Below the pieces are notes generated by a model. That model did not search any database. It saw only the letters and a program-made list of their open reading frames with translations, and was not told where the DNA came from. This document shows positions 1-64,000 of a DNA stretch of 64,000 nucleotides, in pieces. The position numbers and the translations under genes were made by a program. The stretch is from contig OX597823.1 in NCBI GenBank assembly GCA_951406725.2, forward strand, positions 96,968,001 to 97,032,000. The letters run 5' to 3'. This stretch comes from Octopus vulgaris. Taxonomy: Eukaryota. The first letter of the stretch is position 1. Each line of letters starts with the position of its first letter.

Positions 1-615
1 CTATTTACTCTCCAAAGGTTTATGGAAAAACTGGGGACTGCACCTCCTTATGGTACTTATTAAATCACACTCAAGATTTTAGTTAAGTGTGAAGGTTATG
101 GAATTACAGGCAATCATTGATCATTTAAGTATTAGAATTAGTGTCTTAATGTCTTGACCAACTGTTGCCTCTGAAATATTTATGTATATTCAACTAGCAA
201 TAAAACTCTTTGTATAACATTAATTAGCTATTTCATTGCATATTTACACACACATATGTGCGTGTGTGTGTTTATATATTGAAAAGTATAATGAATAAAC
301 ACTCCAATCGGTGAAAACAACTTTATATCATTCCCAAATTATCAAAAATCGAATATAAATGTATATTAAAAAAATAGGACACCCAATGGTAAGATGCAAC
401 AGTATAAAATATACACATATACACGACTAAAAGGTGATAAAAGCTAAAAGGGTAATACAAGTGAGGTCGAATGAAGGAAAATATATGGAATGCATAATAA
501 AGGCGACTAAAAATTGAAGGCAATGGTGCTAAAATGTTATAAATATATAAAAATACAAGAATATAAATATTTTAAAAAAGTGTAAGGTAACCAGAACAGA
601 GTCCATTCAAGCCCA

Positions 616-705
616 TCTCTACTATTGTTTCAAAGGATGCTGCTTCACATCGTTAATGTACAATCCATTAAGGAAATCCAAAGGCGACACCTTTTCATTA
701 GGAGA
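616..705 (-). ncRNA. Minimal type I hammerhead-like motif (PLE type), core G5A
   Basis: Minus strand reads TCTC CTAATGA AAAGG..(long insert)..CCTTT GAAAC AATA GTA GAGA; stems I and II pair. Confidence 0.6.
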
Positions 706-1349
706 AAACTTACAAATGCTTCACATTTCTGGTTATCTCATTGTTCAATTGCATAAAGCGACCAGACAAGTTCAGTTGAATGAAATTACTTTCCAGTTCA
801 ATGAAGTTATAAAATTCTCCTCTTTTACTCCCTGGCTCTTTGGAGCACGGCATATAGGTTGCAAAAGGAATAAACAGAGCTTCTAGGTCTATCAACCAAG
901 AACATTCCCATACCTTCAAGGAAAATATACATGGAGTCACTTATGCACATCATCATCGTTTAACGTCTGTTTTCCATGCTAGCATGGGTTGGACAGTTCG
1001 ACATGGGTCTGGGAAGCCAGAAGGCTGCACCAGGCTCCAGTCTGATCAGGCAGTTTCTACAGCTGGATTCCCTTCCTAACGCCAACCACTCCGTGAGTGT
1101 AGTGGGTGCTTTTTACGTGCCAAGGGAGGCTGGCAGTGGCCACGATTGGTTGGTGCTTTTTACGTGCCACCGGCACAGAAGCCAGTCAAGGTGGCGCTGG
1201 CATCAGCCACGTTTGGATGGTGCTTTTTACGTGCCACTGGCAAAGGTATCACAACTACAATTTCCATTTGATATTTATTTTGATGTTGACGTACTTGAAT
1301 CAATAGGTCTCCTCAAGCACAGCAGGTCATATGCCACCGGCACAGAACT

Positions 1350-3935
1350 ACCAATTTTATTAATAGACTGCGATGGCATGCTTTCTCTGGACGAAATCAA
1401 CAACGATCATTACCACAATATCTTGTAGTTGGGCTTGTTGGATAGGACCCAACCCTACTCTCCAAAGACTCCTCCCTGTCTTTTGAAGGACCATAAGCCA
1501 GACTTTATGTTGGATCCATCCGTTAGGTTGATCTGCCCAACGAAGTCAGACCTTAGCAGGATAAGTAAATGCATTATTGATCAAATTATTCCATTTGTGA
1601 GGAATAAAGTACAACTTCCATTATGGAATTCAAATGGTGATGTCATCCTTTGGTTCAACTCCCTCATGGTTTAGCAGAAGTTAAGAGTTGTCCAATTTGA
1701 GATCTCTAACTATTATAACTCAATTCCCCCAATTCTGTTGAATAAGGCTCTCATTTTTGCCTATAATTTTGTTGAAATCCCTGACTCAGATTTTGACATT
1801 GTATTTGCAGCAAGGGAGACCCTCATCTCTTTCAATGAACAATACTGGATGAGAAGTGACACTCCCAACCATTCTGATATTACGATGGGGTCTTCAGGTT
1901 CTGCACAGGTGACTGACCTAGTGGGCCTATATCTCCTTTCCGAAATTAAGGCTAATTTTCCCCTTTTGGATGGTGGTCTTTATAGGGATGATGCACTGTT
2001 TACCACATGTGGCCTTTCTAAGATGGCTCTTGAGAGATTGAGGAAGTCTTTGGGGTGACTCTTGAAAAACCAGTTTGGTCTTAGCACTGTATCCAACCCT
2101 AATTCTAGGATACTAAATTTATTGGACGTTACCTTTGATTTGAACACGGGTCTATTTTGCCCTTTTTATAAGCCTGATAAGTCCCTTCAGTATATCAATG
2201 CCTCATCAAACCATCCAAAATCAATGATAGATAGTATTGTCACTGCTATATTGATCAGGATGTCAAATCTATCAGCGAATGAGGAAATTTTTAATAAACA
2301 TGCACCAGAATACAATAATACCCCGGGCCTTAAGTGGGTTTAATGGGAAAATATTTTGAACCCCCAACACAAAGCTTAAAAATAAAATGACTGGTTTAAA
2401 ACCGGACCCAGATGTGTGATTCCATGGAAAACCCTCCGAGTTAATAGCTAATAATCGATATAAGCTGTTCATTAAGAATGGGTTTAGGAGGCCTAATGGA
2501 TTTATCACTAATAATGATATTGACAATAAAGCTGAAGTGAGTAGCTGTAAAAAATCCAGTCAAACTAAAAAGTCTAGAGTACGGAAAGTCATTTGATATG
2601 CTCCCAACTTTTCCCTTAAAGTCAGAAATTTGCCTAGTTTGTTTTTCAAAATTTTAGAGAAAAATTTCCTTGGCTGTGTGGTAAGTAGCTTACTTATGAA
2701 CCACTTGGTTCTGGGTTCAGTCCCACTGCGTGGAACCTTGGACAAGTGTCTTCTACTATAGCCTAGGGCTGACCAAAGCCTTGTGAGTGAATTTGGTAGA
2801 CAGAAACTGAAAGAAGCCTGTCGTATATATATATATGTTTGTGTGTCTGTGTTTGTCCCCACAACATCGCTTGACAACTGATGCTGGTTGTTTATGTCCC
2901 TGTAACTTAGTGGTTCGGCAAAAGAAACCGATAGGATAAGTACTAGGCTTACAAAGAATAAGTCTTGGGGTCGATTTGCTTGACTAAAGGCAGTGCTCCA
3001 GCATGGCTGCAGTCAAATGACTGAAACAAGTAAAAGAGATTTTCAGTCGAGTTTTCATACTTGGTAACACCAAACTTGGGGTTCATTATTGCTTCTTTGA
3101 ATAGAAGTAAAATAAATGGAAGGCATAATTTAGCACCTGTTGCAGGTGTATGTGCCAATAATAGGGTTAATAATCCAGGGGACAATGATGAATTATTGCA
3201 CTCTTCACTGCCTTCAGGTGTTGATGATTAAGCGCTTAGGAATGTTTCTGTAGGAGAAAATGTGGATCCTGTTAGGACCCCAAAATTTAGTTGGAATTTC
3301 AGAACCCCAAATTCATGTCCCCTTTAGGGGTTTTGCTTAAGAAAAAATATATTTTTAGAGGGGAGAATAATTTGTTAAGGGAATATATTGGGAGCACTAT
3401 TGATTTTTAGAAAGGAAATCTAGGGTCCACATGAGCTCATTTTTGAATGCCAAATACTCCAGTTCTACCATGTTGGCATCCTATATTCAAGATTTGAAGA
3501 GGAGGAATAATGAGTTATACTTTTGAATGGTCAGTCTTGTCCAAGCCCCCCACCCACCCACCACCACCACCACCACTTTGATGTTAATTTAAACAGATGT
3601 AGATTATGCCTAAGGGAATCGTACTTGATTCTTAAATGTTTTGAACCAAAACTCCTTCAAATATTTTCAGACTGGTCCTTTTTTGTAACCATAGGTTCTT
3701 CTCAACCTTCTTCAGTAGATACAAGGTAAAATTAAAATGAGATGCTTCAGGGGACCGCCTGAGCTGTGATCTTGAATTGAAACTGAGTAGAACCTGCAGC
3801 AAATTCTTTATCTTTGGAATGGACAATGGACTAATCCTTGCTTGAATCCACTGAATTCTTATTTTAACTTGTCTGCTTTATGCAAATGAACAATGTGATA
3901 ACCAGAAATGAGAAGCTTTTACCAGTGATAAGTAA
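1350..3935 (+). mobile_element. Decayed Naiad-type Penelope-like retroelement (RT + GIY-YIG), interrupted by a SINE
   Basis: LKDHKP..RLICPTKSDLSRISK, ITMGS, LYRDDAL, LDVTFDL, YINASSNHP, SYLVTPNL, CPL*GFCL, YIGST, HMSSF and CRLCLRE appear in the Naiad order, with stops and frameshifts. Confidence 0.85.
2670..3038 (+). mobile_element. tRNA-derived CORE-like SINE (octopus OR-type)
   Basis: A/B-box-like head (ggctgtgtggtaag / ggttcagtccc) and accttgg(a/g)caagtgtcttct core. Other copies at about 12128-12280(-), 14370-14525(+), 39035-39185(-), 40025-40160(-), 51645-51980(+), 62575-62705(-). Confidence 0.8.
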
Positions 3936-4059
3936 GTCTGTTATTATTGTTGGACTTTGTTGTACTTGTTTTGTCGAAGAACTTTGTTGCTGCTGTTTGT
4001 TTGTTTGTTTGTTTGTTTGTTGAGTGAAGCGGTCTTCATCCCAGAGTGGGAGAAGTCTG

Positions 4060-4386
4060 AAATGTGGTCTTTTGCTATTCATAAGACCCGCAGAAGAGAA
4101 AGCAGGTCAACCGCCGACACCGAGAGCATCGACGGATGGATGAATGCGCATCCAGGCTCAGCGGTTGTGTAGGAAGTCGGGGACAAGAAACAGGAAGAAA
4201 GAGTGAGAGAAAGTTGGAGCGGAAGAGTACAACAGGGGTTGCCACTCCCACCCACCCCTGCCAGAGCCTCGTGGAGCTTTAGGTCTTTTCACTCAATAAA
4301 CACACACAACGCCCAGTCTGGGAATCGAACCGTGATCCTCTGACCGCGAGTCCGCTGCCCTAACCACTGGGCCATTGTGCCTCCAC
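4060..4386 (-). mobile_element. tRNA-derived SINE (distinct family)
   Basis: Minus strand has A box TGGCCCAGTGGTTAGGGC and B box GGTTCGATTCCC, then a non-tRNA body and an (AAAC)n tail nearby. Confidence 0.75.
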
Positions 4387-4499
4387 ATTGTTGCTGCTTG
4401 CAGTATTTGTTGTTGATTCCCCCTTGCTTGAAAGGGGAACTATTATTATTTCTGTGGGGTTCCTTTATAACACCCCACCACCAAAAAAAAAATGAATAA

Positions 4500-6790
4500 T
4501 TGCTCCATTATGGAGAAGGAAATTGTGTTTTCTGCTTAAGGAGAAAAAGTTGTTAAGATCTGACAAGGAGTTTAGAAAAGATGTACCTCCTACCAAGGAG
4601 ATGGAAGACAAAAAAGATAAACCACCGAACATGCCAACTGTTTGAAAATGGACAATGAAACTTTGCTGCGGCTGCTGGAGTGGCCAGGAGAGATTTAAAA
4701 ATTGATAACATTGAGATGGAAAAATACAAACTAATGAAAAAAAGAGAGGGGCATCAATTGATAATATCGCCTCCCAGTGAAATTTTTAAAAAAGCAGAGC
4801 TATGTACAATAATATACAAAACAGTTATAAAAAATAAAAAATTAGACATGGCGACCAAAGAGGCTGTTGAAAAATGCCTGTGACCAGTGTGGCAGGACGT
4901 GGCATTCCTTGCAAGAGGGAAAAAGTTCGCCACTACAGAAGTGCAGCTTAACATGGAGGAAAAAGCCAAGCAGCACTCCACCAAGATGTTGAAAGCGTTA
5001 GAGGTGGTACTCCTGCCCACTTATCTGAGAAGATGTACTTCCAAGATAAGGGTGGGAGAGATTCCACTTGAGGTGGATCCTGCCTGGCTTGTGACAGCAA
5101 TAACGGTGGGCATGGAGGAGAAAATCACTATCCTCCAAGCTACAGTACTTGAACAACAAAATTGGCAGGGGCAGGAAATGGTAATTCAAGTGGCCCCTGC
5201 CGACCTAGAAGATATTGTCAACACCATCCAGGTGGGGGACAATAATCTGCATGTAAATGTCGAGGGGAGGAAGCCATGCTGTTATAAATGTGGACAAAAA
5301 GGACATTTTAGGTCCGAGTGTGATCCTCCCCCCGAAAAACAGTGACACCCCCCACCTCCCGTAAAGGCACCAGAATCTCAAAAAGCAACTGCACCCAGAC
5401 CAAGGACAACAACATCAGAGGCACTAAAACCAAGAACCTCCCAGGAGGAAGAGGAAACCATGGAAGACAACTTGAATTGGACTGTAGTAACAAGAAAAAG
5501 GAAGAATCCCCTTCCCACTCCCACAAGGCCCAGCACACCAAAAACGAAATTAACAACACAAAAACAAAATCCCTGCCCCAAGTCCCACCCTGATACAAAC
5601 CTAATGGTAATCAATGCCGCAAATACCATTCTATTAAAAAGAATAAGACATCCCCACAGCCATCCAATATCCAAAGGACACACCAGAAAAAATTAAAATC
5701 TATCAGATTGACAATTTAAATTACCTGAATCTAAAAATTGAATTCCAAATGATGTGGGCCTTCTGAGGAAGGATTTTTCCTCCAAAATTTATGAGGGCCA
5801 CGTCATAGAAACCTCACAAGTTCCGAGATAAATGGAACAACGTAAGGTATCCAAAATTTTTTATTCATGTTTACTCTCAACGTCAAATTGGAAACAAGGG
5901 CGTTTCCTCAATGATCTCAGGTCACATAAATTGGATGTGGTAGAAGTTACAGAAACCTGGCTGAGTGGACCAAGAAGCTTTTCTCCCCTCCTAAATAGCT
6001 ACAAGAAATTTATTTCTCCAGGCCAGCCTGGGGAGAGGGGGGAAGGAGGTCACAGTTTGGCTCAGGAAAAACCTGGGTTTTGAGACAAGAGTAATTTTTA
6101 TTGATCCGGAAGGCAGGCTGGTCATTCTTGATGTGATGTGCAGCAGTGGTAAGACTTTCAGACTGGTGGCTGTTTATGCACCCACCCCACCCCGAGGACT
6201 GGACAATCAGACTATTTTCGAGGCCTAGAGAATTTTCTAGGTACACCACACTTCTTATTGTTGTTAGGGGACTTTAACACGATCTGTGATGCATACATAG
6301 TGTTGGCTCAAACACGGATAGGGATGAAATCTGTGCCCCCTCGATCTGCTTAAGCATTTTCAGCTGGCAGGTCACTATAGACTAGAACACCCGGATGCTC
6401 CAGTGTAGACATGGATTAATAGTGACGGGTCTTCTATATCTTATATAGACAGGCTATTTGTTAGGCATATAAAGATTTAGTTAGGTGTCCACAATTCCAC
6501 TACGCCATTTACAGCAATCACAAGCTTGTGACCTGTAAGTTTGACCCAGGTAGGTTACGTAAGCAAGGTCCTGGCTACTGGGAACTCAACAAGTCTCTTT
6601 TGGGTGATGGCGAATACAGGAGTTGGATTAGGTTGTTAGTAATAAGGGCATTGACTGGTTCCATAAGCAATAACAAATGGTGATATGACCTCATAAGAGC
6701 CATAAAGTTTGAATCCATTAGATATAGTAAAGAGTTAGCCATGAGGAAAAATAGAATAGGAAGGGATTTAGAAGAGGCACTTAGGTCTTG
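4500..6790 (+). mobile_element. Tx1/L1-clade LINE 5' part: ORF1 zinc knuckle + AP endonuclease, truncated
   Basis: ORF1 has CYKCGQKGHFRSEC (CCHC). APE motifs VTETWL, GRLVIL, VYAPT, LGDFN, YIDR, SNH and GPGYWELNKSLL follow, with frameshifts. Confidence 0.88.
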
Positions 6791-7830
6791 CTCTACATTC
6801 TAAGTTTTAGTGGTGAGGATACTAATCGAGAAGAGGAAAGATCCAGAATTATGTGGACCAAACAACAGGAGTGGTTCCTAAACTACAAAAAGAACTATGG
6901 GGAAAAATCCATTATGAAAACAAAACCACCAAAACAAACGAAAAGATACAACAAACCAAGATCACAAACATATTGGACTCGCAGACATCTAAATAAACCC
7001 TACCAAACATAAACCAAAAACCCACTCCATACACTGCCGAACCCCCCAATAAACAGACACACAAAATATGAAATATGACCATCAACCCAAAACAAAGACA
7101 AACACACAGACAGCAAGACAAATACATACAACCAACAACCTATAACACTTGGAGAGAACGAACAGAATATGAACAACCACCAACACATAATGCTGGACAT
7201 CTTAAATGGATACACACACAGAACAATAGACAAGTAGATGGGAATCAACACATAACCTACTATAAACATTGAGGAAGTCCAAACCATATAAACATCAACT
7301 TCATGCGACCCCACAAATTTGCAAGATGGATAGAAAACAACCCCCACTATCAAAACAATACAAACACACATGAACCATTTCACTACCCACAAGGAAACCT
7401 GAACCCCAGGAATGGAAATTGGCCCAACAAACACAGAAGATGGGAAGAAAACAACTACCACAGACAAAACAACACATACAGACCACCACTACCTCTACAA
7501 GAAAACCTAAGACCTGAAAATGGAATTTGGAGATGCAACAACACAACCCTTTTTTTAGGGAAAGGATACTTCAACCATACTCCAGACCCAACACACCAAA
7601 TATTCTGAATGAACACACAAAACACATAGACCCCAAAATAATAAACCTATCTAAAAGAGAACTTAATGAAAATGAAATGAACCTACTACTAAAAGGCCTC
7701 AAATTTACACCCACATCCACTCCAAATCTCATAGAACTAAAAACTGATATAGACAACTTTAGCCGCCTCCGCCTTATGGAATTCTTTGAAAATAAGGAAA
7801 CAAGATAACTCAATCATAAGAAAAAAATCG
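6790..7830 (+). mobile_element. Penelope-like element N-terminal fragment
   Basis: INLSKRELNENEMNLLLKGLKFTPT (about 7640-7715) is the typical PLE pre-RT motif, preceded by N/Q/T-rich low-complexity coding. Confidence 0.75.
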
Positions 7831-8768
7831 TTAGTTTTGTTTTGTTTGTCACTCTTTTTATCTGTAATCACTTTTGGTCTCTGTTTTATCTGTTATCTAC
7901 TCTGCATATATAAACATACTTTGGTTTGTTGTGAAGAATACTTTAGCTTCAAGATATGACTTAATGCACGCATACGACCAGGAAGATGACTACAGCATGT
8001 TTGTGTTACCAAATGTTTGGATTTTGTTGTCCAAAGATATTATTAGCAAAAGCAGACAACATTAACTTTATCCATCAATCTAAACTTTCTGTTTGTTTTT
8101 AGGAAAAGCAATAACAACAAAAGTAACAGGAGCAAAAAAAATCTGATAAAAAATTATTATTTTTCAGTTATTTTCTGTTGGAGTTTTGCCTGTAAATAGC
8201 ACAACTGTCACTTCAACAAACCTGTGTTGCCTTTTCTGGTATGTGTGTAAGAATTTCTGCCTATGTACATAAGCCTGGAAATATAGAAAGCACCATTTGA
8301 ATGTGGTTGTTTCCAGTGCCACCTGACTGGCCCTTGTGCTGGTGGCACGTAAAAAGCACCATTTGAGTGTGGACATTGCCAGTTGCGCCTGACTGGCTCC
8401 TGTGCCAGTGGCACCATTCAAGTGTGGTCAATGCCAGTACCGCCTGACTGGCCCTTGTGCTGGTGGCACGTAAAAAGCACCCACTACACTCTCAGAGTGG
8501 TTGGCATTAGGAAGGGCATCCAGCTGTAGAAACCTTGCCAAATCAAATTGGAGCCTGGTGCAGCCTCCTGGCTTGCCAGCCGTCAGTCAAACCGTCCAAT
8601 CCATGCCAGCATAAAAAGTGGATGTTAAATGATCATGATGATAATGATTTAGGTAATAAATTGTATGGTATACACCTTTACTGGTAAATCACGTTCACTT
8701 TCTTAGTGATCATTGGGTATTTGATTAATGAGAGAGATGGAACATGGAAGATATGAGAATGTTTACTG

Positions 8769-8874
8769 ATCACTACAATTGTTTCGAACCATCTAGCATC
8801 GACCCCTCATGGGTGGGATACTGAACAACCAGTTTAAGAGTATCTATTGGTGTATATGTGTCTCTTCAGGTGAT
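8769..8874 (-). ncRNA. Minimal hammerhead-like motif with intact core and long stem II insert
   Basis: ATCAC CTGAAGA ... GAAAC AATT GTA GTGAT: 5-bp stem I, palindromic stem III (ACAATTGT) and a GUA site. Confidence 0.72.
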
Positions 8875-9037
8875 TACAAGATGTATCTCATTAAAATAAT
8901 GTCTATTCTGCAAGTTTTCTTCTTGTTGTGTGTAAACAAAAGCAACAAATTAAGGGATACAGCTTCATTATTATAGAAGATCAATAAAAATCAGATGCAA
9001 AAAGAAACAAATACACAATACAGCAAAAAAGTATTAA

Positions 9038-9143
9038 ATCACCTGAAGTGACACATCCACACTGATGGACACTTCTGGACCGGTTGTTAAGTATCCCACC
9101 CATGAGGGATCGTTGCTAAATTGGTTGAAATAATTGTAGTGTT
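9038..9143 (+). ncRNA. Inverted partner hammerhead-like motif, decayed
   Basis: ATCAC CTGAAGT ... GAAAT AATT GTA GTGTT; inverted copy of 8769-8874. Confidence 0.6.
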
Positions 9144-9268
9144 CAATAAACATTCTCGTATCTTCCATCTTCTGTTTCTCTCATTAATCAAATATATATA
9201 TACATCATCATCATTTATCATCTGTTTTTCCATGCTGGCATGGGTTGGACAGTTAACACACACATACA

Positions 9269-9760
9269 TGTTACATTGTGTTCTATACACAACATTTACC
9301 CGTTGACATAAATCTGTGTCACGGATGGGGAAGTTAACTAGTGTGCATTGATTGCTCGTTTCTTTGCTAGGTGTCTTCTCTACTTTGGACCCTCTCTGAG
9401 AGGACACCTAGCAAAGAAACGAGCAATCAATGCACACTAGTTAACTGCCCCATCCGTGACACAGATTTATGTCAACGGGTAAATGTTGTGTATAGAATAC
9501 AATGTAACAAATGCAACAAGTTCTATGTGGGTAGCACAACAAGACCATTACACATTTGCATCAAAGAACATCTGCACACGAGAGCCTCCTCCTTCAGAAA
9601 ACATCTGGACTGATGCCGGAACGCCATCAAAAGCATAACGGTCACAATTGAGGCCAATGAAAGAAATTTGGCTATTCTAAGAATTAAGGAAGCTATCCTC
9701 ATAGACAGACTAGGACCCCAAATTGACAACAGGCTGGTAGTTGGCAATCAATATATTATT
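9269..9760 (+). mobile_element. PLE GIY-YIG endonuclease fragment with inverted 5' duplication
   Basis: CQRVNVVYRIQCNKCNKFYVGSTTRPLHICIKEH...LRIKEAILI; arms 9269-9380 and 9398-9509 are inverted copies. Confidence 0.85.
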
Positions 9761-10151
9761 TAGCTACATCTGGATGCATGTAGGTTCATTTCTGATAACA
9801 TGCTCATGTATTATTTATAAAAAAAAACAGGAAACTGCACGTATAATACATAACTTAGAAGCAGCGCTGCAGATGTGCCAACAAACACGAGCTTGAGACA
9901 TGGCCGCCCTCATGCACTTCTCATGAGGAATTCTGGAAGGAGCTTCATGAGACCACTGCAGGGACGCTTCAGGTAAAAAAAATTTCAGTAACCACTGGAA
10001 AACTGATTATAGCAGTGACCTGATCAATTCCTAGCGATATCTGAAGAAAGAATTTTTATATTCCAAAATATTATTGTCTTTTTTTTTTGGAATTACAGAG
10101 ATATACTTGCATAGCGAGTGACTTGATCTGAGATTGTGTGCTGGAACGAAA

Positions 10152-10426
10152 ACAATTGCAGCGTGGAAGGTGTTTATAAGCCATTTAAGAAACACACAAA
10201 AACCGTTAGATTCACTTCAACATTTAAATTTAATTTGTCAAAATATTTTCGTCACTTTGAGACCGCAACCTATTCACAGACAAAGCTTCGTGCTGCATCT
10301 CATGTCAGTGAACAGGTTGCGGTCTCAAAGCAACGAAAATATTTTGACAAATTAAATTTAAATGTTGAAGTGAATCTAACAGTTTTTGTGTGTTTTTTAA
10401 ATAAACACCTTCCATGCTGCAGTTGT
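10152..10426. repeat. Inverted-repeat element carrying two variant hammerhead-like motifs
   Basis: Arms 10152-10282 and 10303-10426 with a 20-nt spacer. Motif reads TGTCA GTGAACA G GTTGC..GCAAC GAA AATATT T TGACA. Confidence 0.7.
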
Positions 10427-11828
10427 ATTATTATATCAGACTATGGATAATTAAATTATAACAGTTATTATAGTCCACTCTGCATTGTTGTGCCATTCAA
10501 GACATGTTATATTTTATAAACAATACACAATGCTTCAAGCAAACTACAATACTCTCATATAAGATTTTGTTGTCAAAGTTTAATCTGCAATAAATTGGTT
10601 CTGCTTCGACAATACACCAAATATTTTAATAATTTTTTTATATAATTTCTAATAATATTTAATTATGAAATTACGGTAGAATTTTTTAAACATCAATTGA
10701 CTATGAGGGTCCTCCTCATTAAAATAGGAATCAAAGGGCTCCAGAGGGGCAAAAATAGTTGAGGGCCACTGATCTATATACTTTCCCTCCTTCCTTCCCC
10801 CCACTCACTGCAAAATAGAGTGAAGAATAACTTGTCACTCAACAAGAGTGTTTACTCCATCTAATTCAGAGATAGAGTGTGAGTGTGAGTGAGACAGAGA
10901 GAGACACAGCCCAGTTTCCAACCCCTTTGCACAAAGACAATACAATGAACCACAGGCATCATCACGTTGTTCATTTACATATCAATACAGTACTTTTCTA
11001 TTTTATTTTTGTATCACCTGTTAATCAGCGAAAGTACTGAAGTAGTTTACCTGAAAATAGGTTTCTAAATAAATTTACATAATACATGCTTAATTTAACA
11101 TACATTATTATATCACATTCTGTTTCAGTACTACTTCACATTCATGACACTAATAATGCCTCCTCCTTCTCCTCTTCCCCTTTCTCCTCTCCCTGTGACT
11201 CATGCCATACAAACATGTTCATCATCATCATCATCATCATTGTTTAGTGTGCATTGTTCGTCTCTGTTAGGGCAATGACCTGGCAGAACTGTTACGACAC
11301 CACGAAAAGTGCATGGTGGCATTTGTTCTGATTTTGTGTTCTGAGTTCAAATACCACAAGGGTTGGTTTTTTTCCCTTTCACTTTTCCTGGGTCAATAAA
11401 ATAATTACCACTTGAGTGCTGGGGGTTGATGTAATCAACTTAACCTCCAAAAGCACCACCAGAATTGCTGGCCTTGTGCCAAAATTTGAAACTATTATTT
11501 GTCATCATCATCATTATCGTCATCATCATTTAACGTCCCTTTTTCCATGCTGGTTCACAGATTTAGAAAAACATTACATCATTGTCATCATCATCATCAT
11601 CATTTAATGTCCACTTTTCCATGCTTGCATGGTTCAGACAGGATTCGTTGAGGCACATTTTTGTATGACCAGATGCTCTTTCTGTCACCAACCGTCACCT
11701 CTTTCCGACCAAGGTCATATTCCTCCATGGCCAGTCACATGTTTCTATGCAGAAGATTGAAAAGGAACAACAGCGCTTGTATGACAGTGATGCTCGTTTA
11801 CAATCATTACAGGATTTTGAAACAAGGG

Positions 11829-12125
11829 CACACACACACACACACACACACGCACACACACACACAACACAAACACACACACACAACACACACACACAAC
11901 ACACACACCCACACACACATAACACACACAACACAAACACACACACACAACACAAACACACACAACACAAACCACACACACACAACACAAACACACACCA
12001 TACAAACACACACACAACACAAACACACACACAACACACACACACACACACAACACAAACACACACACATACGCACACACGGACATGTGCATACATGCAC
12101 AAACATACACATACAGGCATACATA
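11829..12125. repeat. Compound (CA)n/ACACA microsatellite
   Basis: Read directly from the sequence. Confidence 0.95.
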
Positions 12126-12558
12126 TAACAAGCTTCTTTCAGTTTCCATCTACCAAAATGCACTCACAAGTATTTGGTTGACCTGGGGCCATGGTAGAAG
12201 GTAGTTGCCTAACATGTCACTTAGTGGGCTTGAACTCGAGATGGCATGGCTGGAAAGCAAGCATCTTAACCATCACACAAGCACACCGGCACCATTTCTG
12301 GACAGAAAAGAGGAACACAAGACCTGGTGGAATAAAGATTCGAGATAAAGAGAAACAATCCTGGAAGAACCAATAATTGAAAGAATCCATGGGGCATTTA
12401 TTGGGCTCTGATAACCTCTGCATTAGGTCTAGAATTGAGTCGATCTTATAGCCTGGGAGGTTTTAATCCTTCATCATTCAGATAACCCTGCTGAATGGGT
12501 TATGTATTCATTCACGTTGCTTTGGATTAATCTTGCATTCTTTCTATAACTTCAAGAT

Positions 12559-12579
<21 letters not shown>

Positions 12580-12597
<18 letters not shown>

Positions 12598-12836
12598 GTA
12601 ATAGTAATAATAATGAAATTATTGTATACAGTGCTCAGGTGCACCACAACTTGTCAAAAGTGTGTATAAAGCATATGCAATAATGTACAAATGTCTGGGA
12701 AGTGAACAGTGTATGAGTCAGATACATGCTTGCGTGTGTATGGAGGGGAGAAAATCAGGTGAAGTGTTGGCGAATCTCAGGAAGCATGGAAGTTTTGAAG
12801 GATGCAGTGCTCCGACAACTAATAACTGATGCCGGC
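12580..12836 (-). mobile_element. CR1 LINE 3' end
   Basis: Near-identical to 17050-17275, with an (ATT)n tail. Confidence 0.85.
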
Positions 12837-12978
12837 ACACACACACACACAAGGGCACATCATCATTTTGATGATGTGGTTTATTTTACAGTGACATTGT
12901 TGGGCAGGTGTAAGAAGTCATGCCTTATTGGTTTGAATATAAAACAGGAAGAATATTTGGGCCAAATATGGCACTGTC

Positions 12979-13468
12979 TTAACCCTTTAGCATTCAGACG
13001 ACTCTGTCAAATGAAATGCTTATTTATTCACATCATTTTGAATTAATCAGGCCTTAATCTCATAGCTTCAAAATTTTGATGATGTGATTGTTTATTTTTA
13101 TGATGACATTGTAGAGTGGGTGTGAAAGGTCAGCTCTGGCTGGTTTGAACATAAACAAGTAGAATATTTGGGCCTGACGTGATTGGTTTAAATGCAAAAG
13201 GGCTAATTAACAAAGCAAGGCCATTAAGGGTCAGATCCTAAGGAAAATTAGCATTTAAACTGGCCATATCCAGCCCAAAATGGTCTACCTGTTTTATGGT
13301 CAAACTGGCCAGGTCTGGCCTCTCACACATACCTGACAATGTCATTTAAATCATAAACAATTACATCATCAAAATCCCAAAGCTACAAGATGACGCGTGA
13401 TTAATACAAAATAATGTGAATAGATAAGCTTCACATTTGACAGGTGAAGTTGAATGCTGAAAGGTTAA
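12979..13468. mobile_element. Two oppositely oriented piggyBac-like MITEs
   Basis: TTAA-CCCTTTAGCATT...AATGC(T/A)AAAGGG-TTAA type ends. Related copies at about 35265-35475, 50840-51000, 51484-51640, 54000-54170. Confidence 0.6.
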
Positions 13469-13619
13469 AGAACCTAATACCTTTAATTAATCATTCTACA
13501 AGACAATGACATATAAGAACTGGTTAAGTATCAAGTATTAAGTGTTACGGTTTCATTTATGGGCATCTGTTCAATCCAGTCTACTTGGCTGTAAATAAGT
13601 ACCAACTGGGTATTGGCAC

Positions 13620-13672
<53 letters not shown>

Positions 13673-13989
13673 GAGATTATTTAATAATAATAGTTTTGAT
13701 AAATAAAACCAAAAATTTTCCATTTACTTGTTTGGTTATTCAACAACTCAGCAAATAATATTTCCATAATTCTCAATTTTAAAGTGTGTTTCTACATATA
13801 ACATTATGGATACATTGATTGTGATAATAGAATAATCAGATGTACTTTGAGAGGAAACAGCTGGAATTTACCCTAATTACCTAGATCATATTTATATATA
13901 TATAATATATACATATATATATACCAGAGTAAGCACATAAATATGAAACAAGGTGAAGAAAATAGTACTCGAATACCAGAGGTAGAGTA

Positions 13990-14215
13990 ATATGCTTTAT
14001 TAATAAAGCTGCAAAAATATCATAAAAACTGTTACTCAGAGTTTCACATTCCTGTTCATCGGACAGTTTTGTTTAGAATGGAACAAAAATAAGGTTCTAA
14101 GCAAATATGTACAATTAGTTTGATAGATACACGTTTGAAAACTGTCCAATGAATGGAAACGTGAAACTCTGAGCAACAGTTTTTGCGGTATGTTTGCTGC
14201 TTTTTAATAAAGTAT
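13990..14215. repeat. Inverted-repeat element with paired minimal hammerhead-like motifs (14025-14070 on -, 14138-14183 on +)
   Basis: AAAACTGT CCGATGA ACA GGAA TGT GAAACTC T GAGTA ACAGTTTT: 8-bp stem I, 3-bp stem II, near-palindromic stem III; flanked by (TA)n. Confidence 0.75.
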
Positions 14216-14533
14216 ATATATATATGTGTGTGTGTGTAGATAGACAGATACATACATAAATTATGAGAATGGTTCTCTTAATGAACAAACTGAATAATGA
14301 ATGGTTTTCCTGAAGATAATTAAACTCACAAAACCAGCTAAGAATTGATCAGTGAACCATGAACAGTAATGGCTTTGTGGTGAGAAGCTTGCTTCCTAAC
14401 CAGATGGATCCAGGTTCAGTCTCACTGTGTGGCATTTTAGATAAGTGTCTTCTGCTATAGCCTCAAGATGATCAAAGCCTTGAGGGTGGATTTGGTAGAT
14501 GAAAACTGAAAGAAGCCAATCATGCATATACTG

Positions 14534-15065
<532 letters not shown>

Positions 15066-15066
<1 letters not shown>

Positions 15067-15439
15067 GCCGGTGACATGTAAAAGCACTGTCCGTTCGTGG
15101 CCGTTTGCCAGCTCAGTCTGGCCCCGTGTCGGTGGCACGTAAAAGCACCATCCATTCGTGTCCGTTGCCAGCATCGCCTGGCCCTGTGCCGGTGACACGT
15201 AAAAGCACCATCCGTTCATGGCCGTTCGCCAGCTCTGTCTGGCATCTGTGCAGGTGGCACGTAAAAAACACCCACTACACTCGCGGAGTGGTTGGCGTTA
15301 GGAAGGGCATCCAGCTGTAGAAACACTGCCAGATCTGACTGGGCCTGACGAAGCCTTCCAGCTTCACAGACCCCAGTTGACCCGTCCAACCCATGCTAGC
15401 ATGGAAAGCGGACGCTAAATGATGATGATGATGATGATG
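15066..15439 (+). mobile_element. RTE LINE 3' UTR copy with 4 tandem structured units
   Basis: Repeated GTGCCGGTGGCACGTAAAAGCACC units, GGTTGGCGTTAGGAAGGGCATCC block, CCATGCTAGCATGG hairpin and (GAT)n tail. Other copies at about 948-1345(-), 8288-8645(+), 20062-20265(-), 24630-24914(+), 25697-26045(+), 31765-32200(+), 37352-37668(-), 39200-39445(+), 40200-40585(-), 45095-45250(+), 46860-47390(+), 48230-48437(+), 54355-54755(+), 60005-60280(+), 61352-61570(-), 62020-62195(+), 62770-63015(+). Confidence 0.85.
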
Positions 15440-16289
15440 ATATATATATATATATATATATACATACATACATACATATATATATGTGTGTGTGTGTGTA
15501 TATATATATACACACACACACACACAGATATATATATATATATACACACATGTGTATGTGTCTTTTGTGTGTGTTTGTCTTTCACCACCGCTTGACAATC
15601 AGCATTGGGGTGTTTTTGTTGAACGTAGCAGTTCATCAAAAGAGACTGGTAAAATAAGTATTAGGCTTTAAAAACAATCCTGGGGTTGATTTGTTCAACT
15701 AAAACCCTTTGTGACAATGTCTCACAATGGCTGCAGTCAAACAACAATAACAAGATTTCTCATGTTTTTTGCTAAAAAACATAACCATTGATCGACAGAA
15801 GCAAGACATAGTGAAAAACGTCTCACCCCACACACATGTATATATGTATATACTTATGTATTTGCAATCAATAACTGAAGGTTGAAAGGAACAAATAAAA
15901 ATAGTTATCCTTTTATTTGTGTCATACTATGGGCTTACCACAAAACTCGGATTGCATAAGTTTTAGGATTGAGGTCAAGTTGAAAAAAACTTAAGCATAA
16001 AATAAAAAGAATTGATTATTACAGTGGTATACATTGTTTGAAAATAGTACAGAGTATGGGAAACAGATCGAAAACATCATGTATGGTTCACATTGTGTAA
16101 TATATATTTGTAAGTAGCTCGAGGTCAATGTATATACGATCTATTGACTTTTATGTTATGCCTTATTAACTTACATTTTTCTGTTTTGCTCTTTTTTTCT
16201 TACTGCCTGGATTTTCTGGGAACATTTATGAAATATAAATAGGAATTTCTCATGAAAGTTCATTCACTTAATCTCTGTTCTGTGTAAGA

Positions 16290-16475
16290 GTTTTTAACTC
16301 AACCACTTCTGACTCATTCCAGGGGTGTGACAAAGAGCCAAATCCTACTGCCACACATATGGCCTTCCAGCAGCAACCATCTCCAACCAGGGATTGACCA
16401 CAGTCTCCAGCAGCTTCATATAGCCATCTGAATTTAGCTTAAGGCCCTGTTCAAAGATGTTGTGATAATCTCCAC
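16290..16475 (-). mobile_element. Tc1/mariner (maT/DD37D-like) transposase remnant
   Basis: IFEQGLKLNSDGYMKLLETVVNPWLEMVAAGRPYVWQ*DLALCHT resembles the YVFQQDSAPCH second-Asp region. Confidence 0.75.
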
Positions 16476-17039
16476 TGTGAAAAATCATCTTTGAACTCAC
16501 AAGTAAGCTGAAGTGGGCACGATTTTGGTAAACTCTAACCCATGGAAGACACAGCTGTGAATAATGATGGTTCTACTAATTAGTGGCTGATCGGCCACAT
16601 AATTTTTGCGTTTATGGCTTGCTAATAGGCAGGAACATTATTTTCAGCCATAAACATAAAACCATTTGGCTGTTCAATTTTTGTGCCTTCCAAGAGTTAA
16701 ACAAAATCACACCTGCCAAATCATACCTGTACCCCTTTGAAGGTTGTGCTTATTCTGTCTATTCTTAAAATACAACAAATATGACATTGTTGTGAAAAGA
16801 TTTTGTTTTGTTTTACTTTTTTAATGACACTTCAATAAAAAACATTACAGATATTTGTCACAGATTTGTTAATATCTTGTTAGTTGATATTATTAAAATT
16901 ATTATAATTTAGGAAAAGGCAAAGTGCAAGGAGAATATTGTGGGAACATTGTTAGCCAAAGTATTGAGAGAATAGGTGCAGGCATAGCTGTGTGGTTAAG
17001 AAGCTAGTCTCTCAATCATGTGGTCCTTAATAATAATAA

Positions 17040-17790
17040 TAAGAAGAAGAATGAAATTATTGTATACAGTGCTCAGGTGCTCTACAACTAGTCAAAAGTG
17101 CGTATAAAGCATATGCAGTAATGTACAAATGTTTGGGAAGTGAACAGTGTATGAGTCAGATAGATACTTGCGTGTGTATGGAGGGGGGAAAATCAGGTGT
17201 AGTATTGGCGAATCTCAGGAAGCATGGAAGTTTTGAAGGATGCAGTGCTCCGACAACTAACAACTGATGCTGGCAGTTTGTTCCATGCTTCAGCAACTCT
17301 TAGCATGAAAAAATGTTTCCGAAAGTCATGGGAGCTGTGCTGTTTTCTGACTTTGTAAACATGTCCACGGGTGTTAGAGAGATGGAGTTTGAAAAGGTGC
17401 TCAGAGTTATTGTTTGTAAGATGGTTAATAATTTTATGGGTGTCTGCCAAGTCAGCTGCCAGATGTCGGAGTTTCAATGTGTCCATGCCCAGGGAAGTAA
17501 GGCGTTCAGAATATGGCAAATGCCTGATGGAGGGTATTCTCTTGATTGCATGTCGCTGAACTAGCTTCCAGATGATTAATATCCTGGGTAAGATAGGGGT
17601 TCTAGACCGGTGATGCAAATTCCAGGTGATGCCGCACCATAGCTATATAAAGCCTCAGATAGATAGCCGGAGATCGGCTCACAAAGGACTTGGTAAGTGA
17701 TGCCAAGACACCCTCAGCCTTCTTGGCAATTTTAACAATGTGTTTTGTCCAACACAAATTGCTGTCGACAATGATGCCCAGGTCACGTTC
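17040..17790 (-). mobile_element. CR1-clade LINE, 5'-truncated (RT C-terminus + 3' UTR)
   Basis: ERDLGIIVDSNL, LYIAMVRHHLEFASPV, VQR, YSERL, TRGHVYK and FFMLRVAEAWNKLP. Confidence 0.92.
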
Positions 17791-18382
17791 AGTCCTTTGT
17801 TCAGTCCTTCTGTACCACCACTTAATAGAAATGTCTTTTGCTATAGCCCTGGGTTCACCAAAGCCTTGTGAGTTGATTTGGTGGACAGAAACTAAAAGAA
17901 GCACTTCTTATGTGTACATGTGCATGTCTGTGTGTGTGTGTGGCTCCAAAGCTATGCAGAAATAGTATAAGTATAGCCTCTCCTCAGATGCTGGTCCTTA
18001 CACTCCAAGTTGAAATCCATGTAAATTATAAACACAAACAGACCTGACACAATAATCTGTGTGGTCAATGTAAAGTGGTTGGCTTTAGGAAGGGCGTCCA
18101 CGTGCAGAAACCAAGCCAAAACTGACGTTGGAGCTCGATGCTGGAGGTGGACACTGTCAAACTGTTCAACCCTTGCTAGTGTGGAAAATGGACGTGAGGC
18201 TGATGATGGCGATGGTGATGATATTATACGACAGGCTTCGTCCAGTCTCTGTCAACCAAGTTCATTCATTGGTGAATCTGAGGTTGTAGTTGAAGGACAC
18301 TTGTAACATACAATGCACACACTTATAAACATTAATAGAAATGCATAATGTAGATATACTCGACAGAAATAAATGCATCTTA

Positions 18383-18620
18383 AGGCAGTGAGCTGGAAAA
18401 GAATGGTTAGCACGCCAGGCGAAATGCTTTATGGTATTTCGTCTGGCACTACGTTCTGAGTTCAAATTCCGCCGAGGTCGACTTTGCCTTTCATCCTTTC
18501 GGGTTCGATTAAATAAGTACCAGTTACGCACTGGGGTCGATGTAATCGACTTAATCCGTTTGTCTGTCCTTGTTTGCCCCCTCTATGTTTAGCCCCTTGT
18601 GGGCAATAAAGAAATAAGAA
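18383..18620 (+). mobile_element. tRNA-derived SINE with conserved gtcgactttgcctttcatcctttcggggtcga body
   Basis: Head ggcggtgagctggcagaa..gagttcaaattcc. Copies at about 11270-11500, 19600-19815, 20648-20850(-), 30150-30330(-), 41730-41925, 43545-43685(-), 47718-47930, 52710-52870, and tandem 60840-61255. Confidence 0.82.
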
Positions 18621-18949
18621 ATAAATGCATCTAATTACTAAAGATAATGATCTAAGGGAAATAACTTGCTGCAGATACGTGCACACATACACACACACAC
18701 ACACTTATAAATAGATACGTGCACGAGCATAAACACGCACATACAAACACACATGTCTACATACACGGCACACTCAGAGACACACATATTTATACATACA
18801 TAAATACATATATACAGGGTGTTTGGGCTAAGTTTGATGGGGAATTTTTGTTTCCTTTTTTCTTCAGGAACATCTTGATGTATGGATGGAGAGTGGATGG
18901 TGTTGGAGAGCATAAAGATTAATGTTGTGGATGACAAAAAAGATAAAAT

Positions 18950-19355
18950 TTAAATTATCAACCATCTTACAAACAATAACTCTGAGCACCTTTTCAAACT
19001 CCACCTCTCTAACACCCGTGGACATATTTACAAAGTCAGAAAACAGCACAACTCCCATGACTTTAGGAAACATTTTTTCACGCTGAGAGTTGCTGAAGCA
19101 TGGAACAAACTGCCAGCATCAGTTGTTAGTTGTCGGAGCACTGCATCCTTCAAAACTTCCATGCTTCCTGAGATTCGCCAACACTACACCTGATTTTCTC
19201 CCCTCCATACACATGCAAGCATGTATCTAACTCATTCACTGTTCACTTTCCAGACATTTATACATTACTGCATATGCTTTATATGCACTTTTGATAAGTT
19301 GTGGTGCACCTGAGCACTGTATACAATAATTTCATTATTATATTATTATTATTAT
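18950..19355 (+). mobile_element. CR1 LINE 3' end, inverted relative to 17040-17430
   Basis: Reverse complement matches the 17-kb copy closely; (ATT)n tail. Confidence 0.9.
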
Positions 19356-20527
19356 TATATAGTCAACGTGGAGGACTGGAAACCATCTGAATATTGGAAA
19401 GAGTTACTTGTATCATGATGATGTGCACAGGGTATCAAAATGTTCACATAGTGACTCATACTCAAGGTGGTGGTGGTGGTGGGTGATTTGGATAAACTGC
19501 CCCTGGTGAAGCTTTCATGGGGTGTCAGTGCTTTTGGGTTTGCTGTGTAAGTCTGTATAGGGGGCACAGAGGATGGATGGCAAATTCAGGGGCTGCTTAA
19601 GGTGGAAAGCTGGCTGAATCATTAGCACACCAGGTAAAAAGCTTAGTGGCAGTTTGTGCATCTTTATATCCTGAGTTCAAATACTGCTACGGTTGACTTT
19701 GCTTTTTATCCTCTCGGGGTCGATAAAATAAGCATCAGTTGAGCAGTGGGGTTAATGTAACCAACTTGCACCCACTCCCAGCAACTGCTGGCCTTGTGCT
19801 AAAATTTGAAACCAAATTAAAGGGTGCTACAGGTGGCACACACTCTAGCTGCATTGCTGACATTATTAAGAGTCAGTGAGGAGAGGGACATGCCCATGAA
19901 TTTTGCAGGGCCTTGAAGACTGATGAAGGAATAAATAAATAGTCTTCATATCCATCATTTATTAAGCATCACTGTCATAAAATCAAAAGGAAAGCTGATT
20001 GTTACTGCATTTAATGCAGGAAACATAAAAAAATCCAAAAAGCTGATCAGAATTAAATATCATTATCGTCATCATCATTTAACATCTTTTTTTCCATGCT
20101 AGCATGGGTTAGATGGTTCAACAAGGACTGACATGCACGAAGACTGTGCTGAACTCCAACGTCCAGTTTGGCATTTTTTCTGCTGCTAGATGTCCTTCCT
20201 AATGCCAACCACTTTACAGAGAGTACTCGGTGCTTTTTAAGTGGCACCAGCATTAGTGAGGTCACCAAGAATCATCATCATCATCATCATTTAATGTTAA
20301 TTTTTTTTTCTATGCTTGCATGGCTTGGATGGAATTGGGTTGAGGCAGACTTTCTGCCGCTGGCTGTCCCTCCTGTCTCCACCATTTACCTGTTTTGAAG
20401 TAAAGTGATATTTATATCTATGACAAGGAGAGTGGAAACAAAAGACCTGCTTGCACGATGGTGACACGCGTTTCAACTATCACATGGCAGAGGACAGTAA
20501 CAGATACATGCACACACATAAACATAA

Positions 20528-20606
<79 letters not shown>

Positions 20607-20874
20607 CACACATACATACATATATAATAATAATAATAATAATAATCCATTCTACTATAGGCACAGGGCCTGAAATTTTGGGGGAGGGGACTAGTCGATT
20701 ACATGAACCCCAGTGTTTTACTGGTACTTAATTTATTGACCCTGAAAGGATCAACCTTGGTGGAACTTGAACTCAGAATGTGGTGACAGGCGAAATACGG
20801 CTAAGCATTTTGTCCAGTGTCCTAATGATATTGCCAGCTCACCACCTTAATATTAATAATGATGATGATGATGA

Positions 20875-21350
20875 TAATTGAAAGACTTTGGACAAAAATC
20901 TTGCCTCATTGATACGACTGTCCTAAACGACATAAATGTATGTGTCAAGACCTACCAAAAACTGAGCAAGTAAAATGTGGAGTCTCAAGACTAAAACAGT
21001 ACCTGTTGTCATAGGTGTTCTGGGAACGATAGCAAAAGGGGCTGATTGCTACCTAACTCAGATACCAGGAAACCCCCAAGCCGAAATTCTAAAGATAGTG
21101 CTCATAGGGACTGCCCATGTCCTACATAAAATACTGTCTATGTAATCTCAAGTTTTAAAACAGGCTTATATTTTTCTTATGTTTTCTTAAACATTCTCTA
21201 GAACAATATTATGTACAAAACCAAATATATGACACCCTGGGCAAAACACCAACATGAACTTCCAACTTGTTGTCTCTTGAGGTCTCTGGGTGAGACTTGG
21301 AGCCAGCTTGTACAAATACAAAGCAAAAGGCAAACAATTAATAATAATAA
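20875..21350 (+). mobile_element. R4/Dong-like LINE 3' end (restriction-like endonuclease)
   Basis: CLIDTTVLND..KTYQKLSK..TVPVVIGVLGTI..ILKIVLIGTAHVLHKIL; sits between (AAT)n/(GAT)n repeats. Confidence 0.75.
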
Positions 21351-22353
21351 TAAATAATAATGCAATTACTTGAAATTTATAACATGACAAACAGTGCAGC
21401 ATAGTTTAATGATATATTCGCTAATATTTACATAACTTCATTTGGCAATGGTGATTATGGTGATGATGATGATGATGATCATCATCATCACACCACTGTT
21501 GTCAGCACTGAAGTCAATGTGATAAGTGATCACCACCACTCTAATTACATGTCATCACTGCTGCCACCACATTCATCACCATCATTATAATTGTCATCAT
21601 CATCACCACCACCAACACCAGCACGATCATCATCTTCATAATTTTCACCACCATCACCATCATCACCATCACCACCATCAGTATTTATTACACATTTTTT
21701 TTATATATGTTAGTCCCAGAAATGTGCAGTATAATACCAAAAAAATTATTTTAAAATAATAAACTAAGCAACAAAAAGAAAAAAATGAAAGCAAGAAAAT
21801 GATTAAAGATTTGTGAAGCTGTTTCATAAGTCTTTATTCTATTATTCTACATCACAAATATAGAAGCAATCTTCACTGATGCAACTTCTCTGATTCTAAA
21901 CACAAACCAACAAGTAATTTGCATATTTTAAAGTTGCTTTGTATTGTCAGCAGCAAGAGAGGTGGTGGTGGTGGTGGTGGCGGCGGTGATGGTCTAATTT
22001 CATTTGAGACTTACTGATATAATACTGCCGAGTCTAGATTGCATTTAGGTCAGACAGTTGTGGCTTATAAAGAGTGAAAGAAGGACTCAGTAAAAAAAAA
22101 TATTGCATCAGCTTTTTCGTGTTGGGTGAATGACAAAAAAAAAAGAAAACAGTAACAAGAAAATACTTTTTGTAACATACTTGCATATATACGTACATGT
22201 GTACCTTATACATACATACTTATATATATCCATCGGTCTATCCATCTGTGTGACTATATATATGCATGCGTGTGTGCGTGCGTCTGCATTTAAAATGCCT
22301 TGTGAGCATAATATATAGAAAATGCATATAAGCAAACTTTTGCTGTATGTATG

Positions 22354-22415
<62 letters not shown>

Positions 22416-22608
22416 TGTATGTACGTATGTATGTATGTATAGCTCTCTGTCTATCTATTTCTCTGACACACACTCTCTCTCACTATATATATATATATAT
22501 TGGCCTGCTCGCTTAGCCAGCAAGGCGGCATCATTTGAAGGCTAAAACAATGCAAAGCGCATTGTGACCAGTGATGTGTAGCAACATCTGATAGCCTGGT
22601 CGGTCACA

Positions 22609-22646
<38 letters not shown>

Positions 22647-23084
22647 CAGCAACATTTTATATCCTTTTTCTCTTTTTTTTTTTTGCATACTGCATGGGTC
22701 TCAAAGCCATTCATAACCAGCCACGTCATCTGAGACATACAGCAACAGAAATAAACTGCAGAAAAACAATGGACTACACACATCTCCTCATGTCACTGAC
22801 AACTAGAGAAGTTATCTTCTGCTGCTAAACCAAAGAGTTCTTTCTGTCATGTGTCAGATCTTATTTGAAGTTACTGCTCTCCAAGACAAGTACTTAACTT
22901 ATCCATATTTCGTCCATCTGTTCAGTTTTGCAACATGGTTTCTATGACTGGATACATTTCCAACCGCCAACCATTTTGTCACATATACTGAATCCACTTT
23001 GTCATAGTACCATTTGTTGTCATCATCATCATCATCATCATCATCTAATGTCCATTTTCCATCCTGGTATGTGTTGAACAGTTG

Positions 23085-23705
23085 TAGGTCTTAATTACAC
23101 TATGATCCATAGGTTGGAAGTAAGGAAGTGATTTCTGGTGATATCTATCTATCTGTCTATCTATCTATCAACAGGATTACAGGTTTGAAGGACATCAGGA
23201 ATTGGAGGATAGCCTGGAATCTAATCAATCATCAATAAAACCTTAGATTCAATGTTATGTTTTCCACATCTTTTCACAGCCACACAAAAATATGACACAA
23301 ACCACTGTGTGCAAATTTCTTTTTTTACTAGGCCTTCTTCTTTGGCCTCAAAATCACACGTTGATACACATCTCATGTTCCCCCTCACTGGCTGTTGTAT
23401 TTCTGAATAATAAAACAAGTATTCACTTCAGTTTGTATTCTCCTTCAGCTTGGAGTACTTCATTAAATAACCTTTTCCAGCCTTGAATCCAGAACTTTTA
23501 TATTCCATCTCAGAAGATGAAAATGCAAGATGGTTTCTTTTCCAGAAAAACGAGATTTGTCACATCTACATTGAACACAAATTGGTGGTGGAGGGCTGGT
23601 GGGTAATTGCCACATTCAATGATATTCTTAAAAATTGGGGAAAATTCCTTGCCTGTCTGAGAGTCTGAACTTGTGGCTTCATCAATCACTTCCAGCCTAT
23701 CTAAA
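23085..23705 (-). mobile_element. pogo/Tigger transposase remnant
   Basis: QFVFNVDVTNLVFLEKKPS, GFKA, WFVSYF, KVLLMID*IPGYP and ITSLLP. Confidence 0.75.
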
Positions 23706-23869
23706 CATGTTTGTGTGTTTAAGTTTGATCCCACAGTGGGGCACCCTGGCCATGTTTCTTCTACCTTAACTTACAGTTGACCAGTATATTACAAGTGGAA
23801 TCTGATAGATGGAAACTCAAAAGCTATGAATCTGAAGAAGAGCTCATCATCTCGAAGTAAAAGGTATCA

Positions 23870-25560
23870 GTTGAATTTGCAGATTTCTTTAAGGCATTCG
23901 AAAGTGTTAAAAGAAGGGTTTTGGTACATACTCTTTTGAATTATGGTACTGCAGATGAGACTGGGTCTTTTTGTATGAAAACTCATCAAACTTTGTGAAA
24001 AACCACAGAGAGTCCAAGTAAAGAGTTGCCAACAACAGCAGGAATCCTTCAAGGGGACATCCTAGCTTGTTTTCTCTTTGTGATTGCAGTAGGCTACATC
24101 CTTAGGCAAAGTCTTGACCTCATCAAAGACAAAGGCCTCACCATCAAGCAGAAATGATCAAAACATCAGCAAGCAAAGCTGTACCTCTCTGACATTGGCT
24201 ATACTGATGATCATATCTTAGTAGAGGCACATGGCTTTGTGGTTAGGATGCTGCACTGGTGATAGTAAGATTGGGGTTTCAATTCTTGGACCAAGAGATG
24301 TGCTGTGTTCTTGAGCAAAACACTTCATTTCATGTTGCTCCAGTCCACTTAGCTGGCAAAAAGAAGTAATCCTGCAATGGTCCAGCATCCTGTCCAGTAG
24401 GAAGAATATAAGCTACAGAATCTGAGAAACTGGCCCTATGAGTGTCTATGAATTGGGAAGGAGCTCTTTTTTTATAGCCACGATCTTATCTTCACACTTC
24501 ATTAGCTGCATGATGCACGAGACTTGTTAACACCCCGTGAGGATATTGCATCCAAAGTTGGTCTGTTTCTCAATGCTAAGAAGATTAATGATCATCAATG
24601 AGGATGAAAGCCACCTGCCAATTTGTTCCAACAATGCCAGCACCGCCTGGACTGGCTTCTGTGCCGGTGGCACGTAAAAAGCACCAACCGATCGTGGCTG
24701 TTGCAGCCTCGCCTGGCACCTGTGCCGGTGGAACGTAAAAAGCATCCACTACACTCACGGAGTGGTTGGCATTAGGAAGGGCATCCAGCTGTAGAAACAC
24801 TGCCAGATCAGACTGGAGCCTGGTGCAACCTCCTGGCTTCCCAGACCCCGGTCGAACCATCCAACTCATGCTAGCATGGAAAGCGGACGTTAAACGATGA
24901 TGATGATGATGATGACAGTGTCTTCAAAACATTGGTGACTTCAAGTATTTTGAGTCCTGTGTTGCTGACAGATAGAAAGACTTTCTGACATGTAAGAGAC
25001 AAGCCTGGAATAACTGTAGCGAATTTCACAACATTTGACAATCAAATACTTCAAAGTGAACAAGGCTGGTCTTCTTCATGATAGGCGTAGAGGGAATTAT
25101 TCTTTATGAAGCTGAAACCAGGGCTTGGAAGAAGGAACATCAAGATTGCTTTAATATTATATACACCAGGCTTCTTATCAGGGCTCAAAATAGTTAATGG
25201 CATGAGCACAAGGCCAAACAGGAATATATCCACCTATCTAATTGTTGCTCAATGCAAAATAGACTTAGTATTAAGTGTGTATAAGTAGCCATGCTGGACG
25301 TTATATTTTGGGGAATTACACACCCTAATAGAAGGATCAAAACACTTAGCCATATTAAACTGAGAACCTCTCTCAAGCTAATAGGGGATAGAGATTACTA
25401 GTGCAGTGTAGTAAAACATATCTCAGCTGTGGCATCATCAAAGCTGGCTGTGGGACTAATCAAAACAACAACAACAACATCAGCAACCATTTGTAGGTAG
25501 ATGTATGAAACTTTACAAAAACTTGCCTTGATAGATAGAAGATGGTTAAATGTTTCTAGC
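23870..25560 (+). mobile_element. Old RTE-like LINE RT remnant with nested SINE and RTE 3' UTR
   Basis: FADFFKAFESV, GILQGDILACFLFVI, YTDD, KVGLFLNAKK, DFKYF and LYEAET. Confidence 0.7.
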
Positions 25561-26478
25561 CTTCTTCTGACCAAGGAAAACTGACTGACCAAGGAAAACT
25601 ATATGGTTGCGCAACCTACTCAAAAAGGAAGCTAAACTATTCCTCAAATCTCACTTTAGTTAGGAGAGAATAATGTGATATCACCCATTGCTGGTTTCGA
25701 ATGTTGGGCCCCATGGAGGCAAAGGGTGAAATGTTGAAGCATGGTCTTTGAATGTTGGGCCCCACGGCAATATGCAGTGCTTGAGAAGACTTGTTAAGCC
25801 AAGTGAAATCGTAGTCATGGCCATTGCCAGTGCCATGTAAATGGCACCTGTGCCAGTGACACATAAAAAGCATCCATTACACTCTTAGAGTGATTTTGGC
25901 ATTAGGAAGGGCATCCTGCCGTAGGAACCATGCCAAATGAGACTGCGATATAGTGCAGCACTCTGGTTTACCAGTTCCAGTTAAACCGTCTAACCCATGC
26001 CAGCATGGAAAACAGACGTTAAATGGTGGTGGTGGTGATGGTGGTGCACTGTACCTAGGAAATGACAGGATGTGGGATGTTTGGGACTGGAGAGCCCATA
26101 ACCTCAGATCTGCTACTTAGGGGCAAGTATATTCCTAGATGAGAGAGGCTGAGTGACAAAAAGAATGACAGGCATTAATGAATAAATTAATAAGTAAATA
26201 AATAAAAGAAAGAAAGAAAGATGACAGACAGAAATAAATAAAGAGAGGGAAAAACAGAAAAGAAAGATAACTAGAAAAAAGAAAGGAAGAAAACAAAATG
26301 GAATGAATGAAAGATGAAAAGAAGCAGAAATAAACGAAGAATAAATAATAAGTTTAAAAGGAAAGAGAAAGAAACAGAAATGAAGGAGGCGGCAAGATTG
26401 AAAGAAAGGAAAGACAGAGAGAATAGAAGAAATATACAAGAAAAGAAGATAAAACAATAAGGGAAAGAGGATCCTTAC

Positions 26479-26496
26479 CACTCTTTTCCTCGCCAT
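26479..26496 (-). CDS. Candidate first coding exon (MARKRV) of an unidentified gene divergent from PHGDH
   Basis: gaaATGG start context, 6 codons, then phase-0 donor GTAAGG at 26478. It lies about 750 bp from the PHGDH ATG. No downstream exon identified. Confidence 0.4.
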
Positions 26497-26564
26497 TTCT
26501 CAAGATCTGCCTTCTTTTCTCCCGTTTTGGTCTTCCCCTCTTCCTTCACTCACTCACTCACTCA

Positions 26565-26595
<31 letters not shown>

Positions 26596-27242
26596 TTCGT
26601 TCACCGCCCTCCCTTCCTCTCATAATTTTTTTTCTTCGCTTTTTATTACCACTATCACCTCCACCCGCACCCCCATCACCCGTTCTTTTCCTTTCTTTCA
26701 ACTATTCCCCCCCCTTCACCTTCTTCCGTTTCCGACTCTCTCTTTCCTCCTCCCCCAATCTCTTTATCCTCTTTCTCTCTCCTCACACTCTCCACATCTT
26801 TTTATTCTTGCTTTACTTCCCTCTTTTCACTTTCTCCTATTCTCTCTCTCTTTCCATTCACCGCTGTTTCTTCTCCTTTTCCTTCCTTTTCATTCTATTC
26901 CTCTTTCTCTTTTTCTCACACTAAACAGTTAAAAATAAAAACAACTATTTCGATAAATAAATAAATAAACCGTTTTAGTGTGGTAAACCACTTGCTCTTA
27001 ATCAGTTTATATAGTCTGCTCAGTCAAGCGAGACCTTTGAGAGATTCACGCAAACCTTACTTTTCCACGAGGAAGAAAACTTATAAGCGAAGTTGAAAAA
27101 AAATACTACTTTGCAAGTAAAATCTCTGTAGCTGACTGTCCTGTCTGTTCACGACTAGTGGGTCATTTGTTATTAAAAGCGTCTGTCAGCCTACTTTGCT
27201 ATCAGAAAAGAAATAGAGACCCTTTCAATTAAAAGCCGAAGC
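26497..27242. promoter_or_regulatory. PHGDH promoter/5' UTR, possibly bidirectional
   Basis: Largely non-TE sequence immediately upstream of the ATG. CpGs are retained locally, and a polypyrimidine tract covers about 26500-26920. Confidence 0.55.
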
Positions 27243-27377
27243 ATGGGTAAACTAAGTACACCTCTCAAGGCCTTGCTCTGTGACAAAGTGAGCCAAGTTT
27301 GTGGAGATATATTAAAAGAAAATGGAATTGATGTTACCTTTTCTGAAACGAAAGATCAATTTCAAGAACAAATTGGT
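27243..27377 (+). CDS. PHGDH: PHGDH exon 1 ([45 protein letters not shown])
   Basis: ATG at 27243 and phase-0 donor GTAAGC at 27378. Resembles the PHGDH N-terminus and joins exon 2 in frame. Confidence 0.88.
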
Positions 27378-30300
27378 GTAAGCTGTTTTTTTTTTTCTTT
27401 TTAATCTTTTTAAAATTTGTTTTTTTTTTTACAAGAAGCCGCCGCCTATTCTGCATTATAAGCTCTATATATAAAAGTTTAAAAGTTAGTTTTATATATG
27501 TATTTTGTTAACTTTCTTTTATCCCTTATCAAATATAACTGAATTCTGATCTCTAATTACAACATATTTCAAAGCATGCATTAATTAAGCTACTGCAAAT
27601 GATAGTTTAAGGGAATTATATTTTATTTTTTCTTAAGAGGACAACTGAAAAAACTTGGATTTAAAAATAATAAAAACAATATTTAATGGCTTTGCAAGTA
27701 TTTTGCAATATGAAATTGTGTAAAATATCGAAAAATCTTGAAAAAGAAAAAAAAAAGGAATTCTATTTTATTCGCGACAGCTATTCCGAAAGTCGTTCTC
27801 TTTCTAATTTAAACTTTTTAAAAAAGAAAACAATTTTATTTGGGGGCTAATACAGATTCGAAAAATGCATTTTTCTGAAAAAGTTTATTCGGCACCCCGC
27901 ACCCCCATTTCTAAATGTATTGTATATTGAAGTGTGGAAATTTCATTAAAACCGGTATGTAACGTGAGAAAATATGGGGGTGAAAAAAATATCATCGAAA
28001 AATTAAAATTTTTCACAATTACACCTATTAAAACATTGTCATTTTATAACGCTTTGCTGGCAAATTCTTAAATTTTCTTTTTCAATCCCTGACCAAATAG
28101 TTGCTTGTTTGAAAGTCCGCCTAATAGAACTAACCTCAGCTTCAGACCGAAACAGGTTTGCGCATATCTATTTGGGACATATTTTAAAAAGTAAAAATTG
28201 ATTTTTTAAAAGTGTTTCTCTTCTAAAAGTGCTCCTAACTTCAGGCTGTACACGTGTGATCATTGATCTCTGCTAGTTGGATTTTAAATCCAGGCAGTTG
28301 AATTTTAAAAAAAAATTGTGCACTCTTTTTATTTGCTTTTCCGTCTGCATTTTTATATCGATGTATGAAATTTAAAACTTTCTGACCTTTTTAAATATTT
28401 AATTCATATAAACGCTCTGGTCTGTTATGTAATTTTTCTTATGCTCATTTTCATCGGAGATGGAGTGCGTGTGTGTGTGTGAGAAAGAGAAAGCGCGCGC
28501 TCGGATGATTCAATTAACGGCATTCTTGTAGAATAGCGTCGGAAATTTTTTAATATTTCAAAAACTATGTCTAATTTTGTCTTCCACAACTTTGAGATTT
28601 TCGCTTTTAACTTTGTTTCATTAATATGAACATCCTTTTATATTTGTTTTAAAAAGGAGAAAAAAATGCGTAACGAATCTGAAAAGATTTTCGGAAAAAC
28701 GTTTAAACCGAAAAAGTGTAAAAACAGGGTACCTAAAAACAGATGGAGGTTAGTTGAAACCCCAGCCAACCATCAGAAATTTTGTAGAATCGAAATCCAC
28801 AGTGCTTCAAACAAATATTTCCAAATAAATTTGAATGCCGAATTGATTTCATTCGTAACTTGCTTTACCGGTGACCAGTAATAAAGTCACAGGAAAAAAA
28901 TGTCACAATTTTGGGTAGTAAAAAAAAAGTCACAATTTATAGCATTAGGACAAAACCCTTGTGACTTTTTTTTTTTTTTTGCCTGAATTGGCTTTACCTA
29001 CATCACCATCGTCGATTAACGTCCGCTTTCCTTGCTGGCATGGGTTGGACGGTTTGACTGAGGACTGGCAGACCAGAAGGCTGTACCAGGCTCCAATCTG
29101 ACCTGGCATAGTTTCTACAGCTGGATTCCCTTCCTAACACCAACCACTCTGAGAGTGTACTGGGTGCCTTTTACGTGCCACTGGCACGAGGGTCAGTCAG
29201 GCGGTTCTGGCATCGGCCACGACAATGACTTCACTTGACACAACAGGTCTTCGCAAGCACAGTTTATTGCCCAATGATTGAAGGGTGCTCTTAAATGGAC
29301 TGGTTATGCTGCACTGGCATAGGCCACGGTTACTGTCTCACTTGGCTTGCCGGGTCTTCTCAAGCACAGCATATCTCCAAAGGTCTCGGTCACTCGTCAT
29401 CGCCTCAGTGAAGCCCAACGTTCAGAATATAACAAAATTCATTGATTTGCTTAAGTTTTCTAAACGCCTGCATTTTGATAAAATGAAATTGTGCATCAAT
29501 AATAAAGATTATCGCCCAGTACTCATTTTACCCCACTTGCCAATTTTTCCCACCTCTAATATTCACTTTCTGTCCATTTAATCGTGCGTAGGTTGTATGA
29601 ACCCTGTTTATTTCTAGATTGGATCCAAAATGTTTACGGATATATGGTGTATTACATAATTTTCTTTGTTCACTGATTGCCAGGTTATCTATTCTAGATA
29701 TCGGCTATAAATACGACCGAGGGGGTGGGGTGGATACTGCAGGGCAGCGTGCTACATTCACATATTACAGTTCCACATTTGTAATATGGTGAGTTAAATA
29801 CTTCCAGTTATTTGAGATCATCGTTTCATTGATAGCGAACGATCAAGAGGGCGTGCAGGGTTCTGGTTGTGCTCAAGCAGAATATCTTAATAAGTCGAAA
29901 TAAATAATAATAAATGCGCCCTTTTAAAGCCTAGCCAGGCTCATGGGCCCGGTTTCCCACTTTCAATGGCGTATGTGTTCCCCAGCGTTACTCGTTTTTG
30001 CCAGCTGAGTGGACTGGAGCAACGTGAAATGAAGTGTTTTACTCAAGAACACAACGCGTCGCCCGGTCCAGGAATCGAAACCACAATCTTACGATCATTG
30101 TGCTGATACCCTAACTACTAAGCCACGCGCCTCCACAATAACTCAAAATAATTGCTTCTTATTTAAGCACATGCCCAGTAATTTTAAGTAGATGAGGTTA
30201 TTCGGTTATCTTGAGTCTAGTATTTAACTGGAACTTTTTATCGATCCTGTAATGATGAAAGCTAAGTTGAATTTGGTGGGATTTGAACTCCCACGTAAGC

Positions 30301-33300
30301 ATTTTGCCTGATGCTCTAACGATATCGCAAAACGTGTATCTAAAACCAAAGATGACCTTTCGATCTTTCAGTTGTTAGGTTTGCATATTCTCTGTGGTTT
30401 ATTTAAACACCCTTGCAGAATTTACTATCACTACTAATTATAATGGCAACTTTGGAATAAGGTCACAAATTTTAGTTCTTATTTCTGAAAGATATTTTCC
30501 TATGCATCTGTTGTAATACCAATAACAGAATCACAGTCGACCTACGGAATAAGTAGTGAATTAAATGTGATGCGAAAACCGCGGTTTGAGCGGCACTTAG
30601 TCTGCAGAAAGAATAGAATAGAGCAATTTTATGGCTGATGATCATTTTGTAAAGCAGACCATGCTGATCTTAACTTCCGGTACAAAACTGAAGTGACGTA
30701 GAGAATCGTGTCTTAGCAGCCGACATATTATTGTATCCTATAAAACTGTAATTAAGTTAGTTTAATTAATCTTAGCAGTCACCATATGTAAGCAATGCTG
30801 ATAATTGTATCTTCTGTGTGTCGGTTAAAAAGCTTCCATTCTCACCGACACGTTTTGTAGCGGAGAACAAGGTCGATATGACAGGGTTTTCAAAAACGTA
30901 GATCTTGCATAAGTCTGCCAAAATATCTCGGCAGAACTTTCGAGAGTGGACAGAAAAAGACTTGGAAGTGGTTATCATTTTATTTATATTATTACTACCT
31001 TCATTAGCAATTACTGCATCTTTGCAGTTTTCTATAAAATCATACACGCCGCTTCGCTGTTGACCTGCATTTCAAAGTGAAACAAAATGACAAGAACAGA
31101 GGAATGACAATATAAAATATCTCAATTACTTCTTGCAATTTCAGTTTACCGTTTCCTTAAAACATTCTTGTGGTTATTTATTTGCGATGGCATTGCCAAT
31201 GTCTGCCATACCAATGATTTTACCACGCATCACTCATTTCACGACTCGCATTTATGGGGAAAACAACATTACAAATTTCTTCACAAATTCTTGTATCAAG
31301 TCATTGTCCATAGTTTCCAAATGACTTCTTCGTAAATTGTAATTCAGTTTGATGTTTGTACTTCAAGTCGAAAAGGCTGATGAAAAAAAAATCACATGCT
31401 ATACAAGGTAAAAGCGAAGTTCCATAAGTGCAAGGTAATTTTTATTGTGGCAATTATACCATTATATATTTTATCCTATGTTTCATTGGCGTGTAGTTCT
31501 TGACCCCTGTGTGATTTGAATTCAGAATTTAAAGGAAGAGGGTTTTATTTTTATTCTTTGTTCCTTATCTTTCTGAGTTTGTATTCATTCTTTGAGAACA
31601 TTGTCATTCTATAAGATGTTGCTGGCAAATTTTTCACTTGCTGTGGTAAGTTTTTTTAAATCCGCACAAATGGTTTCAATACAGTTTTCACAGAAAGATT
31701 TGGAAGAATTATATGAAAGTTCTCCAGTAATTTTCTTTCATGTAAATGTTGTGCTAATGGAACATAAAGGGGCACCATTTGAGTGTGATCGTTACCAGCG
31801 TCGCCTTACTGGCACTTGTGCCCATGCTAGTAGGGTGCCAAGAGCACCATCCGAGCGTGATTGTTGCCAGAGCAGCCAACTGGCTTCTGTGCCGGTGGCA
31901 CGTAAAAGGGCACCATTCGAGCGTGATCATTACCAACGTCGCCTTACTAGCACCTGTGCTGGTGGCATGTGTAAAAAGATTTGAGCGAGGTCATTGCCAG
32001 TACCGCCTGACTGGCCCCCATGCCAGTGGCATGTAAAAAGCACTCACTACACTCTCAGAATAGTTGGCTTTAGGAAGGACATCCAGCTGTAGAAACTCTG
32101 CCAGATCAGATTGGAGCAGCCATCTGGTTCACCAGCCCTCAGTCAAAATCGTCTGACCCATGCTAGCATGGAAAGCAGACGTTAAACGATGATGATGATG
32201 AGTGATGATGTTAATTTCAAAATTTGCCACCAAAATCTTATAAAATGACAGATTTCTAAAAGATGTACATAGACATTTATTTACATGAAAGGAAATTACC
32301 GGAGAACCTTCTAATTCTTCCAAATCTTTCTCTTAAAAAAAATTCCCCCACAAATGGTGTCAATACAGTTTTAAGACAGCAACTGGTCCCACACCACTTA
32401 GAGTTGGATAAAATAAAGTATCCATCAGAAACTGGTATCTTAATCCACTAACACTTTCTCCTGAAAAGTGAGGTTTACGTCTCTTTGAAATTATAATTTA
32501 GGTCGATTCAATCAACTATATCCTTCCTATTCACCTACATCTAGTTATTTGGTCCACATACGCATACAAAGGTTTAGAAACCCTCTGTGTAAAAGTACTC
32601 TACTATAAAACTGAAATTGCTTAATACACTGTTGAACAAAGACAGTAATACATTCAGTATTTTTCTCCATAACTTGAAGGAAAATAATTTTTCTAATGAA
32701 TTTTCAACAGATGCACCCCAGATGGTGTAGATTCCAATTATATTGGAATCTGTTGTGTAATTTGTTCCAGGGGTGAGGAGATGATTTTCGGAAAATTCAC
32801 GAGTCAGATTGGTTTCCTAGTAACTTTCAGAAAAATGGGTGCTTCTTTGTGAAATTTGCTACGGATACCTTTCAGTAGTGGCGGACTGGGTTTTAAAATA
32901 TTGGTTGCCAAGAGACACCTGCAACTACAATGCTATCATTAAATTTTTGTTTTCTTTGCTGTCCACAAATAGTCACGCTGAAGTAATGCATTCTTCCAGG
33001 AGTGAATTAAAAAATTCTCAAACTTGAGGGGATGGGCCCCTATATATGGATTCTAATGACACAGGGGCCCACTTGCCATATGACAAGCTGGCAACCTGGC
33101 CAATCCGCCACTGCCTTTCAGCATGTGCAGATTACGATTTGGTATGAAAAGGAAAAAATTGATGGGTGCGCACGCATTCATATTGACATGCATCATAATT
33201 TTTTTCGAAATTTCAAGTTTCATTTTCAGATGTCCATGTGACATGTGCAGGCTCTCCAATTTATGAGGAAACGGTCGGATGGGGGCACACTTGTTTAGAT

Positions 33301-36300
33301 ATGCCTAATATATATATTTAGGTAAATTTTAGGAAGTACATCCGCACGCATTTCACTAAGAAAACCAGATTTTTTTTTTTGCGTGGAATCAAATACCCTG
33401 ACCTAATGTGCTGCAGACACCTTATTTTTGTTAAAAAAAATGGGGGTGGAGTGCCCCCCTCCCAGAATCATTGGAAATTTTTTTCGGTGAATGAATTACG
33501 GTAGTCTAATGTGCCACAAAACACATTTTTTTGTCTGGAAGAGGAGGGGTAGGGCGGAACTCTTGGAAATTTCACACACACACACACACATTTTCATGGG
33601 GAAAATTTTTATTGCTGTTTCTTTCTTTACCCATAATTTTAGATAACATTTTGCAGAAATATGTTTTCAAGAGGGGATTACATAAGATTGAAAATTCAAA
33701 CAAGCTTCAAAAGAATAAGTGAAAATGCTGAATTTATAAATTTTTTAAAATAAAGTTATGAGGAAACAAAATGCATGATTATAGAAATACTTGATGCTAT
33801 CATGCTGCCGTTTCATCCCCGGAGTGGTACTAGAAAAGACAATTCTTAACAAGACTGCAACCTGGAAAGACAATTGCATTTATGCCGTTGATTGATTCTC
33901 TGGTCATTTGTTTGTGAAAAATGTGTCCAGTCCCATTGCAATTTAATGTTTAATTTGGTTTATCCTCCTTTTAATGTACATACTTGAGCAATGGGTGAAT
34001 TATTCAAGTCAAATAAATCATCAGTTGTAACCTGTGTGTTGAAGGTAAAATGAATGTCTTTAGTGATTACGTATGAGAAGTTGTCACTAGTTTTACTCCG
34101 GTGATTAGAAAATAACATCAGTCTGGTTGGTTAATATCAGCATTTATTAAGGCCTCATCAGGAACATGTTACTCATTCTTGTCCAAATTTGCTTATACTA
34201 TAAATGATTTATAGCTATTTATAGTATGTACATACCTGGAAAAAACTGAATTGATCTTCCTAATTTTCTCAATGGTACAAGCATTGAAGGTAATGTAAAT
34301 TAAGACACTAAACAGTGGTGATAGGATGTGAAGAAGAATGTAAAGTAAATTTACAACGAGACTAAATATATGCACTTAAAAATATGTAAGTCTACCTTGC
34401 ATTTCCTCTTATCCTATTGTTGTGTTGTGCTTCTATTAATTAATACATACACACTATTTCATTATGTAAATTTGGTGATGCAAACAATAGGACTCAAAAC
34501 ATGAGTATATCATTATCCTTTAATGCCTGTTTTCCATGCTAGCATGGGTTGGATGGTTTAACAGGAGTTGATAATGCTGGGGGGCTTCACCAGACCCCAA
34601 TGTCTGTTCAGGTATGGTTTCAATGGCTGGATACCCTTCATAGCATCAACCCCCTTACAGTGTGTACTGAGTGCTTTTTTGCATGGCACCAACACCAGTG
34701 CATTTTATTTGGCACCAGCACTGGTATCAATTCTGCATAAATGTTTTGTTTTTTTATATTAATATTTAGCAGAAGCAACAGAGTGACTCAAGGGCTGAGA
34801 GTTTCGTGTGTTACCACTTATCAAATGTAGATACAGGAATTTCTGACATGTGTTCAACTATGTTCACCATAATTTCCAGTCTGTTGTTGTGTGGTGGTTT
34901 GCATGTCTCAATGACTATGTGAGCTGTGCCAGCTCCTAGTAGGGTCTCCCATGCTGGGCAGGTCAAAGATTAGAAGCCAGACTAATATATACTACCTATT
35001 CCCAGACATAAAAATGGATTTGCAAAAGGGCCAAGACCCCTACTTAGTAACAAGGCAAGTTACAGAAGCATTACTGACACATTTAAAACTGACAAGACTT
35101 GGGAGAGGAAGGCCTTCCCTCAAGGAAAGACAGTTCTGAGTAATAACAGTGAAGTGTTGTCAATGACCTATGCTCAAGGATTGGAAGGCTTAAGTGATTC
35201 AACTGAGTGGCTTGTTAGTGCTGAGATGTTTTAAAGATTATGTAGACTAGAAGTATATCAGGCTTAATCATTTAGCATTTAAACCGGACATATCTGGCCA
35301 AAATTTTGTGTTTTATGCTCAAACGTCCCAGATTTCTCCTCTCACACCTGTACTATAATGTCATTCTAAACATACACAATCACCATTAACATCTCAAAGC
35401 TATGAGATTAAGCAAAATCAATTCAAAACAATGTGAATAAATAAAAATTAAATTTGAGAGAATCCTAAAGTGTTAAGCATAGATACAACTAAACCAAAGT
35501 AATTAAAGATGAAACATGTTTTTCAAAAATAGTATTTAAAGCATTAAGAGTAAAAAATGGAAAATGTTTAAGTATACCAAATAACCAATAAGTTTAGATT
35601 GAGAGTATATCTAATTTTATGAGGTTAATAGATTTCTATCTTTTCATTTTTCAGTCTGCAAACATACTTGTTGTTAGGTCAGCCACAACGGTGACTTCCG
35701 ACTTGTTAGATGAAGCGAAACATCTGAAATTGGTTGTTCGAGCTGGGACTGGTGTTGACAATGTCAATATTGAAGAATGTTCCAAACGTGGTGTTCTTGT
35801 AATGAAGTAAGTGAAGATTAGCCAATTCTGTTCACTTCCATCTCTCCTGTGGTATTTTGTTGATTTCTCTAATGATACATTTTTTTTTTTTTGTATGTCA
35901 GCAGCTATTCTCATTTGAACCATCTCTTGTATCTTACCATTTAAGTAATGAAGTGGTTTGCGTTTGCTTTTATATCTGAGAAACTCTGTTCTTTTCTGTT
36001 TTAGCAATGGCTCTGCTAAGATGTCATATTTTAGGTGAGCCTCTCCCCTTTCCCAAAAAATAATGAAATGTAAAGAGATACTTTAGAACACACACAATCA
36101 TTGCTGCTACCATTTAAAGTCTGTTTTCCATGCTGGCATGGTTTAGACAGTTTGACCAGAACTGGTAAGCCAGGGAGCTGCATCAGGCTCTAGTCATCTG
36201 TTCTGGTTTGATTTCTACAGCTGGATGCCCTTCCTAACACCAACCACTTTACAGAGTGTGCTGAGTGTCTTTTATGCATTGCACATATACAAATACATGG

Positions 36301-39300
36301 TGGGGTTTCTTTCATTTTCTGCCTACAATATCCATTCACAAGGTTTTAGTGTGGACCCTGGTTGAGAACCACTCCCTTAAGAAAGAAGTTTGCATTGTGG
36401 AACCAGTCATTTTCAGGTGAGATGGTATGAAAAGGTTTAAGAATGCACACACACGTGTGTGTGTGCTTGAGGTCTGATAAATAAGTAATCCAGACTGTTG
36501 CCTTGGTAACAAAGCTAAAGCACACAGTAAAGCCACTTAGCAGAGATTGAACTTTAGCTCTGCTGTGCATGCACACTGTTTTAACGTTTCAGCTCACTTC
36601 TGCTGTTTACAGCAATGCTTGGAAGGAAGGTGTGTAGCGTGTGGTTATCACATTGACTAGGAAAGAAAAAGGTGTCATGGCAATACCTGCTCAGAGGCTT
36701 ACAAAGTTTCAGAAAGTGTATGCAGAGGAGTGTATGAGCTGCACACAAGTGTATGAATAGTTCAGATGTTTCCGAAAAAATGTCTATATCGACAAACATT
36801 CTGGGAGACCCGCAACCAGCCAAACTGAAAAAACACCTCACGAATGTGCCTGCAGCTGTTAGGGTAAAGATAATTGATTCACCATCCATGAGTTATCAGA
36901 TTAGTTATGGTTCAACACAGTCCATTATCATTGGAGGTTTGGGTACCAGATGCATGTCTGCTAAGTTTGTGCCAAATCTGCTTTGAGTTGATCAAAAAGC
37001 CACCTGAGTTTCAGTTGTATAAGATCTCCTTGATTGTGTTGAGAATGATAAAAATTTTTAGAAATTTTGTATAGGCCTCTGGGCAGGTATTGCCAAGCAT
37101 TTTGCAAAATTTGATGCAGATTCTCTGCTCAACTTTCTCTGTCATGATCAATGCGATGATCACATGCTACACACCTTCCTTCCAAGCACTGCTGTAAACA
37201 GCAAAAGTGAGCTAGAACATTAAAATTTAGTGTGCATGCACAGCAAAGTTTTTATTCAATCTGTGCCAAGTGGCTTCACTCTGCATGCTTTAGTTTTGTT
37301 ACTATGGCAGTCCGGATACTTATTGATCAGAACACACACACATATATCATTCATCATCATCATTTAACGTCCGTTTTCCATGCTAGCATGGGTGTGACGG
37401 TTTGACCGGGGTCTGGGAAGCCAGGAGGCTGCACCAGGCTCCAGTCTGATCTGGCAGTGTTTCTACAGCTGGATGCCTTTCCTAACATCAACCACTCCGA
37501 GAGTGTAGTGGGTGCTTTTTATGTGCCGCCAGCACAGGGGCCAGAGGAGGCTGGTTAATGGCCATGATTGGTTGGTGCTTTTATGTGTCACCGACACGGA
37601 CGCCAGTCAGGTGGTGCTGGCATCTGCCACGTTTGGACGATGCTTTTTACGTGTCACCGGCATGGGTATCAACCAAATTCCACCCACAAAATACTGGCCA
37701 ATCTGTGACTGTTAGAAAACATTTGTCTAAGGTGCCAAGTGCAAAGAACTGAGATTGAACACGCAATCTATAATTGCAAAACAAACTTAATTACACAGCC
37801 ATGTCTACACACAGAGTAAAAAATCCTTTTTCTTTCTTTTATCTTTTCAGAAAATTTACATCTTGTACTTAAGATTTTATTTTTCACTATTTCATTTTTT
37901 TAAATATATTTTTTTGTTTTGTTTTCCAGTACTCCTATGTCCAACACACTGAGTGCCACAGAACATACATGTGCTTTAATTATGGCCCTCAGCAGGTTAG
38001 TTTTACAAATTTCTTGTTCATAATGTTTATAGATTTCTAATGTCAGAAGCATGTTGTAGTGTTTTGAGACTTGTTATTGTTGTTTAACAAGTGAGACTTT
38101 ATTGAGTAAACTTAGTCAGAGGTATTGCACTCATGAATTTACTCGCCCCTTTGTTCTCATCATCATTTTACCATCCACTTTTCCATGCTTGCTTGGGTTG
38201 ACCAGCAGTTACTATGGCAGATTTTCTATGGTCAGCCATACAAAATCTTCCTCAATAAGCTTTGTCTGACCCCTGCATATCATCATCATCATCATTGGAC
38301 AATTTGACTGAGGTCTGGAAAACCAGATAGCTGCACCAGACTTCAATCTGATCTGGCAGGGTTTCTACAGCTGGATGCCCTTCCTAACGCCAACCACTCC
38401 GAGAGTCTAGTGGGTATTTTACATGCCACTGGCATGAGGGCCAGTCAGGTGGTACTAGTAACGGCCAAGCTCAAATGGTGCTTTTTATGTGTCACCTGCA
38501 CAGGAGCCAGTCCAGCGGCGCTGGCAACGACCTCACTCGAATGTTTTTTCAAGTGTCACCAGCACAAGTGCTAGTAAGGTGACGCAGGTAACGATCACGC
38601 TCGAATGGTGTTTTTAACGTGCCATCGCTCAGAGGCCAGCTTGTTGCTCTGGCCCCGATCTCACTCGTATGGTAATCTCCACTAGCACGGATGCCAGTCA
38701 CCAAATTTGATTTCGATTTCACTTGCCTCAACAAGTCTTCGCAAGCAGAATTTAGTGTCCAATGAAGGAAAGGCATGCATAAGTGGACTGGTTATACCCC
38801 TGGCATAGGCCACAAGGTTATGGTCTCACTTGTGCTTGCCGAGTCTTCTCAAGCACAGCATATTTCCAGAGGTCCCAGTCACTAGTGAGGCCCAGTGTTT
38901 GAAGGTCATGCTTCACCACCTCATCCCAGGTAATATTTTTCCATACCCAGATATGTTTTTGCAGAATATTGGAAGTGACTGGCAATTATTTACAACAAAC
39001 AAATGATGTTAAGACACTCTCTTTCACACATGCATGATAGTCTTCTTTCAGTTTCTGTCTACAAAATCTACTCACAAGGCTTTGGTCAGTTTGAGCAATA
39101 GAAGACACTTGCCTAAGGTGCCATGCAGTGGGTCTGAACCCAAGACTGCATGGTGAAGAAGCAAGCTTCTCAACGATGCGTGTGGCTTTTTTTTGTGTGT
39201 GTGTGGTTGTTGCCAGTGCCACCTGACTGGCTACCATGCTGGTGGTATGTAAAAAGCACCATTCAAGCATGGTCGTTGCCAGTACCACCTGACTGGTCCT

Positions 39301-42300
39301 TGGCTGGTGGCATGTAAAAAGCACCCACTGCACTCTGAGTGGTTGGCATTAGGAATGGCATCCAGCTGTAGAAACTTTGCCAGTCCTCAGTGAAACCGTC
39401 CAATCCATGCCAACATGGAAAGCGGATGTTAAACGATGATGATATGTGTGTGTGTGTGTTTGTCATTTTCTTAAACATCGTGTGTGTGTGTGATTATGGT
39501 TGGTTTTACTTTATGATTTATGGTACCTAAATAATATTTTGTACTCTAGGCACAAGGCCTGAAATTTGGGGGAAGGTGTCAGTCTATTAGATCGATTCTA
39601 GTACACAACTTTGCTCACTCAAATGAAGAGCACAGAGCATGTGTGTGTATACACACACACACACACACCTCACCTGGTGGTGAGATTATCAGACAAAAAG
39701 AATATTAATGGGGGTGGGCAGCAGTCTAACAAAACAAGGCTGCATGAAGTAACAATATTTATTAAGTATATGTAGGCTCGTCATCATTTTGATTATTCAC
39801 TGTCCAAATTTGCATGGGTTGGATGGGGTTTACTAAGGCAGATTTTCTCTAGCCAGATGTCCATCCTCTGGCCAACCCTTGCCCATTTTTGAACCAGGTA
39901 ATATTTCTCTGCCCTGACATGTTTTTTGGAGAATTTACAACAATCACACAATGCCCTGACAAAGAGACATAAATCAACCCACACACACACATACATATTT
40001 ATATGTATATTCAATCAGTTATTTCGGTTTCTATCTACCAAATCCACTCAGAAGGTTTTGGTCAATCCAGGAAGTGGAAGACATTTGCTTAAGGTGCTAC
40101 GCTGTGGGATTGAACCCAAAACCATGTCGTTGAGAACTAAATTCTTGACCATAGTCATGTCTGTGTCTATAGTCACAACATCAGAGATTTATATCATAAT
40201 CATCATTTAACATCCGTTTTCCATGCTAGCATGGGTTGGACGGTTCGACCGGGGTCTGGTACACCATAGAGGCTGCACCAGGCTCCAGTCTGGTTTGGCA
40301 GTGTTTCTACAGCTGGATGCCCTTCCTAACGCCAACCACTCCGTGAGTGTAGTGGGTGCTTTTTACGTGCCACCGGCACAGGGGCCAGAGGAGGCTGGCA
40401 AACGGTCACGATCGGTTGGTGCTTTTATGTTTCACCAACACGGACGCCAGTCAGGCAGTGCTGGCATCTGCCACATTCAGACGGTGCTTTTTATGTGTCA
40501 CTGGCACAGGTGTCTTAACTACAATTTCCATTTGATTTTAATTTTGATGTTGGTGTTGATGTACTTGACTCAATAGATCTCCTCAATTCAGTCAACACTA
40601 CAAGCCTGTTGGCTATTTTATAGAATCCAGAGGGATGACAGGCAAAGTCAAGTCTCTTTCAGCAAGATCCAAACTAATTTTGACCGATATATTACTAAAG
40701 CCCACAAGATTATCTCCATCACTTTGCAGTCTTTCTATTGAAGAAATGTTAATTTGAACCATGTATATTTTAGGCTTTAAAAATTCTTTAATTACTTCTT
40801 ACATTTAGGCATGTTCCTCAGGCAGCCAAATCTATGAAAGATGGTTTGTGGGACCGCAAAAAATATATGGGTACTGAGTTGTATGGCAAAACTCTTGGAA
40901 TTATTGGTTTGGGTCGTATAGGCAGAGAAGTTGCAAAACGTATGCAGTCTTTTGGTATGAAGGTAAGGAATATTTTTAAAATTTTTTTTATGCTAATCTG
41001 ATTTTTTTACCAAATTTCACTGGCAACATATTTCAGTAGAATTAGTTAAGATAATTGTTTGAAAATAAGGAAAAAGAAAAATCAAAATATCCAAAAGAAG
41101 GCCTAAAGGAGGTTCCTAAACATTTTACTACCAAGGTCCCATTATATTTAATCCCTTGTATTGCCATATTTTTCTTGAAATATTCTGCCCTTTTTTTTTC
41201 CAATAGTTTTGACAAATTTTTGTAAAATAACATTGTCATTGTTAAGTTGGTATTTGGAACACAAATTAACATGGGATTTTGAGAGATTTTAATTTGGATC
41301 ACTTTAAAACAGGAAGCATGTATCACAGAAGTAAGAGTGGTTTCAGTGGGTTGGTACCAAGGCTGACCCTAGGGTTGTTGGTGCCACAGGCAAGCTGAAC
41401 TTCAGCATGTACAAGCTGATGGTTGTGGAAATTTCTTTGTCTTTGTTACTTTGTCATTTTTAGATGTGCATGCTCTCCAATTTATGAGGAAACGGTCGGA
41501 TGGGGGCACACTTGTTTAGGTATACCTAATATATATATATTTAGGTAAATTTTAGGAAGTACATCCGCATGTGTTTCCCCAAGAAAAACAAAAACAAGAT
41601 TGGTGGAAGATTTTAATTCAAAACTTATGAAAACAAGACATTTGTACTCAGGGCCAATTTCAGCTGGGTTGGTAACAGAAGGGTTAATATAATGAGGTTT
41701 TAATTTTGGCACAAGCAATTTTGACTCAAAGGCGGTGAGCTGGCAGAAACGTTAGCAAGCCAGGCGAAATGCTTAGCGGTATTTCATCTGCTGTTACGTT
41801 CTGAGTTCAAATTCCACCGAGGTTGACTTTGCCTTTCATTCCTTTGGGATCAATAAATTAAGTACCAATTACGCACTGGAGTTGATGTAATCAACTTAAT
41901 CTCCATGGGCAATAAAGAAATAACAAGCAATTTTGACACAAAGACTTTAGTCAATACCATCACTTCTAGTACTTGACTGGTACTTTATAATACAATTTGA
42001 TTCAAAACGGTGATTCTTTACCAAGGTCCAAATGACTCTTGGGGGTCCATGTAAGATTTCGTTGAAATTTAAATGCAATGAATTGGTTATATTTAAACAA
42101 TACATAAAAATATTTTAATTTTTTTATTCAATTCCAAATAATTAATTATAAAAATATAAGATTTTTCAAACATTAAGTAGCCTGAGGAGGAGGGTGGGTG
42201 TCTGAGTAAAATAGGAATCAAGGAGTCCATAGAGAAAAAAATGGTTGAGAACCACTGATTTAAAAGAACAAAATCTCTTAAAATAGTTTTCCTAATTATT

Positions 42301-45300
42301 ATTCTTCTAAAGTTTGTTTTCTTTCTTTCAGACTGTTGGTTTTGACCCAATAGTAACAGAAGAAGAAGCTCTGAAGTGCAACATTACGAAATTATCTCTG
42401 GAAGAAACACTTCGCTTGTCCCATTATCTCACAGTTCATACCCCATTGATTCCCCAAACCAAATGTAAGGTTTGATACACTAATTACTGCTGTTTTATTA
42501 TGTAATTAATTAACAATCATGTATGCTCAATGTTATTTTCAGCACATATGACTATATTACAACCCCACAACAAATTTATTTATGCATACATATGTACGAC
42601 AGGCTTCCAGGGAGTTTTTGCCTTTCTGTCTGCCGAATTCACTCATAAGGGTCATCTCCCATAGCCTGAGACTAAAGATGCCTCTCACCCAAGATGCTGT
42701 GCAGTAGAACTGAACCTAAAACCACATGGTTGCAAAGCAAACTTCTTAACTGAGCTTGAGTCTATGAAGATAATTTTTATATTTCTTCGTGAAACTTGAA
42801 AAATAAGTACAAATTAAATACAAATTAAATAAATACAAATTAAAATAAATACAAATTAACGAGGCAAACAAGATTAAATCCAGCACCATTCCCTGTTTCT
42901 GATATTGTTTTGTATTTTGTTTTTAATTTTATTTATGTATATATATATATTTCTTTTTTGGTCTTTTGTCCCAGATCTGATAAACTCTCAAACCCTGTCA
43001 TCCTGTCCTAAGGGAGTAAAAGTGGTAAACTGTGCACGTGGTGGAATAATCAATGAGAAGGATTTGCTTTCAGCTTTAGAATCTGGTCAGTGTGGAGGGG
43101 CAGCACTTGACGTCTTTGAGCTGGTAAGAGTTTCTTAATTAACCCTATTGTTGCCATATTTTTTTTATTTTTCCTTTGTTTTAGATTATTTTGAAAATTT
43201 GCTAAAATAACTTTGGAATGTTAATTAATGTGAAAATTTGAAAGATTTTAATTACTTTAAAACAGGAAGTTTGTATCATAAAATCAAAGGGTGGTCTTAA
43301 AATGGTTGATATCAAAAGGATTAAATCCCATCCTACCATCATTTGATGATGTAGTCTGGGATTTACTGTGATTAGATAAAAAAAAAATGATGGATGGCTA
43401 TGGCTGGGATGTCTTTGAACATAAGATCTGCTTAACCCTTTTGTTATATTTGGAAATTCACTGTCCTTGCTTCAATTTATTTTGAAAATAATGAATTTAG
43501 TAAAATGCCTGTCATTATTAATCTGGTTTGGAGCATAAATTGGTTTCAAATTTTGGCCTAAGCCAGCAATTTTGTGGGAGGGAATTTGACCTTGGTAGAA
43601 TTTGAACTTACAATCTAAAGACAGATGGAATGCTGCTAAGCAATTTGCCTGGTGTGCTAATGATTCTGCCAACTTGTCGCCTTCATTTGGAACATTAATT
43701 AACATGAAATTTTGATAGGTTTTAATTTAGATCATTATTAAAAAGGAAATAAGCAGCCTCAGACCAATTGGTATCAAAATAGAAGCTGCCATAGAAATAA
43801 GGGTGGTCTCTAGTGGTTTGCTGTCAAAATGGTTAAAAATAAAGCTATGGCAATATGTTGAGTGATCTCAGTATGTATTTGGTGCATTTTAAACGTTTTT
43901 TGTATTTATATATCTTTTTGAAAAAAGATTTCTTATATTTTTTTTTTGTCTTATAGGAGCCTCCCACAAATTCCAACTTAATTCAGCATGAGAAGGTGAT
44001 CTCTACTCCACATCTGGGAGCTAGCACCGTGGAAGCTCAGAAACGGTGCGGAGAAGATGCAGCACGGCAGATTGTTAACTTTGTGCAAGGTGTTAACTAC
44101 ACTGGAGCTGTAGGGATGCTGTTTTTCATATTTTTATTTTTCTCTCTTAAATGTGTGTGTGTGTATAAAAATGTAAATAGATAGGTATTGATAAGTGTGT
44201 GGTGGTGGAACTTGGCCTGTACTTTATGATTATGTTCAGGCTGTGTTTATGAAGTGTTTTGGCATCAGTTCAGCCTTCACTCAGAATCTGTAATTGAAGG
44301 TGTCACCTCAACAAAAAATTTCTTTTTTGTTTTTTGTGTAATGTATCTAGGACACATTACCCACCTGCCTTTTTTTTTTCTAAATGGCAAGACAGTTAGT
44401 TTTTGTGCCTACCTGTGTCACTTTGTCTCTCCTCTTCCTCTTTATCTGTTTTTTTCTAAATGAATCTAGGACTCATTGCCCACCTGCCTTTTTTTTTCTA
44501 AATGGCAAGACAGTTAGTTTTCTGTGTCACCTTGTCTCTCCTCTTTGTCTTTACCCTTCTCTAAATTTTATTAATTTGTACCTATCTGAGAAATCAACAT
44601 TTGTCCATTGATATTTTCAGCTCAATGGTTTTGGCATTATGAATGCTGTTGACCCGAAGATTCAACCTTGGATGTCTTTAGCTTACAATTTTGGAATCAT
44701 TATTTGGAAATACATTGAAAAATTTCTGATGACTTCCTTCCAAGATGTAAAACTTGCAGTCAATTTAAAAGGTAAAACTACAATGTTTCTTTACAATCTT
44801 TGTTTTTTTCTGACACAGCTTACTAACCAATTGACCATATCTCTAAAGTATCTCACCTCTTGGTGCTAGTTTACTCTGTAAGAAATCATGCCTACAGAAA
44901 TAGTTGCAATTCCTTGATTTGCCACATTTGTTTTGGCAAATTATTTCAGAAACAATTTTCTCATTTTGTCTTTAAGTATAAGCATGACTGTGTGGTTAAA
45001 AAAGCAGCTTCCAAATCACATGGTTTCAGGTTCGGTCCCACAGCATAGTACCTTGGGCAAATTTCTCTCAACAATATAGTTGTAGCAGTTATTGGTGTCA
45101 TGCACCTGACACATAAAAGCAACTATTACTCTTGGAGTGGTTGGCGTTAAGGGCATCGAGATATAGAAACCATGCCATATCAGACTGGAGTCTGGTGCAG
45201 CCTTGGTCAAACCGTCCAACCCATGCCAGCATGAACAACAGATGTTAAAAGTTGATCATCTTTGAAAACAAAACAAAGTAAACAGACTGACAGGAGACCT

Positions 45301-46534
45301 GATGGCTGGTGGAAGAAATAGAAATTTTATTTTCACCTGAAAGTAGAATTGTTTGGAAGAAAGAATTTCAACGAAGATATGAGAAAAAATATATTGGTGC
45401 TATGGATTTAAGAAGTGACTAGAATGTTCCAAAGTAATTAAACCTATTATTAACATCAGAATGATTCCATTTGACATTAGAATTATTCTAATAAGATCAA
45501 GATGGAATGTAAATAAGATGATCACCTCACTTTCCTTGCAGGATGTGCACTTTAGCTCCAACATCATAACCCTACTTTGTGATGTATCCACTGGCTAATC
45601 ATCCCATTAGCCTGGTGCTGGAAGGTTTTTGATGTCCCACCCAGGTTTTAGAGCCACATGGTGCCTGCTGTCAAGCAAATTTCTCTGGCACAGTATGGCC
45701 AAGCAAACAGGGGAGTGGACCAAGACCTGTATCCTCTGTCAACAAACCAAAGTCCATCAGCACACCAAAGCACCTCTTGACGACTATGAACTGCCACAGG
45801 CCTGTTTCTGCCACATCATCATTGACCTCATCAGTCCCCTACCACCTTTGCAAGGTTGCTCATACCTTACTGACCTTGACAGACCACTACACGTTGGCTT
45901 GAGGCTATCCTTCTGCACCTTCATCACAAACTGGGTTGCTTGTTTCTCTGTCCCAGACAGCATCTCATCTGATCATGGCCCTCAATTCACCTTGAATCTG
46001 TGGAATGACTTGTGACCTTTCTGGAATGACAATGAAGTGAACAACAGCCTACCATCCCTGGGCCAATGAGTTAGTGGAGAGATTTCGCCGCTGCACTGCC
46101 CAAGAACTGGTAATGAATGAACTGTAGGCTAGCTTGTGAGCTGGTATGCAGTGAAGAGACTTCCAGCTAGGTAGGACTCCTCTGGAGCACCAGTTGGCTG
46201 ATTGCTTTTGCCTTCACAGTAAATAACCAAATGTAACAAAATAAATTCTACATCATCACAGTCTCGTTCTTAGTTGATTGTTTTTATAGCTTAACTTTTG
46301 TTGTTTTTTTAATTTTTTTGTTTGTTTTTTGTTGTTGTTTTTTAATTAGTAAATTCTGGAATCCAATTTCAGGTTGTGGACTAAAAACTGCTAAAGACAG
46401 TATCATTGGTGCTTTTTATACTGGTATCTTGAAAGAAAATAACAGAAATGTTAATCTGGTGAATGCTTTCAAGATCTTTGACCAGAATAAAATGGATGTA
46501 AGTTTAATATGTTTATGATCTATAACATTCCAAT

Positions 46535-46573
<39 letters not shown>

Positions 46574-49500
46574 ATCAAAATAAGCAACAAAGATATCCAA
46601 GGTAGTGTAGTACAATTGTTTCATGCTACTTCATTTTATTAAACACTGTAAGTATTACATCAGTTTTAAAATGTTGAGCAATCTTCTACCATGGATATCT
46701 TTGTTGCTTATTTTGATTATAATCACCCCATTTGATTTATATGGATAATACCATACAAAATTCTGCTGCCTTTAACTTAAGTACCATATTCATCTGAATC
46801 TAAATTTTGCTGAACTTTCATATATATATATGGAATTTGTATCTTTGTATCTTTGTGGTACCAGTACCGGTGGCACACAAGAAAACCATCCGAACGTGGC
46901 CGTAGCCAGTACCGCGTCGACTGGCCTCTGTGATGTGGGCACATAACAAACACCATCCGATCGTGGCCGTCCGCCAGCCTCATCTGGCACCTGTGTCGGT
47001 GGCACATAAAAACACCAACCGAAGACCCGGCAAGACTAGTCAGGCCATAACCCGTGGCCCCTACTTGGGACGTTGTCAGTCCACCTGTGCATACCTTCCT
47101 TCTTGTGACAATTGTGAAAACCTAAAAACACCATCCGAGCGTGGCCGTTCGCCAGCCTCGACTGGCACCTGTGTCAGTGCCAGCCTCATCTGGCACCTGT
47201 GTCGGTGGCACATAAAAACACCATCCGAGCGTGGCCGTTCGCCAGCCTCGACTGGCACCTGTGTCGGTGGCAAACACTGCCAGATCTGACTGGCCTGGTG
47301 CAGCCTTCGGGCTCCCCAGACCCCAGTTGAACCGTCCAACCCATGCTAGCATGGAAAACGGACGCTAAATGATGATGATGATGATGATGATATTTCACTA
47401 AGGTATTGCAATGCTAATAACATAGTGCTAGGACTCAATATACATATGCTTTAGTACAATTGTTTTCCAAAATAGATTGTGCTTCTTGTTTGAAGCTCCA
47501 AGGAAGCTTTAAGGGGATACTCAAGCACTCAGCTATGAGGGCAGTGCACTTTGTAGCAGAAACAGCTTTAAGCTAATGGAGTTCATATCTTAATTGTTTA
47601 TTATATTTATATTCTCTACTAGCAGGGCCCATGAAAAATTCATGGAAAATATTAAAATGTAAGCATTTGTAAATTGTGTGCTGGTGCCATGAAAAATGTT
47701 TCTATATTGTGGCAGTTAAAGGCGGTGAGCTGGCAGAATCGTTAGCACACTGGGTGAAATGTTTAGCAATATTTCATCTCTTTACGTTCTGAGTTCAAAT
47801 TCTACCGAGGTCAACTTTGATTTCATCCTTTTGGGGTCGATAAATTAAGTACCAGTTGTGTACTGGGGTCAATCTAATTAACTGGCACCCTCCCCTCCAA
47901 AATTTCAAAACTTGTGCCTATAGTGGAAAAGTATATTGTGTAAAACTGATAACTATATAATCCAACCAAAATATTTAAGTTACGCAAACATAAACAGAAT
48001 TATTATTTAGCCTTAAAATACATCGTATATATTCAAAGAACCCGCTTGGTTTGGTGGTATGGAATGTTTTTCTTGTATTCTTTTATTTTTCTTATTTGTC
48101 ATTTGACGATGGCCATGCTGGAGCACCACTGTTTAGTCAAAGAAATTGACCCCTGGACTTATTCCCTGTGAGCCTGGTGCTTATTCTATCAGTCTCTTCT
48201 GCTGAGCAGCTAAGTTAAAGGGCTAAGTTACTGGCACAGGTGCCAGTAAGGCAACACTGGTAACGATCACACTCAAATGGTGCCTTTTATGTGCCACTGG
48301 CACGGAGGCCAGATAGCCGCTCTGACATCAATCACGCTTGGATGGTGCTCTTAATACCCTACTAGCACGGGACTCGAGTGCCAGTAAGGCGACGCTGGTA
48401 ACAATCACGCTTGAATGGTGCCTTTTAAGTGCCACGGTAATTAATTATATTGTAGGAAAGTAAAAATTAACGGGAAAAAATAGAATTAATATTTTTGATT
48501 TTGTTCAGTTCTATGAATTTTTTTTTTTTTAAATGCTTTTGTCAAGAAATTGGAAAAATCCTGACCAAAACAGAGAAATCCTAACTTAACAAAAATTATA
48601 AAATGAGAAAGTTGTATTTATTTCCACTATGCGACACTTATCGCACACACACATACATTCATATATGTGTGTGTGTCTTTTAGATTTTGTTTACTTGTAC
48701 ACATCAACAAATGAGCCAATTGAACAACTCTGTGTGGTTGTTCAATTTGCTAGAAATAACAGCCAAATCTCTCATACTATGCTCTTGTTAGTATTAAGGA
48801 AAGGGGAAAAATAGAACTAATATTTTTGATTTTTTTCGGCTCTATGAATTCAATTTTTTTTTTTCCAAATGCTTTCATCTGTTACTTGATACAAGAAAAA
48901 GAAATTGGAAAAATCCTGACCAAAAGAGAAATTAACTTAACAAAAAATATAGAAAGAAAAGGTTGTATTCAAAAGCCAAAAGTTGTTTTTTAGCTGAGGT
49001 GTAATTTTATAATTCAAACAAATTCAAAATTTAAATTTCAGAACATAAGACTTAACTTGCTATCTAGTGTATCGCTGAATTCAAATGGGTAGAAGGCTTA
49101 AAACAAATGTGTGTGTGGTTGGGCTTTTAATAACCAGGGATCAATTTCATTTCACTCATAGAAAGGAATTCAAATACCTACCAGCCACTTCCTCTCACTC
49201 TCTCTCTTTCTCTCACTCTCTCATCTCTCACTGCTTCTCTCCCTTGTTCGACACATGTGTCAAATTTAAGTATTTTAAATTTCTCATTAAGATTGTTGCT
49301 GCTTCGATGGCCCTGTAGGCATGGGTGTTGTGAAGTGGTAATACAATACATAGGCAGTGGTTTCAAATCTCTTCCAGAAATTACAAGATAGTTAAAAAAT
49401 TTTTATTTAAGCAACAAAATTTCAACAATTTCTTTTAAGGTGTGTTACATGCATCAGGTATATACAAAAAACAAATTGGCGTATTATTGATACTTGATAA

Positions 49501-52500
49501 TGTCTCTTTGACAATCAGACAAAAGGCTCAGCAGCATTTCTTTTGGTTCTCTGTCTTTTGAGATGAAATACTGCTGAAGTCAATTTTGCCAGTCTTCCTC
49601 TCAAGGTTGACCTGCCAAGTATTTGAGTTGATGTAATTGCCTAAACCTCTCCTCCTAAAACGACCGGCCCTGTGCCAATTATTGTTGTAACTGTTAATAT
49701 TTTATTATTCAGGTTCAAGTGAATTATGAAGAATCTACAGCAGCCTTTTTTTCTGTTGATATTATATCGAAAGAAACAGTTGTGTGGAAGATTGGTGGAA
49801 CTTCACAAGGGCATAACCCAACACTGCTCTATATTGGGAACAATTCTCACCTGACATGCCCTTTGACACTGAAAGACACCTTCTTGTTTTTCCCAATCAG
49901 TAAACAAACTGAAATCATTGAACAGTTAATTCGTAAGTAAATATTGGTCAGTTATAGTCTTTTTTTAGTCGTATATTTTTCAGTTGAAATTTCCTAACCA
50001 AGAACATTACTACATGGTTATGAGATTCAATTTGAAATTGTATGCTTTCAATTATGTACACTGTTTGTATTAGCCAGAGTGGTGTCTTCATCTTGATTAT
50101 TGCTTTCGCAACATTTTGGCTGTTGTACATTCCATTCTTCTTTTGGTGTCTTGTGTCAAACTCAGTTGTTGTAGCAGAATTTCAAACCTAACTCTTTGAT
50201 TCACAGAGGTACACTATTCTCATTTCACTCTCTGTGGAATGTATCAGAATTCTGATACAACAATTAAGTTCATGATAAGACACCTGAAGAAGGGTTGGCA
50301 CATACACAGCTGAAACATAATGAAAGCAACAATCATGATGAGGTTGCCAGTCTGACTAATACATAACATAAATTCTTCATCTCAGAAATATAGAATAGTA
50401 TTGTGTGGTTTTGAGGTCAATGTAGCTGAACAGCACCTTGCACAAGGGCCTTTTGCTTCACACTTGGTTTCAACAAAACTTTCATCATTTAATGTCCACT
50501 GGATTTTTATTTTTTGCAGGGCTGGGGCTGATTTAATTCTTAACCACACGGCTATTTCTGCATGAAAATTGGTGTATTTAATCCATTACTTGTTTAGAAA
50601 CCTACTGCCTGGTCCTTAGATATCCCTTTAGCAGATTTCACTTTTAGGCTTCGCTCTTAGTCTCTGAATTTCTTATCTTTTGAGGAAAAAAGAAAAAAAG
50701 CATAAAGAGTCGTGAGTATTGTTGTTACACCTCAAAGTCATGCAAAAAGAGTAAAAAATGATATTAAAAAGAACAAAGATCTATAACTGATGGTCATTTG
50801 GTCAATTAGCATCTGTATTAGAAATGAAACCTTTCACACTTTAACATTTAAACCAGCTGTAATTCAGCTAAAATAATTATCTTCAGAACCAACCTGATCT
50901 GGCCTCTCAACTTACTCTGCAATGTCATTCTAAAAATAAACAGTCATGTCATGGAAATCTTAAAGCTACAAGTTAATGTGCATTTAAAGTAATTTAAATT
51001 TAAACTTTTAATCAAAATTCAATGTTAATTTATGTTCCAAACACCAGCTTCATAGGGGCAATGTTATTTTACTAAATTCTTCATTGAGTTCAAAATTAAT
51101 TGAAACGAAGTTAGTGTGTTTCAACAGAAATATAACAAAAGTTATAACTAAGTTTATGGGCAGTTTTGTATGTAAATACAGTGAATCCCAGACGACATCT
51201 TCCAATGATGGTAAGGTGCGAATTAACCCTTTTGATACCAACCCACCGGGGACTCTCCCTGGTTCTGTAATACAAACTTGTTTTAAAGTGATTTAAAGTA
51301 AAAACCTAAAATTTCATCTTCTGTTCCAAACACCAGCTTAATGTACACAATTCTTTATTTTCAAAATTGAAATAAAGGAAGTTTCAACAGAAATATGGTA
51401 ATAAAAAGGTTCAGCAGATAGCGAGAGGCATCCAATGATACGGTCACAGATAATGGGAAACTTGGGCCTACTGCTGAGACAACTTAACTCTTCAGCATTC
51501 AGATTGCTTATTTGTTTACATTGTTTTGAATTAATCATGCATTATCCTGTATCTTTAAGATTTCAATGATGTGATTGTATAGTTTTAGGACATTGTAGAG
51601 TATGTGTGAGAGAACAGATCTGGCGGGTTTTAAGATATATATAGGCGTGGCTGCATGGTAAGAAGCTTGCTTCCCAACCACATGGTTCCGGATTCAGTTT
51701 CAATGTGTGGCACCTTGGGCAAGTGTCTTCTGTTATAGCCTCAAGCTGACCAAAGCCTTTTGAGTGGATTTGGTAGGCAGAAACTGAAAGAAGCCTATTG
51801 TGTGCCTGTTTGTCGTCCACCCCCACCATCACTTGCCAACCGATGTTGATGTGTTTGTTCCCATAACTTAGCAGTTCAGCGAAAGTGATCAACTAGGTTT
51901 ACAAAGAATAAGTCCTGGGGTCAATTTGTTCGACTGAAGGTGGTGCTCCAGCATGGCTACAGTCAAATGATTGAAACAAAAGAATATATATATATGGACC
52001 TCACAGAGGCAAAGTGGCTGAGTTCTTTTTGTGTGTTGGGCCTCACAGAAGCAAAGTAGCTGAATTTCTTCCAAGTGTTGGGCCTCACTCAGGCCTCACT
52101 TTTTATTCAGCTTGGTAGCTTACCATAACACTAGTGTTTTTCCCCCCCCCCCAGTCACTGCTTTCCTTTATCGGTTGTCCTAGTGTGCAGCCAGCAGTGG
52201 GTGTGTGCTAGTGACAAGGACCAAAGAGGCCAAAATGTACACTTAACATTCTCACCTCTGCTAGTGAACAATTTTCATCTGCTACTAATATATTTCGTTT
52301 TTAAACACAGTGAGTTCATAAGGGATGTCATCTCCAGGTGAATGCTAGTTCGTTTACTTTTTTTTTACATGTAATACAGGTAGCTTATGTTATTTTATCT
52401 TTATCATTTAATCTTCTTCAGAGAAACAAGATGTGTGTGGAAACTCTCTGTCTTCTATAATTATGCCACATGAAAAGAAAAATGAAAGCTGGTGTGTTAT

Positions 52501-52600
52501 TACTGCTCATGGGAAGCTGGATGCTCCTGAATCTGGAAAAGGTTTTGAAATGTGTTTCCAAGTTTCAGTCTCTCCTCTCTCAGAAGTATTACCATTTTAA
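27243..52600 (+). CDS. PHGDH: D-3-phosphoglycerate dehydrogenase, 11 coding exons, 538 aa (gene span)
   Basis: Exon lengths 135+152+66+154+133+149+153+151+125+220+179 = 1617 nt join in frame through GT-AG introns. NAD-binding GLGRIG and catalytic motifs NCARGG, DVFELEPP and TPHLGAST are present. Confidence 0.95.
29000..29423 (-). mobile_element. RTE LINE ORF end + 3' UTR
   Basis: [27 protein letters not shown] runs directly into the abundant 3' UTR repeat. Confidence 0.85.
29910..30135 (-). mobile_element. tRNA-derived SINE (fourth family)
   Basis: tggcttagtagttaggg / gtttcgattcct boxes and gtgttcttgagtaaaacacttcatttc body. Copies at about 24222-24470, 54175-54300, 60625-60780 (+). Confidence 0.75.
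34885..35200 (+). mobile_element. Short non-autonomous RTE-derived (bipartite) element
   Basis: 5' gtggtggtttgcatgtctcaatgac resembles RTE 5' UTR starts; 3' gttgtcaatgacctatgctc..ggcttaag resembles an RTE ORF end. Confidence 0.4.
35655..35806 (+). CDS. PHGDH: PHGDH exon 2 ([14 protein letters not shown]...[22 protein letters not shown])
   Basis: tttttcAG acceptor and GTAAGT donor; VRSAT and RAGTGVDNV motifs. Confidence 0.96.
36470..37332 (+). mobile_element. Non-autonomous mariner derivative with long terminal inverted repeats
   Basis: Inverted arms of about 250 bp. Internal [22 protein letters not shown] linker motif. A partial second copy lies at about 56450-56780. Confidence 0.82.
37930..37995 (+). 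CDS. PHGDH: PHGDH exon 3 ([21 protein letters not shown])
   Basis: ttttccAG acceptor and GTTAGT donor, phase 2-2; NTPxxNTLSAxE motif. Confidence 0.95.
38280..38931 (-). mobile_element. RTE LINE ORF end + full 3' UTR (longest copy)
   Basis: [37 protein letters not shown], then tandem units and a (GAT)n tail. Confidence 0.85.
40809..40962 (+). CDS. PHGDH: PHGDH exon 4 ([51 protein letters not shown])
   Basis: tttAG acceptor and GTAAGG donor; Rossmann GxGxxG motif. Confidence 0.97.
42332..42464 (+). CDS. PHGDH: PHGDH exon 5 (TVGFDPIV...[13 protein letters not shown])
   Basis: ctttcAG acceptor and GTAAGG donor; GFDP and TVHTPL motifs. Confidence 0.96.
42975..43123 (+). CDS. PHGDH: PHGDH exon 6 ([27 protein letters not shown]...[10 protein letters not shown])
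   Basis: tcccAG acceptor and GTAAGA donor; catalytic Arg in NCARGG. Confidence 0.97.
43139..43836. mobile_element. Two piggyBac-like MITEs (second family), one with a nested SINE
   Basis: TTAA-CCCT at 43139 and 43432; AAAAGG(A)-TTAA-like ends at 43324 and 43836. Relatives at about 41148-41360, 51000-51300, 55070-55245, 56040-56170. Confidence 0.6.
43957..44109 (+). CDS. PHGDH: PHGDH exon 7 ([33 protein letters not shown]...YTGA)
   Basis: ttatAG acceptor and GTAGGG donor; catalytic Glu (EPP) and His (TPHLGAST). Confidence 0.96.
44345..44565. repeat. Local ~119-bp tandem duplication in PHGDH intron 7
   Basis: atctaggac..cccacctgcctttttttttctaaatggcaagacagttagtttt occurs twice. Confidence 0.9.
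44621..44771 (+). CDS. PHGDH: PHGDH exon 8 ([25 protein letters not shown]...AVNLK)
   Basis: ttttcAG acceptor and GTAAAA donor; PWxxLA motif at the start of the ASB region; phase-compatible. Confidence 0.88.
45530..46110 (+). mobile_element. Gypsy LTR retrotransposon integrase remnant
   Basis: [15 protein letters not shown] (HHCC), [15 protein letters not shown] and [15 protein letters not shown] (DDE). Confidence 0.88.
46373..46497 (+). CDS. PHGDH: PHGDH exon 9 ([41 protein letters not shown])
   Basis: tttcAG acceptor and GTAAGT donor; conserved VNLVNA motif. Confidence 0.9.
46571..46720. repeat. Short inverted-repeat element next to (TA)n with a partial hammerhead core
   Basis: 35-bp arms (46571-46605 and 46686-46720); minus strand CTGATG...GAAACAATTGTA at 46611-46663. 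Confidence 0.6.
48455..48970. repeat. Diverged direct duplication (~165 bp) in intron 9
   Basis: gaaaaaatagaa(t/c)taatatttttgatttt...gaaattggaaaaatcctgaccaaaa at about 48470 and 48805. Confidence 0.8.
49713..49932 (+). CDS. PHGDH: PHGDH exon 10 ([13 protein letters not shown]...[15 protein letters not shown]...IIEQLI)
   Basis: ttcAG acceptor and GTAAGT donor; open frame, phase 0 to 1; GTxxGxxPxL pattern of the C-terminal region. Confidence 0.82.
52422..52600 (+). CDS. PHGDH: PHGDH exon 11, terminal ([26 protein letters not shown]...EVLPF*)
   Basis: cttcttcAG acceptor, phase 1 compatible, open to TAA at 52598-52600; gives the expected total protein length. Confidence 0.75.
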
Positions 52601-52643
52601 ACATTTGACATGGAATTATTTGAGAATTGTATAAACAAATGTC

Positions 52644-52698
52644 ATTAAAGTTATTTGCTATATTATAATTATTGTTGTGGGTCTTTTTGTTGTTGTTG
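52644..52698 (+). terminator. Probable PHGDH polyadenylation signal
   Basis: ATTAAA at 52644-52649, shortly after the stop, followed by a GT/T-rich downstream element at about 52671-52698. Confidence 0.5.
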
Positions 52699-53189
52699 AT
52701 ATTATTAGATAAGGTGGCAGCTGGGAGAAGCACCAATGCATTAGACAAAATCTTTAGTGGTATTTCTTCTGACCCATTATTCTCTGAGTTCAAATTCTGC
52801 TATGGTCAACTTTGCCTTTAATCCTTTCGGGGTTGATAAAATAAAGTAGCATTCAAGTAGTGGGGGTCAAAGTAGTGGTTGACATTAAGAAGGGCATCCA
52901 ACCATACAAGCCCTACCAAAACCGACAGTGAAGTCTGTTGCAACCCATGGAAAACAGATGTTAAATGCTGATAAAATGGCAACCTGGTATTGTTTGTTGG
53001 ACAAAATTCTTAGTGGTATCTCTTACAACTTTCCATTTTGAGTTCAAGCTCTGTTACAATTAACTTTGCTTTTCATTCTTCCAGGGTCAGTGAAATAAAG
53101 TGCCAGTTGAGCACTTTGTTGGTGTAATCACCTTATTGCTTCCTCTAAAATTGCTGGCCTTGTACCAAAACAATTATTTAAGACATTGC

Positions 53190-53780
53190 ACAGTATCAAA
53201 TATTATGATGATGTTGATTGGAGATATTGTGTCTACCGAGGGTTTGTACTCTGTCAAGTGACAACAAGGACCCCAGACAGACAGTACCTTACACAATATG
53301 TGTGCAGTTCCAGGATGTGCTGATTTTTGCAATACACCTAGATTGTAGGGTATTTCTAAAGTTTTCAGATGTTTCTTCAGGTTGGGTGGTATTGAACCCA
53401 ATGCTCTGATGACAACAGGGACAGCCTTTGTTTGACTCTTGTAGCTGTCACATCTTGGCGATCTCAGGTCTCTGTATTTATCAATCTTTTTTCTTTCTTT
53501 CTTTCATATGTTGATCTCCTAGCACTGCCATGTCAATTATTAGGCACACTTGTCTGTCCCTCCTAAAGGTTATTATATTCGACCATTGGTGCTCTAACAC
53601 CTTGTCTGTCTGGAAGTCAATACCAAAGAATTTTTGCCTTCCCCTTTTCTGCTGTATGTTGGTAGCAGGCACCTGTTACCTTGTATCCATACTCCTGGCA
53701 TAGTACCAATGAAAGTTTTGGGTTACCTTGCTGTGTCTGCACTTGTACTCTTTTCCTGTGCAAAACTTTCACAAGCACTA
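53190..53780 (-). mobile_element. R4/Dong-like LINE 3' end (RLE domain)
   Basis: EYKCRHSKV..FQTDKVLEH..CLIIDMAV..KYRDL..VPVVIRALGSIP..LQKSAHPGTAHILCKVL. Confidence 0.8.
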
Positions 53781-56700
53781 ACCACACAGCCACATTAGTT
53801 TTTATGTTCTGAGTTCAAATTTTGCTGAGAAAGTCTTTATCTTACAAAGGTGGAAAGATAGAATCCATAAATTATCAGACACAATGCTTTGAAACACTTA
53901 GTGTTGGGGTCAATTTACTTATTTTCTTTTCTAAGAGATTTGAGGAAATTATTGTTGAAAATTTGCAAGAGCTAAATACCAGCAGGTACTTGATTTATGT
54001 TCATTTAAACCGGCCACATCTGGCCCACATGTTCTGTTTTATGTTCAAACCAGCCAAGTCCAGAATGTCACACCTCTCTAACAATGTCATTCTAAAAATA
54101 TACAATCCTTTTATCAACATCTGAAAGCTATGAGATATTGCACAATTATTTTAAACCAATGGGGAATAAGCATGATATTGGTCAGTGGTTAGGGTGTTGC
54201 ACTTGTGATCATGATTTCAGTTTCTGAACCAGATGATGCATTGTGTTCTTGTGCAGAAACACTTCATCTGGTGGTGTTCTACAATCATGTCAACACTTGA
54301 CGTTTGGTACACCATACATCTGTTCAGGAAGGCAACAACAATTTCATGGAAGGAGTCACCTTACTGGCACCTGTGCCAGTGGCATGTGTAAAAAGATTTG
54401 AGCAAGGTCATTGCCAGTACCGCCTGACTGGCCCCTGTGCTGTGGCACGTAAAAGTGCACCATTCGAGCATGATTGTTACCAACGTCACCTTACTGGCAC
54501 CTGTGCCGGTGGCATGTGTAAAAAGATTTGAGCGAGGTCATTGCCAGAACCGCCTGACTGGCCCCCATGCCGGTGGTACGTAAAAAGCACCCACTACACT
54601 CTCAGAGTGGTTGGCATTAGGAAGGGCATCCAGCTGTAGAAACTCTGCCAGATCAAGATTGAAGCCTGGTGCAGCCATCTGGTTCGCCAGCCCTCGGTCA
54701 AAATCGTCCAACCCATGCTAGCATGGAAAGCGGATGTTAAACGATGATGATGATGAGTGAGTGAGCTTACATATGGCACACACATTTGATCACTATACAC
54801 AAATCATTTGTGAAGGTTGTTCAGCTTTTGCTGAACATTCTTACATTGTCTTCAATGGAAGATTCCCCTGTATTTGACTGAGTAATTTGAACACTAAAGG
54901 ATTAATGTGAGTCTGAATCTCTCTGAGGTTGACTTTACTTTTGATTCTTAAGTTAAACACTAGTCAATCCAGACGACCACACCACACCTCTATCAAAATC
55001 TGTATTCTCTCTTTTTCATTGCACCATGCTGTCTGAAAGGAAGAATGGCACTGCACTCCCTATATATTTTATCATTTTGTTTCAGTTAATTTTGACAATT
55101 ACAAAGAATTTAGTACATACTTTTGCATTATTAAGCTGGTGTTAAAAATAAAAATTGACACAAAATTTTGATGGAAGGTTTGAATTTAGATCACTTTAAA
55201 ATGGGATTTTTGTACCATAAAACCAGGGTGGTATCAAAAGGATTAACTGTTTTGTTATCACATTCCTGCTGAAAGACACTGCTTTTCATCATCATCATCA
55301 TCCTCATTTAATTTCCATGTCCCATAATAGTATGGGTTAGAGGATTTGACAGGATCTGATGGGTCCTAGGACTGCATCGTGCTCTGTGTATTTTGAAATG
55401 ATTTCTACAGCTGAATGCCCTTCCTGATCCCAATCACTTTACGGCATATACTGGGTGCTTTCATTCATGGCACCAATACTAGTGAAGTTACCATGCAGCT
55501 TGCAAGAGTACACATCCCAAAACAACTTTATAGCAGATGTGAAGGGGCCAGAGCAGGTTTCTTGCTGTTCAGTAGCTACATGGTTACTCAACTTTTAGAA
55601 GGGAGGGTGGAGCTACAAAGAGATAAAAAGTGATGAGGTACCTGGGTGGGGTAAGAAGAAACCCTCAAGAAATGAGGTGAGTCATGAGAGAAGAGGGAGT
55701 GTGGGTGGGTAGAGACTGCAAGAGTGCACAGGAGTGTCAGGGGTGAACATAATGAATGAAGAATTAGTGTTGAAGGACAACCAATGATATAGAAGGGTAG
55801 TAAGGATTATTCAGGAGAAGGATTAGAGAGAGAGATATGTGGTTGGGTTGGTTGCAAGAATATAGTGAGGAGAGCTGCAGGTGTAGTGTATGGAGAGAAT
55901 GACAGAGGTGGAGAAGAAAAGGGAATTAGGCTGAGGGTGATCAATATAAAATGTAGGTGAAAAGGACTATTAAGAATAAAAGATGAATATCAAGTGAAAT
56001 GATTCCAGGTAGTAAGAAAGATGGTGGGTGGTGGTGGCAGGGTTCCTTGTTTCAATTTTCAAATTATTGAAGAATTTAGTAAAATAATTTTGTCCTTAAG
56101 CTGGTGTTAGGAATATAAATTAACATGGTTTTAATTTAGATCCCTTTAAATAAGAAAATTTGTATCATGCTGGCAGACTGGTTAAATGAATAGAAATAAC
56201 ATAGGGGACTTTTTCTGTCTAGCGAAGGACATAAGAATCTCTCTGGTCTATCATGATAAAATGCACCCAGTATGCTCATTGCATTGGTTGGTGCTAGGAA
56301 AGGCATTCAGCTGTACTTAGAATGAAACATACAAGTGAGTTGTGGTACCCTGACTCATCTAGAAGGCTGGTGAGAAGAACAGATGTGAAGTGATGAGGAT
56401 TATGATCTGTCACTGTTAGAAATCATTTACTTGTTAAAATGTATTGCAGTTTCTGTGTTGGTTTCAGTTGCACAAGATCTTAATTATGTCCAGAACAATG
56501 AAAAATTTTTGAAAACTTTGCTTAGGCCTTTGAGCAGGTATCGCCAAGTTTTAGCAAAATTTGATGCCAGTTCTCTGCTCAACCTTCTCCTTCATGGTCA
56601 ATGCAAAAATCACACGCTACACACTTTCCCTCCAAGCATTGTTGTAAACAGAAGTGAGTTAGAACGTTAAAACTTAGTGCACATGCACAGCAGAGTTCAA

Positions 56701-57559
56701 GGTCAATCTGTGCCAAGTGGCTTCACACTCATTTTTTTGCTTCGTTACCATAGTAACAATCTGGATACTTATGAAACCACATACAGCAATCAGATATTTT
56801 AAAACATAAGCTTTTGTATATTTACCTCTAGATTGACAGTGGCTGTCAACTTGTGCTTCGTCAAAGATCACATCAGCAGGAAGAGAGTCTCCGGCTTCCA
56901 AATTTGTTTTCGTATTGGCAACCAAAACACTTATATTCTTATACTTTTGTACACATGTTCTGCCATTTCTGCAAAGACATCAAGAGACATTAAAAGAACA
57001 ATTGTCAGCATAACCATTCTGTCATTGCATGTCTTAAGCTTTTCTTTTACTATAAATGTGTGTGTGTATGTGTATATATGTGTGTGTATGTATGTGTGTA
57101 CATGTGTATGTGTATATAGATGTATATGTGTGTGTGTATGTATATATATATATATATATATAGTTCATAGATGAGATCCAGATATTCTCCACATAGAATA
57201 CACTTAATAGTGCTCAAGAGATTTGAATTTGGGTATGGAAGTAGATATAGGGATAACCAAATTAAACAAATCAGTATATAAAGTATATTAAATACAAAAT
57301 ATGTATACATATAAAAAGAGTACAAATGATATAGAAAATTAATGGTGTGGAGGAAAAGTATTACAAATCCTACAGCTGTTTCTTGGGTGGCCGGGCTCAT
57401 CAATCCATAATAACATTTGTAGATTAATTGCATCTCCTTTAACATCTCAAATGTAAGATCTCTTACCTGAAGACAGAGGCTCATCTCATCCTATGTGTAT
57501 GTTGGACATTTATATGTATATATATATATATATACATATTTTGTATTTCTTGCATGTCC

Positions 57560-58175
57560 CAAACATTGAAGAGTACCCCTGCTGCGTTGGGCAATATGAT
57601 ATGCTTGAGAAGACCTGTTGAGTCAAGTAAAACCAAAATCGTAGCTGTGGCCAGTGCCCCTGACTGGTACCCACTCTGGTTGCACATAAAATGCATCATC
57701 TGAACATGGTCAATGATAATGTTTCCTGACTGGCTCCCATGCCGGTGGCACATAAAAAGCACCATCCAAACAGGGTCAATGCCAAGTCCGCCTGACTGGC
57801 TCCTGTGCCAGTGGCAAGTAAAAAGCACCATGCGAATATGTCCAACGCCAGTACCCCTTGACTGGCTCCCGTGCTGCTGACACGTAAAAAGCACTATCCA
57901 AACATGATCAATGCCAGGAACACCTGAATGGCCCCATGCTGGTGGAATGTAAAAAGCATTATCTGAACATGATTGATGCCAGGCCCGCATGACTGGCTCT
58001 CATGCTAGTGGTACATAAAAAGCACCCACTACACTCTTGGAGTGTCTGGCATTAGGAAGGGCATCCAGCTGTAGAAACATTGCCAGATCAGATTAGAGCC
58101 TGGTGAAGCTACTGGCTCTCCAGACCTCATCCAACCCATGCAAGCATGGAAAATGGACGAGGATGATGATGATGA
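57560..58175 (+). mobile_element. RTE 3' UTR copy with six tandem ~65-nt units
   Basis: TAAAA(A)GCAY anchors at about 57687, 57750, 57817, 57882, 57948 and 58013. Confidence 0.85.
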
Positions 58176-58299
58176 TATATATATATACATGTACATATGT
58201 ATGCATACATTCTTTTATTTTATATTTTTCAGCCTTCAGGCTGCAGCCATACTGGGGCACCACCATTGAAATCATCTTTTAATTGGCCAATTTTATGGG

Positions 58300-59900
58300 T
58301 TTGGTTTCTAGTGAAGGAGGAAGTTCGATATTGCTTCCCTCTTTTTAGTTTCCTGCCTTGATATCAGTTCATCTGGGATCTTGGAAAGAAAGAGGTCAAA
58401 TTGTTTCTTGAAAGCATCTACTCTCACTCCATGGAGGTACCTCAGAGGATTTGGCAAGGAGTTGAATCCCAAGCTATTGCAGTACATAGCCCTTGCCCTA
58501 GATGAGACAACTGGGACTTTTGGAACAGTGCAGTGATGTCCATTTCAAGGTCTGGTATAACTCTCAATTCTAAAGTTTGGTGCCAGCTCCTCCAGTATCT
58601 TCCATACATGTATCACTGAGTATCTCTCCCGTCTTCGCTCTATAGAGCTCTTTTAGTCACTACCAGTAGCTCAGCTGTTCCATTGGTGCAATCTTCCTTG
58701 TGTAGTATCTCTGAACCACCTCAAGTTCTGCTATTAATCCCATAGCATAGGGTGACCATAGTTGAGAGCAGTAGTTCAGATGGATGAGGACAAATGCCCT
58801 CCATAGGACCAGCATAGTTTCCTGGTCCCTTGTTCAGAAGGTTCTCTGAATCCAGCCAGCCATTTGCCTGCTCGCTGCTACCATCTTGGTGACATGCATG
58901 TGAAATGAGGCATTGCTGCTCATATCAATCCCAAGATTATAGACCAGATGTGATTCTAGGATTTCCACTCCTTTTGGTCCAAAGTATCATTGTTGTGACT
59001 TCTGAGCACCAATTAGCTGGTAGTGGAGGGCTTGGAATTTGCCTGCATTAAATTGCATGCCCTCAGCCCATTTATATATTGTATCTAGGTCTTTCTGTAG
59101 AAGATTAGCATCAGAAGGTTCCTTGACTGCTTGTACTACTTTTGTATCATCGGCATAACTAGTAAGTGTGGCTATCTGTGTAACTGATGGCATGTCTGAA
59201 AGAGCCACCATGAACAGCAGTGGCTCCAATACAGTTCCTTGAGGCACTCCACTTTCTATTAATGTTTCCATGGTGAGGGCTCCATTGGTTGCTACAGCTT
59301 GGCTTCTATCTTTTAAGAAGTCATGCAACCACTCTGCAATTTTCCCAGTTATGCCGAGTCTCCGTAGTTTGTGACATTCCATCCCATGATCGAACTTATC
59401 AAAGGCCTTTGGAAAGTCAAAATATATCACATCTACATTTGAGCAATTCATTAATTGTTTCAACATCCAGTCATAGTGTTGTAAAAGCTGTGTAAGGCAG
59501 CTTCTTCCTGAGTGAAAGCCATGTTGGGTGTCAGGAAACAAGTCATTATCTCCGAGGAACACATGGGAAGTTAGGGAGGCAGGTCTATAATTCTGAGTGT
59601 CTGCTCTGCTACTTCCCTTATGGATAGGGCATATAATGCTTTCTTTTAACTTTTTGGGAAGTCTCCCTGTTGTGAAACTCTGAAAGAGAACCCCAAGTGG
59701 TCTAGTTAGAGCCCCTTTGCATTTCTTTAGGAGTATTTCTGGGAATCTGCCAGGGCCTATGGCTGATATCACATCAGTTTCATCTATGCTGATGCTATCA
59801 ATAATTGCCATTTTGTTGTGTAGATCTGAGGAGCCAAAGAACTCGTCAGGCATAGCTACTGGAGTTGTGAAAGCACTCTTGTATTGCACATTCAGTATTT
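58300..59900 (-). mobile_element. CR1-group LINE reverse transcriptase, decayed
   Basis: PIHKG..NYRPASLTS, QHGF..GRSCLTQLL, DFPKAFD, SGVPQGTVL and YADDTK, then YCSQLWSP, LEVVQR and FNSLP. Confidence 0.93.
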
Positions 59901-62900
59901 CACTGATATATGTCTGTATATATACACTGACACGCACAAATGCACATACATACACACGTGTGTGTGTGTGTGTGTGTTAAGTGCAATATGTTTTGTAAAC
60001 ACATATTGCTTGAGAAGAAGACCCATCAAGCCGAGCAGAATTGCAGTCATGGCAGATACCAGTGTTATACAAATTGGCACCACCATGCTGGTGGCACGTA
60101 AGCACACCCTGGTGTCACGCAAATGACACCCATGCCTGTGGCATGTAAAAGCACCCATTACACTTTCAGAGTGGTTTATGTTAGGAAAGGCGTCCAGCCG
60201 TAGAAAACCATGCCAAATCAGACTGGAGTCTGGTGCAGCCTGGTCAAACTGTCCAACTCATGGACAATGGACGTTAAATGGACGCAAAAACAACAACAAA
60301 AAAATGTTTTCTTAGACATCATTAATATAAAATTGAATATTTCATATGAAACATGTATTGTTCCTTACCCTTTTTTACACTTTCCTACATTAATTTCTTG
60401 GAATGTTTTATTAATTTCTGCAAGATATTTAATCTTGCTGTCTGTGTTGTTTATCGTTTCTTTGGTGTAGACAAAGTACCTCCTAGAAAGAAAGAAAAAA
60501 TTTAAACTGGATTTATTTTCATCAATGTTGGTCATGGATGAATGTATAAGTTCCATTTGAAATAAGTTCACATTAAAATAATGATGTGAATAACATTTAT
60601 GGTGTATATACAAATGGGGAAGGTGTGTGACTTAGAAGTTAGGGTGCTGCACTTATGATTACAAAATTGTGGTTTCAATTCCCAGACTGGCGGTGATTTA
60701 TGTTCTTGGGCAAAACACTTCATTTCACAATTCTCCTGTCCACTCAGATGTAAATAGGTAACACTGCCCTACATTCGTGGGGGGGGGGGGTGAGTGTTGG
60801 CCTGCCAGCCTACCCATTAGTAGGATGGTACTGTTTGAAAGAGCTGGCAGAAACGTTATCATGCTGGGCGAAATGCTTAGCGGTATTTTGCCTGCCGTTA
60901 CGTTCTGAGTTCAAATTCCACTGAGGTCAACTTTGCCTTTCATCCTTTCGGGGTCGATTAAATAAGTACCAGTTACACACTGGGGTCAATATAATCGACT
61001 TAATCCGTTTGTCTGTCCTTGTTTGTCCTCTCTGTGTTTAGCCCCTTGTGGGTAGTAAAGAAATAGGTATTTCGTCTGCTGTTACGTTCTGAGTTCAAAT
61101 TCCGCCGAGGTCAACTTTGCCTTTCATCCTTTCGGGGTCGATTAAATAAGTACCAGTTACACACTGGGGTCGATATAATCGACTTAATCCGTTTGTCTGT
61201 TCTTGTTTGTCCCCTCTGTGTGTAGCCCCTTGTGGGCAGTAAAGGAATAGGTACTGTTTGAAAGATACAACAATGCAAAAAAATGCAATGCAACCAGTCG
61301 TGTGTAATGACATCTGATTGTCTGATCAATGCAGTGACTTACCTGACATACATCATCATCATCATCATCATTTAATGTCCGCTTTCCATACTAGCATAAG
61401 TTGGACGATTTGACTGAGGGCTGGCAAACCAGATAGCTGCACCAGGCTCCAATCTTGATCTGGCAGAGTTTCTACAGTTGGACACCCTTCCTAACGCCAA
61501 CCACTCCAAGAGTGTAGTGGGTGCTTTTTACGTGCCACCGGCATGGGGGCCACTCAGGTGGTACTAGCACACATTGACATACAAATGTAAAAGAACACTG
61601 ACTGTAAAGTTTTAAGTCAGAGAAACTTCTCATACAAATATTTATTCCGATACAGGAATCAATGAATGTTTTGTTTACCGATTTCTGTGCTGGACAAATA
61701 TATCAAACTAATATTTTCTGGTTTAGCTGTGGAAGTCCAAGAAATGAAACTAAATCAAAACACCATTTTCTGACCATGCACCATCAACATTCTGAAGAGA
61801 GGTCTATGTTTTTTAACAAATGTCTGTTTGAGAAGTTTATATTCTTCTTATATATTTCCTTGTAACATATCTTGCATGCTAGCATGAATGGAATGCTTTG
61901 ACAGGATCTGTGTTGGATCTTGTCAAGCTAAGTAAAATCACTGTGTTCCACAAATACAAGTTTGTCCTTCAAGTGCTGGTCCCACATAAAAGGCACCTGC
62001 ATAGGTGCTGCATCAATGCACCCATGCCAGTGGCATGTAAAAAGCACCCATCACACTCTGTTAAGTGGTTGGCATAAGGAAGGGCATCCTGCCATAAAAA
62101 CCATGCCACAACAGACAGTTGGATCTGAACAGCTCCCTGCTGGTCAGTTCCATGCCAAACTGTCCAACCCATGGAGAGCAGACATTAAACGATAAGTCGT
62201 AAATTTCAAAGCAGTGCCCCATCATGGTCACAGTCTAATGAATGAAACAAGTAAAAGATAAAAGAATATAAAAATTGAAAGTGTTGAACAATAAATGAAA
62301 TGAATTTTCTACTTACGTTTCACAAGGAAGATGTTCATTTCCTTCTAAATGATTAAACGCGCCAAGATATTTATTGTAGGAACTTGATGACAAACAGGAT
62401 GTTGTGTCATTCCAGACATTCAAGCCAGAAATAGCTACTATCAGAATACAGATTATTTGAACCTGAAATTCAAATAAAAATGTTTGACTATTATTATTAT
62501 TATTATTATTCCCTCTCTCTCTTTCGGAGAGGCACAAGCACCTACACGCACATATACACACACGGCAGTAACTTCCGCCTACCGAATTCAATCACAAAGC
62601 TTCGGTCGGCTTGGGGCTATAGCAGAAGACACCTGCCCAAAGTGTCACGCAGTGGGACTGAACCTGAAACCATGTAGCTAGGAAGCTCCCTAACCACACA
62701 GCCATGTCCACCAGCAACTCCCTTAGGCCCTTTCTTAACAGACAATGCTCTTTGGTCTTAGATTTTGATACTGTGCCGGTGGCATGTGTAAAAGATTTGA
62801 GCGAGGTCATTGCCAGTACCACCTGACTGGCACGTAAAAAGCACCCACTACACTCTCGGAGTGGTTGGCGTTAGGAAGGGCATCCAGCTGTAGAAACTCT

Positions 62901-63129
62901 GCCAGGTCAAGATTGAAGCCTGGTGCTGCCATCTGGTTCACCAGCCCTCAGTCATTCGTCCAACCCATGCTAGCATGGAAAACGGACGTTAAACGACGAC
63001 GATGATGATGATGATCAAAAATCTCAATTTTTGAGGATAAAAAGGATTTGTACTGATATAGGAGATTACTGGAAACATGCAAATGCTTTTGTACACCATT
63101 GTGTCAAATGCGGTTAGAGTGAATCATGA

Positions 63130-63950
63130 TTAAAGGAAATTGCAAATGAATTGCTAAGATTAGCAAGGAAAGTCAAACAAAGTAAAATATTTGAAAAAAC
63201 TCCTATAGTGGTTAACTGGCTCCAGAATTTCACTGGCATTTCAAAAGTGTTGCATGAAAGTTACCAGCATGTTGCAGAAAAATATCCTTGTTTCAAACAA
63301 ATATTCCCTCAGCTGCCTATTGTAGCCTTTAATTAGTATAAAAATATAAGGGAACTATTAACCACTACTTCTGACATCAAGAAAAGTAACATTGGAATTT
63401 CTGAACACCGTATCTTGAAAAAATGGCTGCAACAGAGGTAATGAGTCAAGTCAATTCCGTTAAGAATCATAGCAGAAATGTTATAGTTTATACAGAAGGT
63501 AGGGTGTGTGGAGATCCCCATTTGCTGTGCTCAGCCGAATGCACCCAACACAACTTGATTTACATTGGTTATACAGCAGAACAATTGAACAAAAAAGATT
63601 CAGTGGGCACAAGTATGATGTCAAGCACAATATTAGTTGTTTGACAGAACTTGCTGAACATTTTACATCAATGGCTGCAGTTTTGAAAAAGACCTGGAAG
63701 TGCATATTCCCAGAAAATATTCTGAATTTACTTTCAGTCCTCAAAATGCACGAGGAGTATTATGTGAGTTATTAACATTACTCCCTGAAGGAATGAACAA
63801 AATGAAAAGGGAATTTCATTGTATTTACTCCAAACTGTTTGATTAAATGTTCTTTTTCTTTTTTTCTTTTTGTTTTTGTCAGTTGTAAAATTGAAATTTG
63901 AAGACTGATGATGTCATTCCTTCAAAGTGGGAATGCAGGATCTCCTCATT
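63130..63950 (+). mobile_element. PLE 3' fragment (GIY-YIG) followed by a decayed hammerhead-like motif
   Basis: IFPQLPIVAF, CTQHNLIYIGYT..LNKRFSGHKYD..ELAEHF, EEYYV and PEGMN; GAAGA CTGATGA plus a hairpin at 63900-63940. Confidence 0.78.
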
Positions 63951-64000
63951 CAAACTTTTGAATTTGAATTTCTATGTATCACTTTTCATTTTGAACTCGA

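Follow-up and report, generated by a model that had tools for sequence, protein, structure and literature searches.

Insertions of EN+ PLEs such as Penelope and Adineta Pen2a have been described as carrying a head-to-head inverted copy and a one-sided tail, with AT/TA targets, a flanking duplication of variable length and microhomology at the junction (PMC3846280; PMC8557442, in the part available to us). Inverted pLTRs and pairs of hammerheads on opposite strands are already in print (PMC4209133; the accessible parts of PMC8557442 and PMC3846280). Published PLE hammerheads lie in the pLTR and have a palindromic helix III and an extra base between 9 and 10.1; among them are a covariant U3-A8 family and dual motifs on opposite strands, separated by 100 to 700 bp. 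In an in vitro PLE system, priming was internal, at two tail sites, and both strands were extended (PMC11167929). The origin of the head-to-head repeats of PLEs and the role of their hammerheads are named as open questions in PMC3846280, PMC11167929 and the accessible part of PMC8557442. Non-LTR retrozymes, which are short, ORF-less and related to PLEs and carry a type I hammerhead (PMC7229834; excerpt of 10.64898/2026.07.22.740005), are described there as head-to-tail tandem repeats with canonical hammerheads.

We looked into how a window of 64,000 nucleotides of Octopus vulgaris DNA compares with these systems. It holds three hairpins with outward-facing hammerhead-like motifs (Table 1), and arm comparison confirmed the arms that the initial annotation had given for all three. 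Each insertion proved longer than annotated, with a one-sided tail that had been missed. The long-arm hammerheads of elements 1 and 3 are predicted to cut after 8774 and 14033, respectively, and the right-arm motif of element 2, which has a 5-bp stem II and a palindromic stem III, after 10344. Elements 1 and 3 are flanked by TA runs, the two cases of adjoining (TA)n already reported. A single architecture had been proposed for all three elements; it stands for the outward motifs, but what had been called the "spacer" is, in elements 1 and 3, plain body sequence of the element. The head-to-head inverted copy, one-sided tail, AT/TA targets, variable flanking duplication and junction microhomology are shared with the described EN+ PLE insertions. 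Unlike those, many insertions here consist only of two pLTR stubs with a nearly fixed start, and the tails measure 57 to 80 nt, compared with the 30 to 40 nt given in the available descriptions. No clean flank duplication was found around the window's own three insertions.

Table 1. Hairpin elements, hammerhead motifs and PLE-derived segments in the window
Feature	Position	Strand	Remarks
Element 1 arms	8718-8875 / 9037-9194		83% (arm alignment)
Element 1 one-sided tail	8649..8717	-	
Element 1 long arm	8718..9039	-	5'-truncated F1 copy
Element 1 hammerhead	8769-8874	-	canonical core, 77-nt stem II region, palindromic stem III
Element 1 inverted partner	9037..9194	+	begins ~4 nt before stem I; core decayed; TA run at end
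Element 2 one-sided tail	10093..10151	-	~57 nt
Element 2 tail-bearing arm (F2)	10152..10300	-	begins at F2 fixed 5' point; core decayed (G3-U8)
Element 2 inverted partner	10303..10429	+	
Element 2 hammerhead-like motif	10303-10350	+	G3-C8 core from 10308, extra G before stem II
Element 3 one-sided tail	13908..13989	-	
Element 3 long arm (F3)	13990..14141	-	
Element 3 hammerhead	14025-14070	-	U4C core, 3-bp stem II, near-palindromic stem III
Element 3 inverted partner	14138..14217	+	begins at stem I; core decayed; TA run at end
F0 3' end (pLTR region)	273..772	-	holds 616-705 hammerhead; matches F0 loci over 273-753
616-705 motif	616..705	-	type I hammerhead, 63-nt stem II region; G5A in window copy
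Decayed PLE body, F0	1471..3920	+	stops just short of own hammerhead

Together with the motif at 616-705, the hairpin motifs represent the 3' ends (pLTR) of four different long families (F0 to F3). Every family has long copies with decayed RT and GIY-YIG-type ORFs that are colinear with the hammerhead (motif inspection). Atlas leads for the parent ORFs pointed to HTH_animal, RVT_1 and GIY-YIG clusters. With the decayed ORFs as queries, no significant match came from Pfam, from homolog searches or from the PDB, and no intact parent ORF was found. Assigned by motif only, with RT followed by a GIY-YIG-type EN, the F2 parent resembles the Neptune/Nematis-type and the F0, F1 and F3 parents the Hydra-type C-terminal EN+ PLEs, as far as PMC8557442 is available; unlike the elements described there, all parent copies seen here are decayed. 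The F2 parent has a CX2-5CxxC linker with two cysteines within its core, and the F1 and F3 parents are without the inner pair. One long F2 copy (L144) fell within our F2 sample, and about 15 of the 100 listed full-start F2 copies extended upstream. When we looked for an ORF running on beyond the F2 tail, the 100 of 209 matches listed had no continuation in common, apart from three loci with both flanks alike, which represent an older passenger event. Variable 5' truncation with an inverted 5' partner and an optional one-sided tail, both features of EN+ PLEs, were present. The evidence supports a PLE origin of the hairpins and, likewise, the claim that unrelated families repeatedly show the outward-facing architecture, both as suggested in the initial annotation.

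Next, we assessed how the copies begin and join across the genome. The motif-selected samples covered contig C1 and are biased toward young copies; F2 was picked by its core motif alone (40 events from 68 loci), and the F3 sample comprised 29 events from 30 loci. Twenty-three F2 events were solo and 17 inverted, with partner starts scattered over positions 2 to 129; 14 F3 events were inverted, and 23 started within 30 nt of C3, one of them really being a longer subfamily copy. Outward-facing pairs with both cores made up 7/40 (F2) and 11/29 (F3) of the sampled insertions, and their recurrence follows from the start of most copies immediately 5' of the hammerhead, likely at the 5' end of the transcript. 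In both families the 5' ends piled up just upstream of the hammerhead; F1 copies mostly ran further upstream (12 matches, by eye). Hand counting of solo copies (100 of 306 matches listed) gave 24 of 36 with a G, without counterpart in the parent and likely cap-derived, directly before the fixed start. The fixed F2 start also looks like a splice acceptor. We found no published case of a fixed stub start in the literature searched.

The top 29 F2 hairpins had 29 distinct junction strings. Their tail was on the arm with the shorter 5' end in 16, on the longer arm in 10, on equal arms in 2 and absent in 1, and no fixed differences separated the arms. Arms of the same F2 locus shared 29 non-consensus variants, compared with a permuted mean of 10.5 (0/2000); gene conversion afterwards could also give such sharing. 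In the control, 15 passenger copies, there was a single junction, the tail was on the same arm every time, and the arm differences were fixed. One F2 junction did recur, at 29 of the 68 sampled loci; this reflects amplification of the hairpin together with about 1.5 kb of its flank. Insertion targets were AT-rich. Flank duplications of 10 to 14 bp surrounded whole hairpins (L067, L068, L080, L081, L083 and L086), with a mean of 10.8 versus 6.8 when permuted, a statistic inflated by TA runs.

These results indicate that each hairpin very probably pairs, head to head, two 3'-end copies from a long family with a decayed RT ORF, likely made in one EN+ PLE insertion and not copied from an earlier hairpin. 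The element protein would cleave both strands of AT-rich DNA, and both DNA ends would prime reverse transcription on RNA from one source copy, with priming at the tail site for one end and at the pLTR end for the other. The cDNAs would mostly reach the RNA 5' end, a likely capped start in the pLTR about 8 to 25 nt before the core, and their ends would then be joined head to head. Near-perfect palindromes would recur without lineage because both cDNAs stop near the same point. If the hammerheads have any activity, it would be in the parent transcript, where they would work as dimers or with help from protein, and not in the hairpin. As already pointed out in the initial annotation, motifs on opposite strands are unable to dimerise in cis and a read-through RNA would form a long hairpin (predicted 95 to 182 pairs); nothing suggestive of selection for such a hairpin was seen. 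The three hairpins are tail-end stubs of three different PLEs, likely laid down as mirror-image pairs at insertion, a pattern already known.

The proposal that the arm-spacer-arm hairpin is itself a non-autonomous mobile element fared poorly. All 40 scored element 2 matches covered both arms, yet the top matches are selected for doing so; three of five incidental F2 insertions had both arms near full length, and the single junction at 29 of 68 loci moves with its common flank. The junctions of the top matches all differed and their tail was on a variable side, breakpoints changed from locus to locus, only 2 of 39 other scored matches each for elements 1 and 3 covered both arms, at other breakpoints, and every family has long ORF-bearing copies. 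We regard this reading as very improbable; in the samples examined, where unrelated loci shared neither junction nor arm asymmetry, the hairpin as mobile unit was refuted, so that this part of the material is ordinary PLE debris. Element 2 might instead be a MITE or foldback DNA transposon that resembles a hammerhead by chance, given its near-perfect 280-bp palindromes, high copy number and frequent position within TA runs, together with the blank Rfam result and a fold z-score of only -1.5. Against this, solos outnumber hairpins (23 of 40 events), the tail is one-sided, long copies run into an RT-endonuclease ORF, and the PLE hammerhead consensus is matched at all other core positions, by the additional base at 9/10.1 and by the palindromic stem III. 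The ORF-bearing parents contradict this explanation, which is hardly credible.

We consider it unlikely, though less so, that the monomer of about 150 nt with its tail is a SINE-like non-autonomous element, transcribed and then re-inserted in trans by the parent protein and forming hairpins at insertion. Stubs do far outnumber long copies, the tail priming site is kept, the family sequence is abundant in contigs from runs guessed to be RNA, and non-autonomous PLE derivatives are known (PMC8557442 and 10.64898/2026.07.22.740005, as far as available). However, long and short copies carry the same polymorphisms and no variant separates them (149 short and 37 long arms, pooled samples), the stubs are without the upstream pLTR part that would carry a promoter, and just one of the 68 loci was flagged for a head-to-tail neighbour. 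The last count, taken at F2 loci, also led us to reject a non-LTR retrozyme, which would be made of tandem head-to-tail units. The window elements are inverted pairs, and, unlike retrozymes as described in the available sources, the copies here occur either scattered as solos or joined head to head, and their parents bear ORFs.

We also evaluated the quality of the hammerhead cores. A strict motif scan of the window gave 1 match, the left arm of element 1, versus 0 in each of 10 shuffles, and a relaxed scan gave 5 versus 0 to 7, so that, judged within the window alone, single motifs do not exceed chance. The 64 Rfam matches at E<=5 included no hammerhead, and the folding z-scores of single motifs were not significant. 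Only the left arm of element 1 has an unmutated canonical core; the right arms of elements 1 and 3, the left arm of element 2 and the 616-705 motif carry core mutations relative to their own families. The hammerheads had been called minimal, which does not fit the stem II regions of element 1 (77 nt) and of 616-705 (63 nt). Like published PLE hammerheads, those here lie in the pLTR with a palindromic helix III and, in F2, the extra base between 9 and 10.1; they differ in the long stem II regions of F0 and F1, in the U4C of F3 (C4 in 24 of 29 copies, by eye) and in the G3-C8 of F2.

The F2 core of element 2 reads GUGAACA (G3-C8), compared with CUGANGA. It occurs in at least 1,824 exact copies and in 54/59 arms of the top hairpins, 15/17 tail-selected arms and 6/7 incidental arms. 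The conserved core keeps a Watson-Crick 3-8 pair in letters differing from canonical C3-G8, and the motif has stems I and II and a G10.1-C11.1 pair. A search for a canonical sister (100 of 132 matches listed) gave 2 C3-G8, 8 C3-C8, 1 U3-G8 and 89 G3-G8 copies, about 43 of the last on C16 (by eye), with no ancestral C3-G8 family of F2 among them; the G3-G8 subfamily, whose 3-8 pair is broken, has also spread. We compared 5' ends with the predicted F2 cut (100 of 3,440 matches listed; by eye): passenger arms accounted for 33, the core was kept in 56, and the remaining 11 began within 50 nt, 3 of these near the cut, one explained by microhomology. None of the data sets with F2 sequence was recorded as RNA. 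Contigs of four runs guessed to be RNA were rich in F2 sequence and gave no RNA ends and no common spliced leader for F2. In the literature searched, a G3-C8 core appeared solely as an engineered rescue mutant, with no natural case. Tentatively, and judging from sequence, the thousands of F2 copies could carry a natural hammerhead that is active with a G3-C8 core. The stubs could be strong-stop-like PLE cDNA, whose synthesis would begin where the tail primes, end at a capped 5' terminus immediately upstream of the ribozyme and take place twice per insertion. If true, such a core would widen hammerhead descriptors, which overlook F2, and such cDNA would account for PLE inverted repeats. Moreover, direct predictions for the in vitro PLE system follow from the stub traits: thousands of copies, a fixed start, a likely cap-derived G, tails on either arm and variants common to both arms.

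Among the partial motifs reported elsewhere in the window, 46611 represents a 3' half motif within a small inverted repeat, 50281 and 57367 have the appearance of decayed motifs, and 63901 is unsupported, being a CUGAUGA heptamer and nothing more (all by eye). The motif at 616-705 is no solo, as had been thought, but part of an F0 3' end, likely the inverted 5' partner of the F0 body on the + strand, and 714-772 recurs inverted at 3866-3920. The F0 family majority has canonical CUGAUGA, a palindromic stem III and GUA. The body comprises an RT (1471-2319; 43 to 46% to the F1 RT by tblastn) followed by EN-like remnants, is broken by a common short repeat at 2671-3040, and is colinear with two other loci (L093 and L110), both of which continue into the F0 hammerhead.

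The three inverted repeats that the initial annotation had placed in the window (elements 1 to 3) were all found where it had put them, and the outward orientation of their hammerhead-like motifs was borne out. Each insertion also carries a one-sided extension (tail) that had gone unmentioned. A strict type I descriptor matched only the left arm of element 1 in the window and had no match in any of 10 shuffles. With looser settings, 5 matches were obtained versus 0 to 7 in shuffles; a descriptor permitting variants of the 3-8 pair gave 3 matches versus 0 to 3 across 20 shuffles, and an Rfam scan of the window returned no hammerhead. The motifs therefore rest on alignments of their repeat families (F0 to F3) rather than on window statistics. 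The long stem II inserts of F0 and F1, undetected by Rfam, recur across each family. Judged by its repeats, the host resembles a cephalopod.

Features of the window, with parental ORFs at loci elsewhere in the genome
Feature	Position or locus	Description
F0 motif	616-705	Family majority: canonical core, 63-nt stem II region
F0 parent ORF	1471-3920	Colinear with loci continuing into the F0 hammerhead
Element 1	8718-9194	Tail at 8649-8717
F1 motif (element 1)	8769-8874	Family majority: canonical core, 77-nt stem II region
F1 parent ORF	L262, L263	
Palindromic repeat	9241-9509	Immediately right of element 1; ~9255-9380 mirrored at 9400-9510, by eye
Element 2	10152-10429	Tail at 10093-10151
F2 motif (element 2)		Family majority: GUGAACA plus extra G, 5-bp stem II, palindromic stem III, UUU site
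Element 3	13990-14217	Tail at 13908-13989
F3 motif (element 3)		U4C (core position 4) in 24/29 copies, counted by eye
F3 parent ORF	L264	
Long inverted repeat pair	17028-17434 / 18952-19357	94%
Small inverted repeat	46570-46605 / 46686-46721	Adjoins TA run; 3' hammerhead half on - strand
Decayed hammerhead-like motif	50281 (+)	Other family
Decayed hammerhead-like motif	57367 (-)	Other family; retains palindromic stem III and GUA
Long inverted repeat pair	61351-61537 / 62828-63013	89%

At other loci, copies of elements 1 and 3 run upstream, by up to ~1 kb, beyond what had been called a spacer. Tracing them led to decayed ORFs in which reverse-transcriptase motifs precede a GIY-YIG-type domain; for F0 such an ORF lies in the window itself. 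These identities are putative, based on motif inspection and Atlas leads; Pfam, homolog and PDB searches with the decayed ORFs gave no match. The inner cysteines are missing from the F1 and F3 parents, in line with the description of Hydra in PMC8557442. The idea that F2 lacks a long form was ruled out by an upstream extension shared by ~15 of the 100 full-start copies listed (306 in total).

The proposal that the hairpin itself is the mobile unit did not hold in the F2 samples examined, where junctions differ by locus, the tail side varies and the arms share private variants. Both arms of elements 1 and 3 were spanned by 2 of 39 other scored matches each, with breakpoints elsewhere; those of element 2 were spanned by 40 of 40, such matches being selected for spanning. 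For F2, the sole sampling criterion was the 27-nt core motif, which had 1,824 exact matches versus 0 for the reversed control; 68 of the first 100 loci listed were examined. One junction, with ~1.5 kb of flank at 92 to 97% identity, was common to 29 of the 68, and this flank terminates in a hairpin plus CTAG, which we take to be a Helitron-like 3' end. These 29 loci (L118, L119, L129, L130, L131, L140, L142 and 22 others) belong to a young composite repeat on contig C1, at least 1.5 kb long, that carries one F2 hairpin as a passenger.

Once the passenger loci were collapsed, 40 F2 events remained. Of these, 23 were solos and 17 had an inverted partner, whose start ranged from position 2 to 129. 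Both cores were kept in 7 of the 40. Among the best 29 F2 hairpins, junction strings were all distinct (some by point changes only), 16 had the tail on the shorter-5' arm and 10 on the longer-5' arm, and tail and non-tail arms showed no fixed differences; arms within a locus shared 29 nonconsensus variants versus 10.5 expected (0/2000 permutations). As a positive control for copying of the hairpin as a unit, 15 of the 29 passenger loci were analyzed in the same way; they shared a single junction, always had the tail on the same side and showed fixed differences between the arms. Furthermore, 10- to 14-bp duplications bound several hairpins as wholes. The distinct junctions, variable tail side, shared arm variants and whole-hairpin duplications thus indicate that every hairpin was most likely built at its own insertion. 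At L165, L175 and L176, ~0.7 to 0.9 kb is common to both flanks of the F2 copy (73 to 84% identity); this is an older F2 insertion amplified inside another repeat.

The outward-facing architecture recurs because most copies start just 5' of the hammerhead. Across pooled samples, 75 of 149 short F2 arms started at reference positions 36 to 40, the fixed point being 37. In F3, 23 of 29 events started at most 30 nt from C3 (one of the 23 is actually a longer subfamily copy), with an inverted partner in 14 and both cores kept in 11 of the 29; F1, judged by eye on 12 exact matches, mostly extends further. By hand count, 24 of 36 solo F2 copies carry, ahead of the start, a G that is absent from the parent, as expected if reverse transcriptase copies the 5' cap, a behavior established for other retroelements. 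The F2 start site fits an initiator-like start and also resembles a branch point together with a splice acceptor. In Penelope, a start site and an intron both lie within the pLTR, and the intron runs up to helix I (PMC8557442, PMC4209133). No common spliced leader was visible in the listed F2 copies or in contigs of guessed-RNA runs, which favors the start site; we hold a transcription start to be somewhat more probable than a splice acceptor. Moreover, polymorphisms common to long and short F2 copies argue that the stubs come from parent transcripts, not from a separate short lineage.

The PAc protein of an in vitro PLE system cuts and extends both DNA strands and begins reverse transcription at two internal sites, which define the tail; hammerhead cleavage is dispensable for insertion in that system (PMC11167929). 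If reverse transcription were primed at the tail site of the upstream pLTR, a short cDNA that stops at the 5' end of the RNA would result, and head-to-head joining of two of these, one from each end of the target, would produce such a hairpin. Head-to-head pairs could possibly also arise by self-priming on an antisense template, as proposed in PMC3846280, or by snap-back of a single cDNA; tails on the shorter-5' arm are easier to explain if RNA templates each arm. Earlier publications on PLEs already describe inverted partners, tails and pairs of hammerheads lying on opposite strands 100 to 700 bp apart (PMC8557442, PMC4209133, PMC3846280), and the hairpin elements of the initial annotation are ordinary in kind. 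The remaining novelty is the fixed-start stub population and the predicted swapped G3-C8 core.

G3-C8 (canonical, C3-G8) predominated in F2 samples chosen without regard to the core (54/59, 15/17 and 6/7 arms). A C3G/G8C double mutant partly rescued activity, also in a PLE hammerhead, single mutants being inactive (PMC11167929), and the natural 3-8 covariation reported is U3-A8 (PMC3088659, PMC4209133). In the main texts covered by our literature search, G3-C8 was found as an engineered variant only (PMC3884650); supplementary material could hold a natural example. G3-G8 occurred in 89 of 100 listed near-matches to the canonical version (~43 on contig C16). A subfamily whose 3-8 pair is broken has therefore spread, which counts against hammerhead function in F2. 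Also counted against function were the lack of a canonical C3-G8 sister family among the near-matches listed and of a clear pile-up of F2 5' ends at the predicted cut among the matches listed. Long F2 copies with the G3-G8 core and a loop variant cluster on C16 (G000:C16, ~0.6-10.6 Mb; for example, L271, L273, L285, L298 and L299), which suggests local amplification of this subfamily.

The small inverted repeat at 46570 is probably the stub of a fifth PLE family. The two long inverted repeat pairs, with partners 1.3 to 1.5 kb apart, are possibly DNA transposon ends.

What the first reader, a model, noticed from the sequence alone, without database searches (positions are those of the whole stretch)
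57560..58175. Tandemly amplified compact H-type pseudoknots in an RTE LINE 3' UTR
Seen: the most abundant repeat here (about 20 copies) contains 1-6 tandem ~60-65 nt units. In a clean unit (24660-24685) TGTGC pairs with GCACG (S1) and GGTG pairs with CACC (S2), with a 1-nt L1, no L2 and an A-rich L3 (TAAAAAG). Each unit is preceded by a GCCAGT..ACTGGC hairpin. Established: this topology resembles compact pseudoknots such as the luteoviral frameshift type. Inference: the array may act as an exonuclease block, stability element, RT-binding platform or unrecognised ribozyme, and its copy number varies between insertions. Caveat: the apparent C-G to T-A covariation (15125 vs 46992 units) could be CpG decay.
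Basis: partly seen in the sequence, partly recalled or inferred. Interest (0 to 1): 0.7.

Follow-up and report, generated by a model that had tools for sequence, protein, structure and literature searches.

The report
Tandem RNA modules in octopus retrotransposon
A very common octopus jumping gene carries one to six copies of a short module that could fold into a small RNA knot; it likely came from the front end of a related element, and whether it shields the RNA from decay is untested.

Summary
The array is real: six 62-66 nt units at 57650-58026, and 60 unit hits and 26 element loci in the window. It follows the ORF end of an RTE-type LINE whose closest named proteins are from Octopus. It is not an ordinary 3' UTR. 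Relatives have short tails without the array, and in one the ORF runs straight into a near-identical tail. The segment after the array matches a domain that lies about 70 nt from the 5' END of hagfish RTEs, behind a twister hallmark in one of them. So the array likely belongs to a captured piece of RTE 5' end. The pseudoknot is possible (13 of 52 cores keep both stems; none at the flagged locus) but unproven. One non-CpG double change is offset by mismatches at the same pair and by unit types lacking a stem. The closest analogue is the coremin Xrn1-resistant RNA rather than luteoviral frameshift knots, but its defining loop and spacer rules are not met. No known ribozyme matches. Verdict: new variant of known RTE chimeras; Xrn1 block about 20%.

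The parts
57523..57539 (+). possible 5' target-site duplication (AT-rich, so weak)
   Evidence: 16 of 17 letters match 58176-58192
57545..57649 (+). 5'-truncated post-ORF segment, with a repeat of the ORF-end sequence at 57594-57628
   Evidence: 80% over 35 nt to the ORF end of the copy at 29331-29440; left edge judged by eye
57650..58026 (+). array of six 62-66 nt units: hairpin H1, short linker, S1/S2 core, A-run, spacer. Cores start at 57738, 57804, 57870, 57935 and 58001; the first unit is degenerate
58031..58045 (+). hairpin behind the last unit
58047..58086 (+). GGAAGGGCATCC domain, homologous to a domain near the 5' end of RTE LINEs and of short RTE-tailed elements
   Evidence: metagenome loci; PMC7245038 supplement
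58087..58128 (+). linker, part of a long predicted hairpin in better-kept copies; partly deleted here
58129..58175 (+). RTE tail: terminal stem-loop and (GAT)n
   Evidence: the same tail in copy 40190-40356 is 82% identical over 62 nt to the ORF-overlapping tail of L003, E=1.5e-11; fold
38830..38931 (-). RTE ORF C-terminus joined to a five-unit array and tail
   Evidence: 81% over 36 aa to P0002
29341..29421 (-). RTE ORF C-terminus joined to a one-unit array and tail
   Evidence: 81% over 27 aa to P0059; P0059 is an Octopus vulgaris predicted protein
40190..40530 (-). well-kept three-unit copy; second unit (core at 40442) carries U5-A11

Best explanation
The flagged stretch is a decayed, 5'-truncated copy of an octopus RTE-type LINE end in which a 62-66 nt module, likely taken from the 5' end of an RTE together with the domain behind it, sits between the ORF end and the old tail and has been tandemly duplicated, with the extra units likely riding along as passengers. 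Shown: the order ORF end, array, GGAAGGGCATCC domain, tail; the lack of the array in relatives; the 5' position of that domain in other RTEs; unit numbers from 1 to 6. Inferred: a short bipartite element (RTE 5' piece plus tail) became fused behind the ORF by recombination or template switching. Units were multiplied in source lineages by slippage or unequal exchange among the many short shared GC words. 5' truncation adds more apparent variation. The last unit likely folds as two hairpins and can close a compact pseudoknot. The terminal stem-loop, not the array, is the likely RT recognition signal.
For: ORF end contiguous with array and tail. Of 79 metagenome loci with a mapped ORF end, 60 had 200 nt or more downstream; 49 of these 60 gave a loose tail-motif match within 330 nt, mostly at +60 to +100 (a few matches at +2 to +29 may be chance). 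The unit profile found 0 hits in all 80 loci. In L003 the ORF runs through a tail 82% identical to ours. The domain occurs 31 times in those loci, mostly about 35 nt behind a shared start, and in the copies I read through it leads to the LINE's own tail. [quoted passage not shown] Bipartite RTE chimeras are common (PMC5786205). Passenger status: unit types lacking S2 or S1 recur in several copies; A11 occurs in 10 of 52 cores and only 2 have the matching T5 (p=0.41); single units fold no better than shuffles (z 0.47, 0.19, 0.01, 0.03 for four units, -1.3 for the bare core) while the 3' end does (z -3.1).
Against: No octopus RTE 5' end was available, so the 5' origin of the unit itself (as opposed to the domain behind it) is inferred from position only; the short elements in the metagenome loci have no such unit. 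Some signs of selection on structure exist: H1 is kept with different loops and stems; U5-A11 occurs in two copies; C11 in an older short type lengthens S2; the L1 position tolerates C to A (17-31% of depth in three runs, 7% in the fourth); 15 of 16 last units keep at least 3 of 4 S2 pairs against 27 of 36 internal ones (not tested for significance). 5' ends lean towards the S1 start.
Confidence: 0.5

Rival explanations
1. Each intact unit is a coremin-like Xrn1-resistant pseudoknot. 5'-3' decay of host or LINE transcripts would stop just before S1 and leave short tail-bearing RNAs that the LINE copies back into the genome, which would favour more units.
For: Anatomy close to xrRNA-C/xrRNA-WCC: same three basal pairs and loop-closing C-G, 1-nt L1, U then A-run, G-C at the junction (PMC6546385, PMC10321173, compared by eye). 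Xrn1 stops at the base before hp1 (PMC10520033). Among 15 copies truncated in the array, I placed 9 5' ends between -10 and +2 of S1 (p=0.0008), 5 of 11 without the older short type (p=0.05), and 3 of 11 within a 4-nt window (p=0.026). RT stalling would be expected on the other side of the knot (inference).
Against: The loop is five bases (CGGUG); tested pentaloops did not resist Xrn1, and YGAD/YGNNAD and CUAC are absent. WCC types need G at L1; ours is C. hp2 must follow almost at once; the best hairpin starts within 1 nt in only 4 of 15 last and 3 of 25 internal units. The BWYV knot, with or without hp2, does not stall Xrn1. The 5' end counts are by eye, with windows chosen afterwards; one of the 9 (37664) may lie near -20; the conserved core biases boundaries towards S1; TSDs could fix almost none of them.
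Confidence: 0.2
2. The knot is kept in the LINE RNA as a binding or folding platform for the RT protein, or as a general stability element, and more units give more binding.
For: Position near the tail; partial structural conservation.
Against: Relatives with the same kind of protein and tail lack it; copies with one unit and copies truncated inside the array inserted well.
Confidence: 0.12
3. The units work as DNA: internal promoter monomers from an RTE 5' end that let short copies be transcribed, like mouse L1 monomers (recalled).
For: They sit in the slot upstream of a 5' UTR domain; LINE 5' pieces are proposed as SINE promoters in molluscs (PMC4758252 passages); the older short type starts about 10-13 nt before the core.
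Against: No promoter test was possible; hairpin conservation points to RNA.
Confidence: 0.1
4. The unit is a self-cleaving ribozyme of a new kind, filling the place that twister fills in other RTEs.
For: The twister P4/L4 hallmark directly precedes the same domain in RTE-2_EBu; twister variants head Perere-3 (PMC8501958 passages).
Against: No Rfam match at gathering in the window, and no ribozyme among the 7 weak matches over two copies; no twister hallmark in the unit; ORF-linked copies with 5-6 units were inserted uncut.
Confidence: 0.04

Closest known systems
Bipartite RTE-derived elements and chimeras (Kojima 2018 PMC5786205; hagfish SINE1-1/SINE2-1_EBu, PMC7245038)
   Same: RTE 5' UTR domain joined to an RTE tail with microsatellite; the same GGAAGGGCATCC domain
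   Different: Here the bipartite piece lies behind an ORF end rather than behind a tRNA/7SL head, and carries a tandem array
RTE-clade LINEs with a PHD finger after the RT (P0004, P0007; L003)
   Same: C-terminal sequence, tail stem-loop and (GAT)n
   Different: They have short tails and, in 80 loci, no unit
Coremin xrRNA-C and xrRNA-WCC of RNA viruses
   Same: Small hairpin ending ACG, then U and an A-run, then a 4-mer facing the loop; 1-nt L1; repeats occur
   Different: Five-base loop, no YGAD or CUAC, one more pair per stem, downstream hairpin usually not adjacent; host retroelement, untested
Luteoviral P1-P2 frameshift pseudoknot (BWYV, PLRV)
   Same: Compact H-type size, C in L1, A-rich linker
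   Different: No slippery site (0 of 52), lies behind the stop codon, L1 varies to U and A
Twister variants at RTE 5' ends (Perere-3, RTE-2_EBu)
   Same: Position directly upstream of the same domain (RTE-2_EBu)
   Different: No twister sequence or Rfam match

Membership tests
RTE-clade LINE | single ORF with AP endonuclease and RT | tested here: inconclusive
   Only 27-36 aa of ORF end lie in the window; full-length relatives at 43-44% identity to P0002 have both domains
RTE-clade LINE | 3' stem-loop with short tandem-repeat tail | tested here: met
RTE-clade LINE | RT phylogeny against named clade references | not tested
   No named reference protein was held. The C-terminal tree (21 of 60 proteins) groups P0002 with the PHD-bearing set at 96/91. 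The clade name rests on recall and on the shared domain with named hagfish RTEs
RTE-clade LINE | target-site duplications | tested here: inconclusive
   One exact 9-mer (copy 61521) and AT-rich candidates among 22 copies
Bipartite RTE element | RTE 5' UTR piece joined to RTE 3' tail | tested here: met
   (hagfish sequences compared by eye)
Bipartite RTE element | no ORF sequence | tested here: not met
   ORF end joined upstream in at least 2 copies
Coremin xrRNA-C | loop YGAD or YGNNAD; pentaloops inactive | tested here: not met
   loop CGGUG
Coremin xrRNA-C | spacer ending A-A-C-U-A-C | tested here: not met
   spacer ends AGCACC or AACACC
xrRNA-WCC | Watson-Crick S2 with junction G-C | tested here: met
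   junction pair G-C in 37 of 42 units
xrRNA-WCC | G at L1 | tested here: not met
   C 31, T 10, A 2 of 43
xrRNA-C/WCC | hairpin directly downstream | tested here: inconclusive
   within 1 nt in 7 of 40 units, within 6 nt in 30 of 40
xrRNA-C/WCC | stalls Xrn1 | not testable with these tools
   needs an in vitro assay
Luteoviral frameshift signal | slippery heptamer just upstream, in coding sequence | tested here: not met
   0 of 52; units lie behind the stop codon
Known self-cleaving ribozymes | match to an Rfam model or catalytic core | tested here: not met

The most novel reading that the evidence does not exclude
An animal retrotransposon carries its own tandem, coremin-like Xrn1 blocks. 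Decay of any transcript that runs through a copy would yield a protected, tail-bearing sub-element RNA that is copied back into the genome, making a SINE-like flood without a Pol III promoter.
Probability: 0.18. Interest if true: 0.8.

Novelty: new variant of a known kind. Interest (0 to 1): 0.42.

Why it matters
This family is very abundant: 26 loci in 64 kb, and 84,810 and 128,500 contigs laid in two large runs (not a copy number). Its layout, a 5' UTR piece behind the ORF end, extends the known RTE chimeras. If the unit blocks Xrn1 it would be a viral-type decay barrier in a host mobile element and would offer a route by which LINE ends become SINE-like. One cheap in vitro assay would decide it. 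My searches listed no paper on this array or on xrRNAs in retrotransposons; I saw most of those listings only as titles and abstract starts, the library lacks most subscription papers, and Repbase/Dfam could not be searched.

Tried and rejected
No own genome is held, so all covariation rests on 42-52 window units from dead copies. One search used a mis-registered structure and is void; one search replaces it (85% paired, 2 of 500 shuffles as high, covariation score 7 of 500; weak because the structure came from these sequences). RNAalifold on the units chose a different 4-pair hairpin, which shows how many folds compete. A2/T14 co-occur (p=0.018), but both are CpG decays and it is one of eight tests. 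Exact unit patterns found nothing in viral or metagenome contigs, nor the domain in viral contigs. Protein-led scans of viral and prokaryote contigs found no relative. No N-terminal RTE piece lies in the 80 loci or in the window, so no 5' UTR could be read. No RNA holder was listed, and only contigs were available, so RNA ends could not be mapped; this is no evidence either way. Searches of 4 of 8 supplementary files of PMC9115989 found none of three motifs; four files were not searched and two more are too large, and they may hold the full element. PMC5786205's supplement lacks the domain. TSD search was mostly uninformative. Earlier-findings look-ups by sequence, place and one word set gave nothing.

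Full report
Observation. The flagged stretch holds a tandem array (57650-58026, period 66, 5.7 copies), then a conserved segment and a (GAT)n tail. The terminal segment occurs at 26 loci in the window. A profile built from 29 units finds 60 units, against 1 hit in the reversed window; a fuzzy core pattern gives 52 matches against 0-2 in 10 shuffles. The unit at 24660-24685 is as described. In the 7 copies that reach both the post-ORF region and the tail, unit numbers are 1, 1, 2, 3, 3, 5 and 6 (by eye), so the variation is not only 5' truncation.

What the element is. Two copies have an ORF C-terminus joined to the array (38830-38931 and 29341-29421). It matches P0002 and P0059 at 81%. P0059 and a cluster mate of P0002 are Octopus vulgaris predicted proteins, and O. 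bimaculoides gene models contain pieces of it. Full-length relatives are single ORFs of about 1,100 aa with endonuclease, RT and a PHD finger. The name RTE rests on this anatomy, on recall, and on a domain shared with named hagfish RTEs; I had no reference set for a clade tree (one search is a C-terminal tree of 21 of the 60 proteins held). The flagged copy itself is 5'-truncated and holds only a repeat of the ORF-end sequence.

The array is an insert. Of 79 with a mapped ORF end, 60 had enough downstream DNA and 49 gave a loose tail match within 330 nt, mostly at +60 to +100; the unit profile hit none of the 80. In L003 the ORF reads through a tail that is 82% identical over 62 nt to the window's tail (E=1.5e-11). 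The GGAAGGGCATCC domain behind the array occurs 31 times in those loci, mostly about 35 nt from a shared start, and in the copies I read it belongs to a short element with the LINE's tail. [quoted passage not shown] In RTE-2_EBu it directly follows the 16-nt twister P4/L4 consensus given in bioRxiv 10.1101/2024.07.11.603121 (passages). PMC5786205 (parts 1-3 of 5) describes such bipartite RTE pieces as common. I infer that the octopus LINE gained a 5' piece plus tail behind its ORF end, and that the unit occupies the slot of the 5'-terminal module. That the unit itself is of 5' origin is not shown.

Structure. Each unit has a hairpin H1, a short linker, and a core that can form either a 6-bp hairpin or S1 plus S2. 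Rough energies are alike: -7.1 for the hairpin and about -5.9 for the knot with a recalled Dirks-Pierce penalty and no tertiary terms. An exact S2 partner would arise by chance about 2% of the time. Both stems are intact in 13 of 52 cores, and in none at the flagged locus. On 42 aligned units 85% of cells pair, but most changes are at CpG sites, and window CpG o/e is 0.36. The one non-CpG double change in S1, U5-A11, is in 2 cores (37598, 40442); these two letters are not among the 40 variant rows shown, which hints that they are fixed in that lineage, but 75 rows were hidden. Against it, 8 cores have A11 without T5 (p=0.41). An older short type has C11, which would lengthen S2 and shorten S1. 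L1 tolerates C to A. Recurrent unit types lack S2 or S1. Single units fold no better than shuffles; the 3' 111 nt do (z -3.1). So the knot is plausible for the last unit and optional elsewhere.

Mechanism. I favour a passenger model (0.5): the terminal stem-loop likely serves the RT, as for stringent LINEs (established knowledge), and extra units arise by slippage or unequal exchange. The strongest rival is an Xrn1 block (0.2). The core resembles coremin xrRNAs in its basal pairs, U plus A-run and junction G-C (PMC6546385 parts 1-2 of 4, PMC10321173 introduction and parts 2-4 of 6, PMC10520033 parts 1-3 of 6). It fails the loop, spacer and L1 rules, and the same papers show that the BWYV knot does not stall Xrn1. 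5' ends lean towards the S1 start (9 of 15; 5 of 11 without the short type), but the calls are by eye, after the fact and open to detection bias. Frameshifting is excluded (0 of 52 slippery sites). No Rfam family matches.

Literature and novelty. I also read passages and section 8 of PMC9115989 (its RTE-2_OV has a mostly microsatellite 3' UTR, so probably another family), part 1 of 3 of PMC13282606, and passages of PMC4758252 and PMC8501958. None of what I read describes this array. Searches listed none either. Unread supplements of PMC9115989 and PMC13282606 may bear on this. An earlier AI note (e1-7808980) reports structured RTE leaders in another genome; I did not test it. Verdict: a real feature, a new variant of known RTE chimeras, with an unproven pseudoknot and an easily tested Xrn1 hypothesis. 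Interest 0.42.

Noticed in passing
window 58987-59976 (-): RT fragment of another LINE (Pfam RVT_1 E=2.5e-17), only 22-27% like this RTE group; looks CR1/L2-like from recall
   Followed up: partly
window 60882-61253: two tandem copies of a 184-nt short repeat, 10 loci in the window; looks like a known octopus SINE (recalled)
   Followed up: no
window 58047-58086 and e.g. L011, L060, L079: The GGAAGGGCATCC domain is conserved in octopus, the metagenome loci and hagfish RTEs, with a predicted closing stem; it may be a widespread structured RNA worth its own study
   Followed up: partly
window 20059-20332 (-): a short older-type copy starts directly behind the (GAT)n tail of another element with the same tail
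   Followed up: no
window 1306-1346 (-): a unit core lies upstream of the ORF-end-like repeat, so larger duplications that include the ORF end also occurred
   Followed up: no
P0003, P0004, P0007: this RTE lineage has a PHD finger between RT and C-terminus; the set groups at 96/91 in the C-terminal tree
   Followed up: partly
P0012, P0056, P0058: O. bimaculoides gene models include RTE ORF pieces, probably annotation artefacts
   Followed up: no
window 38290-39450 and 61350-62120: pairs of copies lie back to back within 300-400 nt on opposite strands
   Followed up: no
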